DNA from: Candidatus Heimdallarchaeota archaeon
GTDB lineage: Archaea > Asgardarchaeota > Heimdallarchaeia > Heimdallarchaeales > Heimdallarchaeaceae
Assembly (NCBI GenBank): GCA_030668875.1
Contig: DAOVER010000005.1
Location: 26,597 to 90,596, forward strand
Length of the DNA stretch: 64,000 nt
Direction of reading: 5' to 3'
This document shows positions 1 through 64,000 of the stretch, piece by piece. Under the pieces are notes generated by a model. The model was given only the letters and a program-made list of their open reading frames with translations, was not told the DNA's origin and searched no databases. Within the stretch, counting starts at the first letter, position 1. Every line of letters starts with the position of its first letter. The translations under genes were made by a program, and so were the position numbers.

Positions 1-1268
1 CTGGACAAAAATTTGGAACTTATAACTCAAAGCGAGAGAGTTTGGAGCAAGCTGGAGTAACAGTAGTTAATCATCAACATGACCTAATTGAAGCTGTCAA
101 AACAAAACTAGAGAGGTCATATTTTGATGTTGGGGGGTATTATAATAAAATGCAGAAGAAATGGGATGAAAAACCACCTGAAAAAACATGGGGTACTTTG
201 ATAACAAATGCCATGCCTAACAACTTGATAATAAGAGGTTACCCACTACAAGATATTATTGCAAAAAAAGGACTGTTAGAAACATCTTATCTTTTACAAG
301 TTGGAGAATTTCCAGATGTATCAACATTAGTTGAGCTAGAAAAAATAGCCATGGATGCAGCAAAACAACCGTTTGTAAACCAGAATGCAGTTCCCTCAAG
401 TCCAGATATCTCAAAGATGTTAGGAACTTATCTCTTGATTGATACTAGCCTATCTAACTACATTAGTTCGACTAGTGATATAGCGAAAATTGCTTCGTTT
501 AGTTTAGGAAGAATGTTACGGTATCTGGCAATACTCTTAGGAACCACAGATATGCTTGAGAATGCAAGTAATGAAAATACTTCTTTCAGAAAAATGATAT
601 ATCTTGGACTTGTTGGAGAAGAACAACCAGATTTATTAAAAGTGAAGTTACTTGAATCCTTGGTAACAGCTTGTGTTGATCACGGCATAACACCCCCATC
701 TGCTCAAGCAACATTGATATTAGCATCTACTCGTGCAAATTTTGAGGTAGCAATGTCTGCTGGTCTTCAAGCGATTACTGATGTTCATGGAGGAGCAGGG
801 CAAAAAGCTGCTGGTTTCTTCTTGTCTATAGCAAAGAAAGCTAAAGAAGAGAATATTGATCTTGATGAAGCAACATTTGAATTAATTCGTAATACAATCA
901 AAGCAGGTAAAAGAATAGAGGGTTTAGGTCACCGTATACATACTCAAGACCCTAGAAGAGATGTTCTTTGGCAACTTGCTGAGGAAGCAGGTTACGCAAA
1001 AGAATGTGTTGCTATTTCAAAAATAGTAAGCGATGTTTTCTACAGAGTAAGAGGTATGAATCTTCCCATCAATGTAGACGGAGTGATAGCTGCAATTGTT
1101 GCGGATATGAAATTAGATCCAAAACTAGCTAAGGCAATTTTCGTGTTTGGAAGAACAGCAGGATTGGCAGCCCATTACTACGAAGAAATTAGTACACAAC
1201 CGCAAATGAGACGACTAGCATTTGATAAAGCTGTATACAAAGGATCTTCTATACGAGAGGTAAAATAA
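1..1268 (+). CDS. ATP-citrate lyase / citryl-CoA lyase family protein, citrate-synthase-like domain (5' end runs off the window; frame open from base 3)
   Basis: Citrate synthase signature GHRIHTQDPR. The upstream in-frame residues resemble the C-terminus of a succinyl-CoA-synthetase-alpha-like domain (..K..L.QAGVTVV). Confidence 0.5.
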   Translation, partial: GQKFGTYNSKRESLEQAGVTVVNHQHDLIEAVKTKLERSYFDVGGYYNKMQKKWDEKPPEKTWGTLITNAMPNNLIIRGYPLQDIIAKKGLLETSYLLQVGEFPDVSTLVELEKIAMDAAKQPFVNQNAVPSSPDISKMLGTYLLIDTSLSNYISSTSDIAKIASFSLGRMLRYLAILLGTTDMLENASNENTSFRKMIYLGLVGEEQPDLLKVKLLESLVTACVDHGITPPSAQATLILASTRANFEVAMSAGLQAITDVHGGAGQKAAGFFLSIAKKAKEENIDLDEATFELIRNTIKAGKRIEGLGHRIHTQDPRRDVLWQLAEEAGYAKECVAISKIVSDVFYRVRGMNLPINVDGVIAAIVADMKLDPKLAKAIFVFGRTAGLAAHYYEEISTQPQMRRLAFDKAVYKGSSIREVK

Positions 1269-1283
1269 CAACTCTAAACCTAA

Positions 1284-2129
1284 TTGAAGATGTCATCATC
1301 TTCAATTAAAAACAACTTGTTGGAGATAAGAATGAAAGCTTTAGCATTTGAAATAATCGGGAGTATTTTGATTATAAGAGATTCAGCTAATGATAGAGAT
1401 CTAAAAGAATTTGCGGAAAAAAAGATGAAGAGACATCCATATATCCAGACAGTTATGTTACAAACCTCAAAAATCCAAGGTCAGAAGAGAACTCGAGAGC
1501 TGAAATTTCTTCTTGGGAATAAAAACTTTGAAACAATTCACAGAGAACATGGTAATCAATACATACTCAACCCCCTAGACACCTTTTTTTCACCTAGATT
1601 AAGCTTCGAAAGACAGAGAATAGCTGGTCTAGTCAAAGAAAGCGAAGTAATTCTTAATTTCTTTGCGGGGGTTGGACCCTTCAGTATTGCAATTGCCAAA
1701 AAACAACCAAATTGCTTAATTCACAGTATCGAAATAAATAAAAAATCATGCAATTACATGCGAAAAAATATTGAACTAAATAATTGTGAAGACAATATTA
1801 TTGTCTATTGTGGAGATGTTTTTGATATTGCTCCTCACAGATTTCTAAATTCTTCAAATAGAGTGATACTTCCGCTTCCCCTTGAATCAAAACGTTCCTT
1901 ACCTTTGGCTTTTAAATGCTTAAAAGATGGTAAGGGTACTATTCACTGGCAAATAACAGATCATTTGAGTTCAAAGGTTGTCGACTTGAATGTAGTAGCC
2001 ACAAGTATAGAGGAGATATTTGCAAGAGAGAAAATTTCAACCGAACATAGTATTAGTGAGCATCGTGTTGTTAGATGGATTGCTCCTCATATTGCACACA
2101 TTGCAATAGATATTGAGTTAGGACAATGA
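1284..2129 (+). CDS. tRNA methyltransferase of Trm5/TYW2 (Met-10+) family
   Basis: Class I SAM-MTase motif FAGVGPFSIAIA, characteristic of Trm5/Taw2. Confidence 0.55.
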   Translation: MKMSSSSIKNNLLEIRMKALAFEIIGSILIIRDSANDRDLKEFAEKKMKRHPYIQTVMLQTSKIQGQKRTRELKFLLGNKNFETIHREHGNQYILNPLDTFFSPRLSFERQRIAGLVKESEVILNFFAGVGPFSIAIAKKQPNCLIHSIEINKKSCNYMRKNIELNNCEDNIIVYCGDVFDIAPHRFLNSSNRVILPLPLESKRSLPLAFKCLKDGKGTIHWQITDHLSSKVVDLNVVATSIEEIFAREKISTEHSISEHRVVRWIAPHIAHIAIDIELGQ

Positions 2130-2540
2130 AAATTCGCTTACGTAATCAGCAATCTGAACTAGTTCTTCAATAAGCTCTTCACTTGTAAAAATAATTTCAT
2201 TTTTTGATTTTATTTGTTCTATTATTTTGATAAAATCTTTTATTGAAACTTGACTAAAATTCAGAAAAAGATCAATGTTAGCTACTAATATTGTCCAATT
2301 GTTGGTTGAAAACAAGCTCTTCAAGGCAGCTAACCCAAGTTTCATAATTTCTGTTTTATTAATAATCCGGATCTGGAAATGGGTGTGTTCCTCTAGGCTC
2401 TTAATCCAACTGTAACTATCATTGAAAATAATAAGTATGGTTTCAAGAGAGTGCCCTTCTGACCTAATAATTGTACCTAAGCCTGTTTCAAAAGCCTTTA
2501 TCTTATCTCCAAAATAGAAATGAACTAAACCTGGCATCAA
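2118..2540 (-). CDS. hypothetical protein
   Basis: 140-aa ORF with no recognisable motif. Confidence 0.3.
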   Translation of the reverse strand: MMPGLVHFYFGDKIKAFETGLGTIIRSEGHSLETILIIFNDSYSWIKSLEEHTHFQIRIINKTEIMKLGLAALKSLFSTNNWTILVANIDLFLNFSQVSIKDFIKIIEQIKSKNEIIFTSEELIEELVQIADYVSEFSLS

Positions 2541-2558
2541 TCATTCCATCTTAAAAAT

Positions 2559-3911
2559 CTATTTTTTAATTTTCTTAATATATCTCCTATAACCATCTAA
2601 TGTGTCTTCAATTCTTAGAACATGTTTTTCTGCCTTAATTCTGAGTTCTTGCCATTCATCTTCATCAATCTTTTCAGAATTCAACGCTTGTTCGAGTTGT
2701 TGAATGCGTTCCAAGGCTTTTTGTCTCTTCGATTCTAAATGGGTGATAATATTCTGTATATCTTCAGATTGTACAGGAGATTTCTCCGTTTCACCTGATT
2801 CTGCTTCAATCATTTTTGTTAGAGCGGATTTTTCTTCTGGTTCAATATCTTTTTCCTCGGAAACATGAGCTATTGTTCTTTTGATAGATGAAACGAATTG
2901 TGCAGCATCTTCTTCTTCCGGTGCGGAAAGAACGCCACCTAAACGCGACACTGAAGCTCTAAAAGCATGTACTTCTTCCAGTTCTTCGTCTGTAAGTCCT
3001 TCATCAATTATCATTTCTTGTTCTGTCACAGAGGGGGAGTCATCGCCTAAGGTCAGTAATTTTTCAGTCAATGGTGATATTACGGAATCGTCCCCAGGAT
3101 CTAGGGCTGTTAAGAGACTAGCCAGTTTCTTTAGAGATTCTTGCTCAGATTCCAGAGTTTGTATAAATGGTTCTTGTTTGAATTCATACTGGGAAGCCAG
3201 TTCTATTCCTTCAATCAATTCTTTCGCGTCTGATGAAACATCTTCCTTTTCCTTAATTACAATTTCACCCTTCACTTCTGGCTCAGTTTCTATTTCAGTA
3301 GTATCAAGCTCCTCATCCGCATCTTCTTCTTTCATTTCTTCATCGAAAATCTCAATTTCAGATGGGATTACTTTTATTTCTTCTTCCTTTTCTTTATCAT
3401 CAATTTCAGGAATAACTTCAACTTTTTCAACTTCTTTCTCTGTTACTGTTTCCTCTTCGATGACTTCACCTTTTGGCAATTTTGATGTTTTTGACTTGAT
3501 TTTCTTTATTTCTTCATTTAAAGAATGGAAACTCAATTCCAAAGACTCAAGTTTCGCATTCAAATATTGGAGTGCATCATTATCAACAGCTGCAGATCGT
3601 TGATATTCAATCTGCAACATATTAGCATGAGTTATGACATTGTAAACTGTATCTGTCATTTCAGGTAATTCGCGGAACCAAGGCCCTGCACTATCAAATT
3701 TTAGTAATACATCCTTTGCTTTTTGAAAATGTTTCTCATATTCTTCTTGTTGTTCAAGGGGCAGAAATGATTTTGCAAAAGAGGTTAAAGTTGCAAGATT
3801 TGTTATCAAGTGTGCTTTGACGTTTTCTTCCTCATCAGGATTGTATTCCCCCTTCAGGACACCCCAAAACATCTTTTTTATTTCTTCAATGGCTTCTTCA
3901 AGATTCATCAT
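2559..3911 (-). CDS. highly acidic (Glu-rich) coiled-coil protein, function unknown
   Basis: 450-aa ORF with long E/K/I-rich low-complexity middle. Confidence 0.4.
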   Translation of the reverse strand: MMNLEEAIEEIKKMFWGVLKGEYNPDEEENVKAHLITNLATLTSFAKSFLPLEQQEEYEKHFQKAKDVLLKFDSAGPWFRELPEMTDTVYNVITHANMLQIEYQRSAAVDNDALQYLNAKLESLELSFHSLNEEIKKIKSKTSKLPKGEVIEEETVTEKEVEKVEVIPEIDDKEKEEEIKVIPSEIEIFDEEMKEEDADEELDTTEIETEPEVKGEIVIKEKEDVSSDAKELIEGIELASQYEFKQEPFIQTLESEQESLKKLASLLTALDPGDDSVISPLTEKLLTLGDDSPSVTEQEMIIDEGLTDEELEEVHAFRASVSRLGGVLSAPEEEDAAQFVSSIKRTIAHVSEEKDIEPEEKSALTKMIEAESGETEKSPVQSEDIQNIITHLESKRQKALERIQQLEQALNSEKIDEDEWQELRIKAEKHVLRIEDTLDGYRRYIKKIKK

Positions 3912-4924
3912 TAAAACCCTAAATTAATAGTTCTTCGCTTTGTAAAATCTGGAGGAAGAGATGGTTCTATAAAAACTGCTTCAGCACTTAAGTCCTCTCT
4001 CATTTGATTAACAGATTCTAGTTTGTCAGCTGATGAAACATTCCAGAAATACAAAGAATATTTCATACCAGAACTTGAATAATCCTTGAGAACTTCAAGT
4101 GATGAAAGTATTTGTTGATACTCTGGTGTTCCTCGTGAAGGGAAGGATTCACTCCAAGGGTTAACATGAATAACGAAATTGTTTGTTACTTTAGCCAATT
4201 CAGTAATATTTTGCCCAAAATACTCATCAGCTCCAACAAGAAAACCTGTCTCTTTATCAGTCTTTACTGTAATTGCAATATCAATGTTTTTTAGATTCTT
4301 TATTGAGTCTGTTATTTCCCTTAAAGTTTGATTTATGTAAGTTGCCCGCGATTCCTTCCACTCTGCTAATAAGTCTCTAGATTCAAGGAAATCTGAACTA
4401 AAATCTCGTTCCACATTCCATTTAGCAGCAAAAATTCTGCGACATCGGTCACAAAAACAAGTTTCTTTGCTTGGAAACATTAATCCATCAAGCACAAGAG
4501 ATTCGATTGGATATTGCGCAACTTCTAGAGCAATTGATGCAATATATTTACTGAAATGCTCCTGACTTGGGCATGCATATGATGGCACAACTCCACCCTC
4601 GCTACTAATGATTCGAAAATCTGCATTTTGTGATAGAAAATTATCTTCATGATTGTAAATGAATGCGTTAACTTTGATCCCCATGTTATCTGCTATTGTG
4701 CAGAAGGAGTGGAAGAACACACCATTGAATTTATCTTTAGGAGCACTGTTGCTCTGGTAAAAAGTGAAACCAGACCTTCCTTTTGCAACTAAAGCAATTG
4801 TATCTAAAATATGACCATAATGATCAAGAAAATCATCAGGGTTTGTGTCAATGATAGTAGGATTAACAACCAGTATTGCTCCGCTTTCAAGTATTTCCTG
4901 AATAATGTCTGCCAAAGTAATCAC
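3911..4924 (-). CDS. hypothetical protein with CxCxxC cysteine cluster
   Basis: 337-aa ORF abutting the upstream gene. Confidence 0.35.
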   Translation of the reverse strand: MITLADIIQEILESGAILVVNPTIIDTNPDDFLDHYGHILDTIALVAKGRSGFTFYQSNSAPKDKFNGVFFHSFCTIADNMGIKVNAFIYNHEDNFLSQNADFRIISSEGGVVPSYACPSQEHFSKYIASIALEVAQYPIESLVLDGLMFPSKETCFCDRCRRIFAAKWNVERDFSSDFLESRDLLAEWKESRATYINQTLREITDSIKNLKNIDIAITVKTDKETGFLVGADEYFGQNITELAKVTNNFVIHVNPWSESFPSRGTPEYQQILSSLEVLKDYSSSGMKYSLYFWNVSSADKLESVNQMREDLSAEAVFIEPSLPPDFTKRRTINLGF

Positions 4925-5003
4925 ATTGATATTTTATTTAATATGATAAACGATTTTTCCTTATTAAACGTTTGTTCAAAGGCCTCGATCTTACCTTCAG
5001 TTC

Positions 5004-5441
5004 TTACTGTAGGTTCAAGAGATTAAGATTGAATTCCTCATCTTTTTTTCTAGTTATTGTAGAATTAATTTCGAAGATTGTAAACTCACCTGTGACACTA
5101 ATGATTGTACCAGGAAGTACGTGACCTCCAAATGTATTTCCCTTGATATCGCCTATAATCATATGAATGTGGGGGATATAGTCATTTGTTTCTTCATTTT
5201 TTGAGATATTACCAGTACAGCATAAAACCTCAGCATTGAAATCGAATTTATTTTCTAAATATGTTTTTTTATCCAGATCATAATATCCAAGTGATGCCGT
5301 GCTTACCGCACCTAAGCCATAGATTGCCCCAGAAGTGAGATTTTTTTCTTTGCAATATTCAATAACGCTTTTTAACACATCTTCACCCCTCATTAAACGT
5401 AAGAAGTGAACACCCTTCAATTCATCAAATTTTGATTGCAT
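5004..5441 (-). CDS. PPC/DUF296-domain protein (putative DNA-binding)
   Basis: GxxGxxAVS..LG pattern and size typical of the PCC domain. Confidence 0.4.
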   Translation of the reverse strand: MQSKFDELKGVHFLRLMRGEDVLKSVIEYCKEKNLTSGAIYGLGAVSTASLGYYDLDKKTYLENKFDFNAEVLCCTGNISKNEETNDYIPHIHMIIGDIKGNTFGGHVLPGTIISVTGEFTIFEINSTITRKKDEEFNLNLLNLQ

Positions 5442-5629
5442 AATCTATCACCAGTTTGTCATTAAATGTTTTTAAATTATATATTATTCTTAAGCTACTT
5501 ATACAAAAATGTTCTAGTAAATCAAAAAGAGAAGAAAATATTTGGGAATCTTAACCATTTAACAACAAATATTATATTTGTATGTTTTAATATCCCTCAA
5601 ATAATAATAATTTTAGAGTTATTGATATT

Positions 5630-8368
5630 ATGAATTCCAATCTTACTAAATTTCTATCTGAAAATTCAAAAAAAGACAACCCGAATATTCAGAATCAGAC
5701 TAATAAAGTTAATAATAGTAATTTTCCAGATGATGAAGAGGATAATCATATGTTTATTGCAAATCATGGAAAACAAACTCTTGAGGATAAAGGGAAGGAT
5801 TACATTCAAATTGCCCCTGACAACCTACCACCTTCAATTCTAATAGACGTAAAATATGATGGTAAGAATGAGCAAGCATATGCTAAATTGTTCAATCTTG
5901 AGGATGGAAGAGTTTACCGTTGGTATGACAATACAAACCATCTACCGTATCTATTAACAACTTTAAGCAAAACTCAAGTTGAAGCTCAATTAAAAAATGA
6001 GAAGGAATTCATAGGTTGTGAGATAGTAAAGAGACATAATTTGTTAAATGATAAAACCATAAATTTAACTAAGGTTCTAGCAACTAATCCTTTAGCAATT
6101 GGTGGTAAAAACAACAGTTACAGAGACCAACTGTCTCCCTCTTTTGAGTCCAATATTCGCTACCATCTTAACTATATTTATGACCGCCATTTAGTTCCAG
6201 GTACCTATTATAAAATTCAAAACGGGGAGTTGATAAGTGAGGAACCTACAATTAGTTTAGAAGTACAAGAAGGTATTCTTGAAATTTTTAAGGGACAATC
6301 ACAAGAAATTGCGAGATTAGTTAAACAAAACATGCCTCTATTCTTTGCACCTATTCCTAATATCAAACGTTGTTCTGTTGATATTGAACTTCATAGTGAA
6401 CCAAACAAAATCCCCGACCCAAATGCAGCGATTGAAAAGGTAATCTCAATAGGAATTTCAGATACTGATGGGGATACTTGTGTTTATGTGCTTAATGAAG
6501 AAGGTAAGCAAATTGACAAAATTAAAGCAATTAGTAAGTTCATTGAATTCAAGGACGAAGCTGAATTGCTTAAAGCAGTTTTCAAAAAAATTGGAGAATA
6601 TCCGGTTGTTATTACATTCAATGGAGACAATTTCGACTTTCTATATTTGGATAATAGAGCAAAAAAATTAAAAATAGAAGAAACTCTGATTCCTTTCATC
6701 AGAACAAGGACTCAAGACATCTATCTTTCTCATGCAGTTCATATTGATTTGTATCGATTCTTCAGACAACCAGCCATGAGAATTTACGCATTTGGGGGGG
6801 CTTATGAAAGAGTCACCCTAAACGAGCTAGGAAAATCACTTCTTGACAAAGAAAAAGTGAAACTAGATAAAAACATTTGGGATTTAGATTTAGAAGATTT
6901 AATTACATATAATGCACAAGACGCAGAAATAACTCTTGAATTAACTACATTTAGTAATAATCAAGCAATAGAACTCATATTTATGCTGTCCAGAATCACA
7001 AAGATGCCAATAGATGATTTCACAAGATCAAGTGTAAGCATTTGGATTCAGAACTGGATGTACTTTGAACACAGACTCCTAAATTATCTAATCCCAAGAA
7101 AGCAAGATATTCTACAACTGAAAGGTGATACATCTACGGAAGCAATTATCAAAGGTAAAAAGTATCAAGGAGCGATTGTAATCGAACCGCAAGTGGGTGT
7201 ATGGTGGAATGTCTCTGTTTTAGATTTTGCATCACTTTATCCTTCAATTATTAAAACTCGTAATCTATCATATGAAACAATCAATTGTACCCATGCAGAA
7301 TGTAAAGGGAATAAAATTCCTGAGACAAGTCATTGGGTATGTAGCAAGAAGGCAGGTATAAGTTCCATGCTTGTTGGATTTATAAGAGATATTCGTGTTT
7401 ATTGGTTTAAAGATCGAGCAAAAGACCCAAGTTTAAGTGAAAGTGAGAGAAATCAAAGCAATGTGATTCAATCTTCATTAAAAGTTCTTCTCAACGCCTC
7501 ATATGGCGTATTTGGTTCGGATAATTTCGCCCTTTACTGTCCACCTGTAGCAGAATCAACTGCGGCTATAGCCAGAGAAGCTATTTCAAAAACCAAACAG
7601 TACTGTGAACAGAAATTAGGTTTAAAAGTTCTTTATGGCGATACTGACAGTATCTTTGTGCTTAAACCAACGGAAGATAACATAAAAGAACTAGAAAATT
7701 GGAGTATGAAAACTTTTCAAATTGAATTGGGAACAGATTATGTCTTTAGATACTGTGGTCTTTCAGATAGAAAAAAGAATTATTTTGGCATCACAACTAC
7801 AGGAAAACCCATAGTGAAAGGTTTAATGGGTAAAAAGAAAAATACGCCTATTCTTGCTAAACGCCCCTTTGAAAAGGCTCTAGAGATATTATCTGAGGTT
7901 CAGAATCCTGAGGAATTAGAGGTTGCTAAGAAACAAATCATAAAGATAACTAAGAAAGTTGTTCAAGAGATATCGAAGAGAGAATTTAATCTTGAGGATC
8001 TTGCTATCACTGTAACACTATCAAAAAAACTTGAACAATACGATAGTTGGACTCAACCTTTGCAAACAGCCATTCAGTTAATTGTCGCATTTCCAGAAGG
8101 TGAAAGACCATCAGTTGGGAGTTTTGTTAGTTTCATCAAAACCAAACCATTTAAAATTCAAGCAAATGACGTAAAACTGTCTGATAAAATTAACAAGAGT
8201 AGTGAGTGTTCAGTTAAGCCACTTCAATTAGCTAAGAAAATAGATGTAGATATACCTAAAATTAAAGAACTACTCAAAACAACATTAGTACAATTGTTTG
8301 ACACCATTGGAATTTCATGGGATGAGTCTGTCGAAGGACAAAAATCATTAGATAATTGGTTCAAATAG
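5630..8368 (+). CDS. polB: DNA polymerase family B
   Basis: Exo I DIE, Exo II FNGDNFDFLYL, Exo III YNAQDAE, Pol A DFASLYPSII and Pol C YGDTDS motifs. The N-terminal ~100 aa is N/Q-rich low-complexity. Confidence 0.9.
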   Translation: MNSNLTKFLSENSKKDNPNIQNQTNKVNNSNFPDDEEDNHMFIANHGKQTLEDKGKDYIQIAPDNLPPSILIDVKYDGKNEQAYAKLFNLEDGRVYRWYDNTNHLPYLLTTLSKTQVEAQLKNEKEFIGCEIVKRHNLLNDKTINLTKVLATNPLAIGGKNNSYRDQLSPSFESNIRYHLNYIYDRHLVPGTYYKIQNGELISEEPTISLEVQEGILEIFKGQSQEIARLVKQNMPLFFAPIPNIKRCSVDIELHSEPNKIPDPNAAIEKVISIGISDTDGDTCVYVLNEEGKQIDKIKAISKFIEFKDEAELLKAVFKKIGEYPVVITFNGDNFDFLYLDNRAKKLKIEETLIPFIRTRTQDIYLSHAVHIDLYRFFRQPAMRIYAFGGAYERVTLNELGKSLLDKEKVKLDKNIWDLDLEDLITYNAQDAEITLELTTFSNNQAIELIFMLSRITKMPIDDFTRSSVSIWIQNWMYFEHRLLNYLIPRKQDILQLKGDTSTEAIIKGKKYQGAIVIEPQVGVWWNVSVLDFASLYPSIIKTRNLSYETINCTHAECKGNKIPETSHWVCSKKAGISSMLVGFIRDIRVYWFKDRAKDPSLSESERNQSNVIQSSLKVLLNASYGVFGSDNFALYCPPVAESTAAIAREAISKTKQYCEQKLGLKVLYGDTDSIFVLKPTEDNIKELENWSMKTFQIELGTDYVFRYCGLSDRKKNYFGITTTGKPIVKGLMGKKKNTPILAKRPFEKALEILSEVQNPEELEVAKKQIIKITKKVVQEISKREFNLEDLAITVTLSKKLEQYDSWTQPLQTAIQLIVAFPEGERPSVGSFVSFIKTKPFKIQANDVKLSDKINKSSECSVKPLQLAKKIDVDIPKIKELLKTTLVQLFDTIGISWDESVEGQKSLDNWFK

Positions 8369-8380
8369 AAGTTGATGTAG

Positions 8381-9094
8381 ATGTTAAGAACAACTATGAT
8401 AAGAATTTCGCAGAAATCGTTGAACATAGATACCTTAGATGAGTTTTACTCTTCTTTAGATGATGAATCTATAACAATTAAGCGTATTTTTGACCCACGA
8501 TATTCATTTTCAGGAGATGATCTCATCATAGAAGGGGATATCGATAAGGTTCTTACAAAACTTACACATGATTTACCCAAGGTTATTTCAGTTCGTTATA
8601 ATTTCGATGAATTTGAGGACCTCTTTGATCCTATAACAGCTCTCAATATTCAACATGGAGAAACTAAGATATACTTTGGAACAACTATGGTTGATTATGA
8701 AAACCTGTATGATAGATTACGCGTTAATGATAAGAAAAAGATATTTGCATTATTATTTAGAACACAACTTGGAAGCCAATTTATCTCACTTATGCCAGTA
8801 AAGATAAAGGGTGTTGTAGTAACGAATCTGTCAAATGGAAGTATTGAATTTATATTACCAACTCAAAGATTGGAAACTTTGAAAGTCTGGCTACAAAAAC
8901 TTATAGAAGTACGAACTGTGAATTTTGATACACTGGTTGATATTTACCGCGAAACTGACCCAGACATGAGAAGGAAAATGGAAGAAACAATGATTTGGGT
9001 CAACGGTCAATTACCGGATATTGTAGCGAAATCAACTGTTGTGGAAGATATTGACATAGTAAGAGCATACCAAAATACCTTAGCACTCATGTGA
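8381..9094 (+). CDS. hypothetical protein, co-oriented 13 nt downstream of polB
   Basis: 237-aa ORF with no recognisable motif. Confidence 0.4.
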   Translation: MLRTTMIRISQKSLNIDTLDEFYSSLDDESITIKRIFDPRYSFSGDDLIIEGDIDKVLTKLTHDLPKVISVRYNFDEFEDLFDPITALNIQHGETKIYFGTTMVDYENLYDRLRVNDKKKIFALLFRTQLGSQFISLMPVKIKGVVVTNLSNGSIEFILPTQRLETLKVWLQKLIEVRTVNFDTLVDIYRETDPDMRRKMEETMIWVNGQLPDIVAKSTVVEDIDIVRAYQNTLALM

Positions 9095-9144
9095 CTTTTT
9101 TTCTTGGTTTCATTAAGACATAAAGAGTTAAAGTTAAAAATAAA

Positions 9145-9864
9145 GTGTTTTTATGCATTCAAGGAGAAAACAAAATGAAAAAGATGAAACTAATAATTCC
9201 ATTAATCTTAGTTGTAGTGTTACCTATTTTTGTCTTACCAACAGATGCTTTCATACCTGAAGATCAAGTTTTGATATTAGATCAACAATACTTCACAAGG
9301 GAAGCTGTTGAAGGAGAAAATATTACTATTGGAATTATTGTTAAGAATTTCTTTAATTACACAATTACAGACGTAAACATCTCATTAGACCTTACTGAAG
9401 AGGTCAACGCACTAAGATTTACTTCTTGTGATTTTGGTTCCCTCTCCAAGGAAAATGTTACTCTTAATTCAACAATGCAATCATCTGATGAAAACGAGTT
9501 CACTTCCACAAACATAACTTATGGTTATATGACAGAAAGTCATCTCACTTTCAATGTTTCACAGATATTGAATGGAACCCAAGCAATTTTTTATTATAAT
9601 GTGACTTCAGATGAAGATAGGTCAGCACAAGTTCCATATGTAAGAATGTCTTATTATGATAATTGGGAAGATCTTCAGGAAATTCAGAGTCAAAACCTAT
9701 TATTACTCAATTTCTTACCAGCTAATCCCCTAAAAGATCCAGTTTTACCCTGTTGGGAGTGTGGTGAATCCTTGCCAAATGTTTGGGGCTGGATTATTAT
9801 AGGGTTAGCACCAATATTATTTGGAGCTATAATTTCCTCTGTTTTATACATACGCAGAAGATAA
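9145..9864 (+). CDS. secreted surface protein with C-terminal TM anchor and many N-glycosylation sequons
   Basis: N-terminal signal-like hydrophobic stretch, about 9 NxS/T sequons, and a C-terminal hydrophobic helix followed by RRR. Confidence 0.45.
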   Translation: MFLCIQGENKMKKMKLIIPLILVVVLPIFVLPTDAFIPEDQVLILDQQYFTREAVEGENITIGIIVKNFFNYTITDVNISLDLTEEVNALRFTSCDFGSLSKENVTLNSTMQSSDENEFTSTNITYGYMTESHLTFNVSQILNGTQAIFYYNVTSDEDRSAQVPYVRMSYYDNWEDLQEIQSQNLLLLNFLPANPLKDPVLPCWECGESLPNVWGWIIIGLAPILFGAIISSVLYIRRR

Positions 9865-9893
9865 AGTGATCTTCTGAGTTCCTCTTCTATTTT

Positions 9894-10754
9894 TCATTTA
9901 TCATAGATATAGAAGCCTTCTCTTGTTTTCTTTCCCAGCTTTCCCTCATTCACTAATTTACTGAGAATTTTAGCTGGTTTGTAACTCACACCTAGTTGTT
10001 CTTCCAGATATTGACCAATATCTAAAATAACATCTAAGCCTATGTAGTCAGATAACTCAAATGGCCCCATAGGATGATTAAGCCCAAGTTTAATTGCAGA
10101 GTCGATAAATTCTTTATCAGAAATACCATTTTCAAACAATTTGTAAGCTTCATTCAAGAAGGGCCAAAGTAAACGATTTACTATGAAACCAGGTGCCTCA
10201 TTTGATGGTACTGCAATTTTACCTAACCTGGTACATAAAGCAATTATGTCTTCTACTACTGACTCACTTGTTCTTCTCCCTTTAATAATTTCAACAAGTT
10301 TCATGAGTTGTGGAGGATTAAAGAAATGCATCCCTAGAAACTTGGAAGGTCTGTTAGTTACATCAGCTAAACTGCTAATACTTAAGGCAGAAGTATTACT
10401 AGCAAATATTACTTCATCAGAGCAAATTGAATCCAATTCTATAAACAGGTTCTTTTTGGCACTCTCATTTTCAATAATTGCCTCGATTACTAGTTGAATA
10501 TCTTTGGTAGCTTCTTCTAAATTAGTGCTCAGAATAACACGTTTAAGAATCTCTTTAGATTCATTTGGAGTTATTTTTTCTTTTTCTATACTTCTTTTAA
10601 GAAACTTCTTTATGTGTTCAAGTCCTCTATCAAGATACTTCTGTTCAACATCTACTAAAACAACTTCAATTTTTGCTTGTGCAAAAACAAGAGCTATTCC
10701 ACTCCCCATAGTTCCGGAACCAATAACTGCTATTCGGTTAATATCTGTGATCAT
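9894..10754 (-). CDS. 3-hydroxyacyl-CoA / 3-hydroxybutyryl-CoA dehydrogenase
   Basis: N-terminal Rossmann motif IAVIGSGTMGSGIA and the overall HBD-family pattern. Confidence 0.8.
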   Translation of the reverse strand: MITDINRIAVIGSGTMGSGIALVFAQAKIEVVLVDVEQKYLDRGLEHIKKFLKRSIEKEKITPNESKEILKRVILSTNLEEATKDIQLVIEAIIENESAKKNLFIELDSICSDEVIFASNTSALSISSLADVTNRPSKFLGMHFFNPPQLMKLVEIIKGRRTSESVVEDIIALCTRLGKIAVPSNEAPGFIVNRLLWPFLNEAYKLFENGISDKEFIDSAIKLGLNHPMGPFELSDYIGLDVILDIGQYLEEQLGVSYKPAKILSKLVNEGKLGKKTREGFYIYDK

Positions 10755-10943
10755 ATAACCAATTTATCTCCTTAATATATTTAAGAATTAAGCAACAAAA
10801 GTTTTCTAGTAGTTAACTAAATGTGAGTTTGATATAGTTCTGCTTGATGGAAGTTGTGAATGTAATGTATTTTCTCTCGTAACCTCTTAGTATTACATCG
10901 CCTTTTATTCGTTTTTATGAATTTTTAACTGGGTGCCTTATAG

Positions 10944-11495
10944 ATGAACCCACATGTTGAAGTGAAATTTAGAGATTATGATATCTATAAACTAGTTATT
11001 TGTGGTCCCGGTAAATCAGGTAAAACATCTATTTGTAAAAGATTAACTCAGAATACTTTTCAAAAGAAGTATCAACCAACTTGTGGGGCTGAATTTCACA
11101 GTTATTCATTCAAAACATCTAAAGGTAAAGCAGTGGCTCTTTTCTACGATATGGCAGGACAAAAGCGTTTTGGTGTTGTAAGGAATCTTCTCTATTCAGG
11201 TACTAATGCTGCAGCAATTGTTTTTGACATATCAAACAAAGAATCCTTTCGAGAATGTGCAAAATGGATCAGAGAACTAAGAACTCAAAACAAAGAATTA
11301 GACATCACTATTGTAGGGAATAAAACAGATTCTACGCGAGATGTTGAGAAAATTGATGCTGAGAGAATTAGTCGCAGACTTGGTTGTAGATACGTTGAAA
11401 CTTCAGCTTTAACCGGCGATGGTATAGGAGATTTAGTTAAAACTTTGGTAAGTTCTGCTATTATTAGTTCTAATAAGAAATTTGTAGGGAGATAA
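10944..11495 (+). CDS. Ras/Rab-like small GTPase
   Basis: G1 GPGKSGKT, G3 DMAGQ, G4 GNKTD and G5 ETSAL motifs. Confidence 0.8.
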   Translation: MNPHVEVKFRDYDIYKLVICGPGKSGKTSICKRLTQNTFQKKYQPTCGAEFHSYSFKTSKGKAVALFYDMAGQKRFGVVRNLLYSGTNAAAIVFDISNKESFRECAKWIRELRTQNKELDITIVGNKTDSTRDVEKIDAERISRRLGCRYVETSALTGDGIGDLVKTLVSSAIISSNKKFVGR

Positions 11496-11575
11496 TATCT
11501 GACAATTTTCTTCAACACACCGATTATTTTTCACAAAGAAGCGAAATATTTTTCAAAGTTCAAAGTATTTGTAAG

Positions 11576-12007
11576 TTGATGAGTAGTAAAAGTAAACTAA
11601 CCTCCAATATTCGAATATATATCATTCAGTATGCTATATTTATCTTTGGTGGCATACTTGCAATCGCGGGAATATATATGATTAATCTTGAGGGATTAGC
11701 AGCTGCAGGATTTATTCTCCTGAGCTTAGGTTCCGTTTTTATTGTTTTATCTTATATATATGCGAGGTATGGTGCTAGGGTAATTGGTACAAATTGTCCT
11801 TTCTGCTATGGAGTAGGTTATACTGATAAAGGAAAAATGGGAGCAAAAGAACTCTGCCCTGTCTGTGAAGGATCAGGAAAAATGTATTCCAAATCTCAAC
11901 AACATCTCATGGAAGAACAAAGGAGAAAAGAAATAACGAAAAGTGAAACTTCACGCAGAGTAGAACTTACTGAAGAAGAACGTGATGAAAATTCCAAAAA
12001 CCAATAG
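11576..12007 (+). CDS. membrane protein with C-terminal DnaJ-type CxxCxGxG zinc finger
   Basis: Two N-terminal TM helices, then CPFCYGVGY...CPVCEGSG. Confidence 0.45.
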   Translation: MMSSKSKLTSNIRIYIIQYAIFIFGGILAIAGIYMINLEGLAAAGFILLSLGSVFIVLSYIYARYGARVIGTNCPFCYGVGYTDKGKMGAKELCPVCEGSGKMYSKSQQHLMEEQRRKEITKSETSRRVELTEEERDENSKNQ

Positions 12008-12105
12008 AAATTGATCGAAGATATAAAAACACTTGAAAAAATTGAGTGTGAACCTAACTCTGTGAAAACTCTTAAGAACATTGAAAATCATATAGAATCA
12101 ACTAT

Positions 12106-12612
12106 ATGACTTCTTTAACTGTAATATATGGTGATGGAAGAGGAAAAACTAGTTCTGCTATTGGTTACTTATATCGCAAAATTACTGAAGAAAAAAACAT
12201 AATTGTTGCTCAATTTTTGAAAACTGGAAAAAATTGTGGTGAATGCAATTTCTTTGAGTCTTTTCCTAACGTCATGTGGTTTTGTTTTGGAAAAAAAGAA
12301 TTTTATCATGAAAAGAATAAAAAAGAATTTCAGGAAATTATAGAAGTTGGTTTTCAACAATTAAAAGAAACAGTAAATCATGGAAAGGTTGATATCTTAA
12401 TTCTAGATGAAGTTGGTATTGCTTTATTCTTTGATTTAATAGATTGGAGAGAGATAGAATGCCTCTTTCAATTCGTGAAGGAGGAAGTTATAATCACAGG
12501 CAGAAAAATCCCCGATATTGCTCTTCGAGATGCTAGCACTTCCATATATATAAAAGAAATAAAACATCCTTACAAAGCTGGGATTCAAGCAAGAAAAGGT
12601 ATCGACTATTAA
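12106..12612 (+). CDS. ATP:cob(I)alamin adenosyltransferase (CobO/CobA/BtuR family)
   Basis: P-loop GDGRGKTSSAIG ... VAQFLK, characteristic of the family. Confidence 0.6.
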   Translation: MTSLTVIYGDGRGKTSSAIGYLYRKITEEKNIIVAQFLKTGKNCGECNFFESFPNVMWFCFGKKEFYHEKNKKEFQEIIEVGFQQLKETVNHGKVDILILDEVGIALFFDLIDWREIECLFQFVKEEVIITGRKIPDIALRDASTSIYIKEIKHPYKAGIQARKGIDY

Positions 12613-12794
12613 TTGTAATAACTAACAAGAATTATACAATTATCACTCATCACCTTAATAAAGAACAAGGCTAGATTTCAGTTGAATTACTTTTGAAGAA
12701 GGGTCTCCCTACGAAGAAGTTAAATTGACTTAGAGTATAGCTTAAACTGAGTATTGTCTTTATATACTCTAACCTCTTCGGTCAAGTAGCAAAG

Positions 12795-14111
12795 GTGTAT
12801 AGTATGAGCAAAAATAAGCAGGAGAAGACGGTTGAGCCTGAAATAAAGGAAGTTGAGGAACAATATGAAGAGCTCCTTATAGAAGAAGCTAGAAAAGAGA
12901 TGGTTGAATCAGATGAGATAGTCTCAATTTTAGAAATAAAGGATGTTCCTGGTTTAGGCAAAAAAAGTCAAGATGTCTTAGCTGATAATAATATATTAAC
13001 GATTGATCAATTGATGACAACAAGATTAATTGAATTGCAAGCAATGGGATTACAACGTGCTACGATCAAAAAAGCCCGTGCTGTAATCTCCAAATCAGTT
13101 GCAAAATACAAATATTTTAAGGAAGAATTGGGACTCGAGGATCTTCCAGGAGTTGGAAAATCAACTGCGGACATGTTACGCGAAAAGGGTTTGAATGTCT
13201 ACCTTCTTGAAACAACTCCTATTCGTGAACTAGAAGATAAGTATGGAATTACAGAAACTGCTTCAAAGAAGTATAAGGAAGGGTTAAGCGAGTTAAGAGG
13301 AGGGATTGACTTTGTTAGTGCTTTTGAAATAATGGAAAAACAAACGGACGCTCCCTCTTTCACCTATGGAATAAAGGCTTTAGATGCATTAACTACCATT
13401 GAGGAACTTGATGTATCGGGTGTGAGGCTAGGAGAAACATTAGAACTTTTTGGCCCGTTTAGATCTGGCAAATCACAGATCTGCCATCAACTTTGTGTAA
13501 CAGTACAATTGCCAACTGAATTAGGGGGGGTAGGAAAGAAAGCAGTTTTTATTGATACTGAAGGAACTTTCTCACCTAGTAGAATTAAGGCTGTTCATGC
13601 TAGATTACAGAGTGAACTCGGTTGGGAAAAGAGCTTTGAAGATGTCCTTAAGGACATAACTTATGCAAGAGCTTACAACTCAGACCATCAAATGAGTTTA
13701 GTAGAAAGACTACTTGAATTGTTCTACAATCATAAGGATGAGTATGGTTTTGTAGCTGTAGATTCAGCAACCGCACATTTCAGAGCTGAATATGCAGGCA
13801 GAGGAACGTTAGCTGAAAGACAACAAACAATCAATCATCATTTAGGCATATTAGGTAGACTAGCTGACACATACACTGTTGCTGTTGCAATAACGAATCA
13901 AGTTCAGTCAAATCCTGCAGCCTTCTTCGGTGATCCGACACAAGCTATTGGCGGGAATATTTTAGGTCATTGGGCAGTAACAAGATTTTATTTGAGAAAA
14001 TCAAAAGGTGAAAAACGAATAATAAGAATATATGATTCGCCGTATTTACCTGAATCAGAAGCAGTTTTCGCAATTACTCCAGAAGGCTGCATCGATGTAG
14101 AAGGCGGTTAA
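12795..14111 (+). CDS. radA: DNA repair and recombination protein RadA (duplicated N-terminal HhH region); likely true start is ATG at 12804
   Basis: Walker A GPFRSGKSQ within the RecA core, preceded by two HhH-like segments. Confidence 0.9.
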   Translation: MYSMSKNKQEKTVEPEIKEVEEQYEELLIEEARKEMVESDEIVSILEIKDVPGLGKKSQDVLADNNILTIDQLMTTRLIELQAMGLQRATIKKARAVISKSVAKYKYFKEELGLEDLPGVGKSTADMLREKGLNVYLLETTPIRELEDKYGITETASKKYKEGLSELRGGIDFVSAFEIMEKQTDAPSFTYGIKALDALTTIEELDVSGVRLGETLELFGPFRSGKSQICHQLCVTVQLPTELGGVGKKAVFIDTEGTFSPSRIKAVHARLQSELGWEKSFEDVLKDITYARAYNSDHQMSLVERLLELFYNHKDEYGFVAVDSATAHFRAEYAGRGTLAERQQTINHHLGILGRLADTYTVAVAITNQVQSNPAAFFGDPTQAIGGNILGHWAVTRFYLRKSKGEKRIIRIYDSPYLPESEAVFAITPEGCIDVEGG

Positions 14112-14117
14112 CTTTTT

Positions 14118-14768
14118 TTATTGAGTGTTGCCACAATTACCACAAAACTTCCAATTGATATTAATTGTTGAACCGCAATTCGGACACTTACCGAGATATT
14201 TACGAGGAATAGAGGTAAGATTCATTTTAGAGGGACCATATTTTGTTAAAGGAGACACACCTATCATTTCAGTTGGTTCGGAGACATAATCCTGTAATAC
14301 ATCTAAATCACTTCCTTCGGATGAAGAAACATCATTAAAGTGATACGATTTATGTGGGGGAGATTGTGATATGGAACTACCAAATAAGTTCGTTATATCG
14401 ATGTCGTCATTATCAATATCAACTCTCTCTACATATGCTTTGTTCGGTTCAGGTTGAAAATTAACTGAAAGTTGGTTTAAAGCATCAAACTGTGTCTCCA
14501 GAGTCGAGGGTGATGTGTTTGATTCAATCTCACAAGCAGGATTAGAATGGAGTTTATCGTAAATTTTACAATAGGCTGACATTGAACAAGTTTTTTCCCC
14601 AACTTTAATATTTGGAGACTGGTCAATAAATGATCTTCCAATCAATAGTGTACCATTAAGAGAATGAACTTTAAGACCTTGTTCAATAAGAGCTCGAAGG
14701 ATGTCCTTTGGATCGAATTTCAATCCATTGATCTCAACAATCCCCTTAACTTCATTAAGATTCATCAT
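14118..14768 (-). CDS. hypothetical protein with C-terminal double zinc ribbon
   Basis: CPNCGS...CGNCG at the C-terminus. Confidence 0.35.
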   Translation of the reverse strand: MMNLNEVKGIVEINGLKFDPKDILRALIEQGLKVHSLNGTLLIGRSFIDQSPNIKVGEKTCSMSAYCKIYDKLHSNPACEIESNTSPSTLETQFDALNQLSVNFQPEPNKAYVERVDIDNDDIDITNLFGSSISQSPPHKSYHFNDVSSSEGSDLDVLQDYVSEPTEMIGVSPLTKYGPSKMNLTSIPRKYLGKCPNCGSTININWKFCGNCGNTQ

Positions 14769-14854
14769 TTATCAAGATGACATTAACTTTGATAGGTTAA
14801 AAAATAAGTATCATATCAATATGGATGAGGGTATTACTTTTATATTTTTCAAAC

Positions 14855-15538
14855 TTATTGATATTTTAAGTGAATAGCTTTGGTAACCCTCTCTAACCAA
14901 TCATCTAATTTAGAAATAAGCTCGCTGTGAATATCTGGTAGAAGAATGTCCCCTTCTGGCATTTTTCCAACTCTCTTAACCCAAGAATTGAGTTCATAAA
15001 GCATTGGAGACATGCCCACTTGAGTTTCTACTTCAGCTCTTAAATCTTCAAGCATCTTTCCAATGTTACCACAACTAGATTGTGGGGTTATCATTTGACT
15101 TATATGTTTGAATTTACTTGAGACAGCATTAAAAGCTGCATCGGCTCCATTTGATGCATCAAATGAAGGATCCTTCTCTTCAAGAGCTGGTGAAACATAT
15201 TCTTCCTTAGGTTTTTCAGGCTCTTTAACCTCCGCAGGAGCAGCATATTCTTTTTTCTTTCCTGACTTCTTTGCTGGAGCAGCAACTACTGAGTTTGATA
15301 ATCCATCTATTTTTGAAGCTAAATCGGCGATCATACCTTTCATATTTGGAATATCACCTACTTTTAGACCAACTTCAGAAACCTGTGATTCGACATTTGA
15401 AAAACCGATCATCTTTGTATCTAATTGAGTGATCTGGGTCGACAATTTAGTAATGGCTTCATTCACATTTTGAACTAAGTTAGACAATTTATTTATTGAG
15501 TTGATTAGTTGAACTAACATTTCCTCTGGATTACTCAT
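14855..15538 (-). CDS. hypothetical coiled-coil protein
   Basis: 227-aa ORF with an N-terminal heptad-like region. Confidence 0.35.
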   Translation of the reverse strand: MSNPEEMLVQLINSINKLSNLVQNVNEAITKLSTQITQLDTKMIGFSNVESQVSEVGLKVGDIPNMKGMIADLASKIDGLSNSVVAAPAKKSGKKKEYAAPAEVKEPEKPKEEYVSPALEEKDPSFDASNGADAAFNAVSSKFKHISQMITPQSSCGNIGKMLEDLRAEVETQVGMSPMLYELNSWVKRVGKMPEGDILLPDIHSELISKLDDWLERVTKAIHLKYQ

Positions 15539-15690
15539 ATAATCTCACAGTTGTAAAGAATACATCGAATTTAAAAAGAGTTTTGGAAGAGGTTATCAAT
15601 TTTCATAATAGAAACTATATAAAACATTCTAAGTCACTAGAGCATTAGTAATGTTAATAAATCTAACTCGCTTTTCTTAAATGACAGCTA

Positions 15691-15855
15691 ATGAGTGAAA
15701 GAGACATTGTCGAATTACTAGTAAGGTGGCGTTCGCTAGCAATGATGCTTGAAAGAGAGGAATTCAAAAGAATAGCAGGGGATCAAAAGGGTCTAATTGC
15801 AGCCGTTCTTATGATATTACTAGAGATGCAACAAAACTCGTCTGGAGGATACTAA
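15691..15855 (+). CDS. small ORF (54 aa) ending ...SSGGY, 43 nt upstream of the E2 gene; below the ORF-track cutoff
   Basis: ATG at 15691, stop TAA at 15853, translation worked out by hand. Coding status uncertain. Confidence 0.2.
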   Translation: MSERDIVELLVRWRSLAMMLEREEFKRIAGDQKGLIAAVLMILLEMQQNSSGGY

Positions 15856-15898
15856 ACTTAATCTCAATTAGTCAAATCTAAAGGAAGGATTTGAACAA

Positions 15899-16366
15899 AT
15901 GTTAGCAGAAGAAGAGTTCTGGCCAAGGATAGCAATTGAAGCTAATGAATTGAAAAAAGAGCTTCCAACATTTAAACCAGTGGACAATAATACTTTGTTT
16001 TGGAGAGGATTCATTTTTGGAGCTGGGTTATATGAAGAAGGAGTATTTGTTCTTGAAATTGAAATTCCCAGAGAATATCCCTTCAAACCACCAAAAGTCA
16101 AAATGTTAACAAAAGTATTCCACGCAAATGTTTTCGATACAAGAATATGCGTAGGAGTATTAGGAGTAGATTGGACACCTGCTAATAACCTAGTAGATGT
16201 AATTGAATCAATAAGGTTCATACTTAGCAATCCAAATCCAGATGATCCTTTGAACTCTACGGCTGCTAATTTGATGAAACGTGATCCAAAGGAATATTCC
16301 CGCAAAGTAAGAGAATATGTTGAGAAGTATGCTACTTTTGAGCAGATAGGCAAATATTCGTTGTAG
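15899..16366 (+). CDS. ubiquitin-conjugating enzyme E2 (UBC fold)
   Basis: Full UBC pattern: YPFKPPKVKM, HANV...RICVGVL...WTPA, NPNPDDPLN. Confidence 0.85.
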   Translation: MLAEEEFWPRIAIEANELKKELPTFKPVDNNTLFWRGFIFGAGLYEEGVFVLEIEIPREYPFKPPKVKMLTKVFHANVFDTRICVGVLGVDWTPANNLVDVIESIRFILSNPNPDDPLNSTAANLMKRDPKEYSRKVREYVEKYATFEQIGKYSL

Positions 16367-16432
16367 AAAAGTGTTTATGCTAAAATATCAACAGAGGGAA
16401 TTTTTATTTATCTACAGGCTTAAGATAAATTA

Positions 16433-17242
16433 ATGCCACCAGGTTATATTCAAGAAATATTCTCCAGTTTTCAAGGTGAAGGAGCTTCTATTGAAGGAAG
16501 TTGCTATGGTTTAAGACAAATTTTCGTTCGGTTTTCAGGATGTCCTCTTGCTCTAGGAGTACATGGAACCAAAGGATGCATTTGGTGTGATTCTCCCAAA
16601 GCTAAAATAGCAAAACAAGAAACATGTTACATTGAAACAGATGCGGGAAATCAAGAATTTAGAGAAGAGAAAAATCCAATAAGCCCAGAAAACATCATAA
16701 AAATTATTCAGAACTTGACAACCAAAGACTTACACACCATTAGTTTGACAGGAGGAGAACCACTTTATCAACCTCAATTTCTTGAAGAGCTTCTCAATCA
16801 ACTCAAAACTGAAAGTTATAAAATATTCCTGGAAACAGCTTTCACTGATGATTTCAAGTTTCTTGAAAAAATTGCAAGTAAGATAGATTATGCTTGCGTA
16901 GATTTAAAGGATAGAACTGCAGGTGCATCAACCAATTGGGAACAGCTCATTGAGGAGGAAAGCAAAATGGTGAAAATTTTGAAAAATGCTGGGACTAAGG
17001 TTTTTGCAAAAACTGTAATAACTAAATCCTCAAAAAAAGAAGATTTTGAAGTAATCACAAAGAAATGCTCAGAAAATGATGTTCCAATTGTAATCCAGAT
17101 TGTAACGCCCATTAGGGGAACAAAAATATTACAACCAACGTGGAATCAAATCAAAGAATTCTCTGAATTAGCCGGAAAATATTTACCTCCCGAAAAGATT
17201 GGTATTTCTGTCCAGATGCACAAAAGTATAAACATACTATAG
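16433..17242 (+). CDS. queE: 7-carboxy-7-deazaguanine synthase QueE (radical SAM)
   Basis: IQEIFSSFQGEG start and a Cx11CxxC cluster as in non-canonical QueE. Confidence 0.7.
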   Translation: MPPGYIQEIFSSFQGEGASIEGSCYGLRQIFVRFSGCPLALGVHGTKGCIWCDSPKAKIAKQETCYIETDAGNQEFREEKNPISPENIIKIIQNLTTKDLHTISLTGGEPLYQPQFLEELLNQLKTESYKIFLETAFTDDFKFLEKIASKIDYACVDLKDRTAGASTNWEQLIEEESKMVKILKNAGTKVFAKTVITKSSKKEDFEVITKKCSENDVPIVIQIVTPIRGTKILQPTWNQIKEFSELAGKYLPPEKIGISVQMHKSINIL

Positions 17243-17254
17243 AGGCCCATAAAA

Positions 17255-18226
17255 ATGAAAGTTAAAAATGACAAACTATCTGATGTTCAATCCGATCCAT
17301 CAAGGATACAAATAGGAATTCGAAGAGTAGGAATCAGCGATATTCCTAAAATTATAAGACGAAAAAGATTCGGAGTATATAATGAATTATCAGCTAAAAT
17401 AGATGTTTATGTGGATCTTTTGCCCTCAAAAAGAGGTATTCACATGTCAAGGAATATTGAAGCAATAAATGAAGTTATTGCAACACTTACTGGAGAAGTA
17501 ATAACAGATTGTGAAGAGCTCTGTGCAAAAATTGCTGAGAAGGTAATTACAATTCAACCTGGAGCACGTTATGCAGAAGTTAGTTTAATAGCGGATTATG
17601 AGATGGAAACATTTTCAAATGCTATTTCTAGGAAAAAATCCAGCGTTCACAAGCTACGTGCTGGTGCATATGCCAAAAAAAAGGAGAATAAAATTACAAT
17701 AACAAAAGTTATTGGTGCAGAAGTTGAAGGTACAACTGTATGTCCATGCTCACAAGAACTTTCAAGAGATATATCTAAAGAGAGATTATTAAAAGAAGGA
17801 TTTTCCGAAGAACAAATCAAGAAAGTTATTGAAAATGTTCCAATGGCAGCTCATAATCAACGATCAAAATCTATACTTTTGTTCGAGCAACCTAGAGATG
17901 CAAAAAGAATAGAACTTGAAGATATCATTGAAATACTTGAAACATCAATGAGCGCTCCAATCCATGAAGTATTGAAAAGGAGAGATGAACTCGCAGTAGT
18001 ACTGTACGCCCATCAACATCCAGTTTTTGTTGAAGATGTTGTTCGAATCATATTGCGTAAAGTAAGTAAAAAATTTGTAAAGCAACCCCAAAATACTATT
18101 GTATCAGTAAAGCAGATAAATTATGAAAGCATACATCAACATAATGCAGTTGCTGAGGTTAAAACAACACTTGAAAGCCTAGATAAGCAATTAAACGGAT
18201 ATGAAAAGAATGAAAATACAGAATAA
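17255..18226 (+). CDS. GTP cyclohydrolase FolE2/MptA family
   Basis: Family pattern VGISDIP...LPSKRGIHMSR, in a que-gene context. Confidence 0.7.
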   Translation: MKVKNDKLSDVQSDPSRIQIGIRRVGISDIPKIIRRKRFGVYNELSAKIDVYVDLLPSKRGIHMSRNIEAINEVIATLTGEVITDCEELCAKIAEKVITIQPGARYAEVSLIADYEMETFSNAISRKKSSVHKLRAGAYAKKKENKITITKVIGAEVEGTTVCPCSQELSRDISKERLLKEGFSEEQIKKVIENVPMAAHNQRSKSILLFEQPRDAKRIELEDIIEILETSMSAPIHEVLKRRDELAVVLYAHQHPVFVEDVVRIILRKVSKKFVKQPQNTIVSVKQINYESIHQHNAVAEVKTTLESLDKQLNGYEKNENTE

Positions 18227-18830
18227 AGGCAATTATTCTATTATAATTGAAGACTTGAAAAAATCAACAACTTATGATGGATCTCAGCTTTCAAGTCAGT
18301 TTACATCACAAAATTACAATGTAATAGGAAACTCAATCCTGGTTTTCAGAGGAGGGATGAAATTATCTCCAAAAGAGATGGTAGATATAAAAGATATTCA
18401 AAGAGAATCACACTTGAGTGATATTTTAATTAGTTCAGATGACAGTATACACTTTATCATAGAAGAATTTGACATTCAACCTCCAAACATGGAAATTGAA
18501 TATTATAGATTAAGAGTACTTACACAGCTAGTTATAGAATTTCTAAGGTCTAGAGGGATATCAACAACAAGAAAAGGTACAGACATATACATTCATGATA
18601 GGAAACTAAATGTAGGAATTGCAAGTATTAGTGTATCTAGTAGCAAAATACACTTTGGAATAAATCTGAGTTGTACAGGTTTTCCACAACATGTTAAAGC
18701 AACTTGTTTATTTGATTTGGACGTAAAAGAAGAGGAAATAGAAGGAATTGTTGTTCAAATAATAGAGAGATATGTGGAGGAAATACAACGAATAAAGGAA
18801 GATGTTGCAAAAACACGTTACATACATTAG
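18201..18830 (+). CDS. BPL/LplA/LipB-fold protein (LipB-like octanoyltransferase?) embedded in the que cluster
   Basis: RGG and DRKLNVGIAS...HFGINLSC resemble the LipB RGG / RKIAAIG / HGLALN motifs. Size of 209 aa fits LipB. Confidence 0.3.
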   Translation: MKRMKIQNKGNYSIIIEDLKKSTTYDGSQLSSQFTSQNYNVIGNSILVFRGGMKLSPKEMVDIKDIQRESHLSDILISSDDSIHFIIEEFDIQPPNMEIEYYRLRVLTQLVIEFLRSRGISTTRKGTDIYIHDRKLNVGIASISVSSSKIHFGINLSCTGFPQHVKATCLFDLDVKEEEIEGIVVQIIERYVEEIQRIKEDVAKTRYIH

Positions 18831-18838
18831 GTGATTAA

Positions 18839-19294
18839 ATGAAATTGAGGATTTCTGGAGACAAACTTACAATCGCGTGTGCCCATATGCTTTCGAAACA
18901 CGATAAATGCGCTCGTGTGCATGGTCACAATTATCAAATTGAAGTTGAAATAGAAGGAGAGATTAATGAGAGTAATATGATTATTGATTTTGGCCTCTTC
19001 AAAAAAGGTGTGAGCGAGATCCTTAAAGAATTGGATCATAAAACTTTACTACCGGAAAATAGCAAAGATTTTAACATTAAAACTAACAAAAAAGAAGTAA
19101 TAATTTCAACATGTGATGATAAAAGATATAGATTCCCTAGAGAAGATGTCAAGTTACTACCAATAGAAGCAACTACTGCTGAACTTATGTCCGTGTATTT
19201 TCATGATTTAATCAAAAAACAATTTCCAGAATTTAAAATCACAGTAATTATGTCGGAAACTCCTACGAGTAAGGTCATCTATACAGGTGATTGA
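18839..19294 (+). CDS. queD: 6-carboxy-5,6,7,8-tetrahydropterin synthase QueD
   Basis: CAHML...HGHNY motif. Confidence 0.75.
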   Translation: MKLRISGDKLTIACAHMLSKHDKCARVHGHNYQIEVEIEGEINESNMIIDFGLFKKGVSEILKELDHKTLLPENSKDFNIKTNKKEVIISTCDDKRYRFPREDVKLLPIEATTAELMSVYFHDLIKKQFPEFKITVIMSETPTSKVIYTGD

Positions 19295-19316
19295 TTTTCG
19301 ATAATACGAAAATAAT

Positions 19317-20075
19317 ATGTTGAACCTACATGTCATTAAGCGAAGAGGATTAAAAATGGTTATAGCAATAATATTATTCTCTGGAGGATTAGATTCTTCT
19401 GCCTGTCTTTATTGGGCTATTGAACGATATGATAGGATAATACTATTAAGTTTCAAATATGGTAGCAAAGAAGATGAAGTTATCAAAAGATTAAATCTGA
19501 AATTTGCAAATTTTTACAATTTGGAAAGCAAAATTATCTCTCTAGATTTCCTTGAAGAACTCTCCTTAAAAAGAGGTTCAAAACTCGCATCGGTTGAATC
19601 GGAACCTCCTGAATTTTCTAGTTTTAAGCAACTTGATGAGAGTAAATTGACAAAAGAGACAGCAAATCAAGTATGGGTTCCAGCAAGAAACATACTATTC
19701 ATATCCGCAGCTTCAGCTGTTGCGGATAGTTACAAGGAACCGGTTCATATCTTATTTGGTGCAAACAAAGAAGAAGCAACAACATTTCCAGATAATACTC
19801 CTGAGTTTGTAGAACGGATGAATGGTGCTATTAGTTTAGGTTGCTTAAACGAGGTTTCTGTTCTCGCACCTTTCAATACACAAATTAAAAGTGAGATCAT
19901 TGAATTTTTGATTGAAAAGAAGGCAAAATTTGAGTATATGTCTTCTTGTTATCAGGTCAAAGAATGGACAAAGGAAGGATATCCGATCCATTGTGGAATT
20001 TGTGAGTCATGCCAAAGAAAAAAGAGAGCTTTTCAAGAATCGGGGGTTTCGGATCCAACATTTTATAAGAAATAA
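19317..20075 (+). CDS. queC: 7-cyano-7-deazaguanine synthase QueC
   Basis: PP-loop SGGLDS and a C-terminal Cx..CxxC zinc site. Confidence 0.8.
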   Translation: MLNLHVIKRRGLKMVIAIILFSGGLDSSACLYWAIERYDRIILLSFKYGSKEDEVIKRLNLKFANFYNLESKIISLDFLEELSLKRGSKLASVESEPPEFSSFKQLDESKLTKETANQVWVPARNILFISAASAVADSYKEPVHILFGANKEEATTFPDNTPEFVERMNGAISLGCLNEVSVLAPFNTQIKSEIIEFLIEKKAKFEYMSSCYQVKEWTKEGYPIHCGICESCQRKKRAFQESGVSDPTFYKK

Positions 20076-20129
20076 GGTAATTTGAAAGCAAATAGTTTTT
20101 ATTTGTAGTTCACCTTCGTATACAATGGG

Positions 20130-20783
20130 GTGAAATGTATGGGTCTACGTATCTTTTCAGTTAATAAAGATGGTAGTTTTTTCGAGGTTCCATCAGAGAA
20201 AGAGAGTTTTCTTCGCGGTGATGGAGCTTATTTGATTGTAGATAGAAAAGAAAAGAAGATATTCATCTATCGAAAAATGGGCATATCAAGTGCTTTAGCA
20301 TATTCAGCCGCTAGAGCAGCAACCAACCTTAATACACATAAGGGTTCTAGATACAAAATCATTAACATAGAGGAGGAAGAGAAGGATCGTATACTTCCAT
20401 CACTTTATCAGAGGCTAGATGTTTCGATTCCAAGTGAGATTAAAGAAAGTAAAGAAACTGCGATTGCCTCGAGAAATATTGTTTATGGTGAAACAACCAT
20501 TCCAGTTTTTGAAACAAAAAACTATTCTTCAAGCGTCCAAACTAAGAAAGAAGAGAGAGAAATACAACCTGTAAGAAAAATTCTTCAAATAGAGAAAGAG
20601 AAGGAGAGTTACAAAACTCAAAATATTGATGAGTTAGTTAAAACTTTGGCAAATCAGATTCTTTTTGAAACTAAATTAGACAAAGCCAAAAAAATGAATA
20701 AGCCAGCAAGACATATTCTGAAAGCTGAAATGGTTAAAAAGATAGATTCGTTATTAGATAATATCTATGAAGAGGACAACTAA
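20130..20783 (+). CDS. gelsolin-like domain protein with Lys/Glu-rich C-terminal extension
   Basis: FLRGDGAYLIVDRKEKKIFIYRKMGISSALAYSAARAA matches the gelsolin-repeat consensus (D.YiLD...iy.W.G..ss..E...A). Confidence 0.45.
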   Translation: MKCMGLRIFSVNKDGSFFEVPSEKESFLRGDGAYLIVDRKEKKIFIYRKMGISSALAYSAARAATNLNTHKGSRYKIINIEEEEKDRILPSLYQRLDVSIPSEIKESKETAIASRNIVYGETTIPVFETKNYSSSVQTKKEEREIQPVRKILQIEKEKESYKTQNIDELVKTLANQILFETKLDKAKKMNKPARHILKAEMVKKIDSLLDNIYEEDN

Positions 20784-22150
20784 TTACCCTCTTTCTGTAT
20801 TTTCGCAATGAAAAAACCTTCAGTTTCATGAAGGTGAGGATATAATTCTTGAGCTTTATTTTCCAATAGATTAGATTCTATGCCAATCATTGGTGAGGCT
20901 AGCATTAATGAAAAGTTTGAGTTGTTCTTGAGAAACTGTGAAATAATCTCATGATTTTCGTCTTCAAAGAGTGAACAAGTTGAATAAACAATACACCCAC
21001 CCACTTCAAGAAGCTTGGAGGCTTCATCAAGCAAAGCATTCTGTAGTTTAATATACCAATTAAGATCTCTCTGTTTCATTCTCCATTTAATATCAGGTCT
21101 TGAAGAATAAGTTCCTGATCCAGAGCATGGGGGATCAAGTAGAATTTTGTCAAAAGTTGATTTAACAGTTTTTTTTAGAGTTCTCGCGTCTGCTGATAAA
21201 ATTTTAACTTCTTCAGCACCTAACAATTTTAATCGATCAGTTAATATTTTCACTCTTTCCTTGTTTAAATCAACAGCCAAGATATTTTTTGCTGTACCAG
21301 CTTGAGCTACAATATGTGAAGTTTTTCCCCCTGGTGATGCGCACATATCGAGTATTTCCTCGCCTAGTTGTGGATTCAGAACTAGTGAAACCAAGGCAGA
21401 AGCTTTTTGCTGTATAACAAGCTTGCCTTCCTTAAATTCATCTAAACGTGGAATTGGTACAGGTGTTTCATCAATGCGTATAAGATTTGGTATAATTTCA
21501 ACAGGGGTGTACTTTATCTCATAGGTTGCAAGATTGTCAACAATCTCATCAAAAGATGCTTTTAGGGTATTAATTCTTACATACATCGGGATACTTTCAA
21601 GTAAGGATTGCAAAACTTTCTCTGTGAAATCTACTCCCCATTGTTTGATGAATTTCCTAATTATCCAAGTATAAGTAAAATACTTCAGAGAATATTTTGA
21701 GGGTAAATCTTCGCGATTCTCAAAGAGATTTTCTTCAGTTACTGATTGGATTAATTCTAACAAAGTGTCAAAAGACATTTGAGCAACGGAGCGATAGTAG
21801 GGTTCAAGCATAGTAACTACTTCGTCAACTGGTTTATTATTTACTTTCAACATGTGTGTAGCTATGCGTAATAGTGCTCTCATATCACTCTTTATTTTTT
21901 TCAGAGAGAAATTTGATGAGCTTGTTTTTATAAAAAGATCAATCCAGTTAAGTTTTCTATAAATCTCATTAGTATAATAATATAGAGTAGATTCTTCTTC
22001 TCTATCTAAATTATATTGATTAACGTGAAAACGTAAAACATTACGTAAAGATTTCCCATTATCTATATCTTCTAATGCAGACATAACTATAGGAATAATA
22101 GAATCCATCACATCCCAACTCTCTCTTCTGGAGTCATTGTCTCTTTTCAC
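20780..22150 (-). CDS. NOP2/Sun-family RNA (cytosine-C5)-methyltransferase
   Basis: DMCASPGGKT and DPPCSGSG catalytic motifs, with a NusB-like N-terminus. Confidence 0.8.
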   Translation of the reverse strand: MKRDNDSRRESWDVMDSIIPIVMSALEDIDNGKSLRNVLRFHVNQYNLDREEESTLYYYTNEIYRKLNWIDLFIKTSSSNFSLKKIKSDMRALLRIATHMLKVNNKPVDEVVTMLEPYYRSVAQMSFDTLLELIQSVTEENLFENREDLPSKYSLKYFTYTWIIRKFIKQWGVDFTEKVLQSLLESIPMYVRINTLKASFDEIVDNLATYEIKYTPVEIIPNLIRIDETPVPIPRLDEFKEGKLVIQQKASALVSLVLNPQLGEEILDMCASPGGKTSHIVAQAGTAKNILAVDLNKERVKILTDRLKLLGAEEVKILSADARTLKKTVKSTFDKILLDPPCSGSGTYSSRPDIKWRMKQRDLNWYIKLQNALLDEASKLLEVGGCIVYSTCSLFEDENHEIISQFLKNNSNFSLMLASPMIGIESNLLENKAQELYPHLHETEGFFIAKIQKEGN

Positions 22151-22161
22151 TATATATTGGT

Positions 22162-22968
22162 TTAGTTGGTTAAATCATTAACAGAAATCCAGTTTACTAT
22201 CTCTTGCGGATAGAAAATTACTTTCTGCTCTACTTTCATTTGTAATAACTGTGAAAACTTTCTAAGAGCGACATTACAGAAATCTTGAATAGGGATAAAT
22301 AGGAAATTCATTTTGTTTTGTTTGTATTCCTTTAATCGTTTTGAATCTAAATTGAAACTAACCACTGTAGTTACTCCTTCCTTCTTGAGTTTCTTTAGTT
22401 CTTCTGACGATAATTCTTGCTTTTCCAGTACAAAACATTCAGGTTTATCATCGGATGTGTTGTTAAAAGCTATCCATTTCTTTGTGAGATGTGAAAGATT
22501 TGCTAGGAAATCTTTGAAAGAAATTTCGCTAGCATTCCAGCGAGAAATGTTGTTACCTGGAGATACGGAAACTTTGTCTTGTTTAAATCGATTGACACCA
22601 AGTGTTTGTAGAAAGTATGCAAAAGCACCATTTTTTGAGTATAACCAGTTATTTGATAGGCTCATTGTTTTGATATTATTGGTAGTTAAAGAGCGTAATA
22701 ATTCAAAATCTCGCTCAGATAATGGAAAACCATTTTCGATAATAGATAATGGCAGAATAGTGATAACCAGATTAGATTTGTTATCATTCATCGAGTGTGT
22801 AAGTCTAAGATTAGCAAATGTGGAAACGAAGATCGTTTTTACTATAGTAGATTTTGTAACCTTTTCTGCATAAGTTCCAAATTCAAGCCCAAAATCCTTA
22901 TTTCGTATGACATCTTTATCACACATTGAGCTAAGTAATTTCAATATCTCGTCTAAAGTTTTTGTCAT
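22162..22968 (-). CDS. hypothetical protein
   Basis: 268-aa ORF with no recognisable motif. Confidence 0.35.
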   Translation of the reverse strand: MTKTLDEILKLLSSMCDKDVIRNKDFGLEFGTYAEKVTKSTIVKTIFVSTFANLRLTHSMNDNKSNLVITILPLSIIENGFPLSERDFELLRSLTTNNIKTMSLSNNWLYSKNGAFAYFLQTLGVNRFKQDKVSVSPGNNISRWNASEISFKDFLANLSHLTKKWIAFNNTSDDKPECFVLEKQELSSEELKKLKKEGVTTVVSFNLDSKRLKEYKQNKMNFLFIPIQDFCNVALRKFSQLLQMKVEQKVIFYPQEIVNWISVNDLTN

Positions 22969-23183
22969 TCTAACGACGTTTGTGATTACAACTTAAAAAA
23001 GGATTTGGGGGCTTTGCTGAAAGTAAAATACCTCAAAAATGAAGAAAAGAAAAAATAGTTCTTACTTCTTTAGGAACAATGGTATTAGTGTATATCATCG
23101 GTTGGAATAAAGCTAAAAGAAAAGTTTAAAACAAAAGTAAGGAAGGAAAGACGTAAGCTTGATTTGTAAGATTTACAGAGAAT

Positions 23184-23268
23184 GCCAGGATATCCAAGCG
23201 GCTACGGAGATGCATTGGAAATGCATTGCCCTTGTGGCGCCGGGGTTCGAATCCCCGTCCTGGCTCCA
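23184..23268 (+). tRNA. tRNA-Ser (anticodon GGA), type II with 14-nt variable arm, CCA encoded
   Basis: Folded by hand: acceptor GCCAGGA/TCCTGGC, anticodon stem ATGCA/TGCAT with loop TTGGAAA, T-arm CGGGG-TTCGAAT-CCCCG. Confidence 0.8.
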
Positions 23269-23491
23269 TATTTTCTTAAACATGTTTATTTGACTAATGA
23301 ATATGTTTTTCTCTATTAAGCAAATACTTAAAAAAATCTTATCTGCATCCTTCTTGAAGTCATTGGTATCTTCTACATATAGATGCTAGGCGAAGCTCGC
23401 TGGAGATAGATGTCTCCCTTTCTACAAACTTGTAGAACGATGAGCTCCACAACTCCGGGTTGTGGAAGAAAAAACGAACAAAAGTGATAAT

Positions 23492-23938
23492 ATGTCATTT
23501 CGCCATTTAGTTAGGATAAAGTCTACCGATTTAGAGGGTCATTTACCTGTTTCTTTAGGACTTTCTAAAATCGGAGGTGTTAACAGAAGGTTAGCACAGA
23601 CAATTGTAAAAACATTGAATATTCCTTATACTGAACGTATCGGTACTCTTACCGATGTTAAAGTTAAGGAAATAGAAAGCGTTATTTCTGATCCCGTTGC
23701 TGCAGGTATCCCTGTGTGGATGATTAATCGAAGAAAAGATCGTCAAACTGGTGATAATTTACACATAACAGAGGCCAAACTCATTCTTCAGACAAAACAA
23801 GATATTGAAAGATATATCAAGATTCGATGCCGTCGAGGAATTCGCCATCAGTTCAAATTAAAAGTCAGAGGTCAAAAGACCCGAACTCATGGTGGTACTG
23901 GTACGACTGTAGGCGTATCTAAGAGAAGACAAAGGTAA
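23492..23938 (+). CDS. rps13: 30S ribosomal protein S13 (uS13)
   Basis: MSFRHLVRI...NRRKD...G.RH motifs. The track ORF starts earlier, at a GTG at 23462. Confidence 0.9.
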   Translation: MSFRHLVRIKSTDLEGHLPVSLGLSKIGGVNRRLAQTIVKTLNIPYTERIGTLTDVKVKEIESVISDPVAAGIPVWMINRRKDRQTGDNLHITEAKLILQTKQDIERYIKIRCRRGIRHQFKLKVRGQKTRTHGGTGTTVGVSKRRQR

Positions 23939-23943
23939 TTATT

Positions 23944-25221
23944 ATGGGTGGAATTAAGAGAAAAAGAAAGAAAATCGAAACGCCAGGTCATCCTTATGAT
24001 AAAGCTCGCTTAGAGAGAGAACTCCCTCTTGTTGGTGCTTATGGTTTAAGAAACAAGCGCGAATTATGGAAAGCAAGAACTATTCTTTCTACAGCTAGAC
24101 AACAAGCTAGAGGCTTACTAGCTCTTGACCCTGAAATTAGAAAAGTTAGAGAACAAGAACTTCTTTCAAGACTCTCTCGTTTTGGTATGTTATCTCAGAA
24201 TAGCAATCTTGACTCTGTTTTAGCACTTGAAATTAAAGTCATTCTTGAAAGAAGACTTCAAACAATTGTATTCAGAAAAGGTTTAGCATCCTCTCCGTAC
24301 CAAGCTCGTCAATTTATTGCTCACAGACACATAGCTATTGGAACTGGTGTTGCAACATCTCCTAGCAGATTAATCACAATAGCTGAAGAGGAGATAGTCA
24401 ACTACGCTCCCCGTTCTCCACTGAATGATCAAACTCATCCTTCGCGACCTCAAGCACCTCCTGCTTTTGATGCGGGGCAACCTGAGAAAAGGGAAGAACA
24501 TAAGCGTGAAAGAACTGGAAGAGATGGCAAACCTAGAAGGAAAGAAGCTCCAAAGAAGGAAACTAAACCAGGAGTTAAACCAAAACCAGAGGTAAAGAAG
24601 GAAACTCCAAAGAAAGAAGCTCCAAAGAAGGAAACTAAACCAGGAGTTAAACCAAAACCAGAGGTAAAGAAGGAAACTCCAAAGAAAGAAGTTCCAAAGA
24701 AGGAAACTCCAAAACCAGAGGTAAAGAAGGAAACTCCAAAGAAAGAAGTTCCAAAGAAGGAAACTCCAAAACCAGAGGTAAAGAAGGAAACTCCAAAACC
24801 AGAGGTAAAAAAGGAAACTCCAAAACCAGAGGTTAAAACAAAGCCAGAAGTGAAGAAAGAGGTTCCAAAGAAGGAAACTAAACCAGAAGTTAAAACAAAG
24901 CCAGAGGTAAAGAAGGAAACTCCAAAACCAGAGGTAAAGAAGGAAACTCCAAAACCAGAGGTTAAAACAAAGCCAGAAGTAAAGAAAGAAGCTCCAAAGA
25001 AGGAAACTAAAATCTCTGACCTTGACATCTCTTTGATAAAAGGTATTGGTGCAAAAACTGCCATGCTTCTCAAAGAAAATGGCTTTGATACTGTTGGTAA
25101 GATTGCTAAGGCAACTACTGAAGAACTTTCCAAAGTTCCAGGTGTTGGTCCCGCTACTGCATCAGCTATGAATAGTGAAGCTAAAGTTTTGCTTTCAAAG
25201 AAAGCTGAGGATAAGAAGTAG
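23944..25221 (+). CDS. rps4: 30S ribosomal protein S4 (uS4) with ~245-aa C-terminal extension: Lys-rich KPEVKKETPK repeats plus a helix-hairpin-helix module
   Basis: Canonical archaeal S4 N-terminus MGGIKRKRKKIETPGHPYD...GLRNKRELWK, then repeats, then IKGIGAKTA...VPGVGPATA HhH. Confidence 0.85.
   Translation: MGGIKRKRKKIETPGHPYDKARLERELPLVGAYGLRNKRELWKARTILSTARQQARGLLALDPEIRKVREQELLSRLSRFGMLSQNSNLDSVLALEIKVILERRLQTIVFRKGLASSPYQARQFIAHRHIAIGTGVATSPSRLITIAEEEIVNYAPRSPLNDQTHPSRPQAPPAFDAGQPEKREEHKRERTGRDGKPRRKEAPKKETKPGVKPKPEVKKETPKKEAPKKETKPGVKPKPEVKKETPKKEVPKKETPKPEVKKETPKKEVPKKETPKPEVKKETPKPEVKKETPKPEVKTKPEVKKEVPKKETKPEVKTKPEVKKETPKPEVKKETPKPEVKTKPEVKKEAPKKETKISDLDISLIKGIGAKTAMLLKENGFDTVGKIAKATTEELSKVPGVGPATASAMNSEAKVLLSKKAEDKK
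24541..25010 (+). repeat. in-frame tandem repeat (30/60/72-nt units) encoding KPEVKKETPK-type Lys/Pro/Glu-rich repeats inside the S4 gene
   Basis: Repeated ccaaaaccagaggtaaagaaggaaactccaaag units are visible directly. Confidence 0.7.
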
Positions 25222-25228
25222 GTGAAGT

Positions 25229-25714
25229 ATGATGAGTAAAAAAGAAGAAACTAAAGTTAAATCTGAAGAAAAGTCTGAAGAAAAAACTGAAACAACAGAA
25301 TCTTCGCGACCTGAGCGACCAAGAAGAAGAGAATCTAAACACGGGATAGCACATATCTTTTCAAGCTATAATGACACAATCATCCACATAACAGACATCT
25401 CTGGAGCTGAAACATTCAGCCGTAAAAGTGGAGGAATGTTTGTGAAAGCAGACAGAAATGAATCAAGTCCTTATGCAGCAATGAAAGCAGCAAACGCAGC
25501 AGCACAAGAATCGCAAGCAAAAGGAATATATCAACTGTATGTAAGATATAGGGCACCAGGAGGACATAAAAATAGAACTCCAGGACCAGGAACACAAGCA
25601 GCATTACGTGCACTGAAAAGATCAGGAATGAGAATAATAAGACTAGAAGATGTAACTCCATTGCCACACAATGGTTGTAGGAGAAAGGGTGGCCGTAGAG
25701 GCCGTAGAATGTAG
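25229..25714 (+). CDS. rps11: 30S ribosomal protein S11 (uS11) with ~30-aa K/E-rich N-terminal extension
   Basis: GIAHIF.S.NDTIIH...[22 protein letters not shown]. Confidence 0.9.
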
Positions 25715-25805
25715 TTTTCATCTTTTTCCATTTCCTTATTTTTACTTTCATTTTTGTAATGTTTGGGTTTATATCCCATTTTCTTTATTATAATTTGAAG
25801 AGTTT

Positions 25806-26252
25806 ATGACAATTACTAAAGCTAAAATATTTGCATGTGAAATCTGTGGGAAAGAGTTTGGAAGAAAGGACAATCTAGGAAGGCACAAAATAACAGTTCA
25901 TTCCAAATCACAGAAGCATAAATGTCCAAAGTGCAATTTTTCTTCAACAAGAAAAGATAGTCTTGATAAACATATCAAAGAAGTTCACAGTGAAGTAAAG
26001 CAATATTCTTGTAAAATGTGTGGAGAAAGGTTCACACAAAAAGGGAGTATGGAAAGGCATATAGATTCCTCTCATAAAGACGTTTTTTCTTTTGCATGTC
26101 CCAAATGCAATTCAATTTTCTCAAGAAAAGATAGCTTGTTACGACATATCAGAAGTGTGCACGAAGGTATAAGACCTCACAAATGTTCAGAATGTGGTAA
26201 AAGCTTTCAACATAAACATCATCTGAAGGATCACCTAATTTTAGGTCATTGA
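25806..26252 (+). CDS. tandem C2H2 zinc-finger protein (5 fingers)
   Basis: Five C-x2-C-x12-H-x4-H units, e.g. CEICGKEFGRKDNLGRHKITVH. Confidence 0.8.
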   Translation: MTITKAKIFACEICGKEFGRKDNLGRHKITVHSKSQKHKCPKCNFSSTRKDSLDKHIKEVHSEVKQYSCKMCGERFTQKGSMERHIDSSHKDVFSFACPKCNSIFSRKDSLLRHIRSVHEGIRPHKCSECGKSFQHKHHLKDHLILGH

Positions 26253-26261
26253 GGGAAGGAA

Positions 26262-27425
26262 ATGAGTAACTCGGAAAAAATAATAATGCGACCAACTTGT
26301 GAAATCTGCGGTCTTAGTTTTTCAAGAAAAGACAGTTTGTATAGACACAAACGATCAGTTCATTCAGAGTCAAAGAAATATAGCTGTACAGAATGCAATC
26401 TCACATTTTCTCGTAAAGATACACTGGATCGTCACATCAATGATGTCCACAAACAAATAAGGAAATATATTTGTACCATATGTGACGAGAAGTTCAAACA
26501 AGCGGGTGCTCTAAAAAGACATATCCAAACAATGCATGAGAAGAATATTAGTTATGAATGTCCAAACTGTGATGCAGCATTCCCGCGTAAAGACAACCTA
26601 GACAGACACATAAATGCCGTTCATTTAAACCTCCGACCCCACATTTGCCAGGAATGTGGTGCAGCTTTCAAACTACCTGATCACCTTAAGCAGCACATTA
26701 TTTCCATACATACTGACCGGCGTCAATATGTTTGTGATGAATGTGGTTTTGCTTTCAAACTTCGTCAACATCTAAATGATCATGTCAAAGTTGTTCACCT
26801 AGGTCTTCGTTCTTATGCTTGTGAGGAATGTGATTCTTCTTTTGCTCATGCTCGTGCTCTTAAGCAACACATTATTTCTGTTCATACCGATGAACTTCCT
26901 TATGTTTGCGAGAAATGTAAGAGAGGATTTGCAGATCCTAGTCATCTATATAGGCATGAAAAAGCTGAAGCTTGTTGGTTTACAACTACTACTGCCTACA
27001 AATGGGAAGAGCTTTGTAAAGAGATAGCTGAGATTCTTTTAGAGGAAAAGAATTGGGAGTGGAAACCTACTATAGAAACACCTGAGTTGGTTGAACAGAC
27101 TAGAGTGCAGCCTGAGATTGTTATCTATAATGATGATGGTACGATGGATTTTATCGATGCTAAGAGGTCTACTTATGCTATTTTCAAGGAGAAGGATCTG
27201 GTAGTTTATCCTAAGGTGGCTAGGAGGGTGGAGTTCTGGTGCCTCTACGGTAAAACCAAGGGGATATTTGAAGAGGAGGAAGGGGTGGAAGCGAAATCAA
27301 GTGAAGAAATCATTGGCAAACTAGAAAAGGAAGATTCGCATGATGGACAGAGAGTAAGGAATCTAATAATGAAGATTAGTTTATTGAAAAAGGGAATAAG
27401 ATTTGAAGGACAACAGACACTGTAG
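26262..27425 (+). CDS. tandem C2H2 zinc-finger protein (~9 fingers) with ~140-aa non-finger C-terminal domain
   Basis: Repeated C-x2-C-x12-H-x4-H units through to ~aa 240. Confidence 0.8.
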   Translation: MSNSEKIIMRPTCEICGLSFSRKDSLYRHKRSVHSESKKYSCTECNLTFSRKDTLDRHINDVHKQIRKYICTICDEKFKQAGALKRHIQTMHEKNISYECPNCDAAFPRKDNLDRHINAVHLNLRPHICQECGAAFKLPDHLKQHIISIHTDRRQYVCDECGFAFKLRQHLNDHVKVVHLGLRSYACEECDSSFAHARALKQHIISVHTDELPYVCEKCKRGFADPSHLYRHEKAEACWFTTTTAYKWEELCKEIAEILLEEKNWEWKPTIETPELVEQTRVQPEIVIYNDDGTMDFIDAKRSTYAIFKEKDLVVYPKVARRVEFWCLYGKTKGIFEEEEGVEAKSSEEIIGKLEKEDSHDGQRVRNLIMKISLLKKGIRFEGQQTL

Positions 27426-27464
27426 TCATAGAAAAACAGATTGTACAATAAAGTCTTAAAGAAC

Positions 27465-28283
27465 TCAATACCCATACCTTGAGGGTAAGCTTGATCTGTA
27501 ATCATAACTTCTAAACAAGTTTTCAATTAACCGAGGGATAGATTCGCCCCTAAAATCTCTAACTGTGTCTATTATATCGTCATCTTTACCCTCTAACAGC
27601 TTCAACCAAAGCTGAGGTTTGTATCTTACAATGTTGGAAAGCATCCAAGAACCTACAAATGCATCAAATGGGTTATAACTTCCTATCACATCAACAAATG
27701 AAGGAACAGATCTCTTTTCCAAATAATCAGAAATATTTGGAAAGCCCTTGAGATTGTCTTCAGCTAAAAGAAGTAGTAAGCTGTAAAAAACACCTTTATC
27801 ATAGACTTTAGCATGCATATACGGTCTGTTTTCTACATATTTGCCTTTTTTCGAAAGACCATGATGAGTGAAGAAAAACACCTCGTCTTTCATTTCATAT
27901 TCAAGACAGAACACTCCTTTGACACATTGTAATAATGCATAGTATTCAACAAGTGGGCTAGAGTTTTCATCCATTTTTAAGGCAGTTTTAAACATCTCAT
28001 AGATCTGTTGAAAATAGATACTAGAATAAATAGCTATTTCAGTATAATCGATTTCAAAATCCCTAGTTTTCACTAGATTTGCTTTCTTATGGATATTTTC
28101 TAGAAGATTAATTTTTGCATCTTTACGCTCTCTTTCAGTCTTATGGATTCTTCTAGATTTCATTTGCTCTTCTTTTGAATCACAGGTTGGATTGAACCTG
28201 GTAATCAATTTTTTCTTAAGATAATATGGAATAGAGTATTTCTCAAGATTATAGAGAACGATTTGGTGATACTTGTCAATCAT
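27465..28283 (-). CDS. hypothetical protein, distal gene of a two-gene operon with the PLD nuclease (2-nt spacing)
   Basis: 272-aa ORF with no recognisable motif. Confidence 0.35.
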   Translation of the reverse strand: MIDKYHQIVLYNLEKYSIPYYLKKKLITRFNPTCDSKEEQMKSRRIHKTERERKDAKINLLENIHKKANLVKTRDFEIDYTEIAIYSSIYFQQIYEMFKTALKMDENSSPLVEYYALLQCVKGVFCLEYEMKDEVFFFTHHGLSKKGKYVENRPYMHAKVYDKGVFYSLLLLLAEDNLKGFPNISDYLEKRSVPSFVDVIGSYNPFDAFVGSWMLSNIVRYKPQLWLKLLEGKDDDIIDTVRDFRGESIPRLIENLFRSYDYRSSLPSRYGY

Positions 28284-28285
28284 TA

Positions 28286-29068
28286 TTAAACCTCAGTTTT
28301 ATTAATTTTCAATCGGATTGGTTTCAGTTGTCTATAGCAAGAACGGCAGGCAGGTTTATTTGTTGAAATACTTACCTCAGCTCCACATATGTGACAATAA
28401 TTTCCCTTAACAAAACCTCTTCTCTTATCTTTCCAACAATCCTTACACCTTATAACGTGGGTCTCTATTGCATCAAGAGCTATTTTTTTCTTGCAAACTA
28501 TGCAAAAACCCAGTTCTTCTTGATTTTCAGCATAAACAGTAAAGTGTTCTCCTTCTTGTTTGAATTGTAGCTCAATCGCCTGTTTACCATTATCAATAGC
28601 TCTAATTTCTTCTCCATTTCTAACAAGAACTGAGATATATTTATCAATCAATTCTAAGTTAGGCAAATCGTCTTCACCTTCGAAATCGACTCCAATCTCA
28701 AAGTTATCCTTTAGTGAATGGTAATAAAGATTCATTGAAGTAGTTAATGCTCTATCTCCATTATAATAACACTTTGCATGAAGATTAGGTACAAGCCAAA
28801 TTTCATCAGAATAATCGTATAGCTTATCTCTTATAGCTTGTGTTTTCGTCAACCTTTTCTCAGCTGATTTATCATCTGGTTTTCTTGTAATAAAGACAAT
28901 TTGCAGATCTTTGTTTTGTTCTATTAAACTATCCATTAACCTAGACCACTGACCATCTTTTTTTTCAAGTTGAATATAGGGGCTAACTATATGTATGTGT
29001 TTAGTAGCCCTTTCAACTATTTCCTCTATAGCCCCAAATATAGAGCCAGTGCTTGTTAGAATTTTCAC
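28286..29068 (-). CDS. phospholipase-D-family (HKD) nuclease with C-terminal zinc ribbons
   Basis: LHAKCYYNGDRALTTSMNL is a HxK...D...S.N HKD motif. C-terminus has CIVCKK..C..C...C.ICG...C..C. Confidence 0.55.
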   Translation of the reverse strand: MKILTSTGSIFGAIEEIVERATKHIHIVSPYIQLEKKDGQWSRLMDSLIEQNKDLQIVFITRKPDDKSAEKRLTKTQAIRDKLYDYSDEIWLVPNLHAKCYYNGDRALTTSMNLYYHSLKDNFEIGVDFEGEDDLPNLELIDKYISVLVRNGEEIRAIDNGKQAIELQFKQEGEHFTVYAENQEELGFCIVCKKKIALDAIETHVIRCKDCWKDKRRGFVKGNYCHICGAEVSISTNKPACRSCYRQLKPIRLKINKTEV

Positions 29069-29122
29069 TTCTTTTCACTTCCCATCCAAGCAAATAATTA
29101 AATAAACTATAAAAGTTTTTAG

Positions 29123-29139
29123 GGGATTTATTGTTTGAT
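29123..29139. repeat. left 17-bp direct repeat GGGATTTATTGTTTGAT flanking the IS
   Basis: Identical copy at 30142-30158. Confidence 0.6.
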
Positions 29140-30141
29140 GTTAACTCAACTAAGATCGGTTACACTTTTGGGCAGGATATCTTTGGGAGGTTGGTTCATA
29201 AATCTTTCACCTGGAGTTTGGAGGTTGATTCCTTGATGAGGGCGGAAGAAGTTGTAATAGTCCCTATAGCGCCGGAGGTCAGCGTTACAATAAGCTAATC
29301 CCAGCCGCTTCAGCTCTCTGACGGTTGTACCATGCTGGCGCTCTACTTTCCCACAAGTCTCAGGGTGGAAGAAACGGCTGCGGATATGCTTTATTCCTTC
29401 CTGAGCGAGCACGCGGGTGAAGGTACTTGTCCCTCCTCGCATAGAGTGGAACTGTGCTCCATTGTCTGTTAGTACTTGCTGGGGACGCCTATAAAGCTGG
29501 AAGCAGTGGTGTAACCTTGTCAAGATCTCTTGCTGGCTAATAGGATGGGTGTAGAGTCTACTCTCCAGGAGGAAGCGGGAGTGGTCATCAATGATGGTTA
29601 AAAGATAAAGGTGTTGTCCTTGCTCTTCCACCCAGAAGGGACCTTTGATATCCAGTTGCCAGAGGTCATTGGGTTTGGGTCGTTCGAATCTCTTTCTCGC
29701 CTTCTTCTTGTACGGTTTCTTTCTCCAAGGAGGTTCTCCTTCTCGTTGGAGAGTCTTCCAGATGGTGGTGTGGGAGAGCACCAAGCCTTTCCTCTTGAAC
29801 CATTGCTCAGTCTGCATGATGTTCAAGCCATAGGCTCGTCTCAAGGTGAGGATCTTCTTCTTTATCTGTGGTGTTACCTTTCTCCTTATGCATCTTGGTC
29901 GTCGAGAGCGTTCTTCCCACCATTTTCCCTTGGGGTTCTCACGATAACGTCTTAACCAGGTGTAGACGAATTTTCTTGAGACCATGTACTGTCGAGCAAG
30001 GTGGGTGATAGGTGTTCTTTTCAAAGCCTTTTTAACTACGCGTTTCCTTATAAGTGTCGGGTTACTGTTCGGGTTCATTTAACTCATTTACCCACGGTAA
30101 CCCCTCTTATTTAACTGTCACCAATGTGGGTGGAGTTAACA
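29139..30141 (-). mobile_element. IS481-like insertion sequence (~1.0 kb), GC-rich relative to its surroundings
   Basis: Terminal inverted repeats TGTTAACTCAAC (29139-) and its complement GTGGAGTTAACA (-30141). Single DDE transposase ORF inside. Flanked by 17-bp direct repeats. Confidence 0.7.
29146..30078 (-). CDS. DDE transposase, IS481 family (HTH + rve integrase core)
   Basis: WQLDIKG...IIDDHSR...LTDNGAQF rve-core motifs. Confidence 0.8.
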   Translation of the reverse strand: MNPNSNPTLIRKRVVKKALKRTPITHLARQYMVSRKFVYTWLRRYRENPKGKWWEERSRRPRCIRRKVTPQIKKKILTLRRAYGLNIMQTEQWFKRKGLVLSHTTIWKTLQREGEPPWRKKPYKKKARKRFERPKPNDLWQLDIKGPFWVEEQGQHLYLLTIIDDHSRFLLESRLYTHPISQQEILTRLHHCFQLYRRPQQVLTDNGAQFHSMRGGTSTFTRVLAQEGIKHIRSRFFHPETCGKVERQHGTTVRELKRLGLAYCNADLRRYRDYYNFFRPHQGINLQTPGERFMNQPPKDILPKSVTDLS

Positions 30142-30158
30142 GGGATTTATTGTTTGAT
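30142..30158. repeat. right 17-bp direct repeat GGGATTTATTGTTTGAT flanking the IS
   Basis: Identical copy at 29123-29139. Confidence 0.6.
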
Positions 30159-30175
30159 TAATGAAAAGTTCTGTA

Positions 30176-31246
30176 TCATCGTTGTCTTATAACATAATTT
30201 ACAATTGTTTCAACCTCTTTTGAAGAAAATGTTTCTTCGAAATAAGAGATATAATTCACTATTTCTTTAAGTGAAAGAACTTTCACAAACTGAAATTGCT
30301 CTTTAGGTTTAGCATTAGTCATTAGAAGCACACTACGAATAGCGATTTTCTTTTTTCCCCAATGATGAGAACTAAGACGAAGAGAACCACTAGAAACAGA
30401 GCTATTTAGAAGAGTGAAAAGAGCAAAATTTGCACGTCTAATTTGTTTAACTGGTGAAAACAGGTTCAGATTTTGTAGAGATTTCTCGCTCCAGTTTTTA
30501 GTTTCAAGTAAAAACACTCCTGAAGGACCAACAACAAGATGGTCAACTTGTATAGATAATATTTTATCATTTTCTTTTCTATTGCAAATTGGACGATTAA
30601 AAGACATCTGAAGATCATTGATAACAGTGAATGTATCTGGAAGTTTCTTTAGTTCTTCAGTAACTTGTTGTTCTCCTATGGTTCCAGAAATTAGGGTGTA
30701 GTTATCATCTAAAATTCTATTTATGAGATTGATTCGGTTAGTATAATTTTGAGATCGTTTTGATATTAAGGTTTCAAAGTTGGTTTCACGATAGGTTACA
30801 TCGCGTTCTAGATTCTTAATTTTCTTGGAAAGATGACGAAAGGGTTTTTCAACTTCATCTATAAAATAGTGTGTCAACTTGTCAAGTCTTTTAGAAAGTT
30901 GATTGAGTTTAATTTTGTAAAATAGGAGCTTGAAAGGATTCTTAGTCGATGAGGAATATTGAATGATCTTAGAAGGGATTAGTTCTTTTTCTTCATTAAG
31001 TAATTTTGTTTGATTAGATATCATCTCTTGATATTGATTTGTGAGTAGAGTATAATCGGATTTAAGTTGACTAATTTCAGCAAGAAGTTTCTCTTTTTGC
31101 TGTTCTTGATGCTGTGAAATAGAATTTTTCCAAGTTTTCTTAAAAGTCTGTATTGATTCAAGAGTTGAAAACTCTCTGATGTTATTTTGTTTTAAGACAT
31201 ATAGAAGATGATTAAGAGAACTAGAATTACCATATATGCGAGCCAA
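30176..31246 (-). CDS. NERD (nuclease-related domain) protein with N-terminal coiled coil
   Basis: The C-terminal half, IQVDHLVVGPSGVFLLETKNW, fits the NERD domain. Confidence 0.55.
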   Translation of the reverse strand: MARIYGNSSSLNHLLYVLKQNNIREFSTLESIQTFKKTWKNSISQHQEQQKEKLLAEISQLKSDYTLLTNQYQEMISNQTKLLNEEKELIPSKIIQYSSSTKNPFKLLFYKIKLNQLSKRLDKLTHYFIDEVEKPFRHLSKKIKNLERDVTYRETNFETLISKRSQNYTNRINLINRILDDNYTLISGTIGEQQVTEELKKLPDTFTVINDLQMSFNRPICNRKENDKILSIQVDHLVVGPSGVFLLETKNWSEKSLQNLNLFSPVKQIRRANFALFTLLNSSVSSGSLRLSSHHWGKKKIAIRSVLLMTNAKPKEQFQFVKVLSLKEIVNYISYFEETFSSKEVETIVNYVIRQR

Positions 31247-31400
31247 AGAAATACCTCCATTCCAACGGAATATTCAATCAAACAATCTTAATAAAACTTG
31301 TTATGAACAGGTATTCGTCCATTTTATAATTTAGACCGTAGAATGTAGTTTTACTCATTCACATTTTTCTTTTATTTTTGTAATATTCTTATATACTGAA

Positions 31401-31859
31401 ATGTTAGACTGTTTCTCAATGGGTCTCAACATCGATTTATCCAAACTTGATTACGCCTTTCATCGTAAACCTTTGCTTATAGGTGGGAAAGTTATGGAAT
31501 ATTATAATCTACGTAAAGCAGGTGATGATGTAGACTTTGTTGTAGCTTTAGAAGACTATGAAGGCTTAAAAGAAGCCTATCCAGAACCAGAATACCAGAG
31601 GGGCTTATTTGGTGATCTTGGAGTAACAGTTGATGAATCAGAGGTTTGGAAATGTATATGTCTTTTCGAATATAAATTCTTATCAGAAAAAGCATTAGAA
31701 ATGGAAGAATATCTAATCATATCATTAGAGAAATTGCTCTTTTTGAAAGTTTTAGCAATGCACAAAAGAAAATATCGAAAAGATGTAAAACTGATAAGGC
31801 AAAAGATTCTGGACAATAAATATGATGACGAAGAGTGGAAGGAGAAATATATGAAATAA
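31401..31859 (+). CDS. putative minimal nucleotidyltransferase (Pol-beta superfamily)-like protein
   Basis: LIGGKVMEYYNLRKAGDDVDFVV fits hGG-x12-DhDh. Confidence 0.3.
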   Translation: MLDCFSMGLNIDLSKLDYAFHRKPLLIGGKVMEYYNLRKAGDDVDFVVALEDYEGLKEAYPEPEYQRGLFGDLGVTVDESEVWKCICLFEYKFLSEKALEMEEYLIISLEKLLFLKVLAMHKRKYRKDVKLIRQKILDNKYDDEEWKEKYMK

Positions 31860-31885
31860 CATTGTAGAAAGGAGCTTACTTCTTC

Positions 31886-32335
31886 TCAATTCTCCTTTAT
31901 CGTACCGGTCAATTCGAGTAATTGTTCATATTGCCAAACGCGTTCCTTAGTATCAACTTTAGCAGCATAATTTGCTGCATGAACAGCGTGCCCTGCAACA
32001 TGGACAGTAGCAGTTGCATGACCAGCTGCACGTGCAACTGTACAAGCTACAGCGTTATCAACTTCTCTAGCCGCGGCATGAGCAGCAAATGCTGCAGAGC
32101 GTACCTTACCTACAGAGATCTCCCCATATGTCCATGAATGTGCTGCTTCTATCGCTTTCCTCGGTCGGTCATCATTGGGAAATTTATCTTCAAAATAGGA
32201 TAACACATGTTCCACACAATAAATCGCCCAGATCACCAATGATCTTTTTTCCATTTTGCTTGTAATCTCTGCAATCTTCTTCTTAAGGTCGCTCTCGGAA
32301 TTAAGGGCAGAACTATCCTCACTCATACTTACCAT
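31886..32335 (-). CDS. Ala/His-rich helical protein, function unknown
   Basis: AAHAAAREV...AARAAGHATATVHVAGHAVHAANYAA. Confidence 0.3.
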   Translation of the reverse strand: MVSMSEDSSALNSESDLKKKIAEITSKMEKRSLVIWAIYCVEHVLSYFEDKFPNDDRPRKAIEAAHSWTYGEISVGKVRSAAFAAHAAAREVDNAVACTVARAAGHATATVHVAGHAVHAANYAAKVDTKERVWQYEQLLELTGTIKEN

Positions 32336-32502
32336 CTGAATGGTTGTTTAAAGCAGATAAATAAACGATGTATTTAGTTCATTTAAATCTAAGCAAAATG
32401 CAAGAAAATGATAAGCTTGTCTGATAAAGATAAATCCATCTTACCAAATTTAGCCATAAGTTTTTTCTAATAGCAACATTTTTGTCAACTTAGGTACAAT
32501 CG

Positions 32503-33333
32503 ATGTCTATTGAGAAAGTTAAGGATAATGTTTATGCAATTACTGATGGTAGCACACGCGGGAATGTAGCTGCTTATGTTTTACCTACACAGATTGTCTT
32601 TGTTGATTCAGGTATGCACATTCCTTTAATAAAGAAATTTAGGGAGTATATTGAAAAAGAAACTGGAAAAAAGGCTTCTACTCTTTTTATAACACATGAG
32701 CATGGAGATCATGTTTTCGGCAATCAAATTTTTGAAGACTGTGAGATAATTACATCAGAATTAGCAAATGAAGCCATGATAAAATCAAAACAAAATGATT
32801 GGACACCAATAAATATAGAAGAATGGAAGAAAAATGCAGAAGATCCAACTGCATTAGAAGGGTTACAAATTGTTTTCCCCAATAAAACCTTTGCAGATGA
32901 GTATGAGATGGTAGATGGGGATGTAAAAATCATAGTTAAAAGAACAGGCGGTCATACTGAAGGTTCAAGTTATGTTTATTGTCCAAACTACAAAGTAATG
33001 TTCGGTGGTGACAATTTATTCAACCACAGTTTTCCTTGGGGTGGAACACCTACTGCCGACCCTTTAAAATGGATTAAAGCCTTAGAAGAATACCTCTCAC
33101 TTGACGTGGAGCATTATATTCCCGGACATGGTTCAACATCTGACAAGAAACCTTTAGAGGAATTTCGTGCATATCTGAACAAGGTTGTTACTCTTATGCA
33201 AGATATGTTTGTTGAAGGAAAGAGTGAAGAAGAAATTCTTGAAGCAGCAGATAAAATAGGATATTACCCACCTAGAAGGGAGCAATGGAAGGCTCTAACG
33301 TTAAAGAGATGGTATGATGTTGTGTTAAATTAA
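32503..33333 (+). CDS. metallo-beta-lactamase-fold hydrolase
   Basis: THEHGDH (HxHxDH) motif. Confidence 0.75.
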   Translation: MSIEKVKDNVYAITDGSTRGNVAAYVLPTQIVFVDSGMHIPLIKKFREYIEKETGKKASTLFITHEHGDHVFGNQIFEDCEIITSELANEAMIKSKQNDWTPINIEEWKKNAEDPTALEGLQIVFPNKTFADEYEMVDGDVKIIVKRTGGHTEGSSYVYCPNYKVMFGGDNLFNHSFPWGGTPTADPLKWIKALEEYLSLDVEHYIPGHGSTSDKKPLEEFRAYLNKVVTLMQDMFVEGKSEEEILEAADKIGYYPPRREQWKALTLKRWYDVVLN

Positions 33334-33610
33334 TCTGATTTGTCTCCTTTTATTCTTTATAATTATTTTTTCGCGGAGATAATTCTTAGAAAAAAACTCT
33401 TTTTGTCAGAATATTCTTTGTTGTCTTTTAGTATTAGTTTTCATAGAAACTATGCTTAGTTAAAAGTGATGCAAAAGAATGACCCTAAAGAAGAGGACCA
33501 ATGAAGCATCCTTTCCCTTCAGCAACCCATAATGGGGGTCCTCTTCCTTCTTCCACTTTAACAAAATCTTAAATAATTGTAAGATAGGTCGATTTTATTC
33601 GTGGTAATCT

Positions 33611-34360
33611 ATGTATAATATAACATTTGTACCTAAAATTAACGAAATCGGTCTCGATGAGAAAATCAAATTCTCTTCGCTTATTGATTATATGCAACAT
33701 GCAGCATATATGCATGCAGATCAATTGGGGGTGGGGCACCATCAGATTTTTCATAAAAATTTAACTTGGTTGCTTCTAAGATATGCAGTAGAAGTTCTTC
33801 GTCATCCCACATTAGATGAAAAACTTAGGGTAGTCACATGGGTAGCTGAATCTGAAAGCCCGAAATTCACCTTAAGAGATTTTGAAATCTATGATGAGAG
33901 GGATAATATCATTTGCAAAGCAACAACAAGCTGGTTGCTATATAATTACAGAAAAAGACAAATTGTGAATTTCGTAGATTATTGGTCAAATTACGATGCA
34001 AGAGAAAAAAGAGCTTTAGATTATGATTTTCCAAAACTAGGATTACCTGAAAAAGTTTCTACAAAGAGAACCATAAAGGTCAGACTACATGATTTAGATA
34101 TTAATCAGCATGTAAATCATCGAATGTATATAGAGTGGATAATAGAGGGATTACCACAGAAAATATTCAAAAAATATGAATTGGAAAAACTGGAAATTAG
34201 TTTTAAGGATCAAGCGCTCTATGAAGATGAAGTTCTGGTGGAAACCGAAGCAGAAAAAATAAAGGGCACAGGACAAATTAAAGCGATTCATCAAATCACA
34301 AAAGGAAAGAAAAAGAGCCTTGTTTCCAAAGCTGTTACCTATTGGGGAGCGCAGAAATGA
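33611..34360 (+). CDS. acyl-ACP thioesterase-like (double hotdog) protein
   Basis: Family-like pattern and size. Confidence 0.45.
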   Translation: MYNITFVPKINEIGLDEKIKFSSLIDYMQHAAYMHADQLGVGHHQIFHKNLTWLLLRYAVEVLRHPTLDEKLRVVTWVAESESPKFTLRDFEIYDERDNIICKATTSWLLYNYRKRQIVNFVDYWSNYDAREKRALDYDFPKLGLPEKVSTKRTIKVRLHDLDINQHVNHRMYIEWIIEGLPQKIFKKYELEKLEISFKDQALYEDEVLVETEAEKIKGTGQIKAIHQITKGKKKSLVSKAVTYWGAQK

Positions 34361-34421
34361 AGAGAAAAGACTCCTAACTAGTTTGAAGTAGATTTATATT
34401 ATAGATTGTCATAAACAAGTT

Positions 34422-36215
34422 ATGGGGTACGAAGCAGTCACTTTTCTATTATTTGCCGCTTATTTGCCGCTTGTTTGGATTCCAATCCGTTTAGCAATCA
34501 AGAAACAAACAGGATACAAAATCGCTCCTGTAGTTCTTGCTCTCTTTCTGATGAGTGTATGGATAGTCGGTTTTATCGGTCGAACAATATTAGTTACAGC
34601 TGTTGAGCATTTAATTTTCGCAGGATCGCTCTCTATTATAGCAGTAATTGTCTTCGAGATAGTTCGAGGTAAAACTAGGTTTCTTAGGAAATTCAAGACA
34701 AGAAGACGTTTGACAGGACTTATCATAATTGTTCTTATCATTGTTGTTGGTGGGAATTCATTATTGGGTATAAACAAAACCATGCAAAGTGCAAGATATT
34801 TTGAGAATATGGTAACCTATGATTCTACCAATTTGCCATTTATTGTTCTTGATGAAGTAAATGAGATAGATAAGAATATGCGACTTGTTACTAAAGAATT
34901 TGCAATAAGCAAAGCAGAACAAAACAAGGCAGTTTTTGGTTCTAACGCTGAATTAATGGAAGCTAATGTCATACTGGTTAACGATTCTATTTACTGGTGT
35001 ATGATTTACGCACCTAAAAGTTCAGCACAATTCTGGACTCCAGGACAATTTAACCATGCTTGGGGATTGATATTGGTTGAAGTTAACAACCCAAACGCTG
35101 AACCTGTAACAATTAATTTTCCAGAAGGAGAGTTTAATTATGCTGATGGTTTATGGCGCAACCACGATATTGTTCTTAAGAATTACCGCCGGGACCAAGG
35201 AGCAAAATACTGGCGTTCATATCCAGCTTGGACAGGTACTGAATGGGTTTACGTTGTTACTCGAACTACAAGAGATGTTTATGGAGCATGGTATTCCGAT
35301 GGGATAGACATTCTTGATATTAAAACAGGCGGTTTAATCACGCATTATACAGCTGAGGAATTAGACACAACCCCCAACTATATCATGCAGATTTATTCTG
35401 AAAGATTGGTTGAAGAAAAATGGATCTGGAACTGGGGTGATAAGAGAGATACGACAGCAGAAGGCAACATACGTTTCTTTAGTGGTTTTCCATATTATAG
35501 TTCAGATAGGATTGGTTTTTATGGAGACGGAGTTGAAGATATCCGTTATGTGAAATATCAAAATTCTACAATAGCTTTCTTTGCCACACATCCTTTTGAT
35601 TCTTCAGAGACTCTCGCAGGTATTGGTGTAATGACAAAAAATGATGTTACGTTTTATGACCTTAGAAAACGAGGATTCATTTCAGCTAATACAGCAGCTA
35701 CGCTAGCTGAGGGGCAGCTTACTGCACCAAATGAAGGTGGTTACATTGTTCAAATGCCAGTACCATATACACTTAACACTTCTATCGGATTGAGATTATC
35801 TTGGTTCATACCCATCTATTGGCAAAGTGGCGCCATACAAAGATTATCTCACGTCTGTGTTATTGATGCCTTAGACTCAAGTTATGTAGCTATAGCTGAA
35901 GCAGAGGGACTATCGGGTTCTCAAGTAGTAAAAGAAGCACGCTTACAATTCAAGTCCTTTTTCACAAGTGAAATTGTCGAAGACCAATATGAAATTGCAC
36001 AAATAGAAGATGTTGGAAGCTACGTAGAAAATGGCGATAGTATTTTTGTTTATCAATTGAATGATAGTCGAACAATACGTTGTTCACAAGATTATCTGAA
36101 TGCAACTCATTGGAATCAAGTTGTTCTAGCGGATATAGGAGACGATATACGATATACATTCACTGAAGATGACGAAGGAATATTTTGGGCAACAGAGTTC
36201 TTTATTTTAACTTAA
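34422..36215 (+). CDS. membrane protein with large extracytoplasmic domain
   Basis: Four N-terminal hydrophobic helices, then a ~480-aa soluble domain rich in W/Y/N. Confidence 0.4.
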   Translation: MGYEAVTFLLFAAYLPLVWIPIRLAIKKQTGYKIAPVVLALFLMSVWIVGFIGRTILVTAVEHLIFAGSLSIIAVIVFEIVRGKTRFLRKFKTRRRLTGLIIIVLIIVVGGNSLLGINKTMQSARYFENMVTYDSTNLPFIVLDEVNEIDKNMRLVTKEFAISKAEQNKAVFGSNAELMEANVILVNDSIYWCMIYAPKSSAQFWTPGQFNHAWGLILVEVNNPNAEPVTINFPEGEFNYADGLWRNHDIVLKNYRRDQGAKYWRSYPAWTGTEWVYVVTRTTRDVYGAWYSDGIDILDIKTGGLITHYTAEELDTTPNYIMQIYSERLVEEKWIWNWGDKRDTTAEGNIRFFSGFPYYSSDRIGFYGDGVEDIRYVKYQNSTIAFFATHPFDSSETLAGIGVMTKNDVTFYDLRKRGFISANTAATLAEGQLTAPNEGGYIVQMPVPYTLNTSIGLRLSWFIPIYWQSGAIQRLSHVCVIDALDSSYVAIAEAEGLSGSQVVKEARLQFKSFFTSEIVEDQYEIAQIEDVGSYVENGDSIFVYQLNDSRTIRCSQDYLNATHWNQVVLADIGDDIRYTFTEDDEGIFWATEFFILT

Positions 36216-36327
36216 TCGTTTGAGAGTAACGATTATTTTTTCTTTTTTCTTATCACTTAACTCTTTTATATTTCTAATTTAAATTAAACCATAGAAAGCA
36301 TTAACAAAGTAGGGTGTTTGAAAATCG

Positions 36328-37350
36328 ATGAACAAGGAAAAAAAGACGTTTGATTTAGTAAGTCTTGGTTCTTGCACTATGGATATGATTGTTTCCGTTG
36401 AAGACGTATTGAGAATGGAACTTGTAGATAAGAACCTAATTGATAAAAAATATTTAGCAATCGAGCATTCTTCAAAATTGAATGTTAGCAACATCAAATT
36501 TCATCCTGGTGGTTCAGCAGCAAATATCTCCTGTGATCTATCCAGCATTGGTTTTAATACGGCATATATAGGGGGAGTTGGAGAAGACTTCAATGGTAAA
36601 GCATGTTTAGAAGATATGCAAAACCATGGAGTAGATACTTCAGGTGTTAAAATATTTGGTGAGGATGTAACAGCTATTTCTGTGATTATACTAACGCCTT
36701 GGGGTAGAGATAGTTCAATATTAGCATACAAAGGAGCAAACAACCTCTTCTCTGAAGAACACATACTAGATGAGATGTTATTATCTACAAGGTGTTTTGT
36801 TTGGACATCATTAACTTCTAACAACGGCATTAAAGCAATAGAAAAATGCATAAAACTAGCTAAATCAATTAATGGTTTAATTGTTGGGGCACCATCGATT
36901 TCAATCATAAAAAATCGTTCAGAGGAAGTAATTAACTTGCTTCGACAAAGCGATATTACAAGTTTAAATGAAGAAGAACTTATTGCTCTCACTAATGAAA
37001 CTGATATAAAAAAAGGAATGGAGAAATTATTTGATTTAGGCATTAATATTGTTAATGTCACATTTGGAAAAGAAGGTCAGTGGTTGAGCGATGGAAAGAC
37101 AATTATAAAGACCAAGCCTCCAAAGGTCTTTGCAGCTGATACAACAGGTGCTGGTGACGCAACTATCAGCGGCATCATTTATGGTATATTAGAGGAAAAG
37201 AGTATTGTAGAAACAGCTAGAATAGCTGCTTCATTAAGCGCAATGGAAATTGAATCTCCAGGTGTGAGAGTAGGAACACCAGTAAAATATACAGAATTAG
37301 AGGAATTCATGAAAAAGCATCCAATCACTCAGACAATAGTTGATTTCTGA
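36328..37350 (+). CDS. PfkB-family carbohydrate/nucleoside kinase
   Basis: GGSAAN and DTTGAGDA motifs. Confidence 0.75.
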   Translation: MNKEKKTFDLVSLGSCTMDMIVSVEDVLRMELVDKNLIDKKYLAIEHSSKLNVSNIKFHPGGSAANISCDLSSIGFNTAYIGGVGEDFNGKACLEDMQNHGVDTSGVKIFGEDVTAISVIILTPWGRDSSILAYKGANNLFSEEHILDEMLLSTRCFVWTSLTSNNGIKAIEKCIKLAKSINGLIVGAPSISIIKNRSEEVINLLRQSDITSLNEEELIALTNETDIKKGMEKLFDLGINIVNVTFGKEGQWLSDGKTIIKTKPPKVFAADTTGAGDATISGIIYGILEEKSIVETARIAASLSAMEIESPGVRVGTPVKYTELEEFMKKHPITQTIVDF

Positions 37351-37392
37351 ATGAAGAATATTTGTGTGAATCCTATTGCATTTTCAATGCAT

Positions 37393-38121
37393 TCAGCTTC
37401 CAGGGAACAGATTCATTAAATCTACAAGTGATGAAATTATAAAATCAGGACTTTCTAGCTCAAGTCTAGATCGAGTGAAATCTCCTAGATCCCCTAAGAT
37501 CCCCACAGTTTTTGTTCCTCCAGCTTTACCAGCTCTGATATCTTGAGGAAAATCCCCAATCATAGCACACATTGAGGGATCCTTACCTAGTTCCATACAC
37601 GCTAGCAATAAAGATTCTGGATAAGGTTTGATTTTCTTAACTTTATTTCGTGTAATTATGACATCAAAGTTATTTAAGAATTCAATATGTTTCTTAACTT
37701 TGTTAACAGTCTTGTCACCAGCATTTGTAACAATGGCTAAATCGTAACCTCGGGAATGAAGAACTTCCAAAATATCATTTACACCATCAAGTGGAACTAT
37801 GTTTCTAAAAGCCATTGGATCAGATTTAACATTTCTTAACACCTTAACAACATCAATAAGAGATAGTTTCAATGCTCGGGCTGACTTCCACACCATTTGT
37901 AGTTTTAATAGTTTTGAACTACCTTGTGAGGTTTCCATTACTTGAGTTATCATGTCTTCTAGAACCTCTTGCCGTTTTTGTTTATCATAATCTGGTTTAA
38001 CCTTGTCAAAAGCTCTTATGAATGGATACCACCATCTTTCACCAAGATCAATAAGTGTACCATCCATATCAAAAAGCAGAGCATCCACTTCATCTATTGG
38101 AATCATATCTAACTGCACCAA
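37393..38121 (-). CDS. HAD-superfamily hydrolase
   Basis: DMDGTLID motif I and the downstream HAD motifs. Confidence 0.7.
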   Translation of the reverse strand: MVQLDMIPIDEVDALLFDMDGTLIDLGERWWYPFIRAFDKVKPDYDKQKRQEVLEDMITQVMETSQGSSKLLKLQMVWKSARALKLSLIDVVKVLRNVKSDPMAFRNIVPLDGVNDILEVLHSRGYDLAIVTNAGDKTVNKVKKHIEFLNNFDVIITRNKVKKIKPYPESLLLACMELGKDPSMCAMIGDFPQDIRAGKAGGTKTVGILGDLGDFTRSRLELESPDFIISSLVDLMNLFPGS

Positions 38122-38212
38122 AAGTATGATTATAATAATGTTATTAATCTATCAAAATCATCTGATTTGTTAACCAGAAGTCTTTTTAGATAACGCTATT
38201 TGTGTTGTAACA

Positions 38213-38833
38213 ATGAAAGTCTTTATTCTAATAGGGTTGCAAATAAGTGGCAAATCATCTCATGGCTATAGATTAAGAGAAGAAGAAGGAATACCAATGG
38301 TAGAGACCGGGCACGCGGTTTATCATGAGCTGAAACGATTGAATTTAGAAGTTAATCATGAGAATAGTAGCAAAGTTATAATTGGTTTGTTAGCCCAAGA
38401 CCCTACAGCTTTTACTCGTACAATACTAGATTATGAAAAAAAAACCTATGAGGGAGCTAAGTGTCTTATTTTAAATGGCGTAAAATCACCAGCAGAAGTT
38501 GAGTATACACAGAGTCGATTCGGTAAAGAGAACGTAACAGTCTTTGGATTTCATTGCAGTCAACAGACACGTTTTAGCAGAGTAACTAACCCTGATAGGT
38601 TCGAGGTATCGGGTCAATTTCACGAAAAAACACAAGAAGATCAAGATTTGGCAAAATGGGAGAACTTCAAGAGTAGAGATTTAAGAGAGATTGGCTTAGG
38701 GATAGGAAATGCTCTCGCTTTTGCGAATGAAATAATCTGTACAGAGGATAATTTTTGGCCATATAATTCATTTGAGAGTTCATATAAACAGTTTCATAAG
38801 CATATTTTTGATAGACTAACAAAGTCTACTTAG
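38213..38833 (+). CDS. P-loop nucleotide kinase-like protein (UPF0200-like)
   Basis: LIGLQISGKSS P-loop, conserved R.DLREIGLGIG. Confidence 0.4.
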   Translation: MKVFILIGLQISGKSSHGYRLREEEGIPMVETGHAVYHELKRLNLEVNHENSSKVIIGLLAQDPTAFTRTILDYEKKTYEGAKCLILNGVKSPAEVEYTQSRFGKENVTVFGFHCSQQTRFSRVTNPDRFEVSGQFHEKTQEDQDLAKWENFKSRDLREIGLGIGNALAFANEIICTEDNFWPYNSFESSYKQFHKHIFDRLTKST

Positions 38834-38854
38834 CGCTTTCATTATCTGCAATTG

Positions 38855-41389
38855 CTATTTTTTTGGAGAGCTTGGATAAGTTCCGATTGGCATTAGCACT
38901 CGCTTTACACTAGAGACTATACCGTGTTCCTTTTCAGGAAGAGTTATTGCATCAATCTGTGCTTCACCTAATGCAACCAATTCATTCTTCAAGGTATAAA
39001 TCGCTACCATGTCGCCTGCTTTGAATTCTTCTGAATACCTTGAAACACCTGGTAAAGCTAATGGGGCACCATGACAGATAGTATTAACCGCACTGTCTTT
39101 GATAATAACTTGTGGTATATGTCTCACCCCATATTCCATAGGTAGAATAATGTTTCGTAAGGGATTTTCATCTTTTTCTTCTCTATACCATGCAAAAGCA
39201 TCATATAAATCATGGAGAGTGGATAAGAAATCATTTTCCGAAAATGGTCCAGAGCGCGTTCGTCTAAGTTCCTTCATATGAGCGCCACACGATAAACTTT
39301 GTCCAATATCATGGCAATTAGAAGACACAAAACCTGTTTCAATGAGAAAATTATGAGTTTTTGGTACAGTCATATCATAAACATAACCAGTACTTTGGAC
39401 ATTCTCAATTGATTCTATTTTTTCAATAATGAAATCATCCAGTTCTGGTAACATTATGTGTGTAGAAGCAGTTTTGTAGAACCCTCGCGTCATAGGGATA
39501 TTTTCTTTTAAAATTCTATCCAAATTTCCACCCATTATTTTTTTCAATTCTGTTTTATGGGAAATTAAATAATTCGCAAAATGAAAACCAATATGATATT
39601 TATCTCCATATTCATGATCAGAATTCAGTTCTTCGAACTCAGTGAATTTTCTGATTTTCTCTGGATGGTTAGAACCAATTTCATTGATGAATTTCAACTC
39701 TGCACCTATCGTACCAACAGACACTATATACATTGTAGTGATATAATTCTTAAAATTAACTTCTCTTGAAAAAATAGTATTTTCAATTTCTAATTTAAGT
39801 AGTAATTTATGAAGTATTATTGCTTCACTTCTGTTAACCGTGTATAAAGAAATACGAGATTTAACACTATGAGAATATGTTTTTATTTGTACAGACCCAT
39901 CCCCATCAAAATAACCTCGTAAGTAGGAACAAATCAATTTAGGTTCAAGTTGGAGCAAAGGAGAAAAATCAGCATTCTTTTTTGGGCTTCTTATTCCTAA
40001 AGATGCTGCTATAGTAGCAAGAAGAGAGTTTGTAAGAGATACACCCCAAACACCATTTTTATCTTGATTAACCGAATAATGTGAATTTGGGAATAATTCT
40101 TTGTAAATTTCAACATACTTATCAATTAGTTCCTTATTTGTATTATTAAAAATTAATCTTGTATAACGTACTGTATTTTTCTCTTTTGAATTATTTCCAT
40201 CTGAAGCAATTAATCCTAAAAGATAAAATAAAGATTCATTTAGCTCTCTTAGCTTAATGATTTGACCTTTTACTTGCTTAAATCTATAAATTTGTTCTTT
40301 AACATCTTCATATATTCCAGCTAGTTTAAGATGTTTTATTTTTATCGAGTAAGAAGAGTTTGAAACAAATGGCTGCCTACTAACATCTAGTTTTCTGCTC
40401 ATTTCTCTAATACTACCATATTTTTTAATGAAGGCGTTTTTACATTTTTCCTTTATTTCATCTTGTTCTATAAGGTACTCATCATCCAAAAGATCTGACA
40501 CAATTAGTTTTTTACTAGTTAAGTTTGGTTTAAAACTTTTAACTAAAAAATCACCAACTCTTAATTTTCTAGCTTCAGTCATATTATAACCAACATCTGT
40601 AGATTTCAACATTTCATGGTCTGGTGTAATAATTATTGAAATACCAGTTTTCATTTTTAGTTTAATTAAAACTGGAGGGGAAGGGATGGTTTGAACTGCA
40701 GATGGATCTTTTTGATCTATTTTTCCATCAACAAAAGAAAAGATTGTTTTTGGACTTTCAACGAAATCTTTAGCTGAAACTGATCCTTCAGCTGTAAGAA
40801 TCTGAGTATTAGGATGTAAACAATATTTTCTAACATAAAATCCTGCTTGAGAGCTTATCCTAAAAAGAACTTCTCTTTCCCTTATATCAAGAATCTCTGA
40901 ATTATAGATGGTTCGAATTCTTAATACTCTTTTTACACTTGCCCTTAATGGGGGTCTTTGATACAAATCACCAACATAATCACCAACAATAGATCTTATT
41001 CTTTCTTCATCAATATCGGCGTGTAATCGCATATTTCCAACGTATTCCTTTCCAGCGAGGAGAAGTGTATCCAATATTCGAGTTGCTTTTCCTAAAGCCG
41101 TAGGAAGAACACCGGTTACCTGTGGGTCCAAGGTTCCAGAATGACCCGCTTTTGGAATGCCAAGAATCTTTTTTACATAACTAACTACTTCATGGCTAGT
41201 TGGATTAGGAGGTTTGTCCAAGTTGATGATACCATAATTCAATAATTCTGCAATTGTTCGATTTGAAGGCTTTTTTCCCCATTTAAAATCAGTTGTATCT
41301 CTGGAAAGTATCTTTAAGGGGTACTTATTGTCATCAAATGATAACTTTGGGGTGGAAAAAACTAATGTCATGATATCATCACGGAGCAC
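38855..41389 (-). CDS. cbf5: tRNA pseudouridine synthase Cbf5/TruB interrupted by a large intein
   Basis: TruB motif GHSGTLDP, C-terminal PUA domain, and the conserved Y.R..CHDIG split by 502 aa. Confidence 0.85.
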   Translation of the reverse strand: MLRDDIMTLVFSTPKLSFDDNKYPLKILSRDTTDFKWGKKPSNRTIAELLNYGIINLDKPPNPTSHEVVSYVKKILGIPKAGHSGTLDPQVTGVLPTALGKATRILDTLLLAGKEYVGNMRLHADIDEERIRSIVGDYVGDLYQRPPLRASVKRVLRIRTIYNSEILDIREREVLFRISSQAGFYVRKYCLHPNTQILTAEGSVSAKDFVESPKTIFSFVDGKIDQKDPSAVQTIPSPPVLIKLKMKTGISIIITPDHEMLKSTDVGYNMTEARKLRVGDFLVKSFKPNLTSKKLIVSDLLDDEYLIEQDEIKEKCKNAFIKKYGSIREMSRKLDVSRQPFVSNSSYSIKIKHLKLAGIYEDVKEQIYRFKQVKGQIIKLRELNESLFYLLGLIASDGNNSKEKNTVRYTRLIFNNTNKELIDKYVEIYKELFPNSHYSVNQDKNGVWGVSLTNSLLATIAASLGIRSPKKNADFSPLLQLEPKLICSYLRGYFDGDGSVQIKTYSHSVKSRISLYTVNRSEAIILHKLLLKLEIENTIFSREVNFKNYITTMYIVSVGTIGAELKFINEIGSNHPEKIRKFTEFEELNSDHEYGDKYHIGFHFANYLISHKTELKKIMGGNLDRILKENIPMTRGFYKTASTHIMLPELDDFIIEKIESIENVQSTGYVYDMTVPKTHNFLIETGFVSSNCHDIGQSLSCGAHMKELRRTRSGPFSENDFLSTLHDLYDAFAWYREEKDENPLRNIILPMEYGVRHIPQVIIKDSAVNTICHGAPLALPGVSRYSEEFKAGDMVAIYTLKNELVALGEAQIDAITLPEKEHGIVSSVKRVLMPIGTYPSSPKK
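39317..40822 (-). other. intein (502 aa) with LAGLIDADG homing-endonuclease domain inside cbf5
   Basis: Starts with Cys (CLHPNTQIL), ends ...GFVSSN before the +1 Cys of CHDIG. Carries LLGLIASDGN and LRGYFDGDGS LAGLIDADG blocks. Confidence 0.7.
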
Positions 41390-41421
41390 TAAGAAAAATA
41401 GAGATATAAGGTTTGAGGAAA

Positions 41422-41703
41422 TTAAATCTGTGGAACTACGACTTCTTCCATGAATTCCTTAAAACCCGCTTCATTGATAGCAGCAGAAACATCGTCATCA
41501 TTAGCATCTCGTTTTACTGAAACTAGTTTATCGGTTGGTTCTAAATGCATAACATTGCATTTTCTTCTTCTAACTGATGTTAGTTCTTTTGGACCTGTAA
41601 CTAAAACATAATTTTGATTAATTAAATCCACGATCACAGCTTTCTTTCCTGCTTCTCTTCCGTTTGTTTTTACTATAATTCTTCCAATTTGAATTGCAGT
41701 CAC
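41422..41703 (-). CDS. rpl14e: 50S ribosomal protein L14e (eL14)
   Basis: KOW-like IGRIIVKTNGREAGKKAVIV. Confidence 0.8.
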   Translation of the reverse strand: MTAIQIGRIIVKTNGREAGKKAVIVDLINQNYVLVTGPKELTSVRRRKCNVMHLEPTDKLVSVKRDANDDDVSAAINEAGFKEFMEEVVVPQI

Positions 41704-41705
41704 TT

Positions 41706-42245
41706 TTATTCACCTTTTGTTATTTTCTTAACTGATGCCATTATTATATCAACACACTCAGCTGCATCATATTTTTTTGTGTTGATTATTACATCATAGA
41801 TGGACAAATCAGAGATGTCAATATTATAGAGTTTTTGATATCTGTCTCTTTCTGATTCTTCTCTCATCAACGTCTCTTTTTTGATTTCTTCTATAGATCT
41901 GTTTTCTCTTTCAGCAATGCGTTGAATTCTTGTCTTTACAGGTGCTGTAATGTAGATTATCAAATCAGCAACCTTTCTTAGAACCCATCCACCTAATTGA
42001 GCGTCAACTATAATGCCATTTTCTACTTTTGCAAGTTCTACAGTTTTATTGTCTATGTATGTATCAATTTCATTGTTGGTTTCTGCAAGCTTGCTAAATT
42101 CTTCAATGGTCATGCCTTTTTCTTTAGCCATTTCTCTAAACAGTTGTCCAGCTGATACGTATGTATAATTCAACAACTCTGCTACAGTTTTTGCAGCTGT
42201 GCTTTTCCCTGAACCATGTGGACCAGAAATAGCTATTATAGGCAA
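41706..42245 (-). CDS. cmk: cytidylate kinase (archaeal type)
   Basis: IAISGPHGSGKST P-loop and DISDLSIYD motifs, in the expected synteny position. Confidence 0.8.
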   Translation of the reverse strand: MPIIAISGPHGSGKSTAAKTVAELLNYTYVSAGQLFREMAKEKGMTIEEFSKLAETNNEIDTYIDNKTVELAKVENGIIVDAQLGGWVLRKVADLIIYITAPVKTRIQRIAERENRSIEEIKKETLMREESERDRYQKLYNIDISDLSIYDVIINTKKYDAAECVDIIMASVKKITKGE

Positions 42246-42259
42246 AATCGTTACTTCCC

Positions 42260-42517
42260 TTAGCTTCGAACATCCGCTTTAATTGCACTTTTTAAACATC
42301 GAGAGCATAAATGACCCGCATGTTGTCTACTAGGGAGATGTTCAGAACGGGACATTTTTCTTACTTTATTCTGAGATCCAAATGCAACACCATGGAGGAT
42401 AGCCCCACATTGTGAGCAATGAGGTTTTTTAGTTCGCTTGGAAATTTTCTTTAATCTAGTTTCAGATGGGGTTCGTACTAGTCTTGTTTTTGAAACACGT
42501 AATGATGGTCTAACCAT
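42260..42517 (-). CDS. rpl34e: 50S ribosomal protein L34e (eL34); start taken as internal Met (MVRPSLR...), track ORF extends to 42565
   Basis: VRTPSE...CSQCGAILHGV zinc-ribbon pattern. Confidence 0.75.
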   Translation of the reverse strand: MVRPSLRVSKTRLVRTPSETRLKKISKRTKKPHCSQCGAILHGVAFGSQNKVRKMSRSEHLPSRQHAGHLCSRCLKSAIKADVRS

Positions 42518-42527
42518 AAATATCTCC

Positions 42528-43247
42528 TCATTTGTTTGTCTTAGATTGAGGTTTGTTCTTTGCAAGTTGTTCTTTTTTAGAAACAGTTGCTGTCTTTAAA
42601 GGTTCAATTTTTTTGCTCTTTTTCTTTGTATGAGTTGCTCCAGAGGGAGTTGCTCCAAATATTCTACTAAGCAATGAACCAAAAGCAAAAGATACCATAA
42701 AATACCAGAGAGTAAAAGGCGCTTTTGAGTATCCATGATATTTTAGGGGTAAAGTTGTATCCACTACACCAGATGGGTATGATATACCAGATACTTGGAA
42801 CCATGGATTTCCTATCCAGGGAAAATCACCCAGATTAAAGGGTAACCATGCATAGTTATGATCAGTTGTAAAAGCGGTTCTAAGTATAGCAAATAAAATC
42901 AAGAAGGGAATGGTTGTGATAAGCATTGGTTTCATTCTTTTGAACATCATGGAGGATTGTAATTTCTTTACTCTTTCTTCATCTCTTTTGACACTCAACC
43001 ATAATTTCTTATCAGCGGTTTGCATTGCTGTTTTTCTCTTTTGATTCCAATCGTTAACTTTCTGCATACTTTCTTTTAATGCATCAGTATCAAGTATCAA
43101 TCGAGTAGCCAGTGTAGATATGCTTGCAAGCATGATTGAAGTTAGGGCTATAAATAGTGCAGAGTTAGGAAGTTGATTCCATCCCATACTAGTTATCCAT
43201 TCTGCAATTCCTGTAAACCATGGGTCCCAAAATGCCATATAAATCAC
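42528..43247 (-). CDS. DUF106-family membrane protein (Oxa1/YidC-superfamily insertase-like) with Lys-rich tail
   Basis: Three TM helices, in the expected synteny position. Confidence 0.55.
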   Translation of the reverse strand: MIYMAFWDPWFTGIAEWITSMGWNQLPNSALFIALTSIMLASISTLATRLILDTDALKESMQKVNDWNQKRKTAMQTADKKLWLSVKRDEERVKKLQSSMMFKRMKPMLITTIPFLILFAILRTAFTTDHNYAWLPFNLGDFPWIGNPWFQVSGISYPSGVVDTTLPLKYHGYSKAPFTLWYFMVSFAFGSLLSRIFGATPSGATHTKKKSKKIEPLKTATVSKKEQLAKNKPQSKTNK

Positions 43248-43323
43248 TTCTTTTGCTTACTTACTCCACAAATAACTCACTTTTAAAAGCTTTTGTAACT
43301 AGAGTTTTTAATAATCTAATTCT

Positions 43324-44124
43324 TTAGATGTTGGGGAGAGAATCTTTTTTCAGTAAAACAAAGAAGTTATCTTTTCCACCTTTCCCACCGCATATTGAGA
43401 GATCAATTATGTTCAGATTAGTTTTCTCTAATATAGAAACAAGTTCTCTTTTGGTGAAAAGATGGTAAAATCTCTTTGCAATGATATTTCTATTTTCATC
43501 GCGCCAGGGGAGATAAATATCACCATGTCGCCAATCCTTATTTTTCAATTTCATAATAGGGTAGATTAAGAAATCGCCAATCAATTTTTTTCTAGTATCT
43601 GGCTTCCATCTTCTCCAGCAAGATAAAATAAGATATCCATCTTCTTTTAGCAAGGTTGACAGATGTTTAAGACATGAAACTGTTTCTTCCTTCACTCGTA
43701 GATGATGTATAGTCGCAATAGATAAAACTAAGTTGGCAAAATTGCTACGCAAACTTAAAGATTTCATATCGTTATTTATTGTGAAATGATTCCCTGCTTG
43801 AATATCAACTGAAGCTTGTAATAATTCTAAGGATATATCAGTGGCAATGAATTGTAAACTAGAACTATCAAAATGAAGAAGGTTTCTGCTGTTACCTGCA
43901 CCAATATCAACAAGGATACCTGAGGAAGGCAAAGAATGTATTTTGGAAATCTTATTCATGTACGTTTGAAAATCTTTCCAAGGCTTTCTTTTTACTCGTG
44001 CATACTTTGGAGAGATTTTCTTATAAGCTTCTATTAGCTCCTTATCACTATTCTTGTTACTAGTAAACAATGCATAGAATTTAGATATACAAAGTATATC
44101 AATTTTCTTCTTATTTCTGAACAT
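43324..44124 (-). CDS. class I SAM-dependent methyltransferase, Trm9-like
   Basis: VDIGAGNS motif I, SIATIHHL motif. Confidence 0.55.
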   Translation of the reverse strand: MFRNKKKIDILCISKFYALFTSNKNSDKELIEAYKKISPKYARVKRKPWKDFQTYMNKISKIHSLPSSGILVDIGAGNSRNLLHFDSSSLQFIATDISLELLQASVDIQAGNHFTINNDMKSLSLRSNFANLVLSIATIHHLRVKEETVSCLKHLSTLLKEDGYLILSCWRRWKPDTRKKLIGDFLIYPIMKLKNKDWRHGDIYLPWRDENRNIIAKRFYHLFTKRELVSILEKTNLNIIDLSICGGKGGKDNFFVLLKKDSLPNI

Positions 44125-44240
44125 TAAACAATGATTTTTATACTCTATAAAAAATCAAAATTTGTGTTTATGTTTGTGTTTATGTTGAAGGCAAAAATGC
44201 TTATAAATAGAAGCACACCTATCACATTAAAGCCACACCG

Positions 44241-45695
44241 GTGAATTACATGGTTTCAAAGTTCTTGATGCTATTCAAACCGTTTCAACGTTTTACCTTT
44301 GAGGTAAAGAAGCCAGCAAGAAAACCTTCTTTTAAAAGAAAGTTAGCTTGGACCTTCGGAATCCTAGCCCTCTATTTAGCTATGCTAAATATTCCTATTT
44401 TCGGTATACCTGAATCAGGTGGAACCGATCCCTTCTTCGCCATGAGGGCAATATTAGCTTCACAAAGAGGAAGCTTAGCAGAATTAGGTATAGGACCTAT
44501 TGTAACTGCTGGTTTGATTATGCAGTTACTTGTGGGATCACAAATTATCAAAGTTGATTTTACTAATCCTGAAGAACGTGCTCTATACACCGGAACACAA
44601 AAAATACTTGCTATATTGATGACCCTATTCGAAGCTTTAGCATATATTCTTGGTGGAGCTTATGGAGAGTTAGGTTTCCAAGCACAAATGATTGTATTAT
44701 TGCAATTAATTGTTGCAGGTTTTACCATTCTTCTTATGGATGAAGTTATCCAGAAAGGTTATGGACTTGGAAGCGGTATTAGTTTATTCATTGCTGCAAG
44801 TGTTTCATATACTATCTTTGATGGCATGTTCAGTTTAACGCAAGAAAGAATTGGAGGTTTTGATTGGTACAGAGGTTGCGTTCTCGCATTCTTTCAAGGT
44901 ATCTTCAAAGAAAATCCAGACATACTAACACCACTCAGTAGACCTGGTAGAACCCCCGATGTAATTGGTTTACTGGCAACAATAGTTGTTTTTGCAATGG
45001 TTATCTATGTAGACTCTATGAAAATTGAGATACCTGTCCAACACAGCCAATATAAGATGCCAGCCAGATATCCAATAAAATTCTTATATACGTCAAATAT
45101 CCCTGTAATCCTTGTAAGCGCCTTATTTGCAAACATCTACTTCGTTTCAAACCTAATGCACAACTCTTGGAGTGATATAACAACGGGTTATCAAGGATTC
45201 TTGGTCGACTTTTTCGGTAGATGGGATACGATAGAAGGCACGGAACAACTAACTCCAGTTTCGGGGCTAGCAGCTTTTACAACGGCACCGTATGGACCTG
45301 AACAAATTGCGGAGCAACCGTGGCATGCCCTAGTGTATTTACTATTAATGGTTGCACTTTGTGGTATCTTCTCGCGTATTTGGATAGATACGGCTGGGAT
45401 GAGTTCAAAAAATGTTGCGAAACAACTGTTAGATGCAAATATGCAAATACCTGGTTTTAGGCGTAATCCAAGGATTGTAGAAAGATATCTAGAAAGATAC
45501 ATTCCTACAGCAGCCTGGCTCGGAGGTTTCTTTATAGGTGTTCTAGCAGCAGTAGCGGACTTTCTGGGAGCTCTTGGTACGGGTACTGGTATTCTGTTAA
45601 CAACGGGTATTCTCCGTCAGTACTATGAAATCTTCGCTAGTGAACAAATTAGTGAAACTGTTCCAGCTTTAGCTGGAATGTTAGGAATAAAATAA
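44241..45695 (+). CDS. secY: preprotein translocase SecY (canonical copy)
   Basis: NIPIFGIP...GIGPIVTAGLIMQLLVGSQI plug/TM2 region, 10 TM segments. Confidence 0.9.
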   Translation: MNYMVSKFLMLFKPFQRFTFEVKKPARKPSFKRKLAWTFGILALYLAMLNIPIFGIPESGGTDPFFAMRAILASQRGSLAELGIGPIVTAGLIMQLLVGSQIIKVDFTNPEERALYTGTQKILAILMTLFEALAYILGGAYGELGFQAQMIVLLQLIVAGFTILLMDEVIQKGYGLGSGISLFIAASVSYTIFDGMFSLTQERIGGFDWYRGCVLAFFQGIFKENPDILTPLSRPGRTPDVIGLLATIVVFAMVIYVDSMKIEIPVQHSQYKMPARYPIKFLYTSNIPVILVSALFANIYFVSNLMHNSWSDITTGYQGFLVDFFGRWDTIEGTEQLTPVSGLAAFTTAPYGPEQIAEQPWHALVYLLLMVALCGIFSRIWIDTAGMSSKNVAKQLLDANMQIPGFRRNPRIVERYLERYIPTAAWLGGFFIGVLAAVADFLGALGTGTGILLTTGILRQYYEIFASEQISETVPALAGMLGIK

Positions 45696-45735
45696 AATTC
45701 CTCCCCCTTTTTTTACTTTTATTTTAGTATCCCTA

Positions 45736-46686
45736 CTAAAGATGTAGGTCTATCACTTTGTTTGTCTCGATACTTTCGATAGATGCGAGAGCAATCTTTA
45801 AAGCTTTAAGCCCATCGACCGAAGTTACAACAGGTTGTTTATTTTCTAAACATGCTTCCGCGAAAGAATTCATTTCTCTGCTTAATGGTTCTTGCCAAGT
45901 TGATTTTGTATTTCGTAACCACTCATCGTCTTCAATGATATATTCTTGTGTGATGTAATCAGCTTCTACTATCCCTTGCTCACAAGTAAGCATCAATTTT
46001 CTATATCTGTGAGGTGTTAAATAATTAGATTCAATGAAACCAGTCAACCCATTATCAAAATCAAGTAATATTTCAGCATAATCAATATAGCTATGACGTA
46101 ATTTTCCTCCACGAGCATACACGGAAATAGGATCTTTTGAAGTTAAATATCTGAAAGCATCAATATCATGGATACTCACATCACGAATAACATCAACATC
46201 TTTTAACCTATCAGGCCAAAATGGGCCTAGCCTTCTTGCACTCAACAATACAAGTTCACCTAGTTCCCCACTCCCTATGAGAGTTAGTGATTTGCCAATT
46301 ATTGGATTGAAACGTTCGATAAAACCTACAGACACAATAACGTTTGAGCTTTTAGCTGCATCAATAATTTTCTCTGCTTCTTCTAAGGTACTTGTCATAG
46401 GCTTCTCTATCATAACATGTTTTCCATGCTCTATAGCTTTGAGCGCTATTTCCCCGTGAGTAGAAGTAGGAGAAGCTATACTAACCGCATCTATTTCATT
46501 TAGACTCAATAGCTCATCTAAATCTGAAAAAGCTCTAGCACGATGTATCACTGCCAACTCTTTAGCCTTTTCAAGCTGAATATCATAAATACCAATAAGG
46601 TTTGTTTTTTCCATTTCTTTAAAAGCTCTTGCGTGGTTTTTACCCCAGCTTCCTACTCCGATAACTGCCATATTGAGTTTTTTCAT
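45736..46686 (-). CDS. Gfo/Idh/MocA-family NAD(P)-dependent oxidoreductase
   Basis: MAVIGVGSWGKNHARAF Rossmann N-terminus, EKP motif. Confidence 0.8.
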   Translation of the reverse strand: MKKLNMAVIGVGSWGKNHARAFKEMEKTNLIGIYDIQLEKAKELAVIHRARAFSDLDELLSLNEIDAVSIASPTSTHGEIALKAIEHGKHVMIEKPMTSTLEEAEKIIDAAKSSNVIVSVGFIERFNPIIGKSLTLIGSGELGELVLLSARRLGPFWPDRLKDVDVIRDVSIHDIDAFRYLTSKDPISVYARGGKLRHSYIDYAEILLDFDNGLTGFIESNYLTPHRYRKLMLTCEQGIVEADYITQEYIIEDDEWLRNTKSTWQEPLSREMNSFAEACLENKQPVVTSVDGLKALKIALASIESIETNKVIDLHL

Positions 46687-46808
46687 CGAATCACTACCAA
46701 CTACATAAATTAATTTTACTCGCTTTGAGTAAACATAAGTGAATATTTAAAATTTTTTGTATGATTATTCTAAAAAATGAATTAGAGTAAATAAAAAGAA
46801 AAGAAAAA

Positions 46809-47267
46809 TTAGTTAGAGCTGCTTAGTTGAACTTTGCCACCAGCAGACTCTATTTTCTTAATTGCTCTTTTACTAGCTTCAGCAACTACAATATTCATCG
46901 CAGTGTTGACTTCGCCTTGAGCAAGAAGTTTAGTATAACCAAGCTCTGTCAAATTGACTTCGTATTTAGCACCCTTCTTTGTGACTTTTCCTTCACGTTC
47001 GAGGGTTGTGACCATTGAGTCTAAATGAGAGACATTGATTACAGTGTTGTCTTTTATGGATTCTCGAGGGCGGATGAAACCATGTTTTCCAATTGGAGGA
47101 CGCAAACCTTTAATCGTTTGAATCCAGTGATGTGACTTAGGAGCAGCTTTACCTACTCCCCCGCGCATACCACTTTTTCTGTGGGTTCGTACAACTCCCC
47201 AACCATGGGTTCTGTATCCGCGACGTTTTCCGGTTTTCTTCTTAGTTCTAACTGTCATTTTGATCAC
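46809..47267 (-). CDS. rpl15: 50S ribosomal protein L15 (uL15)
   Basis: GYRTHGWG...RGG.G pattern. Confidence 0.85.
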   Translation of the reverse strand: MIKMTVRTKKKTGKRRGYRTHGWGVVRTHRKSGMRGGVGKAAPKSHHWIQTIKGLRPPIGKHGFIRPRESIKDNTVINVSHLDSMVTTLEREGKVTKKGAKYEVNLTELGYTKLLAQGEVNTAMNIVVAEASKRAIKKIESAGGKVQLSSSN

Positions 47268-47782
47268 GCCATCCTTACAATAAGCTCGTTTATAGCTGAG
47301 CCTCTATAACCTAAATCTCCGCCATCTGCAAAGCTTCTTTTAACAGATTTGTAACCTTTTCTTGCAGGATGTAATCTGAAAAATTTCTTTAGCTTAGGAA
47401 CCTTTTGAATTATAGTTTCTCCTGTCATTAGAGCTTTTGAAAGTGACTTTATGGTTGGATATTCAGTATTTTCCTTAACAAACTTATCAGTCAATCTAAT
47501 TTTTCCTTCAGACTCTCCTCTTTTCCTTAGGACATGTTCTAAAGCTTCTTGGTTTATTTCACCCCAAGTTACATGATCTTTTGCACGCTTTAGCATACCA
47601 AGGGTTGAAGGAGTATTAAGAAATAATGACATATAGTTTGTCTTACGAATGTTTAACATATCCAAATTTTGTTGAACCTTATAGAAGACGTTAATTCTTC
47701 CTCTAATTCTAATAACTGCCAACAATTTTAGAGTATCTTGTTTTTCACTCATGTTAATCACTTTCTTTATCTTCGTGTCCAA
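47264..47782 (-). CDS. rpl30: 50S ribosomal protein L30 (uL30)
   Basis: AVIRIRG...L.ML.. pattern. Confidence 0.8.
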
Positions 47783-48408
47783 TCGTATGGAGCCATGATT
47801 GAATAGGTGTTTTTCAAAGCTTCAAAAGTTGCTTTTGCAAAATTTGAAGTAGTTCGTGTTTCACCAAATGTTTTGCTCCAAACATCAGATATTCCTGCTA
47901 ATTCTAGAACAGTTTTAGCAGTGTTTCCAACGACTAATCCTAAACCTCTGGGTGCTGGATAAAGAATAACCTTTGTAGACCCTACCTTACCTGTTGATTT
48001 GAAAGGAACAGTGTGTGGCCCTCCACAGTTGCATTCCCACGAACCGCATCCTCTACGAACAGGTCTGATGTTCAATTTGGCATTAACCATCGCTTTCTTA
48101 ATAGCTGGACCTATTTCTTTGAGTTTTGCTTCACCTACACCAACATAACCGTTTTTGTTTCCAACAACAACAGTTGCACGGAATTTACGTTTTCGACCCG
48201 CGTCTGTTTGTCTTTGAACAAGGCTTATATCAATCACATCGTCCTCTAGGGTGTCACCAAGCAGAATATCAATTATTTCAGGTTCTGCTAAAGGAAGACC
48301 TTGTTGGAATAGTTCATCGATAGTTGTAATTCTACCATCTTTTACTAATCTTCCAACACGAGTTCGAGGTTCCCATTCTTCTAAATCTAAAAACATTTTA
48401 TTGCTCAT
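47767..48408 (-). CDS. rps5: 30S ribosomal protein S5 (uS5)
   Basis: GRK.KF.A.VVVGN.NGYVG and AKL.I.PV.RG.GS motifs. Confidence 0.9.
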
Positions 48409-48418
48409 CTTTTATACC

Positions 48419-49066
48419 TCATTCCATTGAATCAATTTTTGATTTTGTCTCTTCAAAATACTCGGTTATCTTTTCAGGTTTCTTACTTGCTGCTAAGTAT
48501 TTGGCAAAGTATCTGTTATACTTGTTTTGATCTTCTTTAGCTAAGAGTTTTGCATATGATTGAATATGATCCCCTCTAATTCTATCTTCAGAAGGCAACA
48601 TAGTTTCATTGCAAGGAACATCAACACCTGCGTCAACAACGCCTTTGAGGGTTGCAAAGATTTTTGTTCCAGAGTATGCGGTGTGTGTTCCGATATCCAG
48701 AATAGCATCCTTGATTTTAGCTTTCAAAGCTCTTTTTCCAGCAAGATAGCCTGTAAGGTACGATGCAGGCAAATTGGATGTTGCGATATCCCAACCATAT
48801 TTTTTGAGATCACCTGATGTTATCTGAATGTAAGTTTGATCTCCACCAATTTTTGACATAACAAATTGTATCAATACTTGTTTATTGGATGCTCTTGTTA
48901 CAACCCTTATTTTACCTGATTTCAATAATCTTTTACGCTGACCATAATCAGTTTTAAGCTCTCTTCGTCTTCTAAAAGGCACTCTATACAGAGGTCCTTG
49001 CCTTTTCATCTTTTGTTGTAATTTTCTTCTCTTCTTTGGTCCTCTTTTACTTCTTCGACTTGACAT
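48419..49066 (-). CDS. rpl18: 50S ribosomal protein L18 (uL18)
   Basis: RLVVRASNK-like pattern, synteny. Confidence 0.85.
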   Translation of the reverse strand: MSSRRSKRGPKKRRKLQQKMKRQGPLYRVPFRRRRELKTDYGQRKRLLKSGKIRVVTRASNKQVLIQFVMSKIGGDQTYIQITSGDLKKYGWDIATSNLPASYLTGYLAGKRALKAKIKDAILDIGTHTAYSGTKIFATLKGVVDAGVDVPCNETMLPSEDRIRGDHIQSYAKLLAKEDQNKYNRYFAKYLAASKKPEKITEYFEETKSKIDSME

Positions 49067-49079
49067 AACTTAACACCTC

Positions 49080-49544
49080 TTATAATTCAGGAAGTCTCTT
49101 CTTAGAGAGACCGTGTTCGGCTATATAATTTCGGAGATATCTCACAGAACGGAATAAACCACCTTTTGACTGTAAATACAGTTTTCGGTAGGTTGTAGTA
49201 TCAATGTATCCTTCGTCCCTTAATTTCTTCAAGAACTTTCTCTGGGCACGGATTTTCCCAATCCATCTATCTTTCTTTGAAAGTCTGGAATATTTTGGAC
49301 CTTTACGGCTACCAGTACCAATTCTTTGACCTCTCCTTTTCTTTGCTGCTACAGCTCGAGCTCGTCCTCTACTAACACCTTGAATTTTCCTTTTCCTAAT
49401 ATCGCCATCATCAATATGACGTTTTACATCTTCTCTAGTAATAGCTAGAGAAAGATCGTATAGGCTATCAGGATCAATTTTAACTCTATTGGATCCAACT
49501 TTGAGGATTTTTGCTGCTAATCTTCTTTGTGTTTTAACGTCCAT
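49080..49544 (-). CDS. rpl19e: 50S ribosomal protein L19e (eL19)
   Basis: QRRLAAKILKVG N-terminus. Confidence 0.85.
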   Translation of the reverse strand: MDVKTQRRLAAKILKVGSNRVKIDPDSLYDLSLAITREDVKRHIDDGDIRKRKIQGVSRGRARAVAAKKRRGQRIGTGSRKGPKYSRLSKKDRWIGKIRAQRKFLKKLRDEGYIDTTTYRKLYLQSKGGLFRSVRYLRNYIAEHGLSKKRLPEL

Positions 49545-49559
49545 AATTCTAACCTCACA

Positions 49560-50105
49560 TTAATTTTCTGCTTTGTCAGAATCTGCTAATTCATCGAGAT
49601 CAAGATCCTCATCTAATTCGAAATCGTCTTCGAAATCGTCACCAATATCATCTTCAAGTAATTCGTATTCTTCCTCAAGCGATGTTGCGTCAAGCATATC
49701 ACCAATTTCATCTATAGTTGCAGGTGGGTTCAAAACCTTAAGTCCCAAATCAGCTGCATTGTCTAGAATCATTTGCCTCTTACGAGCACCAACGGTGTGC
49801 TTAATCATAACTGCTTCAGTTTCTTTATCTATTTCTTCAAGTTCATAGATATTAGCAACATGAACTACTTGATAACCCGAAGGATGCAGACCTCTGACAG
49901 CTTTTGGTCCCCGGTATCCTATGCTGACCATAGCAGGATAACCTTTGCGTTTTTCTTTCATTTTATTATCAATACCCTTAGGTTTACGCCAGCTTTTTTT
50001 TACTCTCTTGTAACGCCAGCTTTCTTGCCTAACAAAGTTAGGTCTACGAGCACTGATTTCTTTACGCTTTTTTAGTAAACGTTTCTTATCGACTGTCATA
50101 GGCAC
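49560..50105 (-). CDS. rpl32e: 50S ribosomal protein L32e (eL32) with ~50-aa acidic C-terminal tail
   Basis: RRPNFVRQESWRYKRV...GYR core. Confidence 0.8.
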   Translation of the reverse strand: MPMTVDKKRLLKKRKEISARRPNFVRQESWRYKRVKKSWRKPKGIDNKMKEKRKGYPAMVSIGYRGPKAVRGLHPSGYQVVHVANIYELEEIDKETEAVMIKHTVGARKRQMILDNAADLGLKVLNPPATIDEIGDMLDATSLEEEYELLEDDIGDDFEDDFELDEDLDLDELADSDKAEN

Positions 50106-50271
50106 TCACAGTAGAATGTTACCTTATTTTGGTTAACCTATCATCTGGCTGTAGTTTTTAATACTTTTTATTGGTAAGAAAAAATGAAGTGAAAAGTTAT
50201 ACTAAACACAAATTTGGGGAAAAAATTAAAAAATTTGCAAAGGTTTAAAATGTTTTAAGAGGAAATCAATA

Positions 50272-51651
50272 ATGGAATCGAAGAAATTGGACTTATTTGA
50301 TTCAATGTCTTCAAGAGTAAGTATCCCATTTAATCTTAAGGTAATTTATACTTCTTTGTTTGCTATTCTTTATCTCATATTTCTAAATATACCCATTTTC
50401 GGCGTGCCTAGTTCAGGAGGAACTGATCCTTTTTTTGCTTTCAGAGTCATTATGGCATCTCAGAGAGGAAGTTTGGCAGAGTTTGGTATTTTTCCGCTTG
50501 TATACGCATCTTTCATTATGCATGTATTGGTGGGGTTAGGAATTTACAAAATGGATTTCACACAAGCAGAGAAGAGAAAGAAGTTTTCGATTATAGTTAC
50601 TATTCTGGGGTTGTTTTTCTCTCTCACATCATCTTTATGTTATGTAATTTTTGGTGCTTATGGAGAGATAAGTGTTGATCAAGGTTTTATAATCATTCCT
50701 CAATTATTGCTTGCTAGTACTCTTATAATAATAATTGACTATTTCATGAGAAAAGGGTACGGATTGAGCTCTGGTGTAAGCTTGTTTATAGTAGTCAGTG
50801 TTTCACGAACTATCTTTGATGGTATGTTCAGTTTAAGTCAATTAAGAGTTGGAGGTTTTGATTGGTACAGAGGTTGTATTCTCGCATTCATTCAAGGTAT
50901 CTTTAAAGAAGACCCAGATATACTGACACCACTCATCAGACCGGGTTTAACACCTGATTTTCTGGGATTCATTTTAGCAATTATAGTGTTTGGAATGACG
51001 ATATTCTTTGTATCCTTTACCATAAAGAGACCATTCTATCAGAGAGATCAAATTACAAAATCATCGATGACAGCTCAATCATTATACAACTATTCTAATT
51101 CCGTAGTAATAACCAGTTCATTTTTTGCAAATATTTCCTTCGTTTCAAATATGATGTTTAATACATGGAGCTCATTTTCAACGGGATTTAGAAGTTTGTT
51201 GGTTAGTTTCTTCGGTAGATGGGAGACGATAGAAGGCACGAATCAGCTAGCTCCAGTTTCGGGGCTAGCGGCTTTTACAACCCCTCCATATGGGGTTGAA
51301 CAAATTACACAACATCCGTGGAATACTTCGGTGTATTTTCTATTTATGATTGTATATAGTATCCTTATGTCTAGATTATTAGTAAAAACATCAGGAAAGG
51401 AAAATGTAAGTATTCTAAAAGGAACAGACATATTTAATCAAGAAAAATATGAAGTCACTAATTTCCCTTTAGCATTATTAGCTGGTTTTTTCATGGGGTT
51501 TTTAGCAGGGTTTTTTAACATCATTTCTCCATTGGGAACAGGAGTAGGTATTCTAATAACAACGTGCATACTGAAACAACTCTTGGACATCATTTCCCAT
51601 GAAAAATCCAAATGGAATGAATCAAGAAAAAATACGGAAATTAATAAATAA
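50272..51651 (+). CDS. divergent SecY paralog (SecY2-like), antisense to the flanking r-protein genes
   Basis: NIPIFGVPSSGGTDPFFAFRVIMASQRGSLAEFGI aligns with canonical SecY, but the plug/TM2 region is divergent (FPLVYASFIMHVLVG). 459 aa. Confidence 0.75.
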   Translation: MESKKLDLFDSMSSRVSIPFNLKVIYTSLFAILYLIFLNIPIFGVPSSGGTDPFFAFRVIMASQRGSLAEFGIFPLVYASFIMHVLVGLGIYKMDFTQAEKRKKFSIIVTILGLFFSLTSSLCYVIFGAYGEISVDQGFIIIPQLLLASTLIIIIDYFMRKGYGLSSGVSLFIVVSVSRTIFDGMFSLSQLRVGGFDWYRGCILAFIQGIFKEDPDILTPLIRPGLTPDFLGFILAIIVFGMTIFFVSFTIKRPFYQRDQITKSSMTAQSLYNYSNSVVITSSFFANISFVSNMMFNTWSSFSTGFRSLLVSFFGRWETIEGTNQLAPVSGLAAFTTPPYGVEQITQHPWNTSVYFLFMIVYSILMSRLLVKTSGKENVSILKGTDIFNQEKYEVTNFPLALLAGFFMGFLAGFFNIISPLGTGVGILITTCILKQLLDIISHEKSKWNESRKNTEINK

Positions 51652-51697
51652 AAAATCAAGAAACATTAAGAAAAATAAAAAAAGAAGAATTGGAAAC

Positions 51698-52258
51698 TTA
51701 TTCGCTTGCCCACTTCCAGATTCCATCCATAAATGTTTCAGGATCTTTCTTTCTCTTACCCCTTAATCTACAGATTTCTTTCATGTTGGTAGTGGTTTGT
51801 CCTACAGCTTCTTTATCGATACCTTCTATGATAACATCATCTTTGTCAACCTTAACAGTTGTATCATCTCCTACAATAGGAACAATCAAAGGTTTTCTTC
51901 CTCCATAGAGGTTCTTGATTGTTATTAGACGTTTCTTGTTATCAGGTTCAACTGTAATTGGAAAATGGCTGAAGATTATTTTTGATCTATAGACATAACC
52001 TTCTGTTACACCTATCATCATGTTTTTGAGATGACCTACAACGGCAAGCATTTTTGCCTTTTTCTTTTTGTCAACGAAATAGGATTTGACATTGATTTTA
52101 TCTTTTGACTTCTTTAGTTCTACCTTGAAACCCTCGAAGTTTTTGATAAGTTTACCTCTTTTACCTTCCATGGTAACTATAGTTCCGTCAATAGTTATCT
52201 TCAAATCCTCAAGTAATTCAACATCTCGTTCAATATATACTTGTTTCATTATCATCAC
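51698..52258 (-). CDS. rpl6: 50S ribosomal protein L6 (uL6)
   Basis: Two-domain L6 pattern, synteny. Confidence 0.85.
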   Translation of the reverse strand: MMIMKQVYIERDVELLEDLKITIDGTIVTMEGKRGKLIKNFEGFKVELKKSKDKINVKSYFVDKKKKAKMLAVVGHLKNMMIGVTEGYVYRSKIIFSHFPITVEPDNKKRLITIKNLYGGRKPLIVPIVGDDTTVKVDKDDVIIEGIDKEAVGQTTTNMKEICRLRGKRKKDPETFMDGIWKWASE

Positions 52259-52648
52259 CTAATATATGTAAGCTAATAGCCTTCCACCTATTCCACGTTC
52301 TTTTGCATCCTCGTGGGTTATTACACCTTCAGATGTTGTCATTACAAGGATACCAAAACCTCTTGCAGGTAGGTACTTTCTTTCTTCATCTTCTAGTTTA
52401 TCATGTTTAACTGGAAATCGAGGTTTGATAACACCACATTTGTTAATCCTGCCCATCAATTGTATTTCGAACATTCCTCCACGATGATCTTCTATATATT
52501 CAAGTTCACCGAGATATCCTGCTCTTTGAACAGTTCTGAAAACGTTCGCAATTATTTTACTAGCGGGTTTAACAGTGACGGTTTTCTTACCTTTTTTTTC
52601 AGCGTTAAGTATTGCAACTAAAGCGTCTGCTAATGGATCCATTTGCAT
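52259..52648 (-). CDS. rps8: 30S ribosomal protein S8 (uS8)
   Basis: DPLADAL..I.NAE N-terminus. Confidence 0.9.
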   Translation of the reverse strand: MQMDPLADALVAILNAEKKGKKTVTVKPASKIIANVFRTVQRAGYLGELEYIEDHRGGMFEIQLMGRINKCGVIKPRFPVKHDKLEDEERKYLPARGFGILVMTTSEGVITHEDAKERGIGGRLLAYIY

Positions 52649-52662
52649 TTTTCTTTACCTCC

Positions 52663-52830
52663 TTAGCCTCCTCGACTTCCTGTTTTCTTGAAGCCGATTT
52701 TGGAATATATTTCTCTAATACAGCGTCTGCAAACATACAAACCACCACGTCTAATGATTGCCTGATGTGTTCCACAGCGTCTGCATTTTCTTGAGCCTTT
52801 TCCATATTTAATTTCTCTTCGTTCTTGCAT
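52663..52830 (-). CDS. rps14: 30S ribosomal protein S14 type Z (uS14), 55 aa; missed by the ORF track (below cutoff)
   Basis: Translated by hand: MQERREIKYGKGSRKCRRCGTHQAIIRRGGLYVCRRCIREIYSKIGFKKTGSRGG. CxxC...CxxC zinc ribbon. Sits between L5 and S8 as expected. Confidence 0.8.
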   Translation of the reverse strand: MQERREIKYGKGSRKCRRCGTHQAIIRRGGLYVCRRCIREIYSKIGFKKTGSRGG

Positions 52831-52839
52831 ATCCGTCAC

Positions 52840-53406
52840 CTAAATTATTTGTACCTCAAACTCTGTTCTAACAAATTCCATAGTTTCAGATGGGGTTAGT
52901 AAGTGCTTCTTTGGTATTTTCTTTCGTTTGTGTTGCCTGTACTTTAACCTATAACCTGGTCTTTCTAACTTAACAACGACATTGAAACCGATTGTTCCTA
53001 GCATTGGATCAAAAGGAGCATTTTCAATATCAACGTGCTCAGTTATACCAAAAGCAAAATTGCCTTGTTGGTCAAAGGAAGATTCCTTCACTTGATAATC
53101 ATGAGCATAAAGAAGACGCTTCAACATTATCTTGGCTTCTTCTCCACGTAATGTTACTAAAGCTGCGATAGACTCTCCTTCTCTTATACCAAAACCTCTT
53201 TCAGATCTTTTAGCTACACGTTCAACTGGTTCGCATTTGGTAATTTGACGAAGAATCTCTTTTGTTCTTTCAAATCTAGGACCTGATTCACCAACACAAC
53301 TATTGATGATTAAAGCCTTCAATCGAGGTTTTCGCATTGGATTCTTTTTCCATTCATCAGCAAATTGCAAAGGAATTGGTTCTTGCTCGATTACTTCGTC
53401 ACTCAT
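52840..53406 (-). CDS. rpl5: 50S ribosomal protein L5 (uL5)
   Basis: Family pattern, synteny. Confidence 0.9.
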   Translation of the reverse strand: MSDEVIEQEPIPLQFADEWKKNPMRKPRLKALIINSCVGESGPRFERTKEILRQITKCEPVERVAKRSERGFGIREGESIAALVTLRGEEAKIMLKRLLYAHDYQVKESSFDQQGNFAFGITEHVDIENAPFDPMLGTIGFNVVVKLERPGYRLKYRQHKRKKIPKKHLLTPSETMEFVRTEFEVQII

Positions 53407-54161
53407 TTCTTATCACCTTCGTTACCAGCAATTGTTACACTTGGAGTATCATTGCCCACAATGAAAATATATCTGAACAGTGTAACGAAAATCTCACCAT
53501 CAGGTGTCTTTATGGTCGCTGTTTTAGTTTTTTGTGTTCCATGAGAACTGATTTCTTCAATAGTTCCATGCTTACCCATCCACCTTCCACTAGTTACAAT
53601 ACCATAATTACCTATTTTCAATTCGTATTTTTCTAAAATCTTTTGATCTGGTAAAGATATCTTAACTGTGTCATGTGTATGGTAAGGAACACTATCGCTT
53701 TCAGATTTCTGTAAGATGATGTTTCTACCATCATGGAGATTTAGTTGTGTTAGACCTCCTTTGAGTGTAGTCTTATTCTTAATTTGGCAGAGTTTAACTT
53801 TTGTTTCATCTTCCTTAATTGGAATTGTCCTTAGACCTTTCTTCGGAGTATATACTAATCTATAATGTTCTTTTATTTTTGGGAAGGAAATAACATCCAT
53901 GAAACCTAGTGGGTATTTTCTGTTTGTTTTTATTTTTCCATCTATGAGAACATTTCTTTCAACCAATATACGTTTAACTTCACTCATGTTTCGAGCTACT
54001 CGGAACATATCACGGAGCATAATGGCCATTGGAATACATTCATGTGCAGCATGAGGACCAGGAGAGGGTTTAACCGTATAAGTATTAGCTTTCTTTTCAA
54101 TAGGTATATGTTTTGAAACAACGAATCTCTTCAGATGTCGTTTTCCACCGCCTTTTGTCAT
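53403..54161 (-). CDS. rps4e: 30S ribosomal protein S4e (eS4)
   Basis: GGKRHLKR N-terminus, KOW region. Confidence 0.9.
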   Translation of the reverse strand: MTKGGGKRHLKRFVVSKHIPIEKKANTYTVKPSPGPHAAHECIPMAIMLRDMFRVARNMSEVKRILVERNVLIDGKIKTNRKYPLGFMDVISFPKIKEHYRLVYTPKKGLRTIPIKEDETKVKLCQIKNKTTLKGGLTQLNLHDGRNIILQKSESDSVPYHTHDTVKISLPDQKILEKYELKIGNYGIVTSGRWMGKHGTIEEISSHGTQKTKTATIKTPDGEIFVTLFRYIFIVGNDTPSVTIAGNEGDKK

Positions 54162-54934
54162 ACTAATTCCTCCTTTTTATCTGTTTTCTCAGAAAGCAAA
54201 TCTTCTGCGTTAGCACTCATAGTTTTTGCTGTACCAGGACCAATACCAGGTACTTTTGAAAGCTCTTCTGAGGTTGCTTTGGCAATCTTATCAACAGTAT
54301 CAAAACCATTTTCTTTGAGAAGCATTGCGGTTTTAGCACCTATGCCCTTAATCATAGATATGTCAAGGTCAGAAACTTTGGTCTCCTCCTTGGGAGCTGC
54401 TTCTACAACATCTTTAGGAGCATCAGTTTCGTCAAGATCTTCGAATTCTTCAAAAATATCCTCTTCAAGATCTTCATCTTCTTCTTCGACATCAGATTCT
54501 TCTAAAGGCTCATCGAATTCATCAAATAGATCTTCAGTTAATTCTTCTTCAGTAAGTTCTTTTCTAGAACGTCTCTTAATGATCTCCCTTCTCTTTTTAT
54601 CACGTAAATTCAGAGAAGTAATTATGATGTTGCTTGGATGAACAGGAAAACTAGAGACTGTACCATCAGCTTTTTCCTTACTATATCCTTCGATATGAAC
54701 TGAATATTTCTGAGGTAAAACACGGATTACTTTACCTTTAATCTCTTGGTCTTCAGATTTAGCTCTGAAAACCAGTACTTTGTCATCTTTATGTACAGGA
54801 AGACGTCGAATACCATATTTATTTCTCAATTCACGTGAGAGAAGAGCAGTCATTTGACGATTGCGAAGATGTAAAGGAGCAGTATAATACCTCTTACGTT
54901 GTTTACGAGGTTGTTTTGTTTTTGTATATCTCAT
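54158..54934 (-). CDS. rpl24: 50S ribosomal protein L24 (uL24) with acidic linker and C-terminal helix-hairpin-helix module
   Basis: KOW DDKVLV..GK..G.V core, then D/E-rich stretch, then IKGIGAKTAMLLKENGFDTV...VPGIGPGTA. Confidence 0.85.
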   Translation of the reverse strand: MRYTKTKQPRKQRKRYYTAPLHLRNRQMTALLSRELRNKYGIRRLPVHKDDKVLVFRAKSEDQEIKGKVIRVLPQKYSVHIEGYSKEKADGTVSSFPVHPSNIIITSLNLRDKKRREIIKRRSRKELTEEELTEDLFDEFDEPLEESDVEEEDEDLEEDIFEEFEDLDETDAPKDVVEAAPKEETKVSDLDISMIKGIGAKTAMLLKENGFDTVDKIAKATSEELSKVPGIGPGTAKTMSANAEDLLSEKTDKKEELV

Positions 54935-54945
54935 TTATATTTCAC

Positions 54946-55362
54946 CTATACTATTATTGAAGCTTGATGTGCAATCTTTGGCCACTTTTCGGCTGCCTCT
55001 TTAGCAATTGGTCCTCGAATTTCGCTTCCGAGAGGATCTCCTACTTCGTTGGTAAGAACAACAGCATTCTCTTCAAATTGTATCCAATCACCAGATCGTC
55101 TACGGTATGGAGAACGTTGTCGAACAACTACTGCTGGAAAAATTTGTTTTCTCCTTTGTGGAGTGCCTTGTTTAACAGAAACGACAACCATGTCAGAAAC
55201 AGAGGCTTTTGGTACTCTGTTTAGTCTTCCTCTATAATTCTTTACGGCAATTATTTGAACTATTCTAGCACCAGAATTATCTGCGCTACGAAGTCTTGTC
55301 CCTACAATTAAGCCCTTTGTAATATGAACTTGTGTTCGTCCTACGGATTTTCTTTTTGCCAT
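54946..55362 (-). CDS. rpl14: 50S ribosomal protein L14 (uL14)
   Basis: ADNSGAR...V pattern. Confidence 0.9.
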   Translation of the reverse strand: MAKRKSVGRTQVHITKGLIVGTRLRSADNSGARIVQIIAVKNYRGRLNRVPKASVSDMVVVSVKQGTPQRRKQIFPAVVVRQRSPYRRRSGDWIQFEENAVVLTNEVGDPLGSEIRGPIAKEAAEKWPKIAHQASIIV

Positions 55363-55371
55363 GATACCACC

Positions 55372-55740
55372 CTAATTTAGTTTTTGAACCACAACAAAAC
55401 TTACTGTTTTTGCAAGTGGTCTGCATTCTGCTGCTAAAACCATATCGCCTTCTTTGACATTAAGGCAAGGGGGGTTGTGTGCAGAAATCTTTCCGTGAGC
55501 ACGTTCATATCTACGAAACTTTTTCACATACTTCAAGAAATCTCTTCTAATTACCACGGTACGTCTCATTTTATCGGAAATAACTTTTCCAGTAAAAATA
55601 CGACCCCTTGTTGGAAGTTGACCATGAAACGGACATCTTGGGTCATCGCACTCAGTAGCGGGAGGTTCGACTCCTTGAATACCTACATTACGTACTTTAC
55701 TCATTTGTTCTTTCACCTCGGTAATGCGTCTTGCACCCAT
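55372..55740 (-). CDS. rps17: 30S ribosomal protein S17 (uS17)
   Basis: CPFHG...GRIFTG.V.S.KM..T.V. Confidence 0.9.
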   Translation of the reverse strand: MGARRITEVKEQMSKVRNVGIQGVEPPATECDDPRCPFHGQLPTRGRIFTGKVISDKMRRTVVIRRDFLKYVKKFRRYERAHGKISAHNPPCLNVKEGDMVLAAECRPLAKTVSFVVVQKLN

Positions 55741-55958
55741 GTTTCCCCATCGTTTAGAAAGGATAGAGGAACAATCTTGGCTCCTTAATCAAGGAGTAAG
55801 ACGTCAATCACCTATAACTGATTCACAGTTATTTTTGTGATATTAGCAATCCTTTCCCCGTTATAATCTTTTTAATACTTTTCATTGTTAAGAGAAAAAT
55901 ATCGCAAGCGAGAAAAAGGGAAATTGTGGAAATGAAGTATCCTAAAGTATTGGTTAGG

Positions 55959-56714
55959 TTAACCAAAAAAGGTAACCATACCCGCTTGAATAAGGAGAAA
56001 TGTAACTAGATAAAGCAGTGCAAGGAAACAAATGTAACCGATAATAACAAGAGGATATCGAACCCAATATCTTATTTTTTTATAATCTTCAACTTTCCTA
56101 TGGGTACTAAACAACTTTGGAAAAAACATTCCGGTATTTAGACGATATTCAACATAATCATCACCAAGTTTCTTTATTAGTTTCCATTCTTCATAGTCTG
56201 ACCAAAAAAATAAGATAATACTAAAAACAGACCAAGAGAGTATGTCGCCAAACCTGATGCCAAGATCAGTTGACCAAGGAACAAAGAGCGAAAGAGACAA
56301 GGAAATGAGAATTAGACCGAGATGTTGGGGGTGACGGATTAATCGATAAGGTCCTTTTTTAACAAGACTCTCTTTTTTAAGGATAGAATTTGCTAAAGAA
56401 ACAATACCATAAACAATGAGAACAAGACCAATTAGAAAAAGTAAGAATTCAAAAACGATTAACACGATGACCCCAGGAGTGTATTCAGTACCCTGTAAAA
56501 CAATCCATGACCAACCCCAGTTTTCGGTATTAAAGAAGAAAACGACTTTCCAAGAAAGTAGAGCAAATGGATAAAGAAAGAACATAGGAGCAAGTATAAT
56601 GATGATGGTACGAAAATAGGACCAAACTATTGTTAACATATACAAAAATCTAGTTATGATATCACTGACTTGCTTCTTAATTGGTTCTGCCATGATGTGA
56701 TTCAATGATATCAC
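55959..56714 (-). CDS. isoprenylcysteine carboxyl methyltransferase (ICMT)/phospholipid-MTase-family membrane protein
   Basis: GPYRLIRHPQHLG motif, multiple TM helices. Confidence 0.55.
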   Translation of the reverse strand: MISLNHIMAEPIKKQVSDIITRFLYMLTIVWSYFRTIIIILAPMFFLYPFALLSWKVVFFFNTENWGWSWIVLQGTEYTPGVIVLIVFEFLLFLIGLVLIVYGIVSLANSILKKESLVKKGPYRLIRHPQHLGLILISLSLSLFVPWSTDLGIRFGDILSWSVFSIILFFWSDYEEWKLIKKLGDDYVEYRLNTGMFFPKLFSTHRKVEDYKKIRYWVRYPLVIIGYICFLALLYLVTFLLIQAGMVTFFG

Positions 56715-56870
56715 ATATTTATATTATTTTATAATAACTATAGTATCTATAAAGTGGCGTAAATAACACCTTGTATGATAGCTGCAATATACAGATGAGG
56801 AGAGTGCCTGAAAAGAGAAGCGTAAGAAAAAACTTTTAAAATAAAGATGCAACGGAACAAATGCTAATAA

Positions 56871-56979
56871 GGGCCATTAGCTCAGTTTGGTTAGAGCGTT
56901 CGGCTGATAGTTTAACCGCTAGAGAGCGTGTAATTTCGAAACCGAAAGGTCCGTGGTTCGAATCCGCGATGGCCCACCA
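56871..56979 (+). tRNA. tRNA-Ile (anticodon GAU) with 31-nt intron at canonical 37/38 position (56910-56940); CCA encoded
   Basis: Folded by hand: acceptor GGGCCAT/ATGGCCC, D-arm GCTC/GAGC, anticodon stem TTCGG/CCGAA, loop CTGATA[intron]A, T-arm CGTGG-TTCGAAT-CCGCG. Confidence 0.8.
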
Positions 56980-57097
56980 TTCTTCTACTTTTAAGATTTA
57001 TCACCACGAGATAGGATATTCAAACTGCTAGCGCGCAGAAGATTTTTATTCCCAAGAGGCATATTATCTATGAATAGATTATTAGTGAGGGAAATTA

Positions 57098-57661
57098 ATG
57101 AAAAAACCACTTTCCTTTGAAGAATTTGAAAAAACCAAAAGTAAAGATATGGCCAACGAATACAATAGATATAGTTGGGTTATCAATAAAGAAGAGGAAT
57201 ATTCTATCAGAGAGATATCAACTCACACAATAACTATGAATCTTTATCATCAAGCTTCTTTGTGCTATATCGAAGGCCTATATCTATCATGTATTTTATC
57301 TATAGGGGCAACCATTGACCAATTTATTAGGCAATTAGTTGACCCGACATACAAACAAAGAAACTGGATAGAAAAAAGTAATCTAGATAATGCTGTAGAA
57401 CAGAAATTTATTGCTCAAGAGCATGAAAAGGAAATTCATGAATTTAAATACTCTATAAGAGATCCTGTTGCACATCCTAAAGTTCCTGTATTTGGAATGC
57501 TAGGTTTACCTTATGACAAGAAAAAAGGTTACTGGGGAGGTGAACATGTTAAACCAGTTTTAACAGGACCTAAACCAAGTGCCGAAAGAGGACTTGAGCT
57601 ATTTTGGAAAGTAGTAAATTATTATTTTTACATATACAAAAAAGGAGCACCATCACAATAG
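57098..57661 (+). CDS. hypothetical protein
   Basis: 187-aa ORF downstream of tRNA-Ile. Confidence 0.3.
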   Translation: MKKPLSFEEFEKTKSKDMANEYNRYSWVINKEEEYSIREISTHTITMNLYHQASLCYIEGLYLSCILSIGATIDQFIRQLVDPTYKQRNWIEKSNLDNAVEQKFIAQEHEKEIHEFKYSIRDPVAHPKVPVFGMLGLPYDKKKGYWGGEHVKPVLTGPKPSAERGLELFWKVVNYYFYIYKKGAPSQ

Positions 57662-57711
57662 TATATGTAAAATATCTAGAACTAGGAAAATAATTTGATT
57701 GAGAGAATATA

Positions 57712-58389
57712 ATGGAAATAAGCAAAGTAATAGAAGAAATTAATACCCTTTTGACAGTGTTATGCAAATATAACAAAGAAACAGATAAAGAACTTGCAAA
57801 AATTCAGTTCCCAAAAGGAGTTATCACATCTGTATACCAATATAAAATAGGAATGCCTTTCATAACAGATGAAGTTCTTCAAAGAAATTTAGCGTATCAT
57901 TGTATGTTAGATGATGTTTTTACTTGGTTACTAAGACATTTTGCATTTTATGCTGTAGTTAAGGAAATGGTAATTAAAATAGCAATTGCAAATATAGGAA
58001 ATATGATGGAAGCAATTACTCAACATATAGTAAAACAATTTCAAAGTGATAAACCAGTGGTTTTGTTTTCAAATATAATAGCGATACTATCAAAACGAAT
58101 CAACTGTTTAAGGAAAAGGAAAAAGGATAGGATAGGCACTCGTAAAGGACTCAGCAAACTAGTTAGTAATAAAATAATTACTAACAATTTAAAGAAGGAA
58201 GTTATGGGGGTATGGGGGGTAAGATGTAAACAGCATCTTGAATCTCTTAAGAAGAGAGAATTCAATATATACAATACAGATGATTATCGTGAAGCTATTA
58301 AAATATGGATAAATTTTAACAAACAGCTTTTTGAATCATGTGAAAAGGATTTGATAAAAGGCTCAGAAAATATTCTTCGAGGTTTTTAA
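57712..58389 (+). CDS. hypothetical protein
   Basis: 225-aa ORF co-oriented with the previous one. Confidence 0.3.
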   Translation: MEISKVIEEINTLLTVLCKYNKETDKELAKIQFPKGVITSVYQYKIGMPFITDEVLQRNLAYHCMLDDVFTWLLRHFAFYAVVKEMVIKIAIANIGNMMEAITQHIVKQFQSDKPVVLFSNIIAILSKRINCLRKRKKDRIGTRKGLSKLVSNKIITNNLKKEVMGVWGVRCKQHLESLKKREFNIYNTDDYREAIKIWINFNKQLFESCEKDLIKGSENILRGF

Positions 58390-58739
58390 GTCCTTTATAA
58401 AATAGTTTTTCCATCTCTATTTATGTTACTTACATCTTAGTGTAAGATAGAGCAAATAAGATACAAATAATCTATTACTTGCTAGAGCTATTCTTTGATT
58501 TGTATGTGTATCTTTTTTTATTATCAATCATTTTGATTAATCGATGAGTACCATCTATTTCTTTTACACTAGCTCTAGGTTTTTCCGTCATTAAATCCTC
58601 AAGATTCAATATTGCCATTCCCTTATCTTGTTTTGAAGCTTGTTTTGTTGCTATCTTTGGTATTGAATCTATTGCTCTTTCTATTTCATCTACCATATTC
58701 TCACAAACCCAATCTATACTAGTAGAACTTGTTTCTCTT

Positions 58740-59261
58740 TTGATTCATTGTATTACTTGGATATTCAATTTGAGATGCAGCAAGGGACAAAAATTTATTA
58801 TAATTGTCTTTCCCTTTTTACTCATGCCTCCTTCCAATGATTCTGAAGAACAAGTTAAAATTGGTGCAGATTTGTTATTGAAGGGTTGGGTGATGCTCAA
58901 TCGCGCATGTCCTACCTGTTATTTACCACTTTACAAAAAACAAGATAGAGTAGTTTGTGTGAAATGTAAGCAAGATTATGTTTTAGTTGATTCACCCTCG
59001 GAAATACCACAACAACAGAGAAATAATGCTCAACAGAAAGTGATCTCAGCTCCATATAGTAATTCTTCACCCCAATCCAATCTATCTTCACTTGACTTTT
59101 CGTCACTCCCTCCAGCATTGGTTGATACAGCTAAAATCTTACTTGAGAAAATAGAAATGCTCAATGTCCAATTAAAGGAAACAACTGATCCTAAAGAAAT
59201 CACGGATATTTCTAACTCTATTCGTTCTCTTGTTGATTCTATTCGTTCTCTGACTTCTTAG
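58740..59261 (+). CDS. zinc-ribbon protein resembling the Sjogren-syndrome/scleroderma autoantigen-1 (p27) family; true start possibly the internal Met near 58824
   Basis: LLLKGWVMLNRACPTCYLPLYKK...CVKC resembles the LL.GA.ML...CP.C..PLF motif. Confidence 0.35.
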   Translation: MIHCITWIFNLRCSKGQKFIIIVFPFLLMPPSNDSEEQVKIGADLLLKGWVMLNRACPTCYLPLYKKQDRVVCVKCKQDYVLVDSPSEIPQQQRNNAQQKVISAPYSNSSPQSNLSSLDFSSLPPALVDTAKILLEKIEMLNVQLKETTDPKEITDISNSIRSLVDSIRSLTS

Positions 59262-61719
59262 AATCTTGTTGAGGTTCAGGCCTTAGACTATCCAACTCCT
59301 CTTTTATTCCACTTAATTCTTTCTCTGCAGTTAGTTCATTATAATCAGCATAGATAAAATCGATAATGTCAGAAGCAATTTTTTCTCCTACTCCTCTTAT
59401 CTCAAAGAAATCTTCTCTGTTTGCAGTTACAATTCCTCTGAACGACCCAAAGTGTTTCAGTAATCGTCGAGAGATTTTATGCTCAATGTGAGGTAGTGCA
59501 GAAACTGCTTCTTCTAGTTGGATTTGTAATCCCAAGCCCTTTCTTTTACCGATAGATAATCTTCTTTTTCTTTCAACTTGTTCTCTTTTTGCAAAAGCAT
59601 ATAGCATTTCAGCTGTTTCTCTTTGATTCTTCGTATGGATTATAGGAATTCGAAAATCAGTAATCAAAGAGGTTAGTGCTCCAGATAAAGCATGAGGATG
59701 CAAGGTTGAACCATGAAGATTAAACTCTCCTTCAATTAATATAACTGGTTTAGCACAATTTTCTACAAGGATTTTTGTTTGAGAGAATAAACGTTTATCC
59801 ATAATAGATTTAACAAAATCATCTTGTGTCTTTCGCTCTACTATAACTTGGTCTGAACAGATATAATCGCCAATTTCTAATCTTTCGAAACCAAGGACAA
59901 CATCTTTTCTCATTAATTCTTTAATAACTGTAGAGTTCCTTTCCCTACTATCACAAATTATTTTTATTTCCCCTTCATCTGCTAATTCTTTGCTCTCATC
60001 AACGTTCTCGTCTTCAATAACTGACAGTGCTTCTACCGCTTCCTCTTTTTCTTCAATTTCTGTTTTTTTGGATGATTCTGTTTCCGCTTCTTTCAGAAAA
60101 TCAAGAATGCCTTTTTGTTGCTCCTTTTTCTTCATGGCTTTTACTGAGGGTGATTTTTCTAATTGTTTCACAATTTTCTTCATTTTCTGAGCCTGTCTCT
60201 TCGACGCCCACATATAAGCTACATCCCTAGTTCCTTCAGCTATCAACATTATTACCTTGCCCTCCTTTCTTCTACCTGTACGACCTTTTCTCTGAATCAA
60301 TCGTATAGCACTAGGAACGGCATCATAAAAAATAACAAGCTCACATTCACCAATATCTAATCCTTCTTCGGCAACACTTGTTGAAACAAGAACATTGTAT
60401 GTTCCATCACGGAATTCTTGCATAATTTCGATCTGTTTTTTCTGAGATAGCCCTTTTTCACCTTTCATTGATGATTGACCCACAAACCAGTGCGCATTTA
60501 TTCCTTCAATTTTATTTATTTCTTTACTGATTATTTTGGCAGCGACTCTGAAATGGGAGAAGATGAGTATTCTATTGTTAGCATTGTTTTCTACTTCTTC
60601 TTGGACTATTTCTTTCAATCGCTCTACTTTGGGATGAATTACCTTTTCCTCTTGTAATATGTGAACAGCTTCAACAACTTTTCTCATTTCATCAGAAAAC
60701 ATCATGTTCTTTAGAGCTCGACTCCCTCTTCCAAACTTAATTTCATTAATATGACCTTCTAGATATTTATTAAGGGAAGGAACACCTTGAGTCTCTATTA
60801 ATTCAATGGCGTGAGATATCCTAATCGAGTTCCCAACAAGAGCCATTGCTTTAAAAAAATCTGTTCTATCTTCATCAGGAGAACTAGAAAATTTCTCATT
60901 TACTCTTCCCCGTAATTTCAATAATTCTCGTCTAGGATTATTTCTAGGAACTGCTGAGTTAATAATGCCGAGCTCCTTTAATCCTTCTAAGATAATTTTA
61001 AAGAAGTCATTTAGTGTCGAGATTATCACACTAAATGCTTCAGAAAGAGGGATGATTTCCCAATTTTCTTGAATCTCGTGGATATATTGTTTAACATCAT
61101 CAGAGCTTTCATCTCTCATTTCCACATTGAAAGCCTTCAAATTTTCTTGTACCTCTTCAATCCTTTCAATATTAGCTCCTGGACTTGCAGTGATGCCAAG
61201 CAGAAGAGGATTTTTTGCCTTCAAGTTATATTGTTCAGCAATGAAAACGTAACTATGGTCACCAACAGCCTTATGAGCTTCATCTAGGCACATAAAAACG
61301 AAATCTTCAAGTTTTACTCTACGTTGGATGATATCGTTTTGAATAGTTTGAGGTGTACAGATGAATACTTGTCCCTCTTCCCAGATTTGTTTTCTTGTAC
61401 TGGGATCAGTTTGACCAGAGATTTGTATGATTTTATCTGAATCAATATTTAAAGAAGATCTAGTAGTTTGTTCATGTTGTTCAAGTAGTGGTTTAGTTGG
61501 AGCGCAAAATACAATTTTTCCCTCGGGAAATTTCTGAATGCGATGTGCAGCAATCATGATAAAAAGGATTGTTTTACCCAAACCCGTTGGTAAAATAACC
61601 AAAGAATTTTCCTTAACGCATGAAGCAAATAATGTCTGCTGGTACAATCTCGCTTCAATTTTATCAGGTTTAATCAGAGGATGGTTAATATATTCTGCTT
61701 GATCCATTGGAAACCACAA
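59239..61719 (-). CDS. hef: Hef-type helicase-nuclease (DEAH helicase + ERCC4/XPF nuclease + HhH2)
   Basis: LPTGLGKT, DEAH, a C-terminal ERCC4 pattern (ICDSRER...ERKT) and a terminal HhH. Confidence 0.85.
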   Translation of the reverse strand: MWFPMDQAEYINHPLIKPDKIEARLYQQTLFASCVKENSLVILPTGLGKTILFIMIAAHRIQKFPEGKIVFCAPTKPLLEQHEQTTRSSLNIDSDKIIQISGQTDPSTRKQIWEEGQVFICTPQTIQNDIIQRRVKLEDFVFMCLDEAHKAVGDHSYVFIAEQYNLKAKNPLLLGITASPGANIERIEEVQENLKAFNVEMRDESSDDVKQYIHEIQENWEIIPLSEAFSVIISTLNDFFKIILEGLKELGIINSAVPRNNPRRELLKLRGRVNEKFSSSPDEDRTDFFKAMALVGNSIRISHAIELIETQGVPSLNKYLEGHINEIKFGRGSRALKNMMFSDEMRKVVEAVHILQEEKVIHPKVERLKEIVQEEVENNANNRILIFSHFRVAAKIISKEINKIEGINAHWFVGQSSMKGEKGLSQKKQIEIMQEFRDGTYNVLVSTSVAEEGLDIGECELVIFYDAVPSAIRLIQRKGRTGRRKEGKVIMLIAEGTRDVAYMWASKRQAQKMKKIVKQLEKSPSVKAMKKKEQQKGILDFLKEAETESSKKTEIEEKEEAVEALSVIEDENVDESKELADEGEIKIICDSRERNSTVIKELMRKDVVLGFERLEIGDYICSDQVIVERKTQDDFVKSIMDKRLFSQTKILVENCAKPVILIEGEFNLHGSTLHPHALSGALTSLITDFRIPIIHTKNQRETAEMLYAFAKREQVERKRRLSIGKRKGLGLQIQLEEAVSALPHIEHKISRRLLKHFGSFRGIVTANREDFFEIRGVGEKIASDIIDFIYADYNELTAEKELSGIKEELDSLRPEPQQDSKKSENE

Positions 61720-61853
61720 TCATGTCATCGTACAATGATGGTTTTTTTACTATTTAAATTTTAATTGTTCTTTGTAATATATTCTCTTTTCTTAATTATT
61801 TTGCACAATTCTTATTAGGGGGGTACATTGAGAAGGATTGTGATTGCTTAGAA

Positions 61854-63350
61854 ATGGACAATGTTACTAACTCTTTGGCTTCATCAGATGCGTCTCTGAA
61901 GGTTCCAATTGTTCAACTTGTTAGTTCAATAGGAATAGGCACTTTCATGGCAACATTAGATGCTTCGATTGTTTTTATTATCACTAATCGGATAAAAGAG
62001 TTCTATGTCGTAACTCCAAACATCGTTCAATGGATAGTGTTAGCTTATCTGTTAGTGATGATGGCCTTTACTGTTATTGCAGGGGACTTAGGAGACAAGT
62101 ATAGTAATAAATTAGTCTTTCAGATTGGCATGGTAATTTTTGCTTTGGGGTCGCTGTTCTGTTACCTTGCTTTGAAATTTCTTGTTAATTCTATTCTTTG
62201 GTTGATTTTTGCTAGAATCATCCAAGCTTTTGGGGCAACAGGTATGGTTAGCAACAGCATGGCTTTAATTACTATGTTCACCACTAAAAAGAATCGAGGA
62301 ACAGCCGTAGGATTCAATAATCTACTCATATCAATTTCCGTAATATTAGGTCCCGTGCTTGGAGCAGTTATTGGTCAATACTGGGAAGTAGGGGGGGTTT
62401 TTCTTATCAATGTTCCAATTGGAATTGTGGGTTTCATAATGGTACATAGGAATATACCTAAAACAAAACCTTTAGAGAAAGGCAGAAAAGCAGATTACAT
62501 AGGATCTATACTGCTCGCAGCAGCTCTATCATCCTTAATATTGAGCGCCAGTTTATTTGTAGATATGGAATTATCAAGCTCAAATATCTGGGCAGCAGTT
62601 TGCCTAGGGATAGGTATTCTGCTTGTTCCTGTATTTCTTGTTTGGGAGAAAAGAGCTCCAAACCCATTAATTGATTTTAAATTGATTAAGAACAGGAAAA
62701 TTTCAATCGGATTATTTACAGCTATAACAAATCATCAAGGGTATATTGTTATTATATATCAGGTTAATCTTTTTCTATTATCATTAACTATTGTTCAAAA
62801 TGAAATCCAAGCTGGTTTGATAATTGCAGGATTACCAGTAGGGATGGCTATATTTGCAGCAATTTCAGGTAAACTGTCTAACACGATTGATGCTAGATAT
62901 CTTTGTACTGTAGCCATGTTTTGTGTTGCTGTGTGTTTAGGGATATTAGCTATATTCATTTCAGCAAGCGCCCCCACTTGGTTGTATGGGGTGATTTCCA
63001 CAATAATTGGAGTTTGTATTGGGTTGTTCCAGTCTCCTAATGCTAACTCTATTATGTCAGCAACGCCAAAAGAAAAACTAGGGATATCAAGTGGTCTTTT
63101 AGGGTTGACAACAAGCATAGCTATAAACTTAGGAATTGCTCTTTCAACCGCAATTTTAACATTTGTAACAACCTATCTTTCCAATTCAAATGGTTTGGAT
63201 CCTTTTGCTTCAAGCAATTATGCAATAGGGTTGAAATGGGTTTTTGCAATATTTGCGGTAGTCACAGCTGCAGGAGCAATCTTATCCTATTTCAGAGGTC
63301 CAGAAGACAGAAAAGAAGAAACACTAACTTTGCGGATGGATACAATATAG
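61854..63350 (+). CDS. MFS transporter (DHA2-like, 14 TMS)
   Basis: 14 hydrophobic segments with MFS motifs. Confidence 0.8.
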   Translation: MDNVTNSLASSDASLKVPIVQLVSSIGIGTFMATLDASIVFIITNRIKEFYVVTPNIVQWIVLAYLLVMMAFTVIAGDLGDKYSNKLVFQIGMVIFALGSLFCYLALKFLVNSILWLIFARIIQAFGATGMVSNSMALITMFTTKKNRGTAVGFNNLLISISVILGPVLGAVIGQYWEVGGVFLINVPIGIVGFIMVHRNIPKTKPLEKGRKADYIGSILLAAALSSLILSASLFVDMELSSSNIWAAVCLGIGILLVPVFLVWEKRAPNPLIDFKLIKNRKISIGLFTAITNHQGYIVIIYQVNLFLLSLTIVQNEIQAGLIIAGLPVGMAIFAAISGKLSNTIDARYLCTVAMFCVAVCLGILAIFISASAPTWLYGVISTIIGVCIGLFQSPNANSIMSATPKEKLGISSGLLGLTTSIAINLGIALSTAILTFVTTYLSNSNGLDPFASSNYAIGLKWVFAIFAVVTAAGAILSYFRGPEDRKEETLTLRMDTI

Positions 63351-63502
63351 GCTTTATATTATTGTTCTAACTAAAGAAACTTAGCGAACTTCTTAATATT
63401 CGTGTAAATAAACCGTTATAAGAAGACGACAAATAATTTTGAGTTAGTAACCACTCAATTTTTAAATTAAGAACAATCGTCCATTACGTCAAGGTGACTT
63501 AA

Positions 63503-64000
63503 TTGAGTAAACGTGACCCTAAATTACCAGAGCGAACATATGACCCGCAGAAACAAGATATTAATCTATTTAATTCTTGGCAAAAAGAGAAGTTATTTCA
63601 TTTCAATAAAGAATCGGGTAAGCCAATTTATAGCATTGATACTCCACCCCCTTATGCAAATGCCCCGTGGCATATGGGAGGAGCGATTCATTATAGTGGC
63701 ATCGATATGATTGCTCGTTATATGAGAATGAAAGGTCATGAAATTTTGTTTCCCATGTGCTTAGATCGCAATGGTTTGCCTATTGAAGTTCAAGCTGAAA
63801 AAGAATTCAGAGTTTCTATGCACGATATTTCACGTGAAGAGTTTCTAAGTATGTGCAAACAAATTCTAGACAGAGTAGGTGACATGATTTTGAACATCTG
63901 TAGGATTCTTGGATTTAGCAATAACTCATTTGAATGGGATGATGTGTATAAAACTGATCAGGAACAATATAGGGCACTCACACAGTCCACTTTCATTAAA
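63503..64000 (+). CDS. valS: valyl-tRNA synthetase, 5' portion (TTG start; continues past the window end)
   Basis: LPERTYDP...IDTPPPYANAPWHMGG...ARYMRMKGHEILFPMCLDRNGLPIEVQAEK matches the archaeal ValRS N-terminus. A TAA stop lies directly upstream of the TTG. Confidence 0.65.
   Translation, partial: MSKRDPKLPERTYDPQKQDINLFNSWQKEKLFHFNKESGKPIYSIDTPPPYANAPWHMGGAIHYSGIDMIARYMRMKGHEILFPMCLDRNGLPIEVQAEKEFRVSMHDISREEFLSMCKQILDRVGDMILNICRILGFSNNSFEWDDVYKTDQEQYRALTQSTFIK

What the first reader, a model, noticed from the sequence alone, without database searches (positions are those of the whole stretch)
44241..51651. Two SecY paralogs, both inverted relative to the ribosomal-protein superoperon; one inserted between L6 and L32e
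The r-protein cluster runs on the minus strand in canonical order: S17-L14-L24-S4e-L5-S14-S8-L6-[break]-L32e-L19e-L18-S5-L30-L15. In archaea secY normally follows L15 on the same strand. Here a canonical SecY (44241-45695) sits at the expected place but on the opposite strand, separated from L15 by an inserted Gfo/Idh/MocA oxidoreductase. A second, divergent full-length SecY-like gene (50272-51651, 459 aa) is wedged antisense between L6 and L32e, splitting the superoperon in two. The second copy keeps the N-terminal SecY architecture, but its plug/TM2 segment diverges (FPLVYASFIMHVLVG versus the near-universal GPIVTAGLIMQLLVG). A second translocon channel subunit in an archaeon is very unusual. 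It suggests an accessory or specialised Sec channel (compare SecY2 of Gram-positive bacteria, or Sec61/Ssh1 in eukaryotes).
Basis: partly seen in the sequence, partly recalled or inferred. Interest (0 to 1): 0.75.

Follow-up and report, generated by a model that had tools for sequence, protein, structure and literature searches.

The report
Second, divergent SecY channel in Heimdallarchaeia
This Heimdall-group archaeon carries, besides its normal SecY/Sec61 protein-export channel, a fast-evolving second copy that belongs to a small, apparently undescribed paralog family wedged into the ribosomal-protein gene cluster, with a rebuilt gate and, in this genome, no ribosome-docking loop.

Summary
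In detail: two full-length SecY genes lie on the + strand inside a minus-strand r-protein cluster. The organism is Heimdallarchaeia, not Lokiarchaeia.

Copy A (44241-45695) is the canonical SecY. Its convergent pairing with a Gfo/Idh/MocA gene is conserved across the clade, and the 2.5-kb pair is flipped only in the window's own clade.

Copy B (50272-51651) is 49% identical to A and folds as SecY/Sec61α (TM 0.82). It is not a recent insertion. It belongs to an old paralog family of nine sequence clusters that form one clade (100/100). Six of the eight with known context lie tail-to-tail with L6.

The family keeps plug and pore ring. [quoted passage not shown] The window's copy also lacks the loop 8/9 ribosome-contact tip.

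B evolves under weak purifying selection (ω≈0.2, versus 0.05-0.07 for A and r-proteins). It is repeatedly lost: a deletion scar in the sister genome L014, and a triple-lesion pseudogene in another lineage. It has been patched by A→B gene conversion in two external-loop segments.

Best reading: a dispensable accessory translocon with altered gating. Its function is inferred, not shown. I found no prior description.

The parts
44241..45695 (+). SecY_A, the canonical SecY/Sec61alpha. The likely true start is the ATG at 44250, giving 481 aa.
   Evidence: Pfam SecY 231 bits; NCBIfam NF006341 424 bits against a cut-off of 300. 385 bits to mammalian Sec61alpha. 95% identical to the SecY of MAGs L010/L011/L014. 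omega 0.07. AF2 model pLDDT 76.
45736..46686 (-). Gfo/Idh/MocA oxidoreductase, convergent with SecY_A. Together they form the conserved pair that is flipped as a unit in the window's clade.
   Evidence: Pfam GFO_IDH_MocA 121 bits. The SecYA>/GFO< pair is present in every related locus where the region downstream of SecY is visible. L015 shows the collinear L15>SecYA>GFO<MTase> order. No convincing flanking inverted repeats.
46809..50105 (-). r-protein block L15-L30-S5-L18-L19e-L32e
   Evidence: Pfam hits for L15 and L32e. Orthologs carry Pfam labels in L004/L043. Identities are given.
50188..50271 (+). Upstream region unique to copy B, absent from L011/L014. Contains a TATA-like TTTAAAAT (50244-50251) and a GAGGA 7-11 nt before the ATG.
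   Evidence: Flank alignments and sequence. This is a consensus-level resemblance only; no transcription data.
50272..51651 (+). SecY_B, a divergent SecY/Sec61alpha paralog of 459 aa and a member of the Heimdall 'B-type' family
   Evidence: 49% identical to A. NCBIfam SecY 190 bits, below the 300 cut-off. Plug_translocon 40.5 bits. AF2 pLDDT 77, pTM 0.79. Foldseek TM 0.82 to Sec61alpha. B clade 100/100.
50479..50535 (+). Copy B TM2b (aa 70-88, EFGIFPLVYASFIMHVLVG). Pore-ring I73 and V77 are kept. L->F71, G->F74, gate T->Y78 and Q->H84 are changed.
   Evidence: Residue mapping onto Sec61alpha and the site table.
50809..50935 (+). Gene-conversion tract 1 (TM5 / external loop 5-6). 127 nt, 89% identical to SecY_A 44811-44937.
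   Evidence: Segment score 57 against a null maximum of 34 in 1000 permutations. Identical codons at 0.93 of conserved residues. In these columns B groups with the window-clade A-types 181/200.
51019..51108 (+). Copy B cytosolic loop 6/7 and start of TM7 (aa 250-279). The conserved K..RYPIKFLYTSNIP motif is degraded to I..SMTAQSLYNYSNS.
   Evidence: The Sec61alpha R273 contact is described in PMC4081569.
51211..51281 (+). Gene-conversion tract 2 (external loop 7-8). 71 nt, 91.5% identical to SecY_A 45213-45283.
   Evidence: Segment score 41 against a null maximum of 34.
51385..51465 (+). Copy B cytosolic loop 8/9 remnant (aa 372-398). The tip QIPGFRRNPRIV, including the equivalent of Sec61alpha R405, is deleted.
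   Evidence: Alignments. The H404/R405 contact with uL23 and 28S rRNA is described in PMC4081569.
51553..51651 (+). The last 99 nt of copy B, which survive as a deletion scar in the sister genome L014 (15861-15961)
   Evidence: Local alignment score 59 against a null mean of 19 and maximum of 35; 0 of 300 shuffles reach it.
51698..55740 (-). r-protein block L6-S8-S14-L5-S4e-L24(HhH)-L14-S17. L6 is tail-to-tail with copy B across a 46-nt spacer.

Best explanation
SHOWN. Copy B is a member of an old paralog family of SecY/Sec61alpha found so far only in a Heimdallarchaeial group. The family arose by one duplication of the canonical SecY. Its ancestral position is between rpl32e and rpl6, on the opposite strand and tail-to-tail with rpl6. 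The protein keeps the channel core: ten TM helices, the plug, and six aliphatic pore-ring residues.

Every family member has bulky residues at universally small or polar positions (G85, G118, Q120), a Pro at A444, and no basic residue at the loop 6/7 ribosome contact. [quoted passage not shown] The window's copy, like P0057, has also deleted the loop 8/9 tip carrying the universally conserved Arg.

The gene is under purifying selection about 3-5 times weaker than that on copy A. It is dispensable: it was deleted in the closest relatives and is a pseudogene elsewhere. Two extracytoplasmic-loop segments have been overwritten by gene conversion from copy A. In at least one other lineage the first of these segments looks homogenised in the same way.

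INFERRED. B most likely works as a non-essential accessory protein-conducting channel whose gate responds differently from SecY_A. In most members a hydrophobic gate should favour strongly hydrophobic signals or TM segments. In this genome it cannot dock ribosomes in the canonical way, so it would act post-translationally, through another docking partner, or alongside SecY_A. The external loops kept matched to A suggest that both channels share extracytoplasmic partners.
For: Homology and fold:
- 49% identity to A.
- E=2e-52 to solved Sec61alpha by sequence.
- AF2 pLDDT 77; Foldseek TM 0.82, E=8e-26.
- Same order of secondary-structure elements as the A model.

Family and age:
- Nine clusters form one clade: 200/200 with four members, 100/100 with nine.
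- Diagnostic substitutions at otherwise universal positions pick out exactly these nine among 203 sequences.
- Tail-to-tail with L6 in six of eight lineages with known context, and in the exact L32e|B|L6 layout in three distant hosts.
- A and B co-occur in assembly GCA_013166775.1.

Selection:
- omega 0.195 between two intact B genes, versus 0.044 for the adjacent L6.
- omega 0.24 for an intact/pseudogene pair, versus 0.05 for neighbouring r-proteins.
- omega 0.07 for A.

Loss:
- Clean empty site in L011/L014, with a 99-nt scar in L014.
- Three lesions shared by four assemblies, L006-L009.

Conversion:
-.
- A second lineage shows the same pattern.

Functional sites:
-.
- Hydrophobic substitutions at Q129/N302 stabilise the closed channel and impair weakly hydrophobic signals, but not a signal-anchor protein (PMC3518225).
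- R273 and H404/R405 are ribosome contacts (PMC4081569).
Against: - No expression, proteomic or biochemical data exist. The promoter evidence is a consensus resemblance only.
- The family is patchy and repeatedly lost. Its rate is so high that the window's copy keeps only 146 of 314 A-conserved positions, which also fits slow decay.
- The window's copy differs from the rest of the family at the gate (Y/S/N instead of hydrophobic), so the gating prediction does not transfer directly to it.
- No second SecE/Sec61gamma or Sec61beta gene is present in the window.
- Phylogenies are neighbour-joining with simple distances, and long-branch attraction could inflate support for the B clade. Synteny and shared substitutions argue against that, but no ML tree was run.
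- dS is near saturation for several comparisons.
- Local hmmscan did not report Pfam SecY for B, although the protein database's precomputed annotation does.
Confidence: 0.6

Rival explanations
1. Copy B in this genome is an already non-functional relic. It would be an intact-looking ORF on its way to loss, kept partly open by gene conversion from copy A.
For: - Loss of both canonical ribosome-contact determinants.
- A very long branch.
- Only 46% of A-conserved positions retained.
- Sister genomes have deleted it and another lineage has pseudogenised it.
- It falls below the curated SecY HMM cut-offs.
Against: - A 459-codon ORF is intact in a 35% GC genome, and the loop 8/9 deletion is in frame.
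- The conversion tracts are older than the WIN/L011 split (dS 0.59 versus 0.32) yet show omega 0.23, not about 1.
- Intact B genes elsewhere have omega about 0.2.
- Plug and all six pore-ring positions are conserved.
- P0057 also lacks loop 8/9 yet is intact in three assemblies.
Confidence: 0.25
2. Copy B is a recent, lineage-specific duplicate of copy A that inserted between L6 and L32e.
For: - It is absent from the nearest relatives L011/L014.
- Two segments are about 90% identical in DNA to copy A.
Against: - Outside the two tracts, dS between A and B is saturated at about 2.1.
- B groups with B-types of distant hosts 200/200 and never with its own A.
- The same position is occupied in other lineages.
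- L014 retains 99 nt of B's 3' end, so the empty site is a deletion.
- No direct or inverted repeats flank B.
Confidence: 0.03
3. The arrangement is an assembly or binning artefact that joins fragments from two organisms.
For: - The Logan contig L001 ends 150 nt into L32e.
- The window comes from a metagenome-assembled genome.
Against: - L001 still spans both B junctions with identical sequence.
- The flanks are continuous with L011/L014 on both sides.
- The same layout is assembled independently in L004, L039 and L043-L045.
- GC content is uniform across the region.
Confidence: 0.02

Closest known systems
Canonical archaeal SecY / eukaryotic Sec61alpha (Pfam PF00344, NCBIfam NF006341/TIGR00967)
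   Same: - Clear homology and the same 10-TM fold (TM 0.82 to rabbit Sec61alpha).
- Plug domain present.
- Aliphatic pore ring at all six positions.
- Same order of secondary-structure elements as copy A.
   Different: - Falls below the curated equivalog cut-offs (190 versus 300 bits; 92 versus 254 bits).
- Lateral-gate polar cluster, apolar patch, G85, G118, Q120 and A444 are altered.
- Loop 6/7 basic contact is lost family-wide, and the loop 8/9 Arg is deleted in the window's copy.
- omega is 3-5 times higher.
- It is dispensable.
Bacterial accessory SecY2 (SecA2-SecY2/Asp system of Gram-positive bacteria; NCBIfam NF009082)
   Same: It is a second, divergent SecY-family channel that coexists with the essential housekeeping one. 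This is a functional analogy.
   Different: - No match of B to the SecY2 model; copy A gives only 36 bits against a cut-off of 353.
- B arose inside the Heimdall SecY lineage.
- There are no SecA2, Asp or glycosyltransferase neighbours. The neighbours are r-protein genes.
Fungal Ssh1 (paralog of Sec61)
   Same: It is a fast-evolving, non-essential paralog of the main translocon alpha subunit. Trueman et al. excluded Ssh1 from their Sec61 alignment because of its 'extensive divergence' (PMC3518225).
   Different: - Independent origin. Eukaryotic sequences form their own clade outside the Heimdall A+B group.
- A solved structure shows the Ssh1 complex bound to the 80S ribosome (2ww9), whereas the window's B has lost the loop 8/9 contact.

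Membership tests
SecY/Sec61alpha superfamily | Ten-TM pseudo-symmetric channel fold | tested here: met
   AF2 pLDDT 77, pTM 0.79. Foldseek TM 0.82 and E=8e-26 to 7tm3 Sec61alpha; TM 0.75-0.83 to M. jannaschii SecY 1rh5.
SecY/Sec61alpha superfamily | Plug (TM2a) domain | tested here: met
   Pfam Plug_translocon 40.5 bits against a cut-off of 22.1. Copy A scores 41.2.
SecY/Sec61alpha superfamily | Six hydrophobic pore-ring residues | tested here: met
   I73, V77, V169, I173, V279 and I429 align with Sec61alpha I81, V85, I179, I183, I292 and L449. The positions come from my own knowledge of the Sec61 literature. The existence of a six-residue ring is stated in PMC4081569.
Canonical (housekeeping) archaeal SecY equivalog | Score above the curated HMM cut-offs | tested here: not met
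   NF006341: 190 bits against 300. TIGR00967: 92 bits against 254. Local Pfam hmmscan gave no PF00344 hit, although precomputed annotation lists PF00344.26.
Canonical (housekeeping) archaeal SecY equivalog | Lateral-gate polar cluster (yeast T87/Q129/N302; M. jannaschii T80/E122/N268) | tested here: not met
   Copy A has T89/E131/N298. WIN_B has Y78/S120/N287. Other B-types have L or S at the first site, L or F at the second, and V, I, L, G or T at the third. The motif is defined in PMC3518225.
Canonical (housekeeping) archaeal SecY equivalog | Ribosome-contact residues in cytosolic loops 6/7 and 8/9 (Sec61alpha R273, H404/R405) | tested here: not met
   The loop 6/7 basic residue is lost in all nine B-types. 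The loop 8/9 tip is deleted in WIN_B and P0057 and retained in the other seven. Contacts are described in PMC4081569.
Canonical (housekeeping) archaeal SecY equivalog | Position downstream of L15 in the spc-type cluster, universally retained | tested here: not met
   B lies between L32e and L6 on the opposite strand, and it is absent or pseudogenised in several relatives.
SecY/Sec61alpha superfamily | Assembly with SecE/Sec61gamma and Sec61beta | not testable with these tools
   No such genes are in the window. Testing this needs complex modelling or biochemistry.
Bacterial accessory SecY2 | Match to the SecY2 model, plus a SecA2/Asp gene neighbourhood | tested here: not met
   B gives no NF009082 hit. 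Its neighbours are r-protein genes.
Eukaryotic Sec61/Ssh1 paralog pair | Phylogenetic placement with the eukaryotic sequences | tested here: not met
   The B clade sits beside the Heimdall A-types, and eukaryotic sequences form a separate clade. These are NJ trees only.
Pseudogene | Disrupted ORF, or omega about 1 | tested here: not met
   WIN_B is intact over 459 codons. omega is 0.2-0.24 in the family and 0.23 in the conversion tracts. The criterion is met only by the L006-L009 copy.

The most novel reading that the evidence does not exclude
Heimdallarchaeia, the archaeal group nearest to eukaryotes, evolved a dedicated second translocon before or independently of eukaryotes. It would be a SecY-B channel with a hydrophobic, closed-biased gate. 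In some lineages it lacks ribosome docking and would serve a distinct client set or membrane domain: post-translational export, insertion of very hydrophobic proteins, or an internal membrane system. Its outer loops are kept matched to SecY-A because both engage the same extracytoplasmic partners, such as OST/TRAP-like proteins.
Probability: 0.3. Interest if true: 0.8.

Novelty: new variant of a known kind. Interest (0 to 1): 0.66.

Why it matters
SecY/Sec61alpha is a near-universal single-copy gene in archaea. Paralogous translocons are known from eukaryotes (Sec61/Ssh1) and some bacteria (SecY2). A conserved second SecY family in Heimdallarchaeia would be the first archaeal example I am aware of, and it sits in the lineage closest to eukaryotes.

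It also offers a natural experiment on translocon gating. Evolution has replaced the polar gating cluster, and in two lineages removed the ribosome-docking loop, while keeping plug and pore ring. These variants can be tested directly in yeast or E. coli complementation and in proteoliposomes.

The recurrent A-to-B gene conversion, confined to the extracytoplasmic loops, points to regions where both channels may need the same partners.

For annotation, these proteins are at risk of being mislabelled as the housekeeping SecY or as 'hypothetical' (P0195). The r-protein 'superoperon' in this clade is fragmented at several points.

Tried and rejected
- The sigma-70 promoter and terminator scan showed no enrichment and does not apply to archaea.
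- Rfam on the whole window found nothing.
- Repeat searches found no convincing terminal, direct or inverted repeats around B or around the flipped A-GFO pair, so there is no sign of a mobile element or of repeat-mediated inversion.
- A small-ORF/TM screen plus Pfam found no SecE/Sec61gamma or Sec61beta candidate in the window.
- The genome contigs and metagenome scans depend on two peptide patterns each. They returned only A-types or already-known B-types and missed divergent B-types such as P0195, so 'no B detected' in MAGs such as L015/L016 is weak evidence of absence.
- Low pLDDT in B's cytosolic loops was considered as evidence of loop decay. I rejected it because copy A's model is also weak there.
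- The L011 spacer shows no detectable B remnant.
- The WIN_B+P0057 sister grouping (56/100) is too weak to decide whether the loop 8/9 loss is shared or convergent.
- DNA for P0047 could not be retrieved.
- I could not reach the region upstream of L34e on the L002/L003 contigs, so a same-contig A-type is not shown for that lineage.

Full report
OBSERVATION. Both ORFs exist as described. SecY_A is at 44241-45695 (+) and SecY_B at 50272-51651 (+). Every neighbouring r-protein gene is on the minus strand. The order is S17-L14-L24-S4e-L5-S14-S8-L6 | B | L32e-L19e-L18-S5-L30-L15 | GFO | A | methyltransferase-DUF106(EMC3/TMCO1-like)-L34e-cmk-L14e-Cbf5.

Copy A is an unambiguous SecY: Pfam 231 bits, NCBIfam NF006341 424 bits against a cut-off of 300, and 385 bits to mammalian Sec61alpha. 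Copy B is 49% identical to A (E=1e-147) but falls below both curated NCBIfam cut-offs (190 versus 300 bits; 92 versus 254 bits). Local hmmscan reported only the Plug_translocon domain for B. The protein database's precomputed annotation does list PF00344 for the same sequence; I note the discrepancy and do not rely on it.

Copy A probably starts at the ATG at 44250, as in its ortholog P0002.

ORGANISM AND ASSEMBLY. The nearest named homologs and the nearest genomes are 'Candidatus Heimdallarchaeota/Heimdallarchaeaceae' MAGs, not Lokiarchaeia. SecY_A is 95% identical to theirs, and the r-proteins are 88-100% identical.

A Logan re-assembly of SRR26080963 (L001) contains both B junctions with identical sequence. 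The flanks are collinear with L011/L014, and GC content is even across the region. Misassembly is excluded.

COPY A AND THE OXIDOREDUCTASE. The convergent pair SecY_A>/<GFO is present in every related locus where the downstream region is visible.
- L015 keeps the ancestral collinear order L15>SecY>GFO<MTase>DUF106>...
- Most genomes have the whole block SecY...Cbf5 inverted relative to L15...S17.
- Only the window's clade (L010, L011, L012, L014) has flipped just the 2.5-kb SecY-GFO pair.

The 'inserted oxidoreductase' is therefore an old clade feature, and the inversion is a clade-level rearrangement. No convincing flanking inverted repeats were found. The cluster is also broken upstream of S17 in the window, so the superoperon is fragmented at several places in these lineages.

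COPY B IS A MEMBER OF AN OLD PARALOG FAMILY. Two word-indexed searches of 5.8 billion proteins found WIN_B itself, P0014, P0015 and P0018. An index-free profile search of 1.84 billion representatives added P0047, P0050 and P0057. A third homology search added P0195 and P0199.

A screen for two diagnostic substitutions picks out exactly these nine among 203 retrieved sequences. The substitutions are a bulky residue in place of the universal G/S after pore-ring I84, and Pro in place of A444. The two truncated members (P0018, P0050) can be scored at only one of the two sites.

In NJ trees the B-types form one clade: 200/200 with four members and 100/100 with nine. Their branches are 5-10 times longer than those of A-types. 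The clade sits beside the Heimdall A-types and apart from eukaryotic Sec61. NJ is vulnerable to long-branch attraction, but two independent lines of evidence agree with it:
- Shared derived residues at positions invariant in A-types, eukaryotes and other archaea.
- Conserved position. B is tail-to-tail with L6 in six of eight lineages with known context, and in the exact L32e<|B>|<L6 layout in three distant hosts: the window, L004/L039 and L043-L045.

P0195 and P0047 have moved elsewhere. P0195 lies in the same assembly (GCA_013166775.1) as a canonical A-type (L023), which shows co-occurrence in a second genome.

LOSS. The closest relatives, L011 and L014, have L32e and L6 adjacent with a spacer of about 195-230 nt. 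Their flanks match the window up to about 50187 and from about 51651. L014 retains about 99 nt homologous to the last 99 nt of the B ORF (score 59; null mean 19, maximum 35; 0 of 300 shuffles). B was therefore present ancestrally and was deleted.

In L006-L009, four independent assemblies carry the same B pseudogene with three lesions: an early TGA, an in-frame TAA, and a 17-bp tandem duplication. On an L6+S8 tree, B-bearing lineages are scattered among B-less ones, which implies several losses.

SELECTION. Nei-Gojobori estimates are as follows.

| Comparison | omega |
|---|---|
| Copy A, window versus L011 | 0.07 |
| Neighbouring r-proteins | 0.05 |
| B, intact versus intact (L002 versus L046) | 0.195 |
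| Adjacent L6, same pair | 0.044 |
| B, intact versus repaired pseudogene | 0.24 |

B is therefore constrained, but 3-5 times less tightly than A. Of 314 columns that are at least 95% conserved among A-types, WIN_B keeps 146. That is as few as eukaryotic Sec61alpha keeps (137-172).

GENE CONVERSION. The A/B DNA alignment is a mosaic. Two segments stand out against 59% identity overall:
- A 44811-44937 with B 50809-50935: 127 nt, 89% identical.
- A 45213-45283 with B 51211-51281: 71 nt, 91.5% identical.

Their segment scores are 57 and 41, against a null maximum of 34 in 1000 codon-column permutations. In the core of tract 1, 0.93 of conserved residues use the identical codon. dS is 0.59 in the tracts and about 2.1 (saturated) elsewhere. 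In the tract columns, WIN_B groups with the window-clade A-types 181/200 and with the other B-types 0/200. The direction is A to B, and tract dS exceeds the WIN-L011 divergence (0.32), so the conversion predates that split.

An A-type (L036) from the same metagenome as the P0014 B-type shows the same homogenisation of tract 1: nucleotide identity 0.82-0.88 and synonymous-codon identity 0.76-0.93. This suggests independent conversion of the same TM5-external loop-TM6 region. The caveat is that L036 and P0014 are not proven to come from one genome. Both tracts encode extracytoplasmic loops. The gate, TM2/3/7 and the cytosolic loops are excluded.

STRUCTURE AND FUNCTIONAL SITES. The AF2 model of B (pLDDT 77, pTM 0.79) matches Sec61alpha and SecY structures: TM 0.82 to 7tm3 and TM 0.75-0.83 to 1rh5. 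It has the same order of secondary-structure elements as the A model. Low pLDDT in the cytosolic loops occurs in both models and is not informative.

Mapping onto Sec61alpha gives the following:
- Plug and all six pore-ring positions are conserved as aliphatic residues.
[quoted passage not shown] In most B-types it is L-or-S / L-or-F / V, I, L, G or T. In WIN_B it is Y/S/N.
- The apolar-patch residue M68 becomes F in most members.
- G85, G118 and Q120 become bulky or hydrophobic in all scorable B-types, and A444 becomes Pro in all nine.
- The loop 6/7 basic residue (Sec61alpha R273) is lost in all nine.
- The loop 8/9 tip with the conserved Arg (R405) is deleted only in WIN_B and P0057.

Trueman et al. 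showed that hydrophobic substitutions at Q129/N302 stabilise the closed channel. They lower translocation of weakly hydrophobic signals while sparing integration of a signal-anchor protein. Polar rearrangements give the opposite, prl-like effect (PMC3518225). Voorhees et al. show that R273 and H404/R405 contact eL39, uL23 and 28S rRNA (PMC4081569).

INTERPRETATION. What is shown: an ancient, rare, dispensable and fast-evolving but selectively maintained SecY paralog family. It has a conserved genomic position, a remodelled gate, recurrent conversion from the housekeeping copy, and recurrent loss.

What is inferred: it is an accessory channel with altered gating. In the window's genome it cannot use the canonical ribosome junction. 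The external loops kept matched to A suggest shared extracytoplasmic partners.

The main rival is that the window's copy is already a functionless relic. The intact 459-codon ORF in an AT-rich genome, the in-frame loop deletion, omega of about 0.23 in the conversion tracts, and a second loop-8/9-less member intact in three assemblies all argue against it. They do not exclude it.

The comparison with SecY2 or Ssh1 is an analogy only.

LITERATURE. Full-text searches found no description of a SecY paralog in Asgard or other archaea. The library is incomplete, so this is absence of evidence only.

LIMITS.
- Trees are NJ with simple distances.
- Selection estimates use NG86, and dS is near saturation for some pairs.
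- The genome and metagenome scans are pattern-based.
- MAGs may be incomplete.
- There are no expression or biochemical data.

Noticed in passing
window 38855-41389 (-): The Cbf5/dyskerin-like pseudouridine synthase is 844 aa because it carries an intein with a LAGLIDADG homing endonuclease (Pfam Intein_splicing and LAGLIDADG_3). Orthologs in L002 and L011 are about 338 aa and lack it.
   Followed up: partly
window 54158-54934 (-): Ribosomal protein L24 (Ribosomal_L26 domain) carries an acidic linker and a C-terminal helix-hairpin-helix domain (HHH_5, 51 bits). The fusion is also present in L001, L002 and L006 but absent from L004 and L043, where L24 is about 190 aa.
   Followed up: partly
window 29146-30078 (-): The one GC-rich kilobase of the window (0.46 against about 0.35) encodes an rve-family integrase/transposase with HTH domains. 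It is probably an insertion sequence of foreign composition.
   Followed up: partly
window 55741-56714 and L043 8871-11193: The r-protein cluster is also broken upstream of S17. In the window, S17 is followed by an ICMT/PEMT-like membrane protein rather than RNase P p29-L29-S3-L22. In L043 that block is present but inverted.
   Followed up: partly
window 42528-43247 (-): A DUF106/EMC3-TMCO1-like (Oxa1-superfamily insertase-like) gene lies about 1 kb from SecY_A, in the conserved SecY-...-L34e block (Pfam 45 bits). The linkage is conserved across the related loci.
   Followed up: no
L041 10001-11287 (GCA_013166775.1, JABLTJ010000009.1): The B-type SecY paralog P0195 is annotated by NCBI only as 'hypothetical protein HGN29_07375' and sits among unannotated genes, away from any r-protein gene. 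B-types may be under-recognised in annotations.
   Followed up: partly
L035 184-912: An A-type SecY fragment in a JGI contig turns into unrelated sequence after about residue 164. It could be a frameshift, a chimeric contig or a truncated copy. I did not examine it.
   Followed up: no
window 59239-61719 (-): A Hef-like helicase-nuclease (DEAD/Helicase_C + ERCC4 + HhH) is conserved near the S17 end of the cluster in L001 and L043 as well.
   Followed up: no

Follow-up and report, generated by a model that had tools for sequence, protein, structure and literature searches.

Two patches of near-identical DNA are common to two SecY genes, SecY1 and SecY2, in the window (the whole stretch of 64,000 nucleotides that was analyzed). 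These patches are very probably interlocus (ectopic) gene conversion tracts, in which SecY2 received sequence from SecY1 at about the time of the radiation of the window's species group, with the hinge loop apparently being a recurrent site of conversion. Homology of a length that recombines, delimited segments of low dS, and incongruent trees were found together, and neither constraint nor codon bias explained the pattern; patch 2 was the less clean of the two. A preliminary description had proposed partial gene conversion or a chimeric origin of the second copy, and the mosaic structure of SecY2, with conflicting segment trees of high bootstrap support, agreed with that proposal. The features concerned are as follows.

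44241 to 45695, plus strand: SecY1, housekeeping SecY/Sec61-alpha of 484 amino acids, probable donor of the converted tracts.
44805 (44811) to 44948, plus strand: patch 1 in SecY1 (probable donor side), predicted end of TM5 and entire hinge loop L5/6.
45210 to 45287, plus strand: patch 2 in SecY1 (probable donor side), predicted center of extracytoplasmic loop L7/8.
46809 to 50105, minus strand: genes for ribosomal proteins L15, L30, S5, L18, L19e, and L32e, between SecY1 and SecY2, assigned from ORFs, orthologous gene calls, and Pfam.
50272 to 51651, plus strand: SecY2, divergent and fast-evolving SecY/Sec61-alpha paralogue of 459 amino acids, probable recipient of the tracts.
50803 to 50946, plus strand: patch 1 in SecY2 (probable converted tract), amino acids 178–225, predicted TM5 end, beta-hairpin, and short helices of the extracytoplasmic hinge loop.
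50947 to 51207, plus strand: probable unconverted segment of SecY2, predicted TM6, cytosolic loop L6/7, and TM7, with SecY2-specific sequence retained.
51208 to 51285, plus strand: patch 2 in SecY2 (probable converted tract), amino acids 313–338, predicted to lie inside loop L7/8.

The two genes lie on the same (plus) strand as direct repeats approximately 6 kb apart, with an offset of 5998 nt, and SecY2 sits in antisense orientation between the genes for ribosomal proteins L6 and L32e. SecY1 matched the Pfam SecY profile (231 bits) and the Plug domain, scored 424 bits against the NCBIfam archaeal SecY equivalog (cutoff, 300), and had mammalian Sec61-alpha (385 bits) as its top match among solved structures; it differed from its orthologues in L006, L007, and L010 by approximately 7.5% of nucleotides. 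SecY2 showed only 190 bits against the archaeal SecY model of NCBIfam, under the same equivalog cutoff, and the Pfam profile search returned the Plug domain alone, Pfam SecY being listed only in the precomputed annotation. The AF2 model of SecY2 (pLDDT 69, pTM 0.73) contained 10 TM helices and a plug helix, and superposed on rabbit Sec61-alpha (PDB ID: 7tm3) with a TM-score of 0.80. SecY2 is a divergent member of the SecY/Sec61-alpha family and not an equivalog of the housekeeping SecY. We also observed that the window's SecY2 has a deletion of the IPGFRR segment of loop L8/9, a conserved site of ribosome contact.

SecY1 and SecY2 showed 49.5% amino acid identity over the whole gene. Outside the patches the identity was 53.9% for nucleotides and 42.9% for amino acids, which confirmed that the paralogues are otherwise divergent, and the divergence along the alignment was strongly patchy, not uniform. 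A repeat search found two in-register direct repeats, D1 (44754–45046) and D2 (45123–45354), both at the 5998-nt offset. The high identity of the patches, initially put at about 90%, was real and slightly lower than first described: 84/96 (87.5%) between 44840–44935 and 50838–50933, and 65/74 (87.8%) between 45212–45285 and 51210–51283, the ends in the second copy having been given 2 nt off. The refined tracts are approximately 145 nt (patch 1; 86% nucleotide identity) and 80 nt (patch 2; 26 codons, 87%) in length. The longest exact run in common in patch 1 was 28 nt, starting from 44851/50849, and patch 2 contained exact runs of 19, 15, and 14 nt. Based on the helices of the SecY2 AF2 model and an alignment with Sec61-alpha, the two tracts are placed in the two large extracytoplasmic loops, the hinge L5/6 and L7/8. 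A decayed extension of patch 2 in SecY2 may run to about 51327.

Between the patches, the segment 50947–51207 showed a nucleotide identity of 0.40–0.67 with SecY1, identity at same-amino-acid codons at the chance level, and nearly the same distance (0.45–0.52) from all SecY1 genes. A single long tract across both patches was rejected because these intervening 260 nt were at the chance level at silent sites and showed flat SecY1 distances. Discontinuous repair of one heteroduplex spanning both patches may have occurred. The patches had also been described as GC-rich, and this held for patch 2 (GC of 0.47 and 0.53 in the two genes vs 0.39 and 0.32 in non-patch sequence), whereas patch 1 was marginal (0.39 in both). 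Since GC3 was not raised in the patches of SecY1, the GC excess follows the encoded Gly/Ala/Pro/Thr-rich peptide, and GC-richness was rejected as evidence that the patches are foreign or arose through biased conversion.

Silent sites distinguished the patches from the remainder of the alignment. The dS between SecY1 and SecY2 was 0.38–0.39 in patch 1 (dN 0.10) and 0.30 in patch 2, and reached saturation at about 2 (2.1–2.2) elsewhere, so that synonymous divergence was not as high in the patches as outside them. Among codons for the same amino acid, 49/59 were identical in the patches and 73/158 outside (Fisher p = 6e-7, an optimistic value since the tract boundaries were picked after viewing the alignment), and codon usage alone predicts an identity of 0.40 at such codons. 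A boundary-free permutation scan of silent-codon matches gave p = 0.004; the longest identical-codon run taken alone was not significant (p = 0.07).

Neighbor-joining trees of these short segments, with SecY2 from seven Heimdall-group loci, were incongruent: the flanks grouped by paralogue type and the tracts by lineage. In the non-patch columns, all SecY2 formed a single clade in 100/100 bootstraps. In the patch-1 tree, the SecY2 of the window and that of L005 were placed inside the clade of SecY1 from the window, L006, L007, and L010 in 299/300 bootstraps, and in the patch-2 tree both nested among the SecY1 of this species group with 80% support. The distances agreed with these positions. 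The SecY1 closest to patch 1 of the window's SecY2 was the window's own, at a nucleotide distance of 0.14 (median, 0.35), and those closest to its patch 2 belonged to its own species group (0.10–0.14; median, 0.36); patch 2 of the L005 SecY2 was closest to the SecY1 of L005 itself (0.05). The two SecY2 genes had the same tract boundaries, and both carried in patch 1 the motif GIFKE(N/D)PDILTPL, which is specific to the window's species group.

We infer that the direction was most likely from SecY1 to SecY2. The patch-2 peptide in the SecY2 of the window and L005 was typical of SecY1, and other SecY2 were deleted or divergent there. The hinge motif of patch 1 is derived within the species group and could in principle have originated in SecY2. 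Conversion in the reverse direction would mean that, in the species-group ancestor, SecY2 was the donor of the patch-1 hinge and brought FKE-x-PDILTPL into the housekeeping channel, and the confinement of this derived motif to the species group is consistent with such a donation, as are the position of both SecY2 at the base of the joint clade in the patch-1 tree, with a fairly long stem, and the patch-1 dN between the window's SecY1 and SecY1 from outside this group, which was 0.19–0.25 vs 0.08–0.09 elsewhere. However, the hinge is variable in all SecY1 lineages, those of L011, L013, and L016 differing mutually by 22–27%, and similar F-x-[DE]-[DN]-P variants are present in the SecY1 of L014, L017, L025, and L029. 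Moreover, the motif is present in L007 and L010, which have no SecY2, and the converted sequence of patch 2 is clearly of the SecY1 type. Donation by SecY2 is thus quite unlikely.

SecY2 is a member of an old monophyletic clade of paralogues and not a recent duplicate, and the duplication probably predates the radiation of this Heimdall family. SecY2 evolves roughly three times faster than SecY1, and outside the tracts the SecY2 of the window and its L005 orthologue differed by a dN of 0.19 and a dS of 0.89. Sequence divergence suggests that the conversion itself is moderately old. The tracts differed from SecY1 by 13–14% in nucleotides; because SecY1 orthologues of sister species are separated by the same dS (0.29–0.41) as the patches and the boundaries are common to L005, the events date to about the radiation of the species group, and the view that conversion was recent or ongoing did not hold for this genome. 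The replacement would already have been present in the ancestor common to the window and L005, and both copies would then have drifted to a nucleotide difference of about 13%. The L005 contig ends before the SecY1 hinge, and consequently a single event in their ancestor is not distinguishable from independent events in the two lineages. Metagenome scans for further genomes of the species group, using SecY2 peptides and a 26-nt DNA pattern of patch 2, gave no matches.

Distances and tree positions suggest at least one further, independent conversion of the hinge segment in another lineage, with weaker signs in two or three more. Hinge events were well supported in two lineages (window/L005, and L003) and gave weaker signals in L001 and L045–47, fewer than five species being securely documented. 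Patch 1 of the L003 SecY2 was sister to the SecY1 of L063 in 295/300 bootstraps (hinge nucleotide identity, 0.80–0.87; 10/13 to 13/16 silent codons identical), and the L001 hinge was closest to L009 (0.20), the comparison for L003 and L001 being with the nearest SecY1 from other samples and not with the SecY1 of the same genome. The hinge of the L047 SecY2 was closest to the SecY1 group that includes the copy of its own genome (L015, L016, and L019; 0.25–0.27). Outside the patches, the SecY1 distances of L003, L001, and L047 SecY2 were flat (0.40–0.47). P0009/L064 was rejected as the SecY1 partner of the L001 SecY2, since blastn found no shared DNA and the silent sites were saturated. None of the 48 hinge positions discriminated the paralogues, compared with 96/410 positions elsewhere. 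In CSMAG_1408, RS_9_76, and HMA_bin2.96, in which both genes are present, there was only a weak hinge signal (nucleotide identity, 0.72–0.82), and most of loop L7/8 was missing from SecY2.

The window, L005, and the distant L003 had SecY2 at one and the same site, antisense between L32e and L6, and the L001 SecY2 adjoined L6, making the antisense-beside-L6 synteny common to four loci. In the closely related L007 and L010, no SecY2 lay between L32e and L6, and in L045 and L047 the gene was at a different locus, beside an ORF with a Recombinase domain. A profile search against 1.84 billion representatives found only two more SecY2-type clusters, P0026 and P0029. This patchiness and the second locus beside a recombinase would accord with a chimera made at acquisition, that is, with SecY2 having been transferred horizontally from another Heimdall lineage and having recombined once with the resident SecY1 around its integration, with no continuing exchange. 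Such an origin is very unlikely: the common insertion site is more readily explained by vertical descent and losses than by repeated transfer, and the hinge was converted in several lineages, each against its own type of SecY1. It would in any case still be homologous recombination between both genes and would differ from conversion about the time of the species-group radiation only in timing.

Unusually strong purifying selection at the level of DNA or RNA, acting in both paralogues on an embedded structured RNA, on an antisense or regulatory element, or through extreme codon preference, would leave similar patches with no recombination. Both patches encode highly conserved peptides (amino acid identity between SecY1 and SecY2, 0.83–0.85); however, an equally conserved N-terminal block (44379–44500; 78% protein conservation) was saturated at silent sites, with only 12/31 same-amino-acid codons identical and a pS of 0.80, and the peptide motif encoded in the patches is specific to the lineage. 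Each gene has an antisense ORF that overlaps its patch 2 (45191–45502 and 51243–51431), but these are an expected by-product of two near-identical sequences, and an Rfam search over 43500–52500 with E up to 1 found no match to an RNA element. The dS among SecY1 orthologues was 0.29–0.41 in patch 1 and 0.33–0.39 elsewhere, indicating that the silent sites of patch 1 vary normally, whereas it was lowish in patch 2 (0.11–0.23). Some extra constraint may act in patch 2, with its 26 codons, 80% tree support, and lowish orthologue dS. In the patches of the window's SecY2, 45–48 of 56–60 codons (about 80%) matched the SecY1 of its own species group, and only about 40–50%, the chance level, were in common with every other SecY1. 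Since constraint would predict likeness to all SecY1 genes, this own-group-only match counts against it, and we consider such selection highly improbable as the cause of the patches. An assembly or binning artifact, with SecY1 reads mis-joined into the SecY2 contig, can practically be dismissed: although the window is probably from a metagenome-assembled genome and two Logan contigs stop a few hundred bases upstream of SecY2, the patches differ from SecY1 and are not identical to it, the SecY2 reading frame is intact, two independent Logan assemblies, from two other sequencing runs, contain an identical SecY2 protein, and the independent MAG BPTK01 7H_bin4 (L005) from another study has the same mosaic and boundaries with its own substitutions.

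With gene conversion from SecY1 as the preferred explanation, housekeeping sequence would have overwritten SecY2 non-reciprocally at 50803–50946 and 51208–51285, and the hinge would be a recurrent conversion site that was overwritten in other SecY2 lineages too. Crossing over between the direct repeats would remove the ribosomal protein genes, and therefore only non-crossover products of conversion should survive; since the genes between the repeats are essential, crossover products would be lethal. Tracts would be retained only in parts that do not differ in function between the two channels, with the membrane helices, the plug, and the ribosome-binding loops on the cytosolic side staying paralogue-specific. 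The undifferentiated loops may reflect docking of both channels to the same partner at the outer face. This leads to a doubtful but specific proposal, namely that SecY2 is an undescribed second Sec61-alpha-like channel with specialized helices, plug, and cytosolic loops, whose outer loops are repeatedly reset to fit the same fast-co-evolving outer-face partner. OST/TRAP-like translocon accessory proteins, which have been reported in Asgard archaea, are candidates for such a partner.

The SecY2 family is apparently undescribed, no Asgard or Heimdall SecY/Sec61 paralogue having been found in the literature searched, and it lies antisense in the ribosomal protein cluster of archaea that are close relatives of eukaryotes. 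It offers a testable entry to translocon specialization before eukaryotes. Conversion that is confined to loops and apparently recurrent at the hinge would mark the differentiated parts of the channel (helices, plug, and ribosome-facing loops) against the undifferentiated ones. SecY is a standard phylogenetic marker in trees of Asgard archaea and of eukaryote origin; a mosaic SecY2 that is 49% identical to SecY1 and partly made of SecY1 sequence can contaminate marker sets and clustering at 50% identity.

The mechanism is not new, gene conversion being well established among prokaryotic paralogues. Concerted evolution by interlocus gene conversion has been described for tufA/tufB and other prokaryotic paralogues (Lathe & Bork 2001, cited in PMC6053082; Wang & Chen 2018, PMC6053082), and SecY was not among the 26 genes of the latter survey. 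Pairs such as tufA/tufB stem from an old duplication of a core gene, have recombined non-reciprocally again and again across many lineages, look younger within one genome than the duplication that made them, and show differential loss of a copy (PMC6053082). The SecY pair resembles them in the age of the duplication, in tracts that look younger than it, in the differential loss of one copy, and probably also in the repetition of the exchange in other lineages. Unlike tuf, in which the whole gene is homogenized and the copies are functionally equivalent, SecY2 contains two short tracts in a remainder of 43% amino acid identity. Archibald and Roger reportedly described, in 2002, partial gene conversion among the paralogues of archaeal chaperonin (thermosome) subunits, which resembles the present case in being archaeal, mosaic, and limited to domains, and in being seen through conflicting phylogenetic signal along the gene. 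The thermosome case concerns another protein family in other archaeal phyla and is not known to involve a membrane protein or a loop-specific pattern.

Second translocon paralogues include yeast Ssh1, relative to Sec61, and the accessory SecY2 of bacteria, and gene conversion is not known to have been reported for either the Sec61/Ssh1 or the SecY/SecY2 pair. The window's SecY2 is not the SecY2 of the bacterial accessory Sec system: the model of the latter (NF009082) did not match it and gave only 36 bits with SecY1 (cutoff, 353), and no gene for a SecA2/Asp-type or Sbh2/Sss1-type partner was adjacent to SecY2, its neighbors being ribosomal protein genes. The AF2 model of SecY2 also superposed on Ssh1 (PDB ID: 2ww9) with a TM-score of 0.72. 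Like Ssh1 and bacterial SecY2, the Heimdall SecY2 is a faster-evolving second channel subunit beside an essential copy; unlike them, it is an independent duplication inside one Heimdall family. If both channels do dock to a shared outer-face partner, SecY1 and SecY2 would form an archaeal parallel to Sec61 and Ssh1 in which conversion keeps the common interface matched.

The window was AT-rich (about 35% GC), with two SecY genes on the plus strand and a minus-strand cluster of archaeal ribosomal protein genes, arranged as follows.

42528–43247, EMC3/TMCO1-like insertase homologue upstream of SecY1
43324–44124, methyltransferase upstream of SecY1
44241–45695, plus strand, SecY1, a full-scoring SecY/Sec61-alpha of 484 aa
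45736–46686, minus strand, GFO/IDH/MocA-type oxidoreductase separating SecY1 from L15
minus strand, ribosomal protein cluster L5, S8, L6, L32e, L19e, L18, S5, L30, L15
49560–50105, minus strand, L32e homologue with a long, strongly acidic C-terminal tail EEEYELLEDDIGDDFEDDFELDEDLDLDELADSDKAEN
50272–51651, plus strand, SecY2, 459 aa, antisense between L6 and L32e

SecY1 scored 231 bits with Pfam SecY and 424 bits with the NCBIfam archaeal equivalog (cutoff 300), and among solved structures mammalian Sec61-alpha was closest to it. SecY2 was far more divergent: it scored 190 bits with the NCBIfam archaeal SecY model, under the cutoff, and the Pfam search reached only its Plug domain. The two proteins showed 49.5% identity, and the database relatives were from Heimdall-group Asgard archaea. 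The gene order around SecY1 (42528–46686) was not the canonical L15-SecY, SecY1 being inverted relative to L15, and this arrangement was common to many relatives (loci L006, L007, L010, and L013–L021). The L32e tail was variable, since the tblastn match ended at about residue 135–142 in several relatives.

The preliminary description had proposed recent or ongoing partial gene conversion, or a chimeric origin of SecY2, from two GC-richer patches of about 90% nucleotide identity. The high identity was real, with 84/96 (87.5%) and 65/74 (87.8%) positions matching in the segments that it named. A 20-codon sliding window confirmed the patchy divergence, with two peaks of 0.85–0.90 nucleotide identity over a background of 0.40–0.68, and a repeat finder independently recovered both regions as in-register direct repeats with a common 5998-nt offset. 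As refined, patch 1 spans 44805–44948 and 50803–50946, and patch 2 spans 45210–45287 and 51208–51285. Same-residue codons were identical in 49/59 cases in the patches versus 73/158 outside (Fisher p = 6e-7), the codon identity expected from codon usage alone being 0.40. The peaks represented more than protein conservation, because the conserved N-terminal block (44379–44500; 78% amino-acid identity) was saturated at silent sites (12 of 31 same-residue codons identical, pS 0.80). Nei-Gojobori dS was low in the patches (0.38–0.39 in patch 1 and 0.30 in patch 2; about 2.1 elsewhere). A permutation scan without preset boundaries gave p = 0.004; the longest identical-codon run, taken alone, was not significant (p = 0.07). 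The GC enrichment held for patch 2 (0.47 and 0.53) but barely for patch 1 (0.39), and because GC3 was not raised in the patches of SecY1, the excess reflected the encoded Gly/Ala/Pro/Thr-rich peptide. A re-check of the sequence confirmed the observation behind the gene-conversion reading. Two antisense ORFs overlapped patch 2.

45191–45502, minus strand, 103 aa, over patch 2 of SecY1
51243–51431, minus strand, 62 aa, over patch 2 of SecY2

The peptide VVKAASPETG was common to both; the simplest reading is that these ORFs follow from the near-identity of the DNA and do not indicate a gene.

A protein search and genome scan identified about 27 SecY1 genes from the same Heimdall family and SecY2-type genes in six further loci, including L005, the second genome with SecY2 (MAG BPTK01).

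SecY2 copies in the window and in relatives' loci
window, 50272–51651
L005, 5171–6224
L003, 2679–4052
L001, 10001–11347
L045, 3041–4339
L046, 2127–3456
L047, 9950–11236

Over the 410 non-patch columns, protein and nucleotide trees alike (support 100% and 100/100, respectively) united every SecY2 in a single clade whose sister was the SecY1 genes of the family; being monophyletic outside the patches, SecY2 therefore arose by an old duplication. In the patch 1 tree, the window and L005 SecY2 genes nested within the clade formed by SecY1 of their own species group (window, L006, L007, and L010) in 299/300 bootstraps, and SecY2 monophyly was never recovered across bootstraps; the patch 2 tree nested them in that clade at 80% support. 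The patch 1 nucleotide distance from the window SecY2 was 0.14 to its own SecY1 and 0.18–0.19 to those of L006, L007, and L010, the median over all SecY1 genes being 0.35. In non-patch sequence the window SecY2 was equidistant from all SecY1 genes (0.47–0.50), and distances were likewise flat in the inter-patch stretch and the conserved N-terminal block. At silent sites only, 45–48 of 56–60 codons were identical with own-group SecY1 and 40–50% with all others, and the motif GIFKE[N/D]PDILTPL was restricted to SecY1 of this species group and SecY2 of the window and L005. Partial gene conversion was thus supported both by trees that conflict by segment and by the low silent divergence of the patches. 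Constraint on the DNA itself, keeping the patches alike with no recombination, was refuted for patch 1, where SecY1 orthologues within the group showed ordinary silent divergence (0.29–0.41 versus 0.33–0.39 elsewhere). It was unlikely for patch 2, a short segment in which the orthologues' silent divergence was somewhat lower (0.11–0.23). The patch similarity was lineage-specific at silent sites, not family-wide, and an Rfam search found no family match over the patches. An assembly artefact was contradicted by the 13–14% difference between SecY1 and the patches, by an identical SecY2 protein assembled from two other sequencing runs, and by the independent L005 MAG, in which the same mosaic bears substitutions of its own.

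The AlphaFold model of SecY2 (pLDDT 69, pTM 0.73) had a ten-helix Sec61 fold, with a TM-score of 0.80 to rabbit Sec61-alpha. According to the model helices, patch 1 (residues 178–225) covered the end of TM5 and the hinge loop L5/6 with a beta-hairpin at 190–199, and patch 2 (residues 313–338) lay within loop L7/8. The SecY/Sec61 family has an N-in topology; from this and the Sec61-alpha alignment, both converted tracts are predicted to lie in the two large extracytoplasmic (lumen-equivalent) loops. Similarity between SecY1 and SecY2 was lowest in L6/7 and L8/9, both of them cytosolic loops. Missing from the window SecY2 were a 12-residue part of L8/9 that includes the conserved IPGFRR segment (window 51380–51470, aa ~370–400) and the C-terminal tail (ISETVPALAG..LG.K) found in all SecY1 genes; its sequence suggests that ribosome docking was altered or lost. 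IPGFRED was kept in other SecY2 genes.

At the hinge, matches to SecY1 were found in further lineages. The L003 SecY2 was sister in patch 1 to SecY1 of L063, a different lineage (295/300 bootstraps), with nucleotide identity of 0.80–0.87 and 10/13 to 13/16 silent codons identical. The L001 hinge was closest to SecY1 of L009, L011, and L012 (0.20–0.24 versus a median of 0.36), and that of L047 to a SecY1 group of L015, L016, and L019 that included its own genome's copy (0.25–0.27 versus 0.40); non-patch distances were flat for all three SecY2 genes. The hinge of P0029, a SecY2-type protein, copied L013-type SecY1 features (RGAVLAFFQG-RRGD and RLGR). Positions telling SecY1 from SecY2 family-wide numbered 0/48 in the hinge versus 96/410 elsewhere. 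The matches in several lineages, those of L001 and L047 being weaker, and the lack of any discriminating hinge position point to the hinge as a recurrent conversion site, and patch 2 conversion is specific to the window/L005 lineage.

The recent date that had been proposed did not hold, since the patch dS of 0.30–0.39 equalled that between SecY1 orthologues of sister species; the conversion was nevertheless much younger than the duplication. Both tract boundaries were common to the window and L005 SecY2 within one codon, and the three-way distances in patch 1 (20, 14, and 21 differences) fit a single event before the two genomes split. In patch 2, the L005 SecY2 was closest to its own SecY1 (4/75 differences), with one private synonymous change in common, a single site that hints at a later top-up conversion in that lineage. 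SecY1 was more likely the donor and SecY2 the recipient, because the converted patch 2 peptide was typical of SecY1 and because L007 and L010 have the hinge motif without SecY2. For patch 1, transfer from SecY2 to SecY1 would be a less likely alternative. Other SecY2 genes were divergent or deleted at the patch 2 segment. Homologous recombination would have begun in short identical runs, the longest now being 28 nt, and SecY1 sequence would have been copied into SecY2 with no crossover; a crossover between the direct repeats would remove six ribosomal protein genes. Tracts would persist solely where the paralogues have not diverged in function, perhaps, we speculate, because both channels must fit one outer-face partner. 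Homologues of OST and TRAP are known from Asgard archaea (PMC10307638).

Between the window and L005, SecY2 differed at 24.8% of nucleotides and SecY1 at 7.4%; SecY2 is fast-evolving and still under purifying selection (dN 0.19, dS 0.89). The antisense position adjoining L6 was common to SecY2 of the window, L005, L003, and L001. Two close relatives, L007 and L010, have no SecY2 there, L32e directly adjoining L6; SecY2 was therefore lost in some lineages. SecY2 constitutes a small, monophyletic, fast-evolving, and apparently undescribed paralogue family confined to one Heimdall family, usually antisense by L6 within the ribosomal protein cluster; no description of a Heimdall SecY/Sec61 paralogue was found in the literature searched. 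In L047 and L045, whose SecY2 genes lie outside the ribosomal protein cluster, the Pfam Recombinase domain was weakly matched by an ORF one or two genes downstream of SecY2 (11507–12481, E = 4e-5, and 6060–6956, E = 1.5e-4, respectively), and relocation by a mobile element would be compatible with this. Candidatus Heimdallarchaeum endolithica (L030, 7271–7456) has, about 2.5 kb upstream of its SecY gene, a stretch of 62 residues similar to the N-terminus of SecY; this stretch showed 47% identity with SecY2 aa 9–70 (E = 7e-11) and may be a duplicate remnant.

The window SecY2 protein (P0001) was not its own representative in a 50%-identity cluster library; it may have been clustered with SecY1-type proteins, the 49% overall identity being boosted by the converted patches, and such clustering poses a practical risk to marker-gene pipelines. 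The conversion reading stands, corrected as to age and the meaning of GC content, and its interest lies in the recurrence and loop specificity of the pattern and in a SecY2 family that is apparently undescribed. Heimdall SecY2 resembles Ssh1 and bacterial SecY2 only as a second channel paralogue; it failed the bacterial SecY2 model and was of independent origin by the tree. The nearest known precedent is the conversion, limited to certain domains, that is reported among chaperonin paralogues of archaea. Interlocus gene conversion of prokaryotic paralogues is established, with long-lasting recurrent cases including tuf and mtrA, and a survey of such paralogues (PMC6053082) does not list SecY. 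Unlike tuf and mtrA, the SecY1/SecY2 case is sharply segmental.
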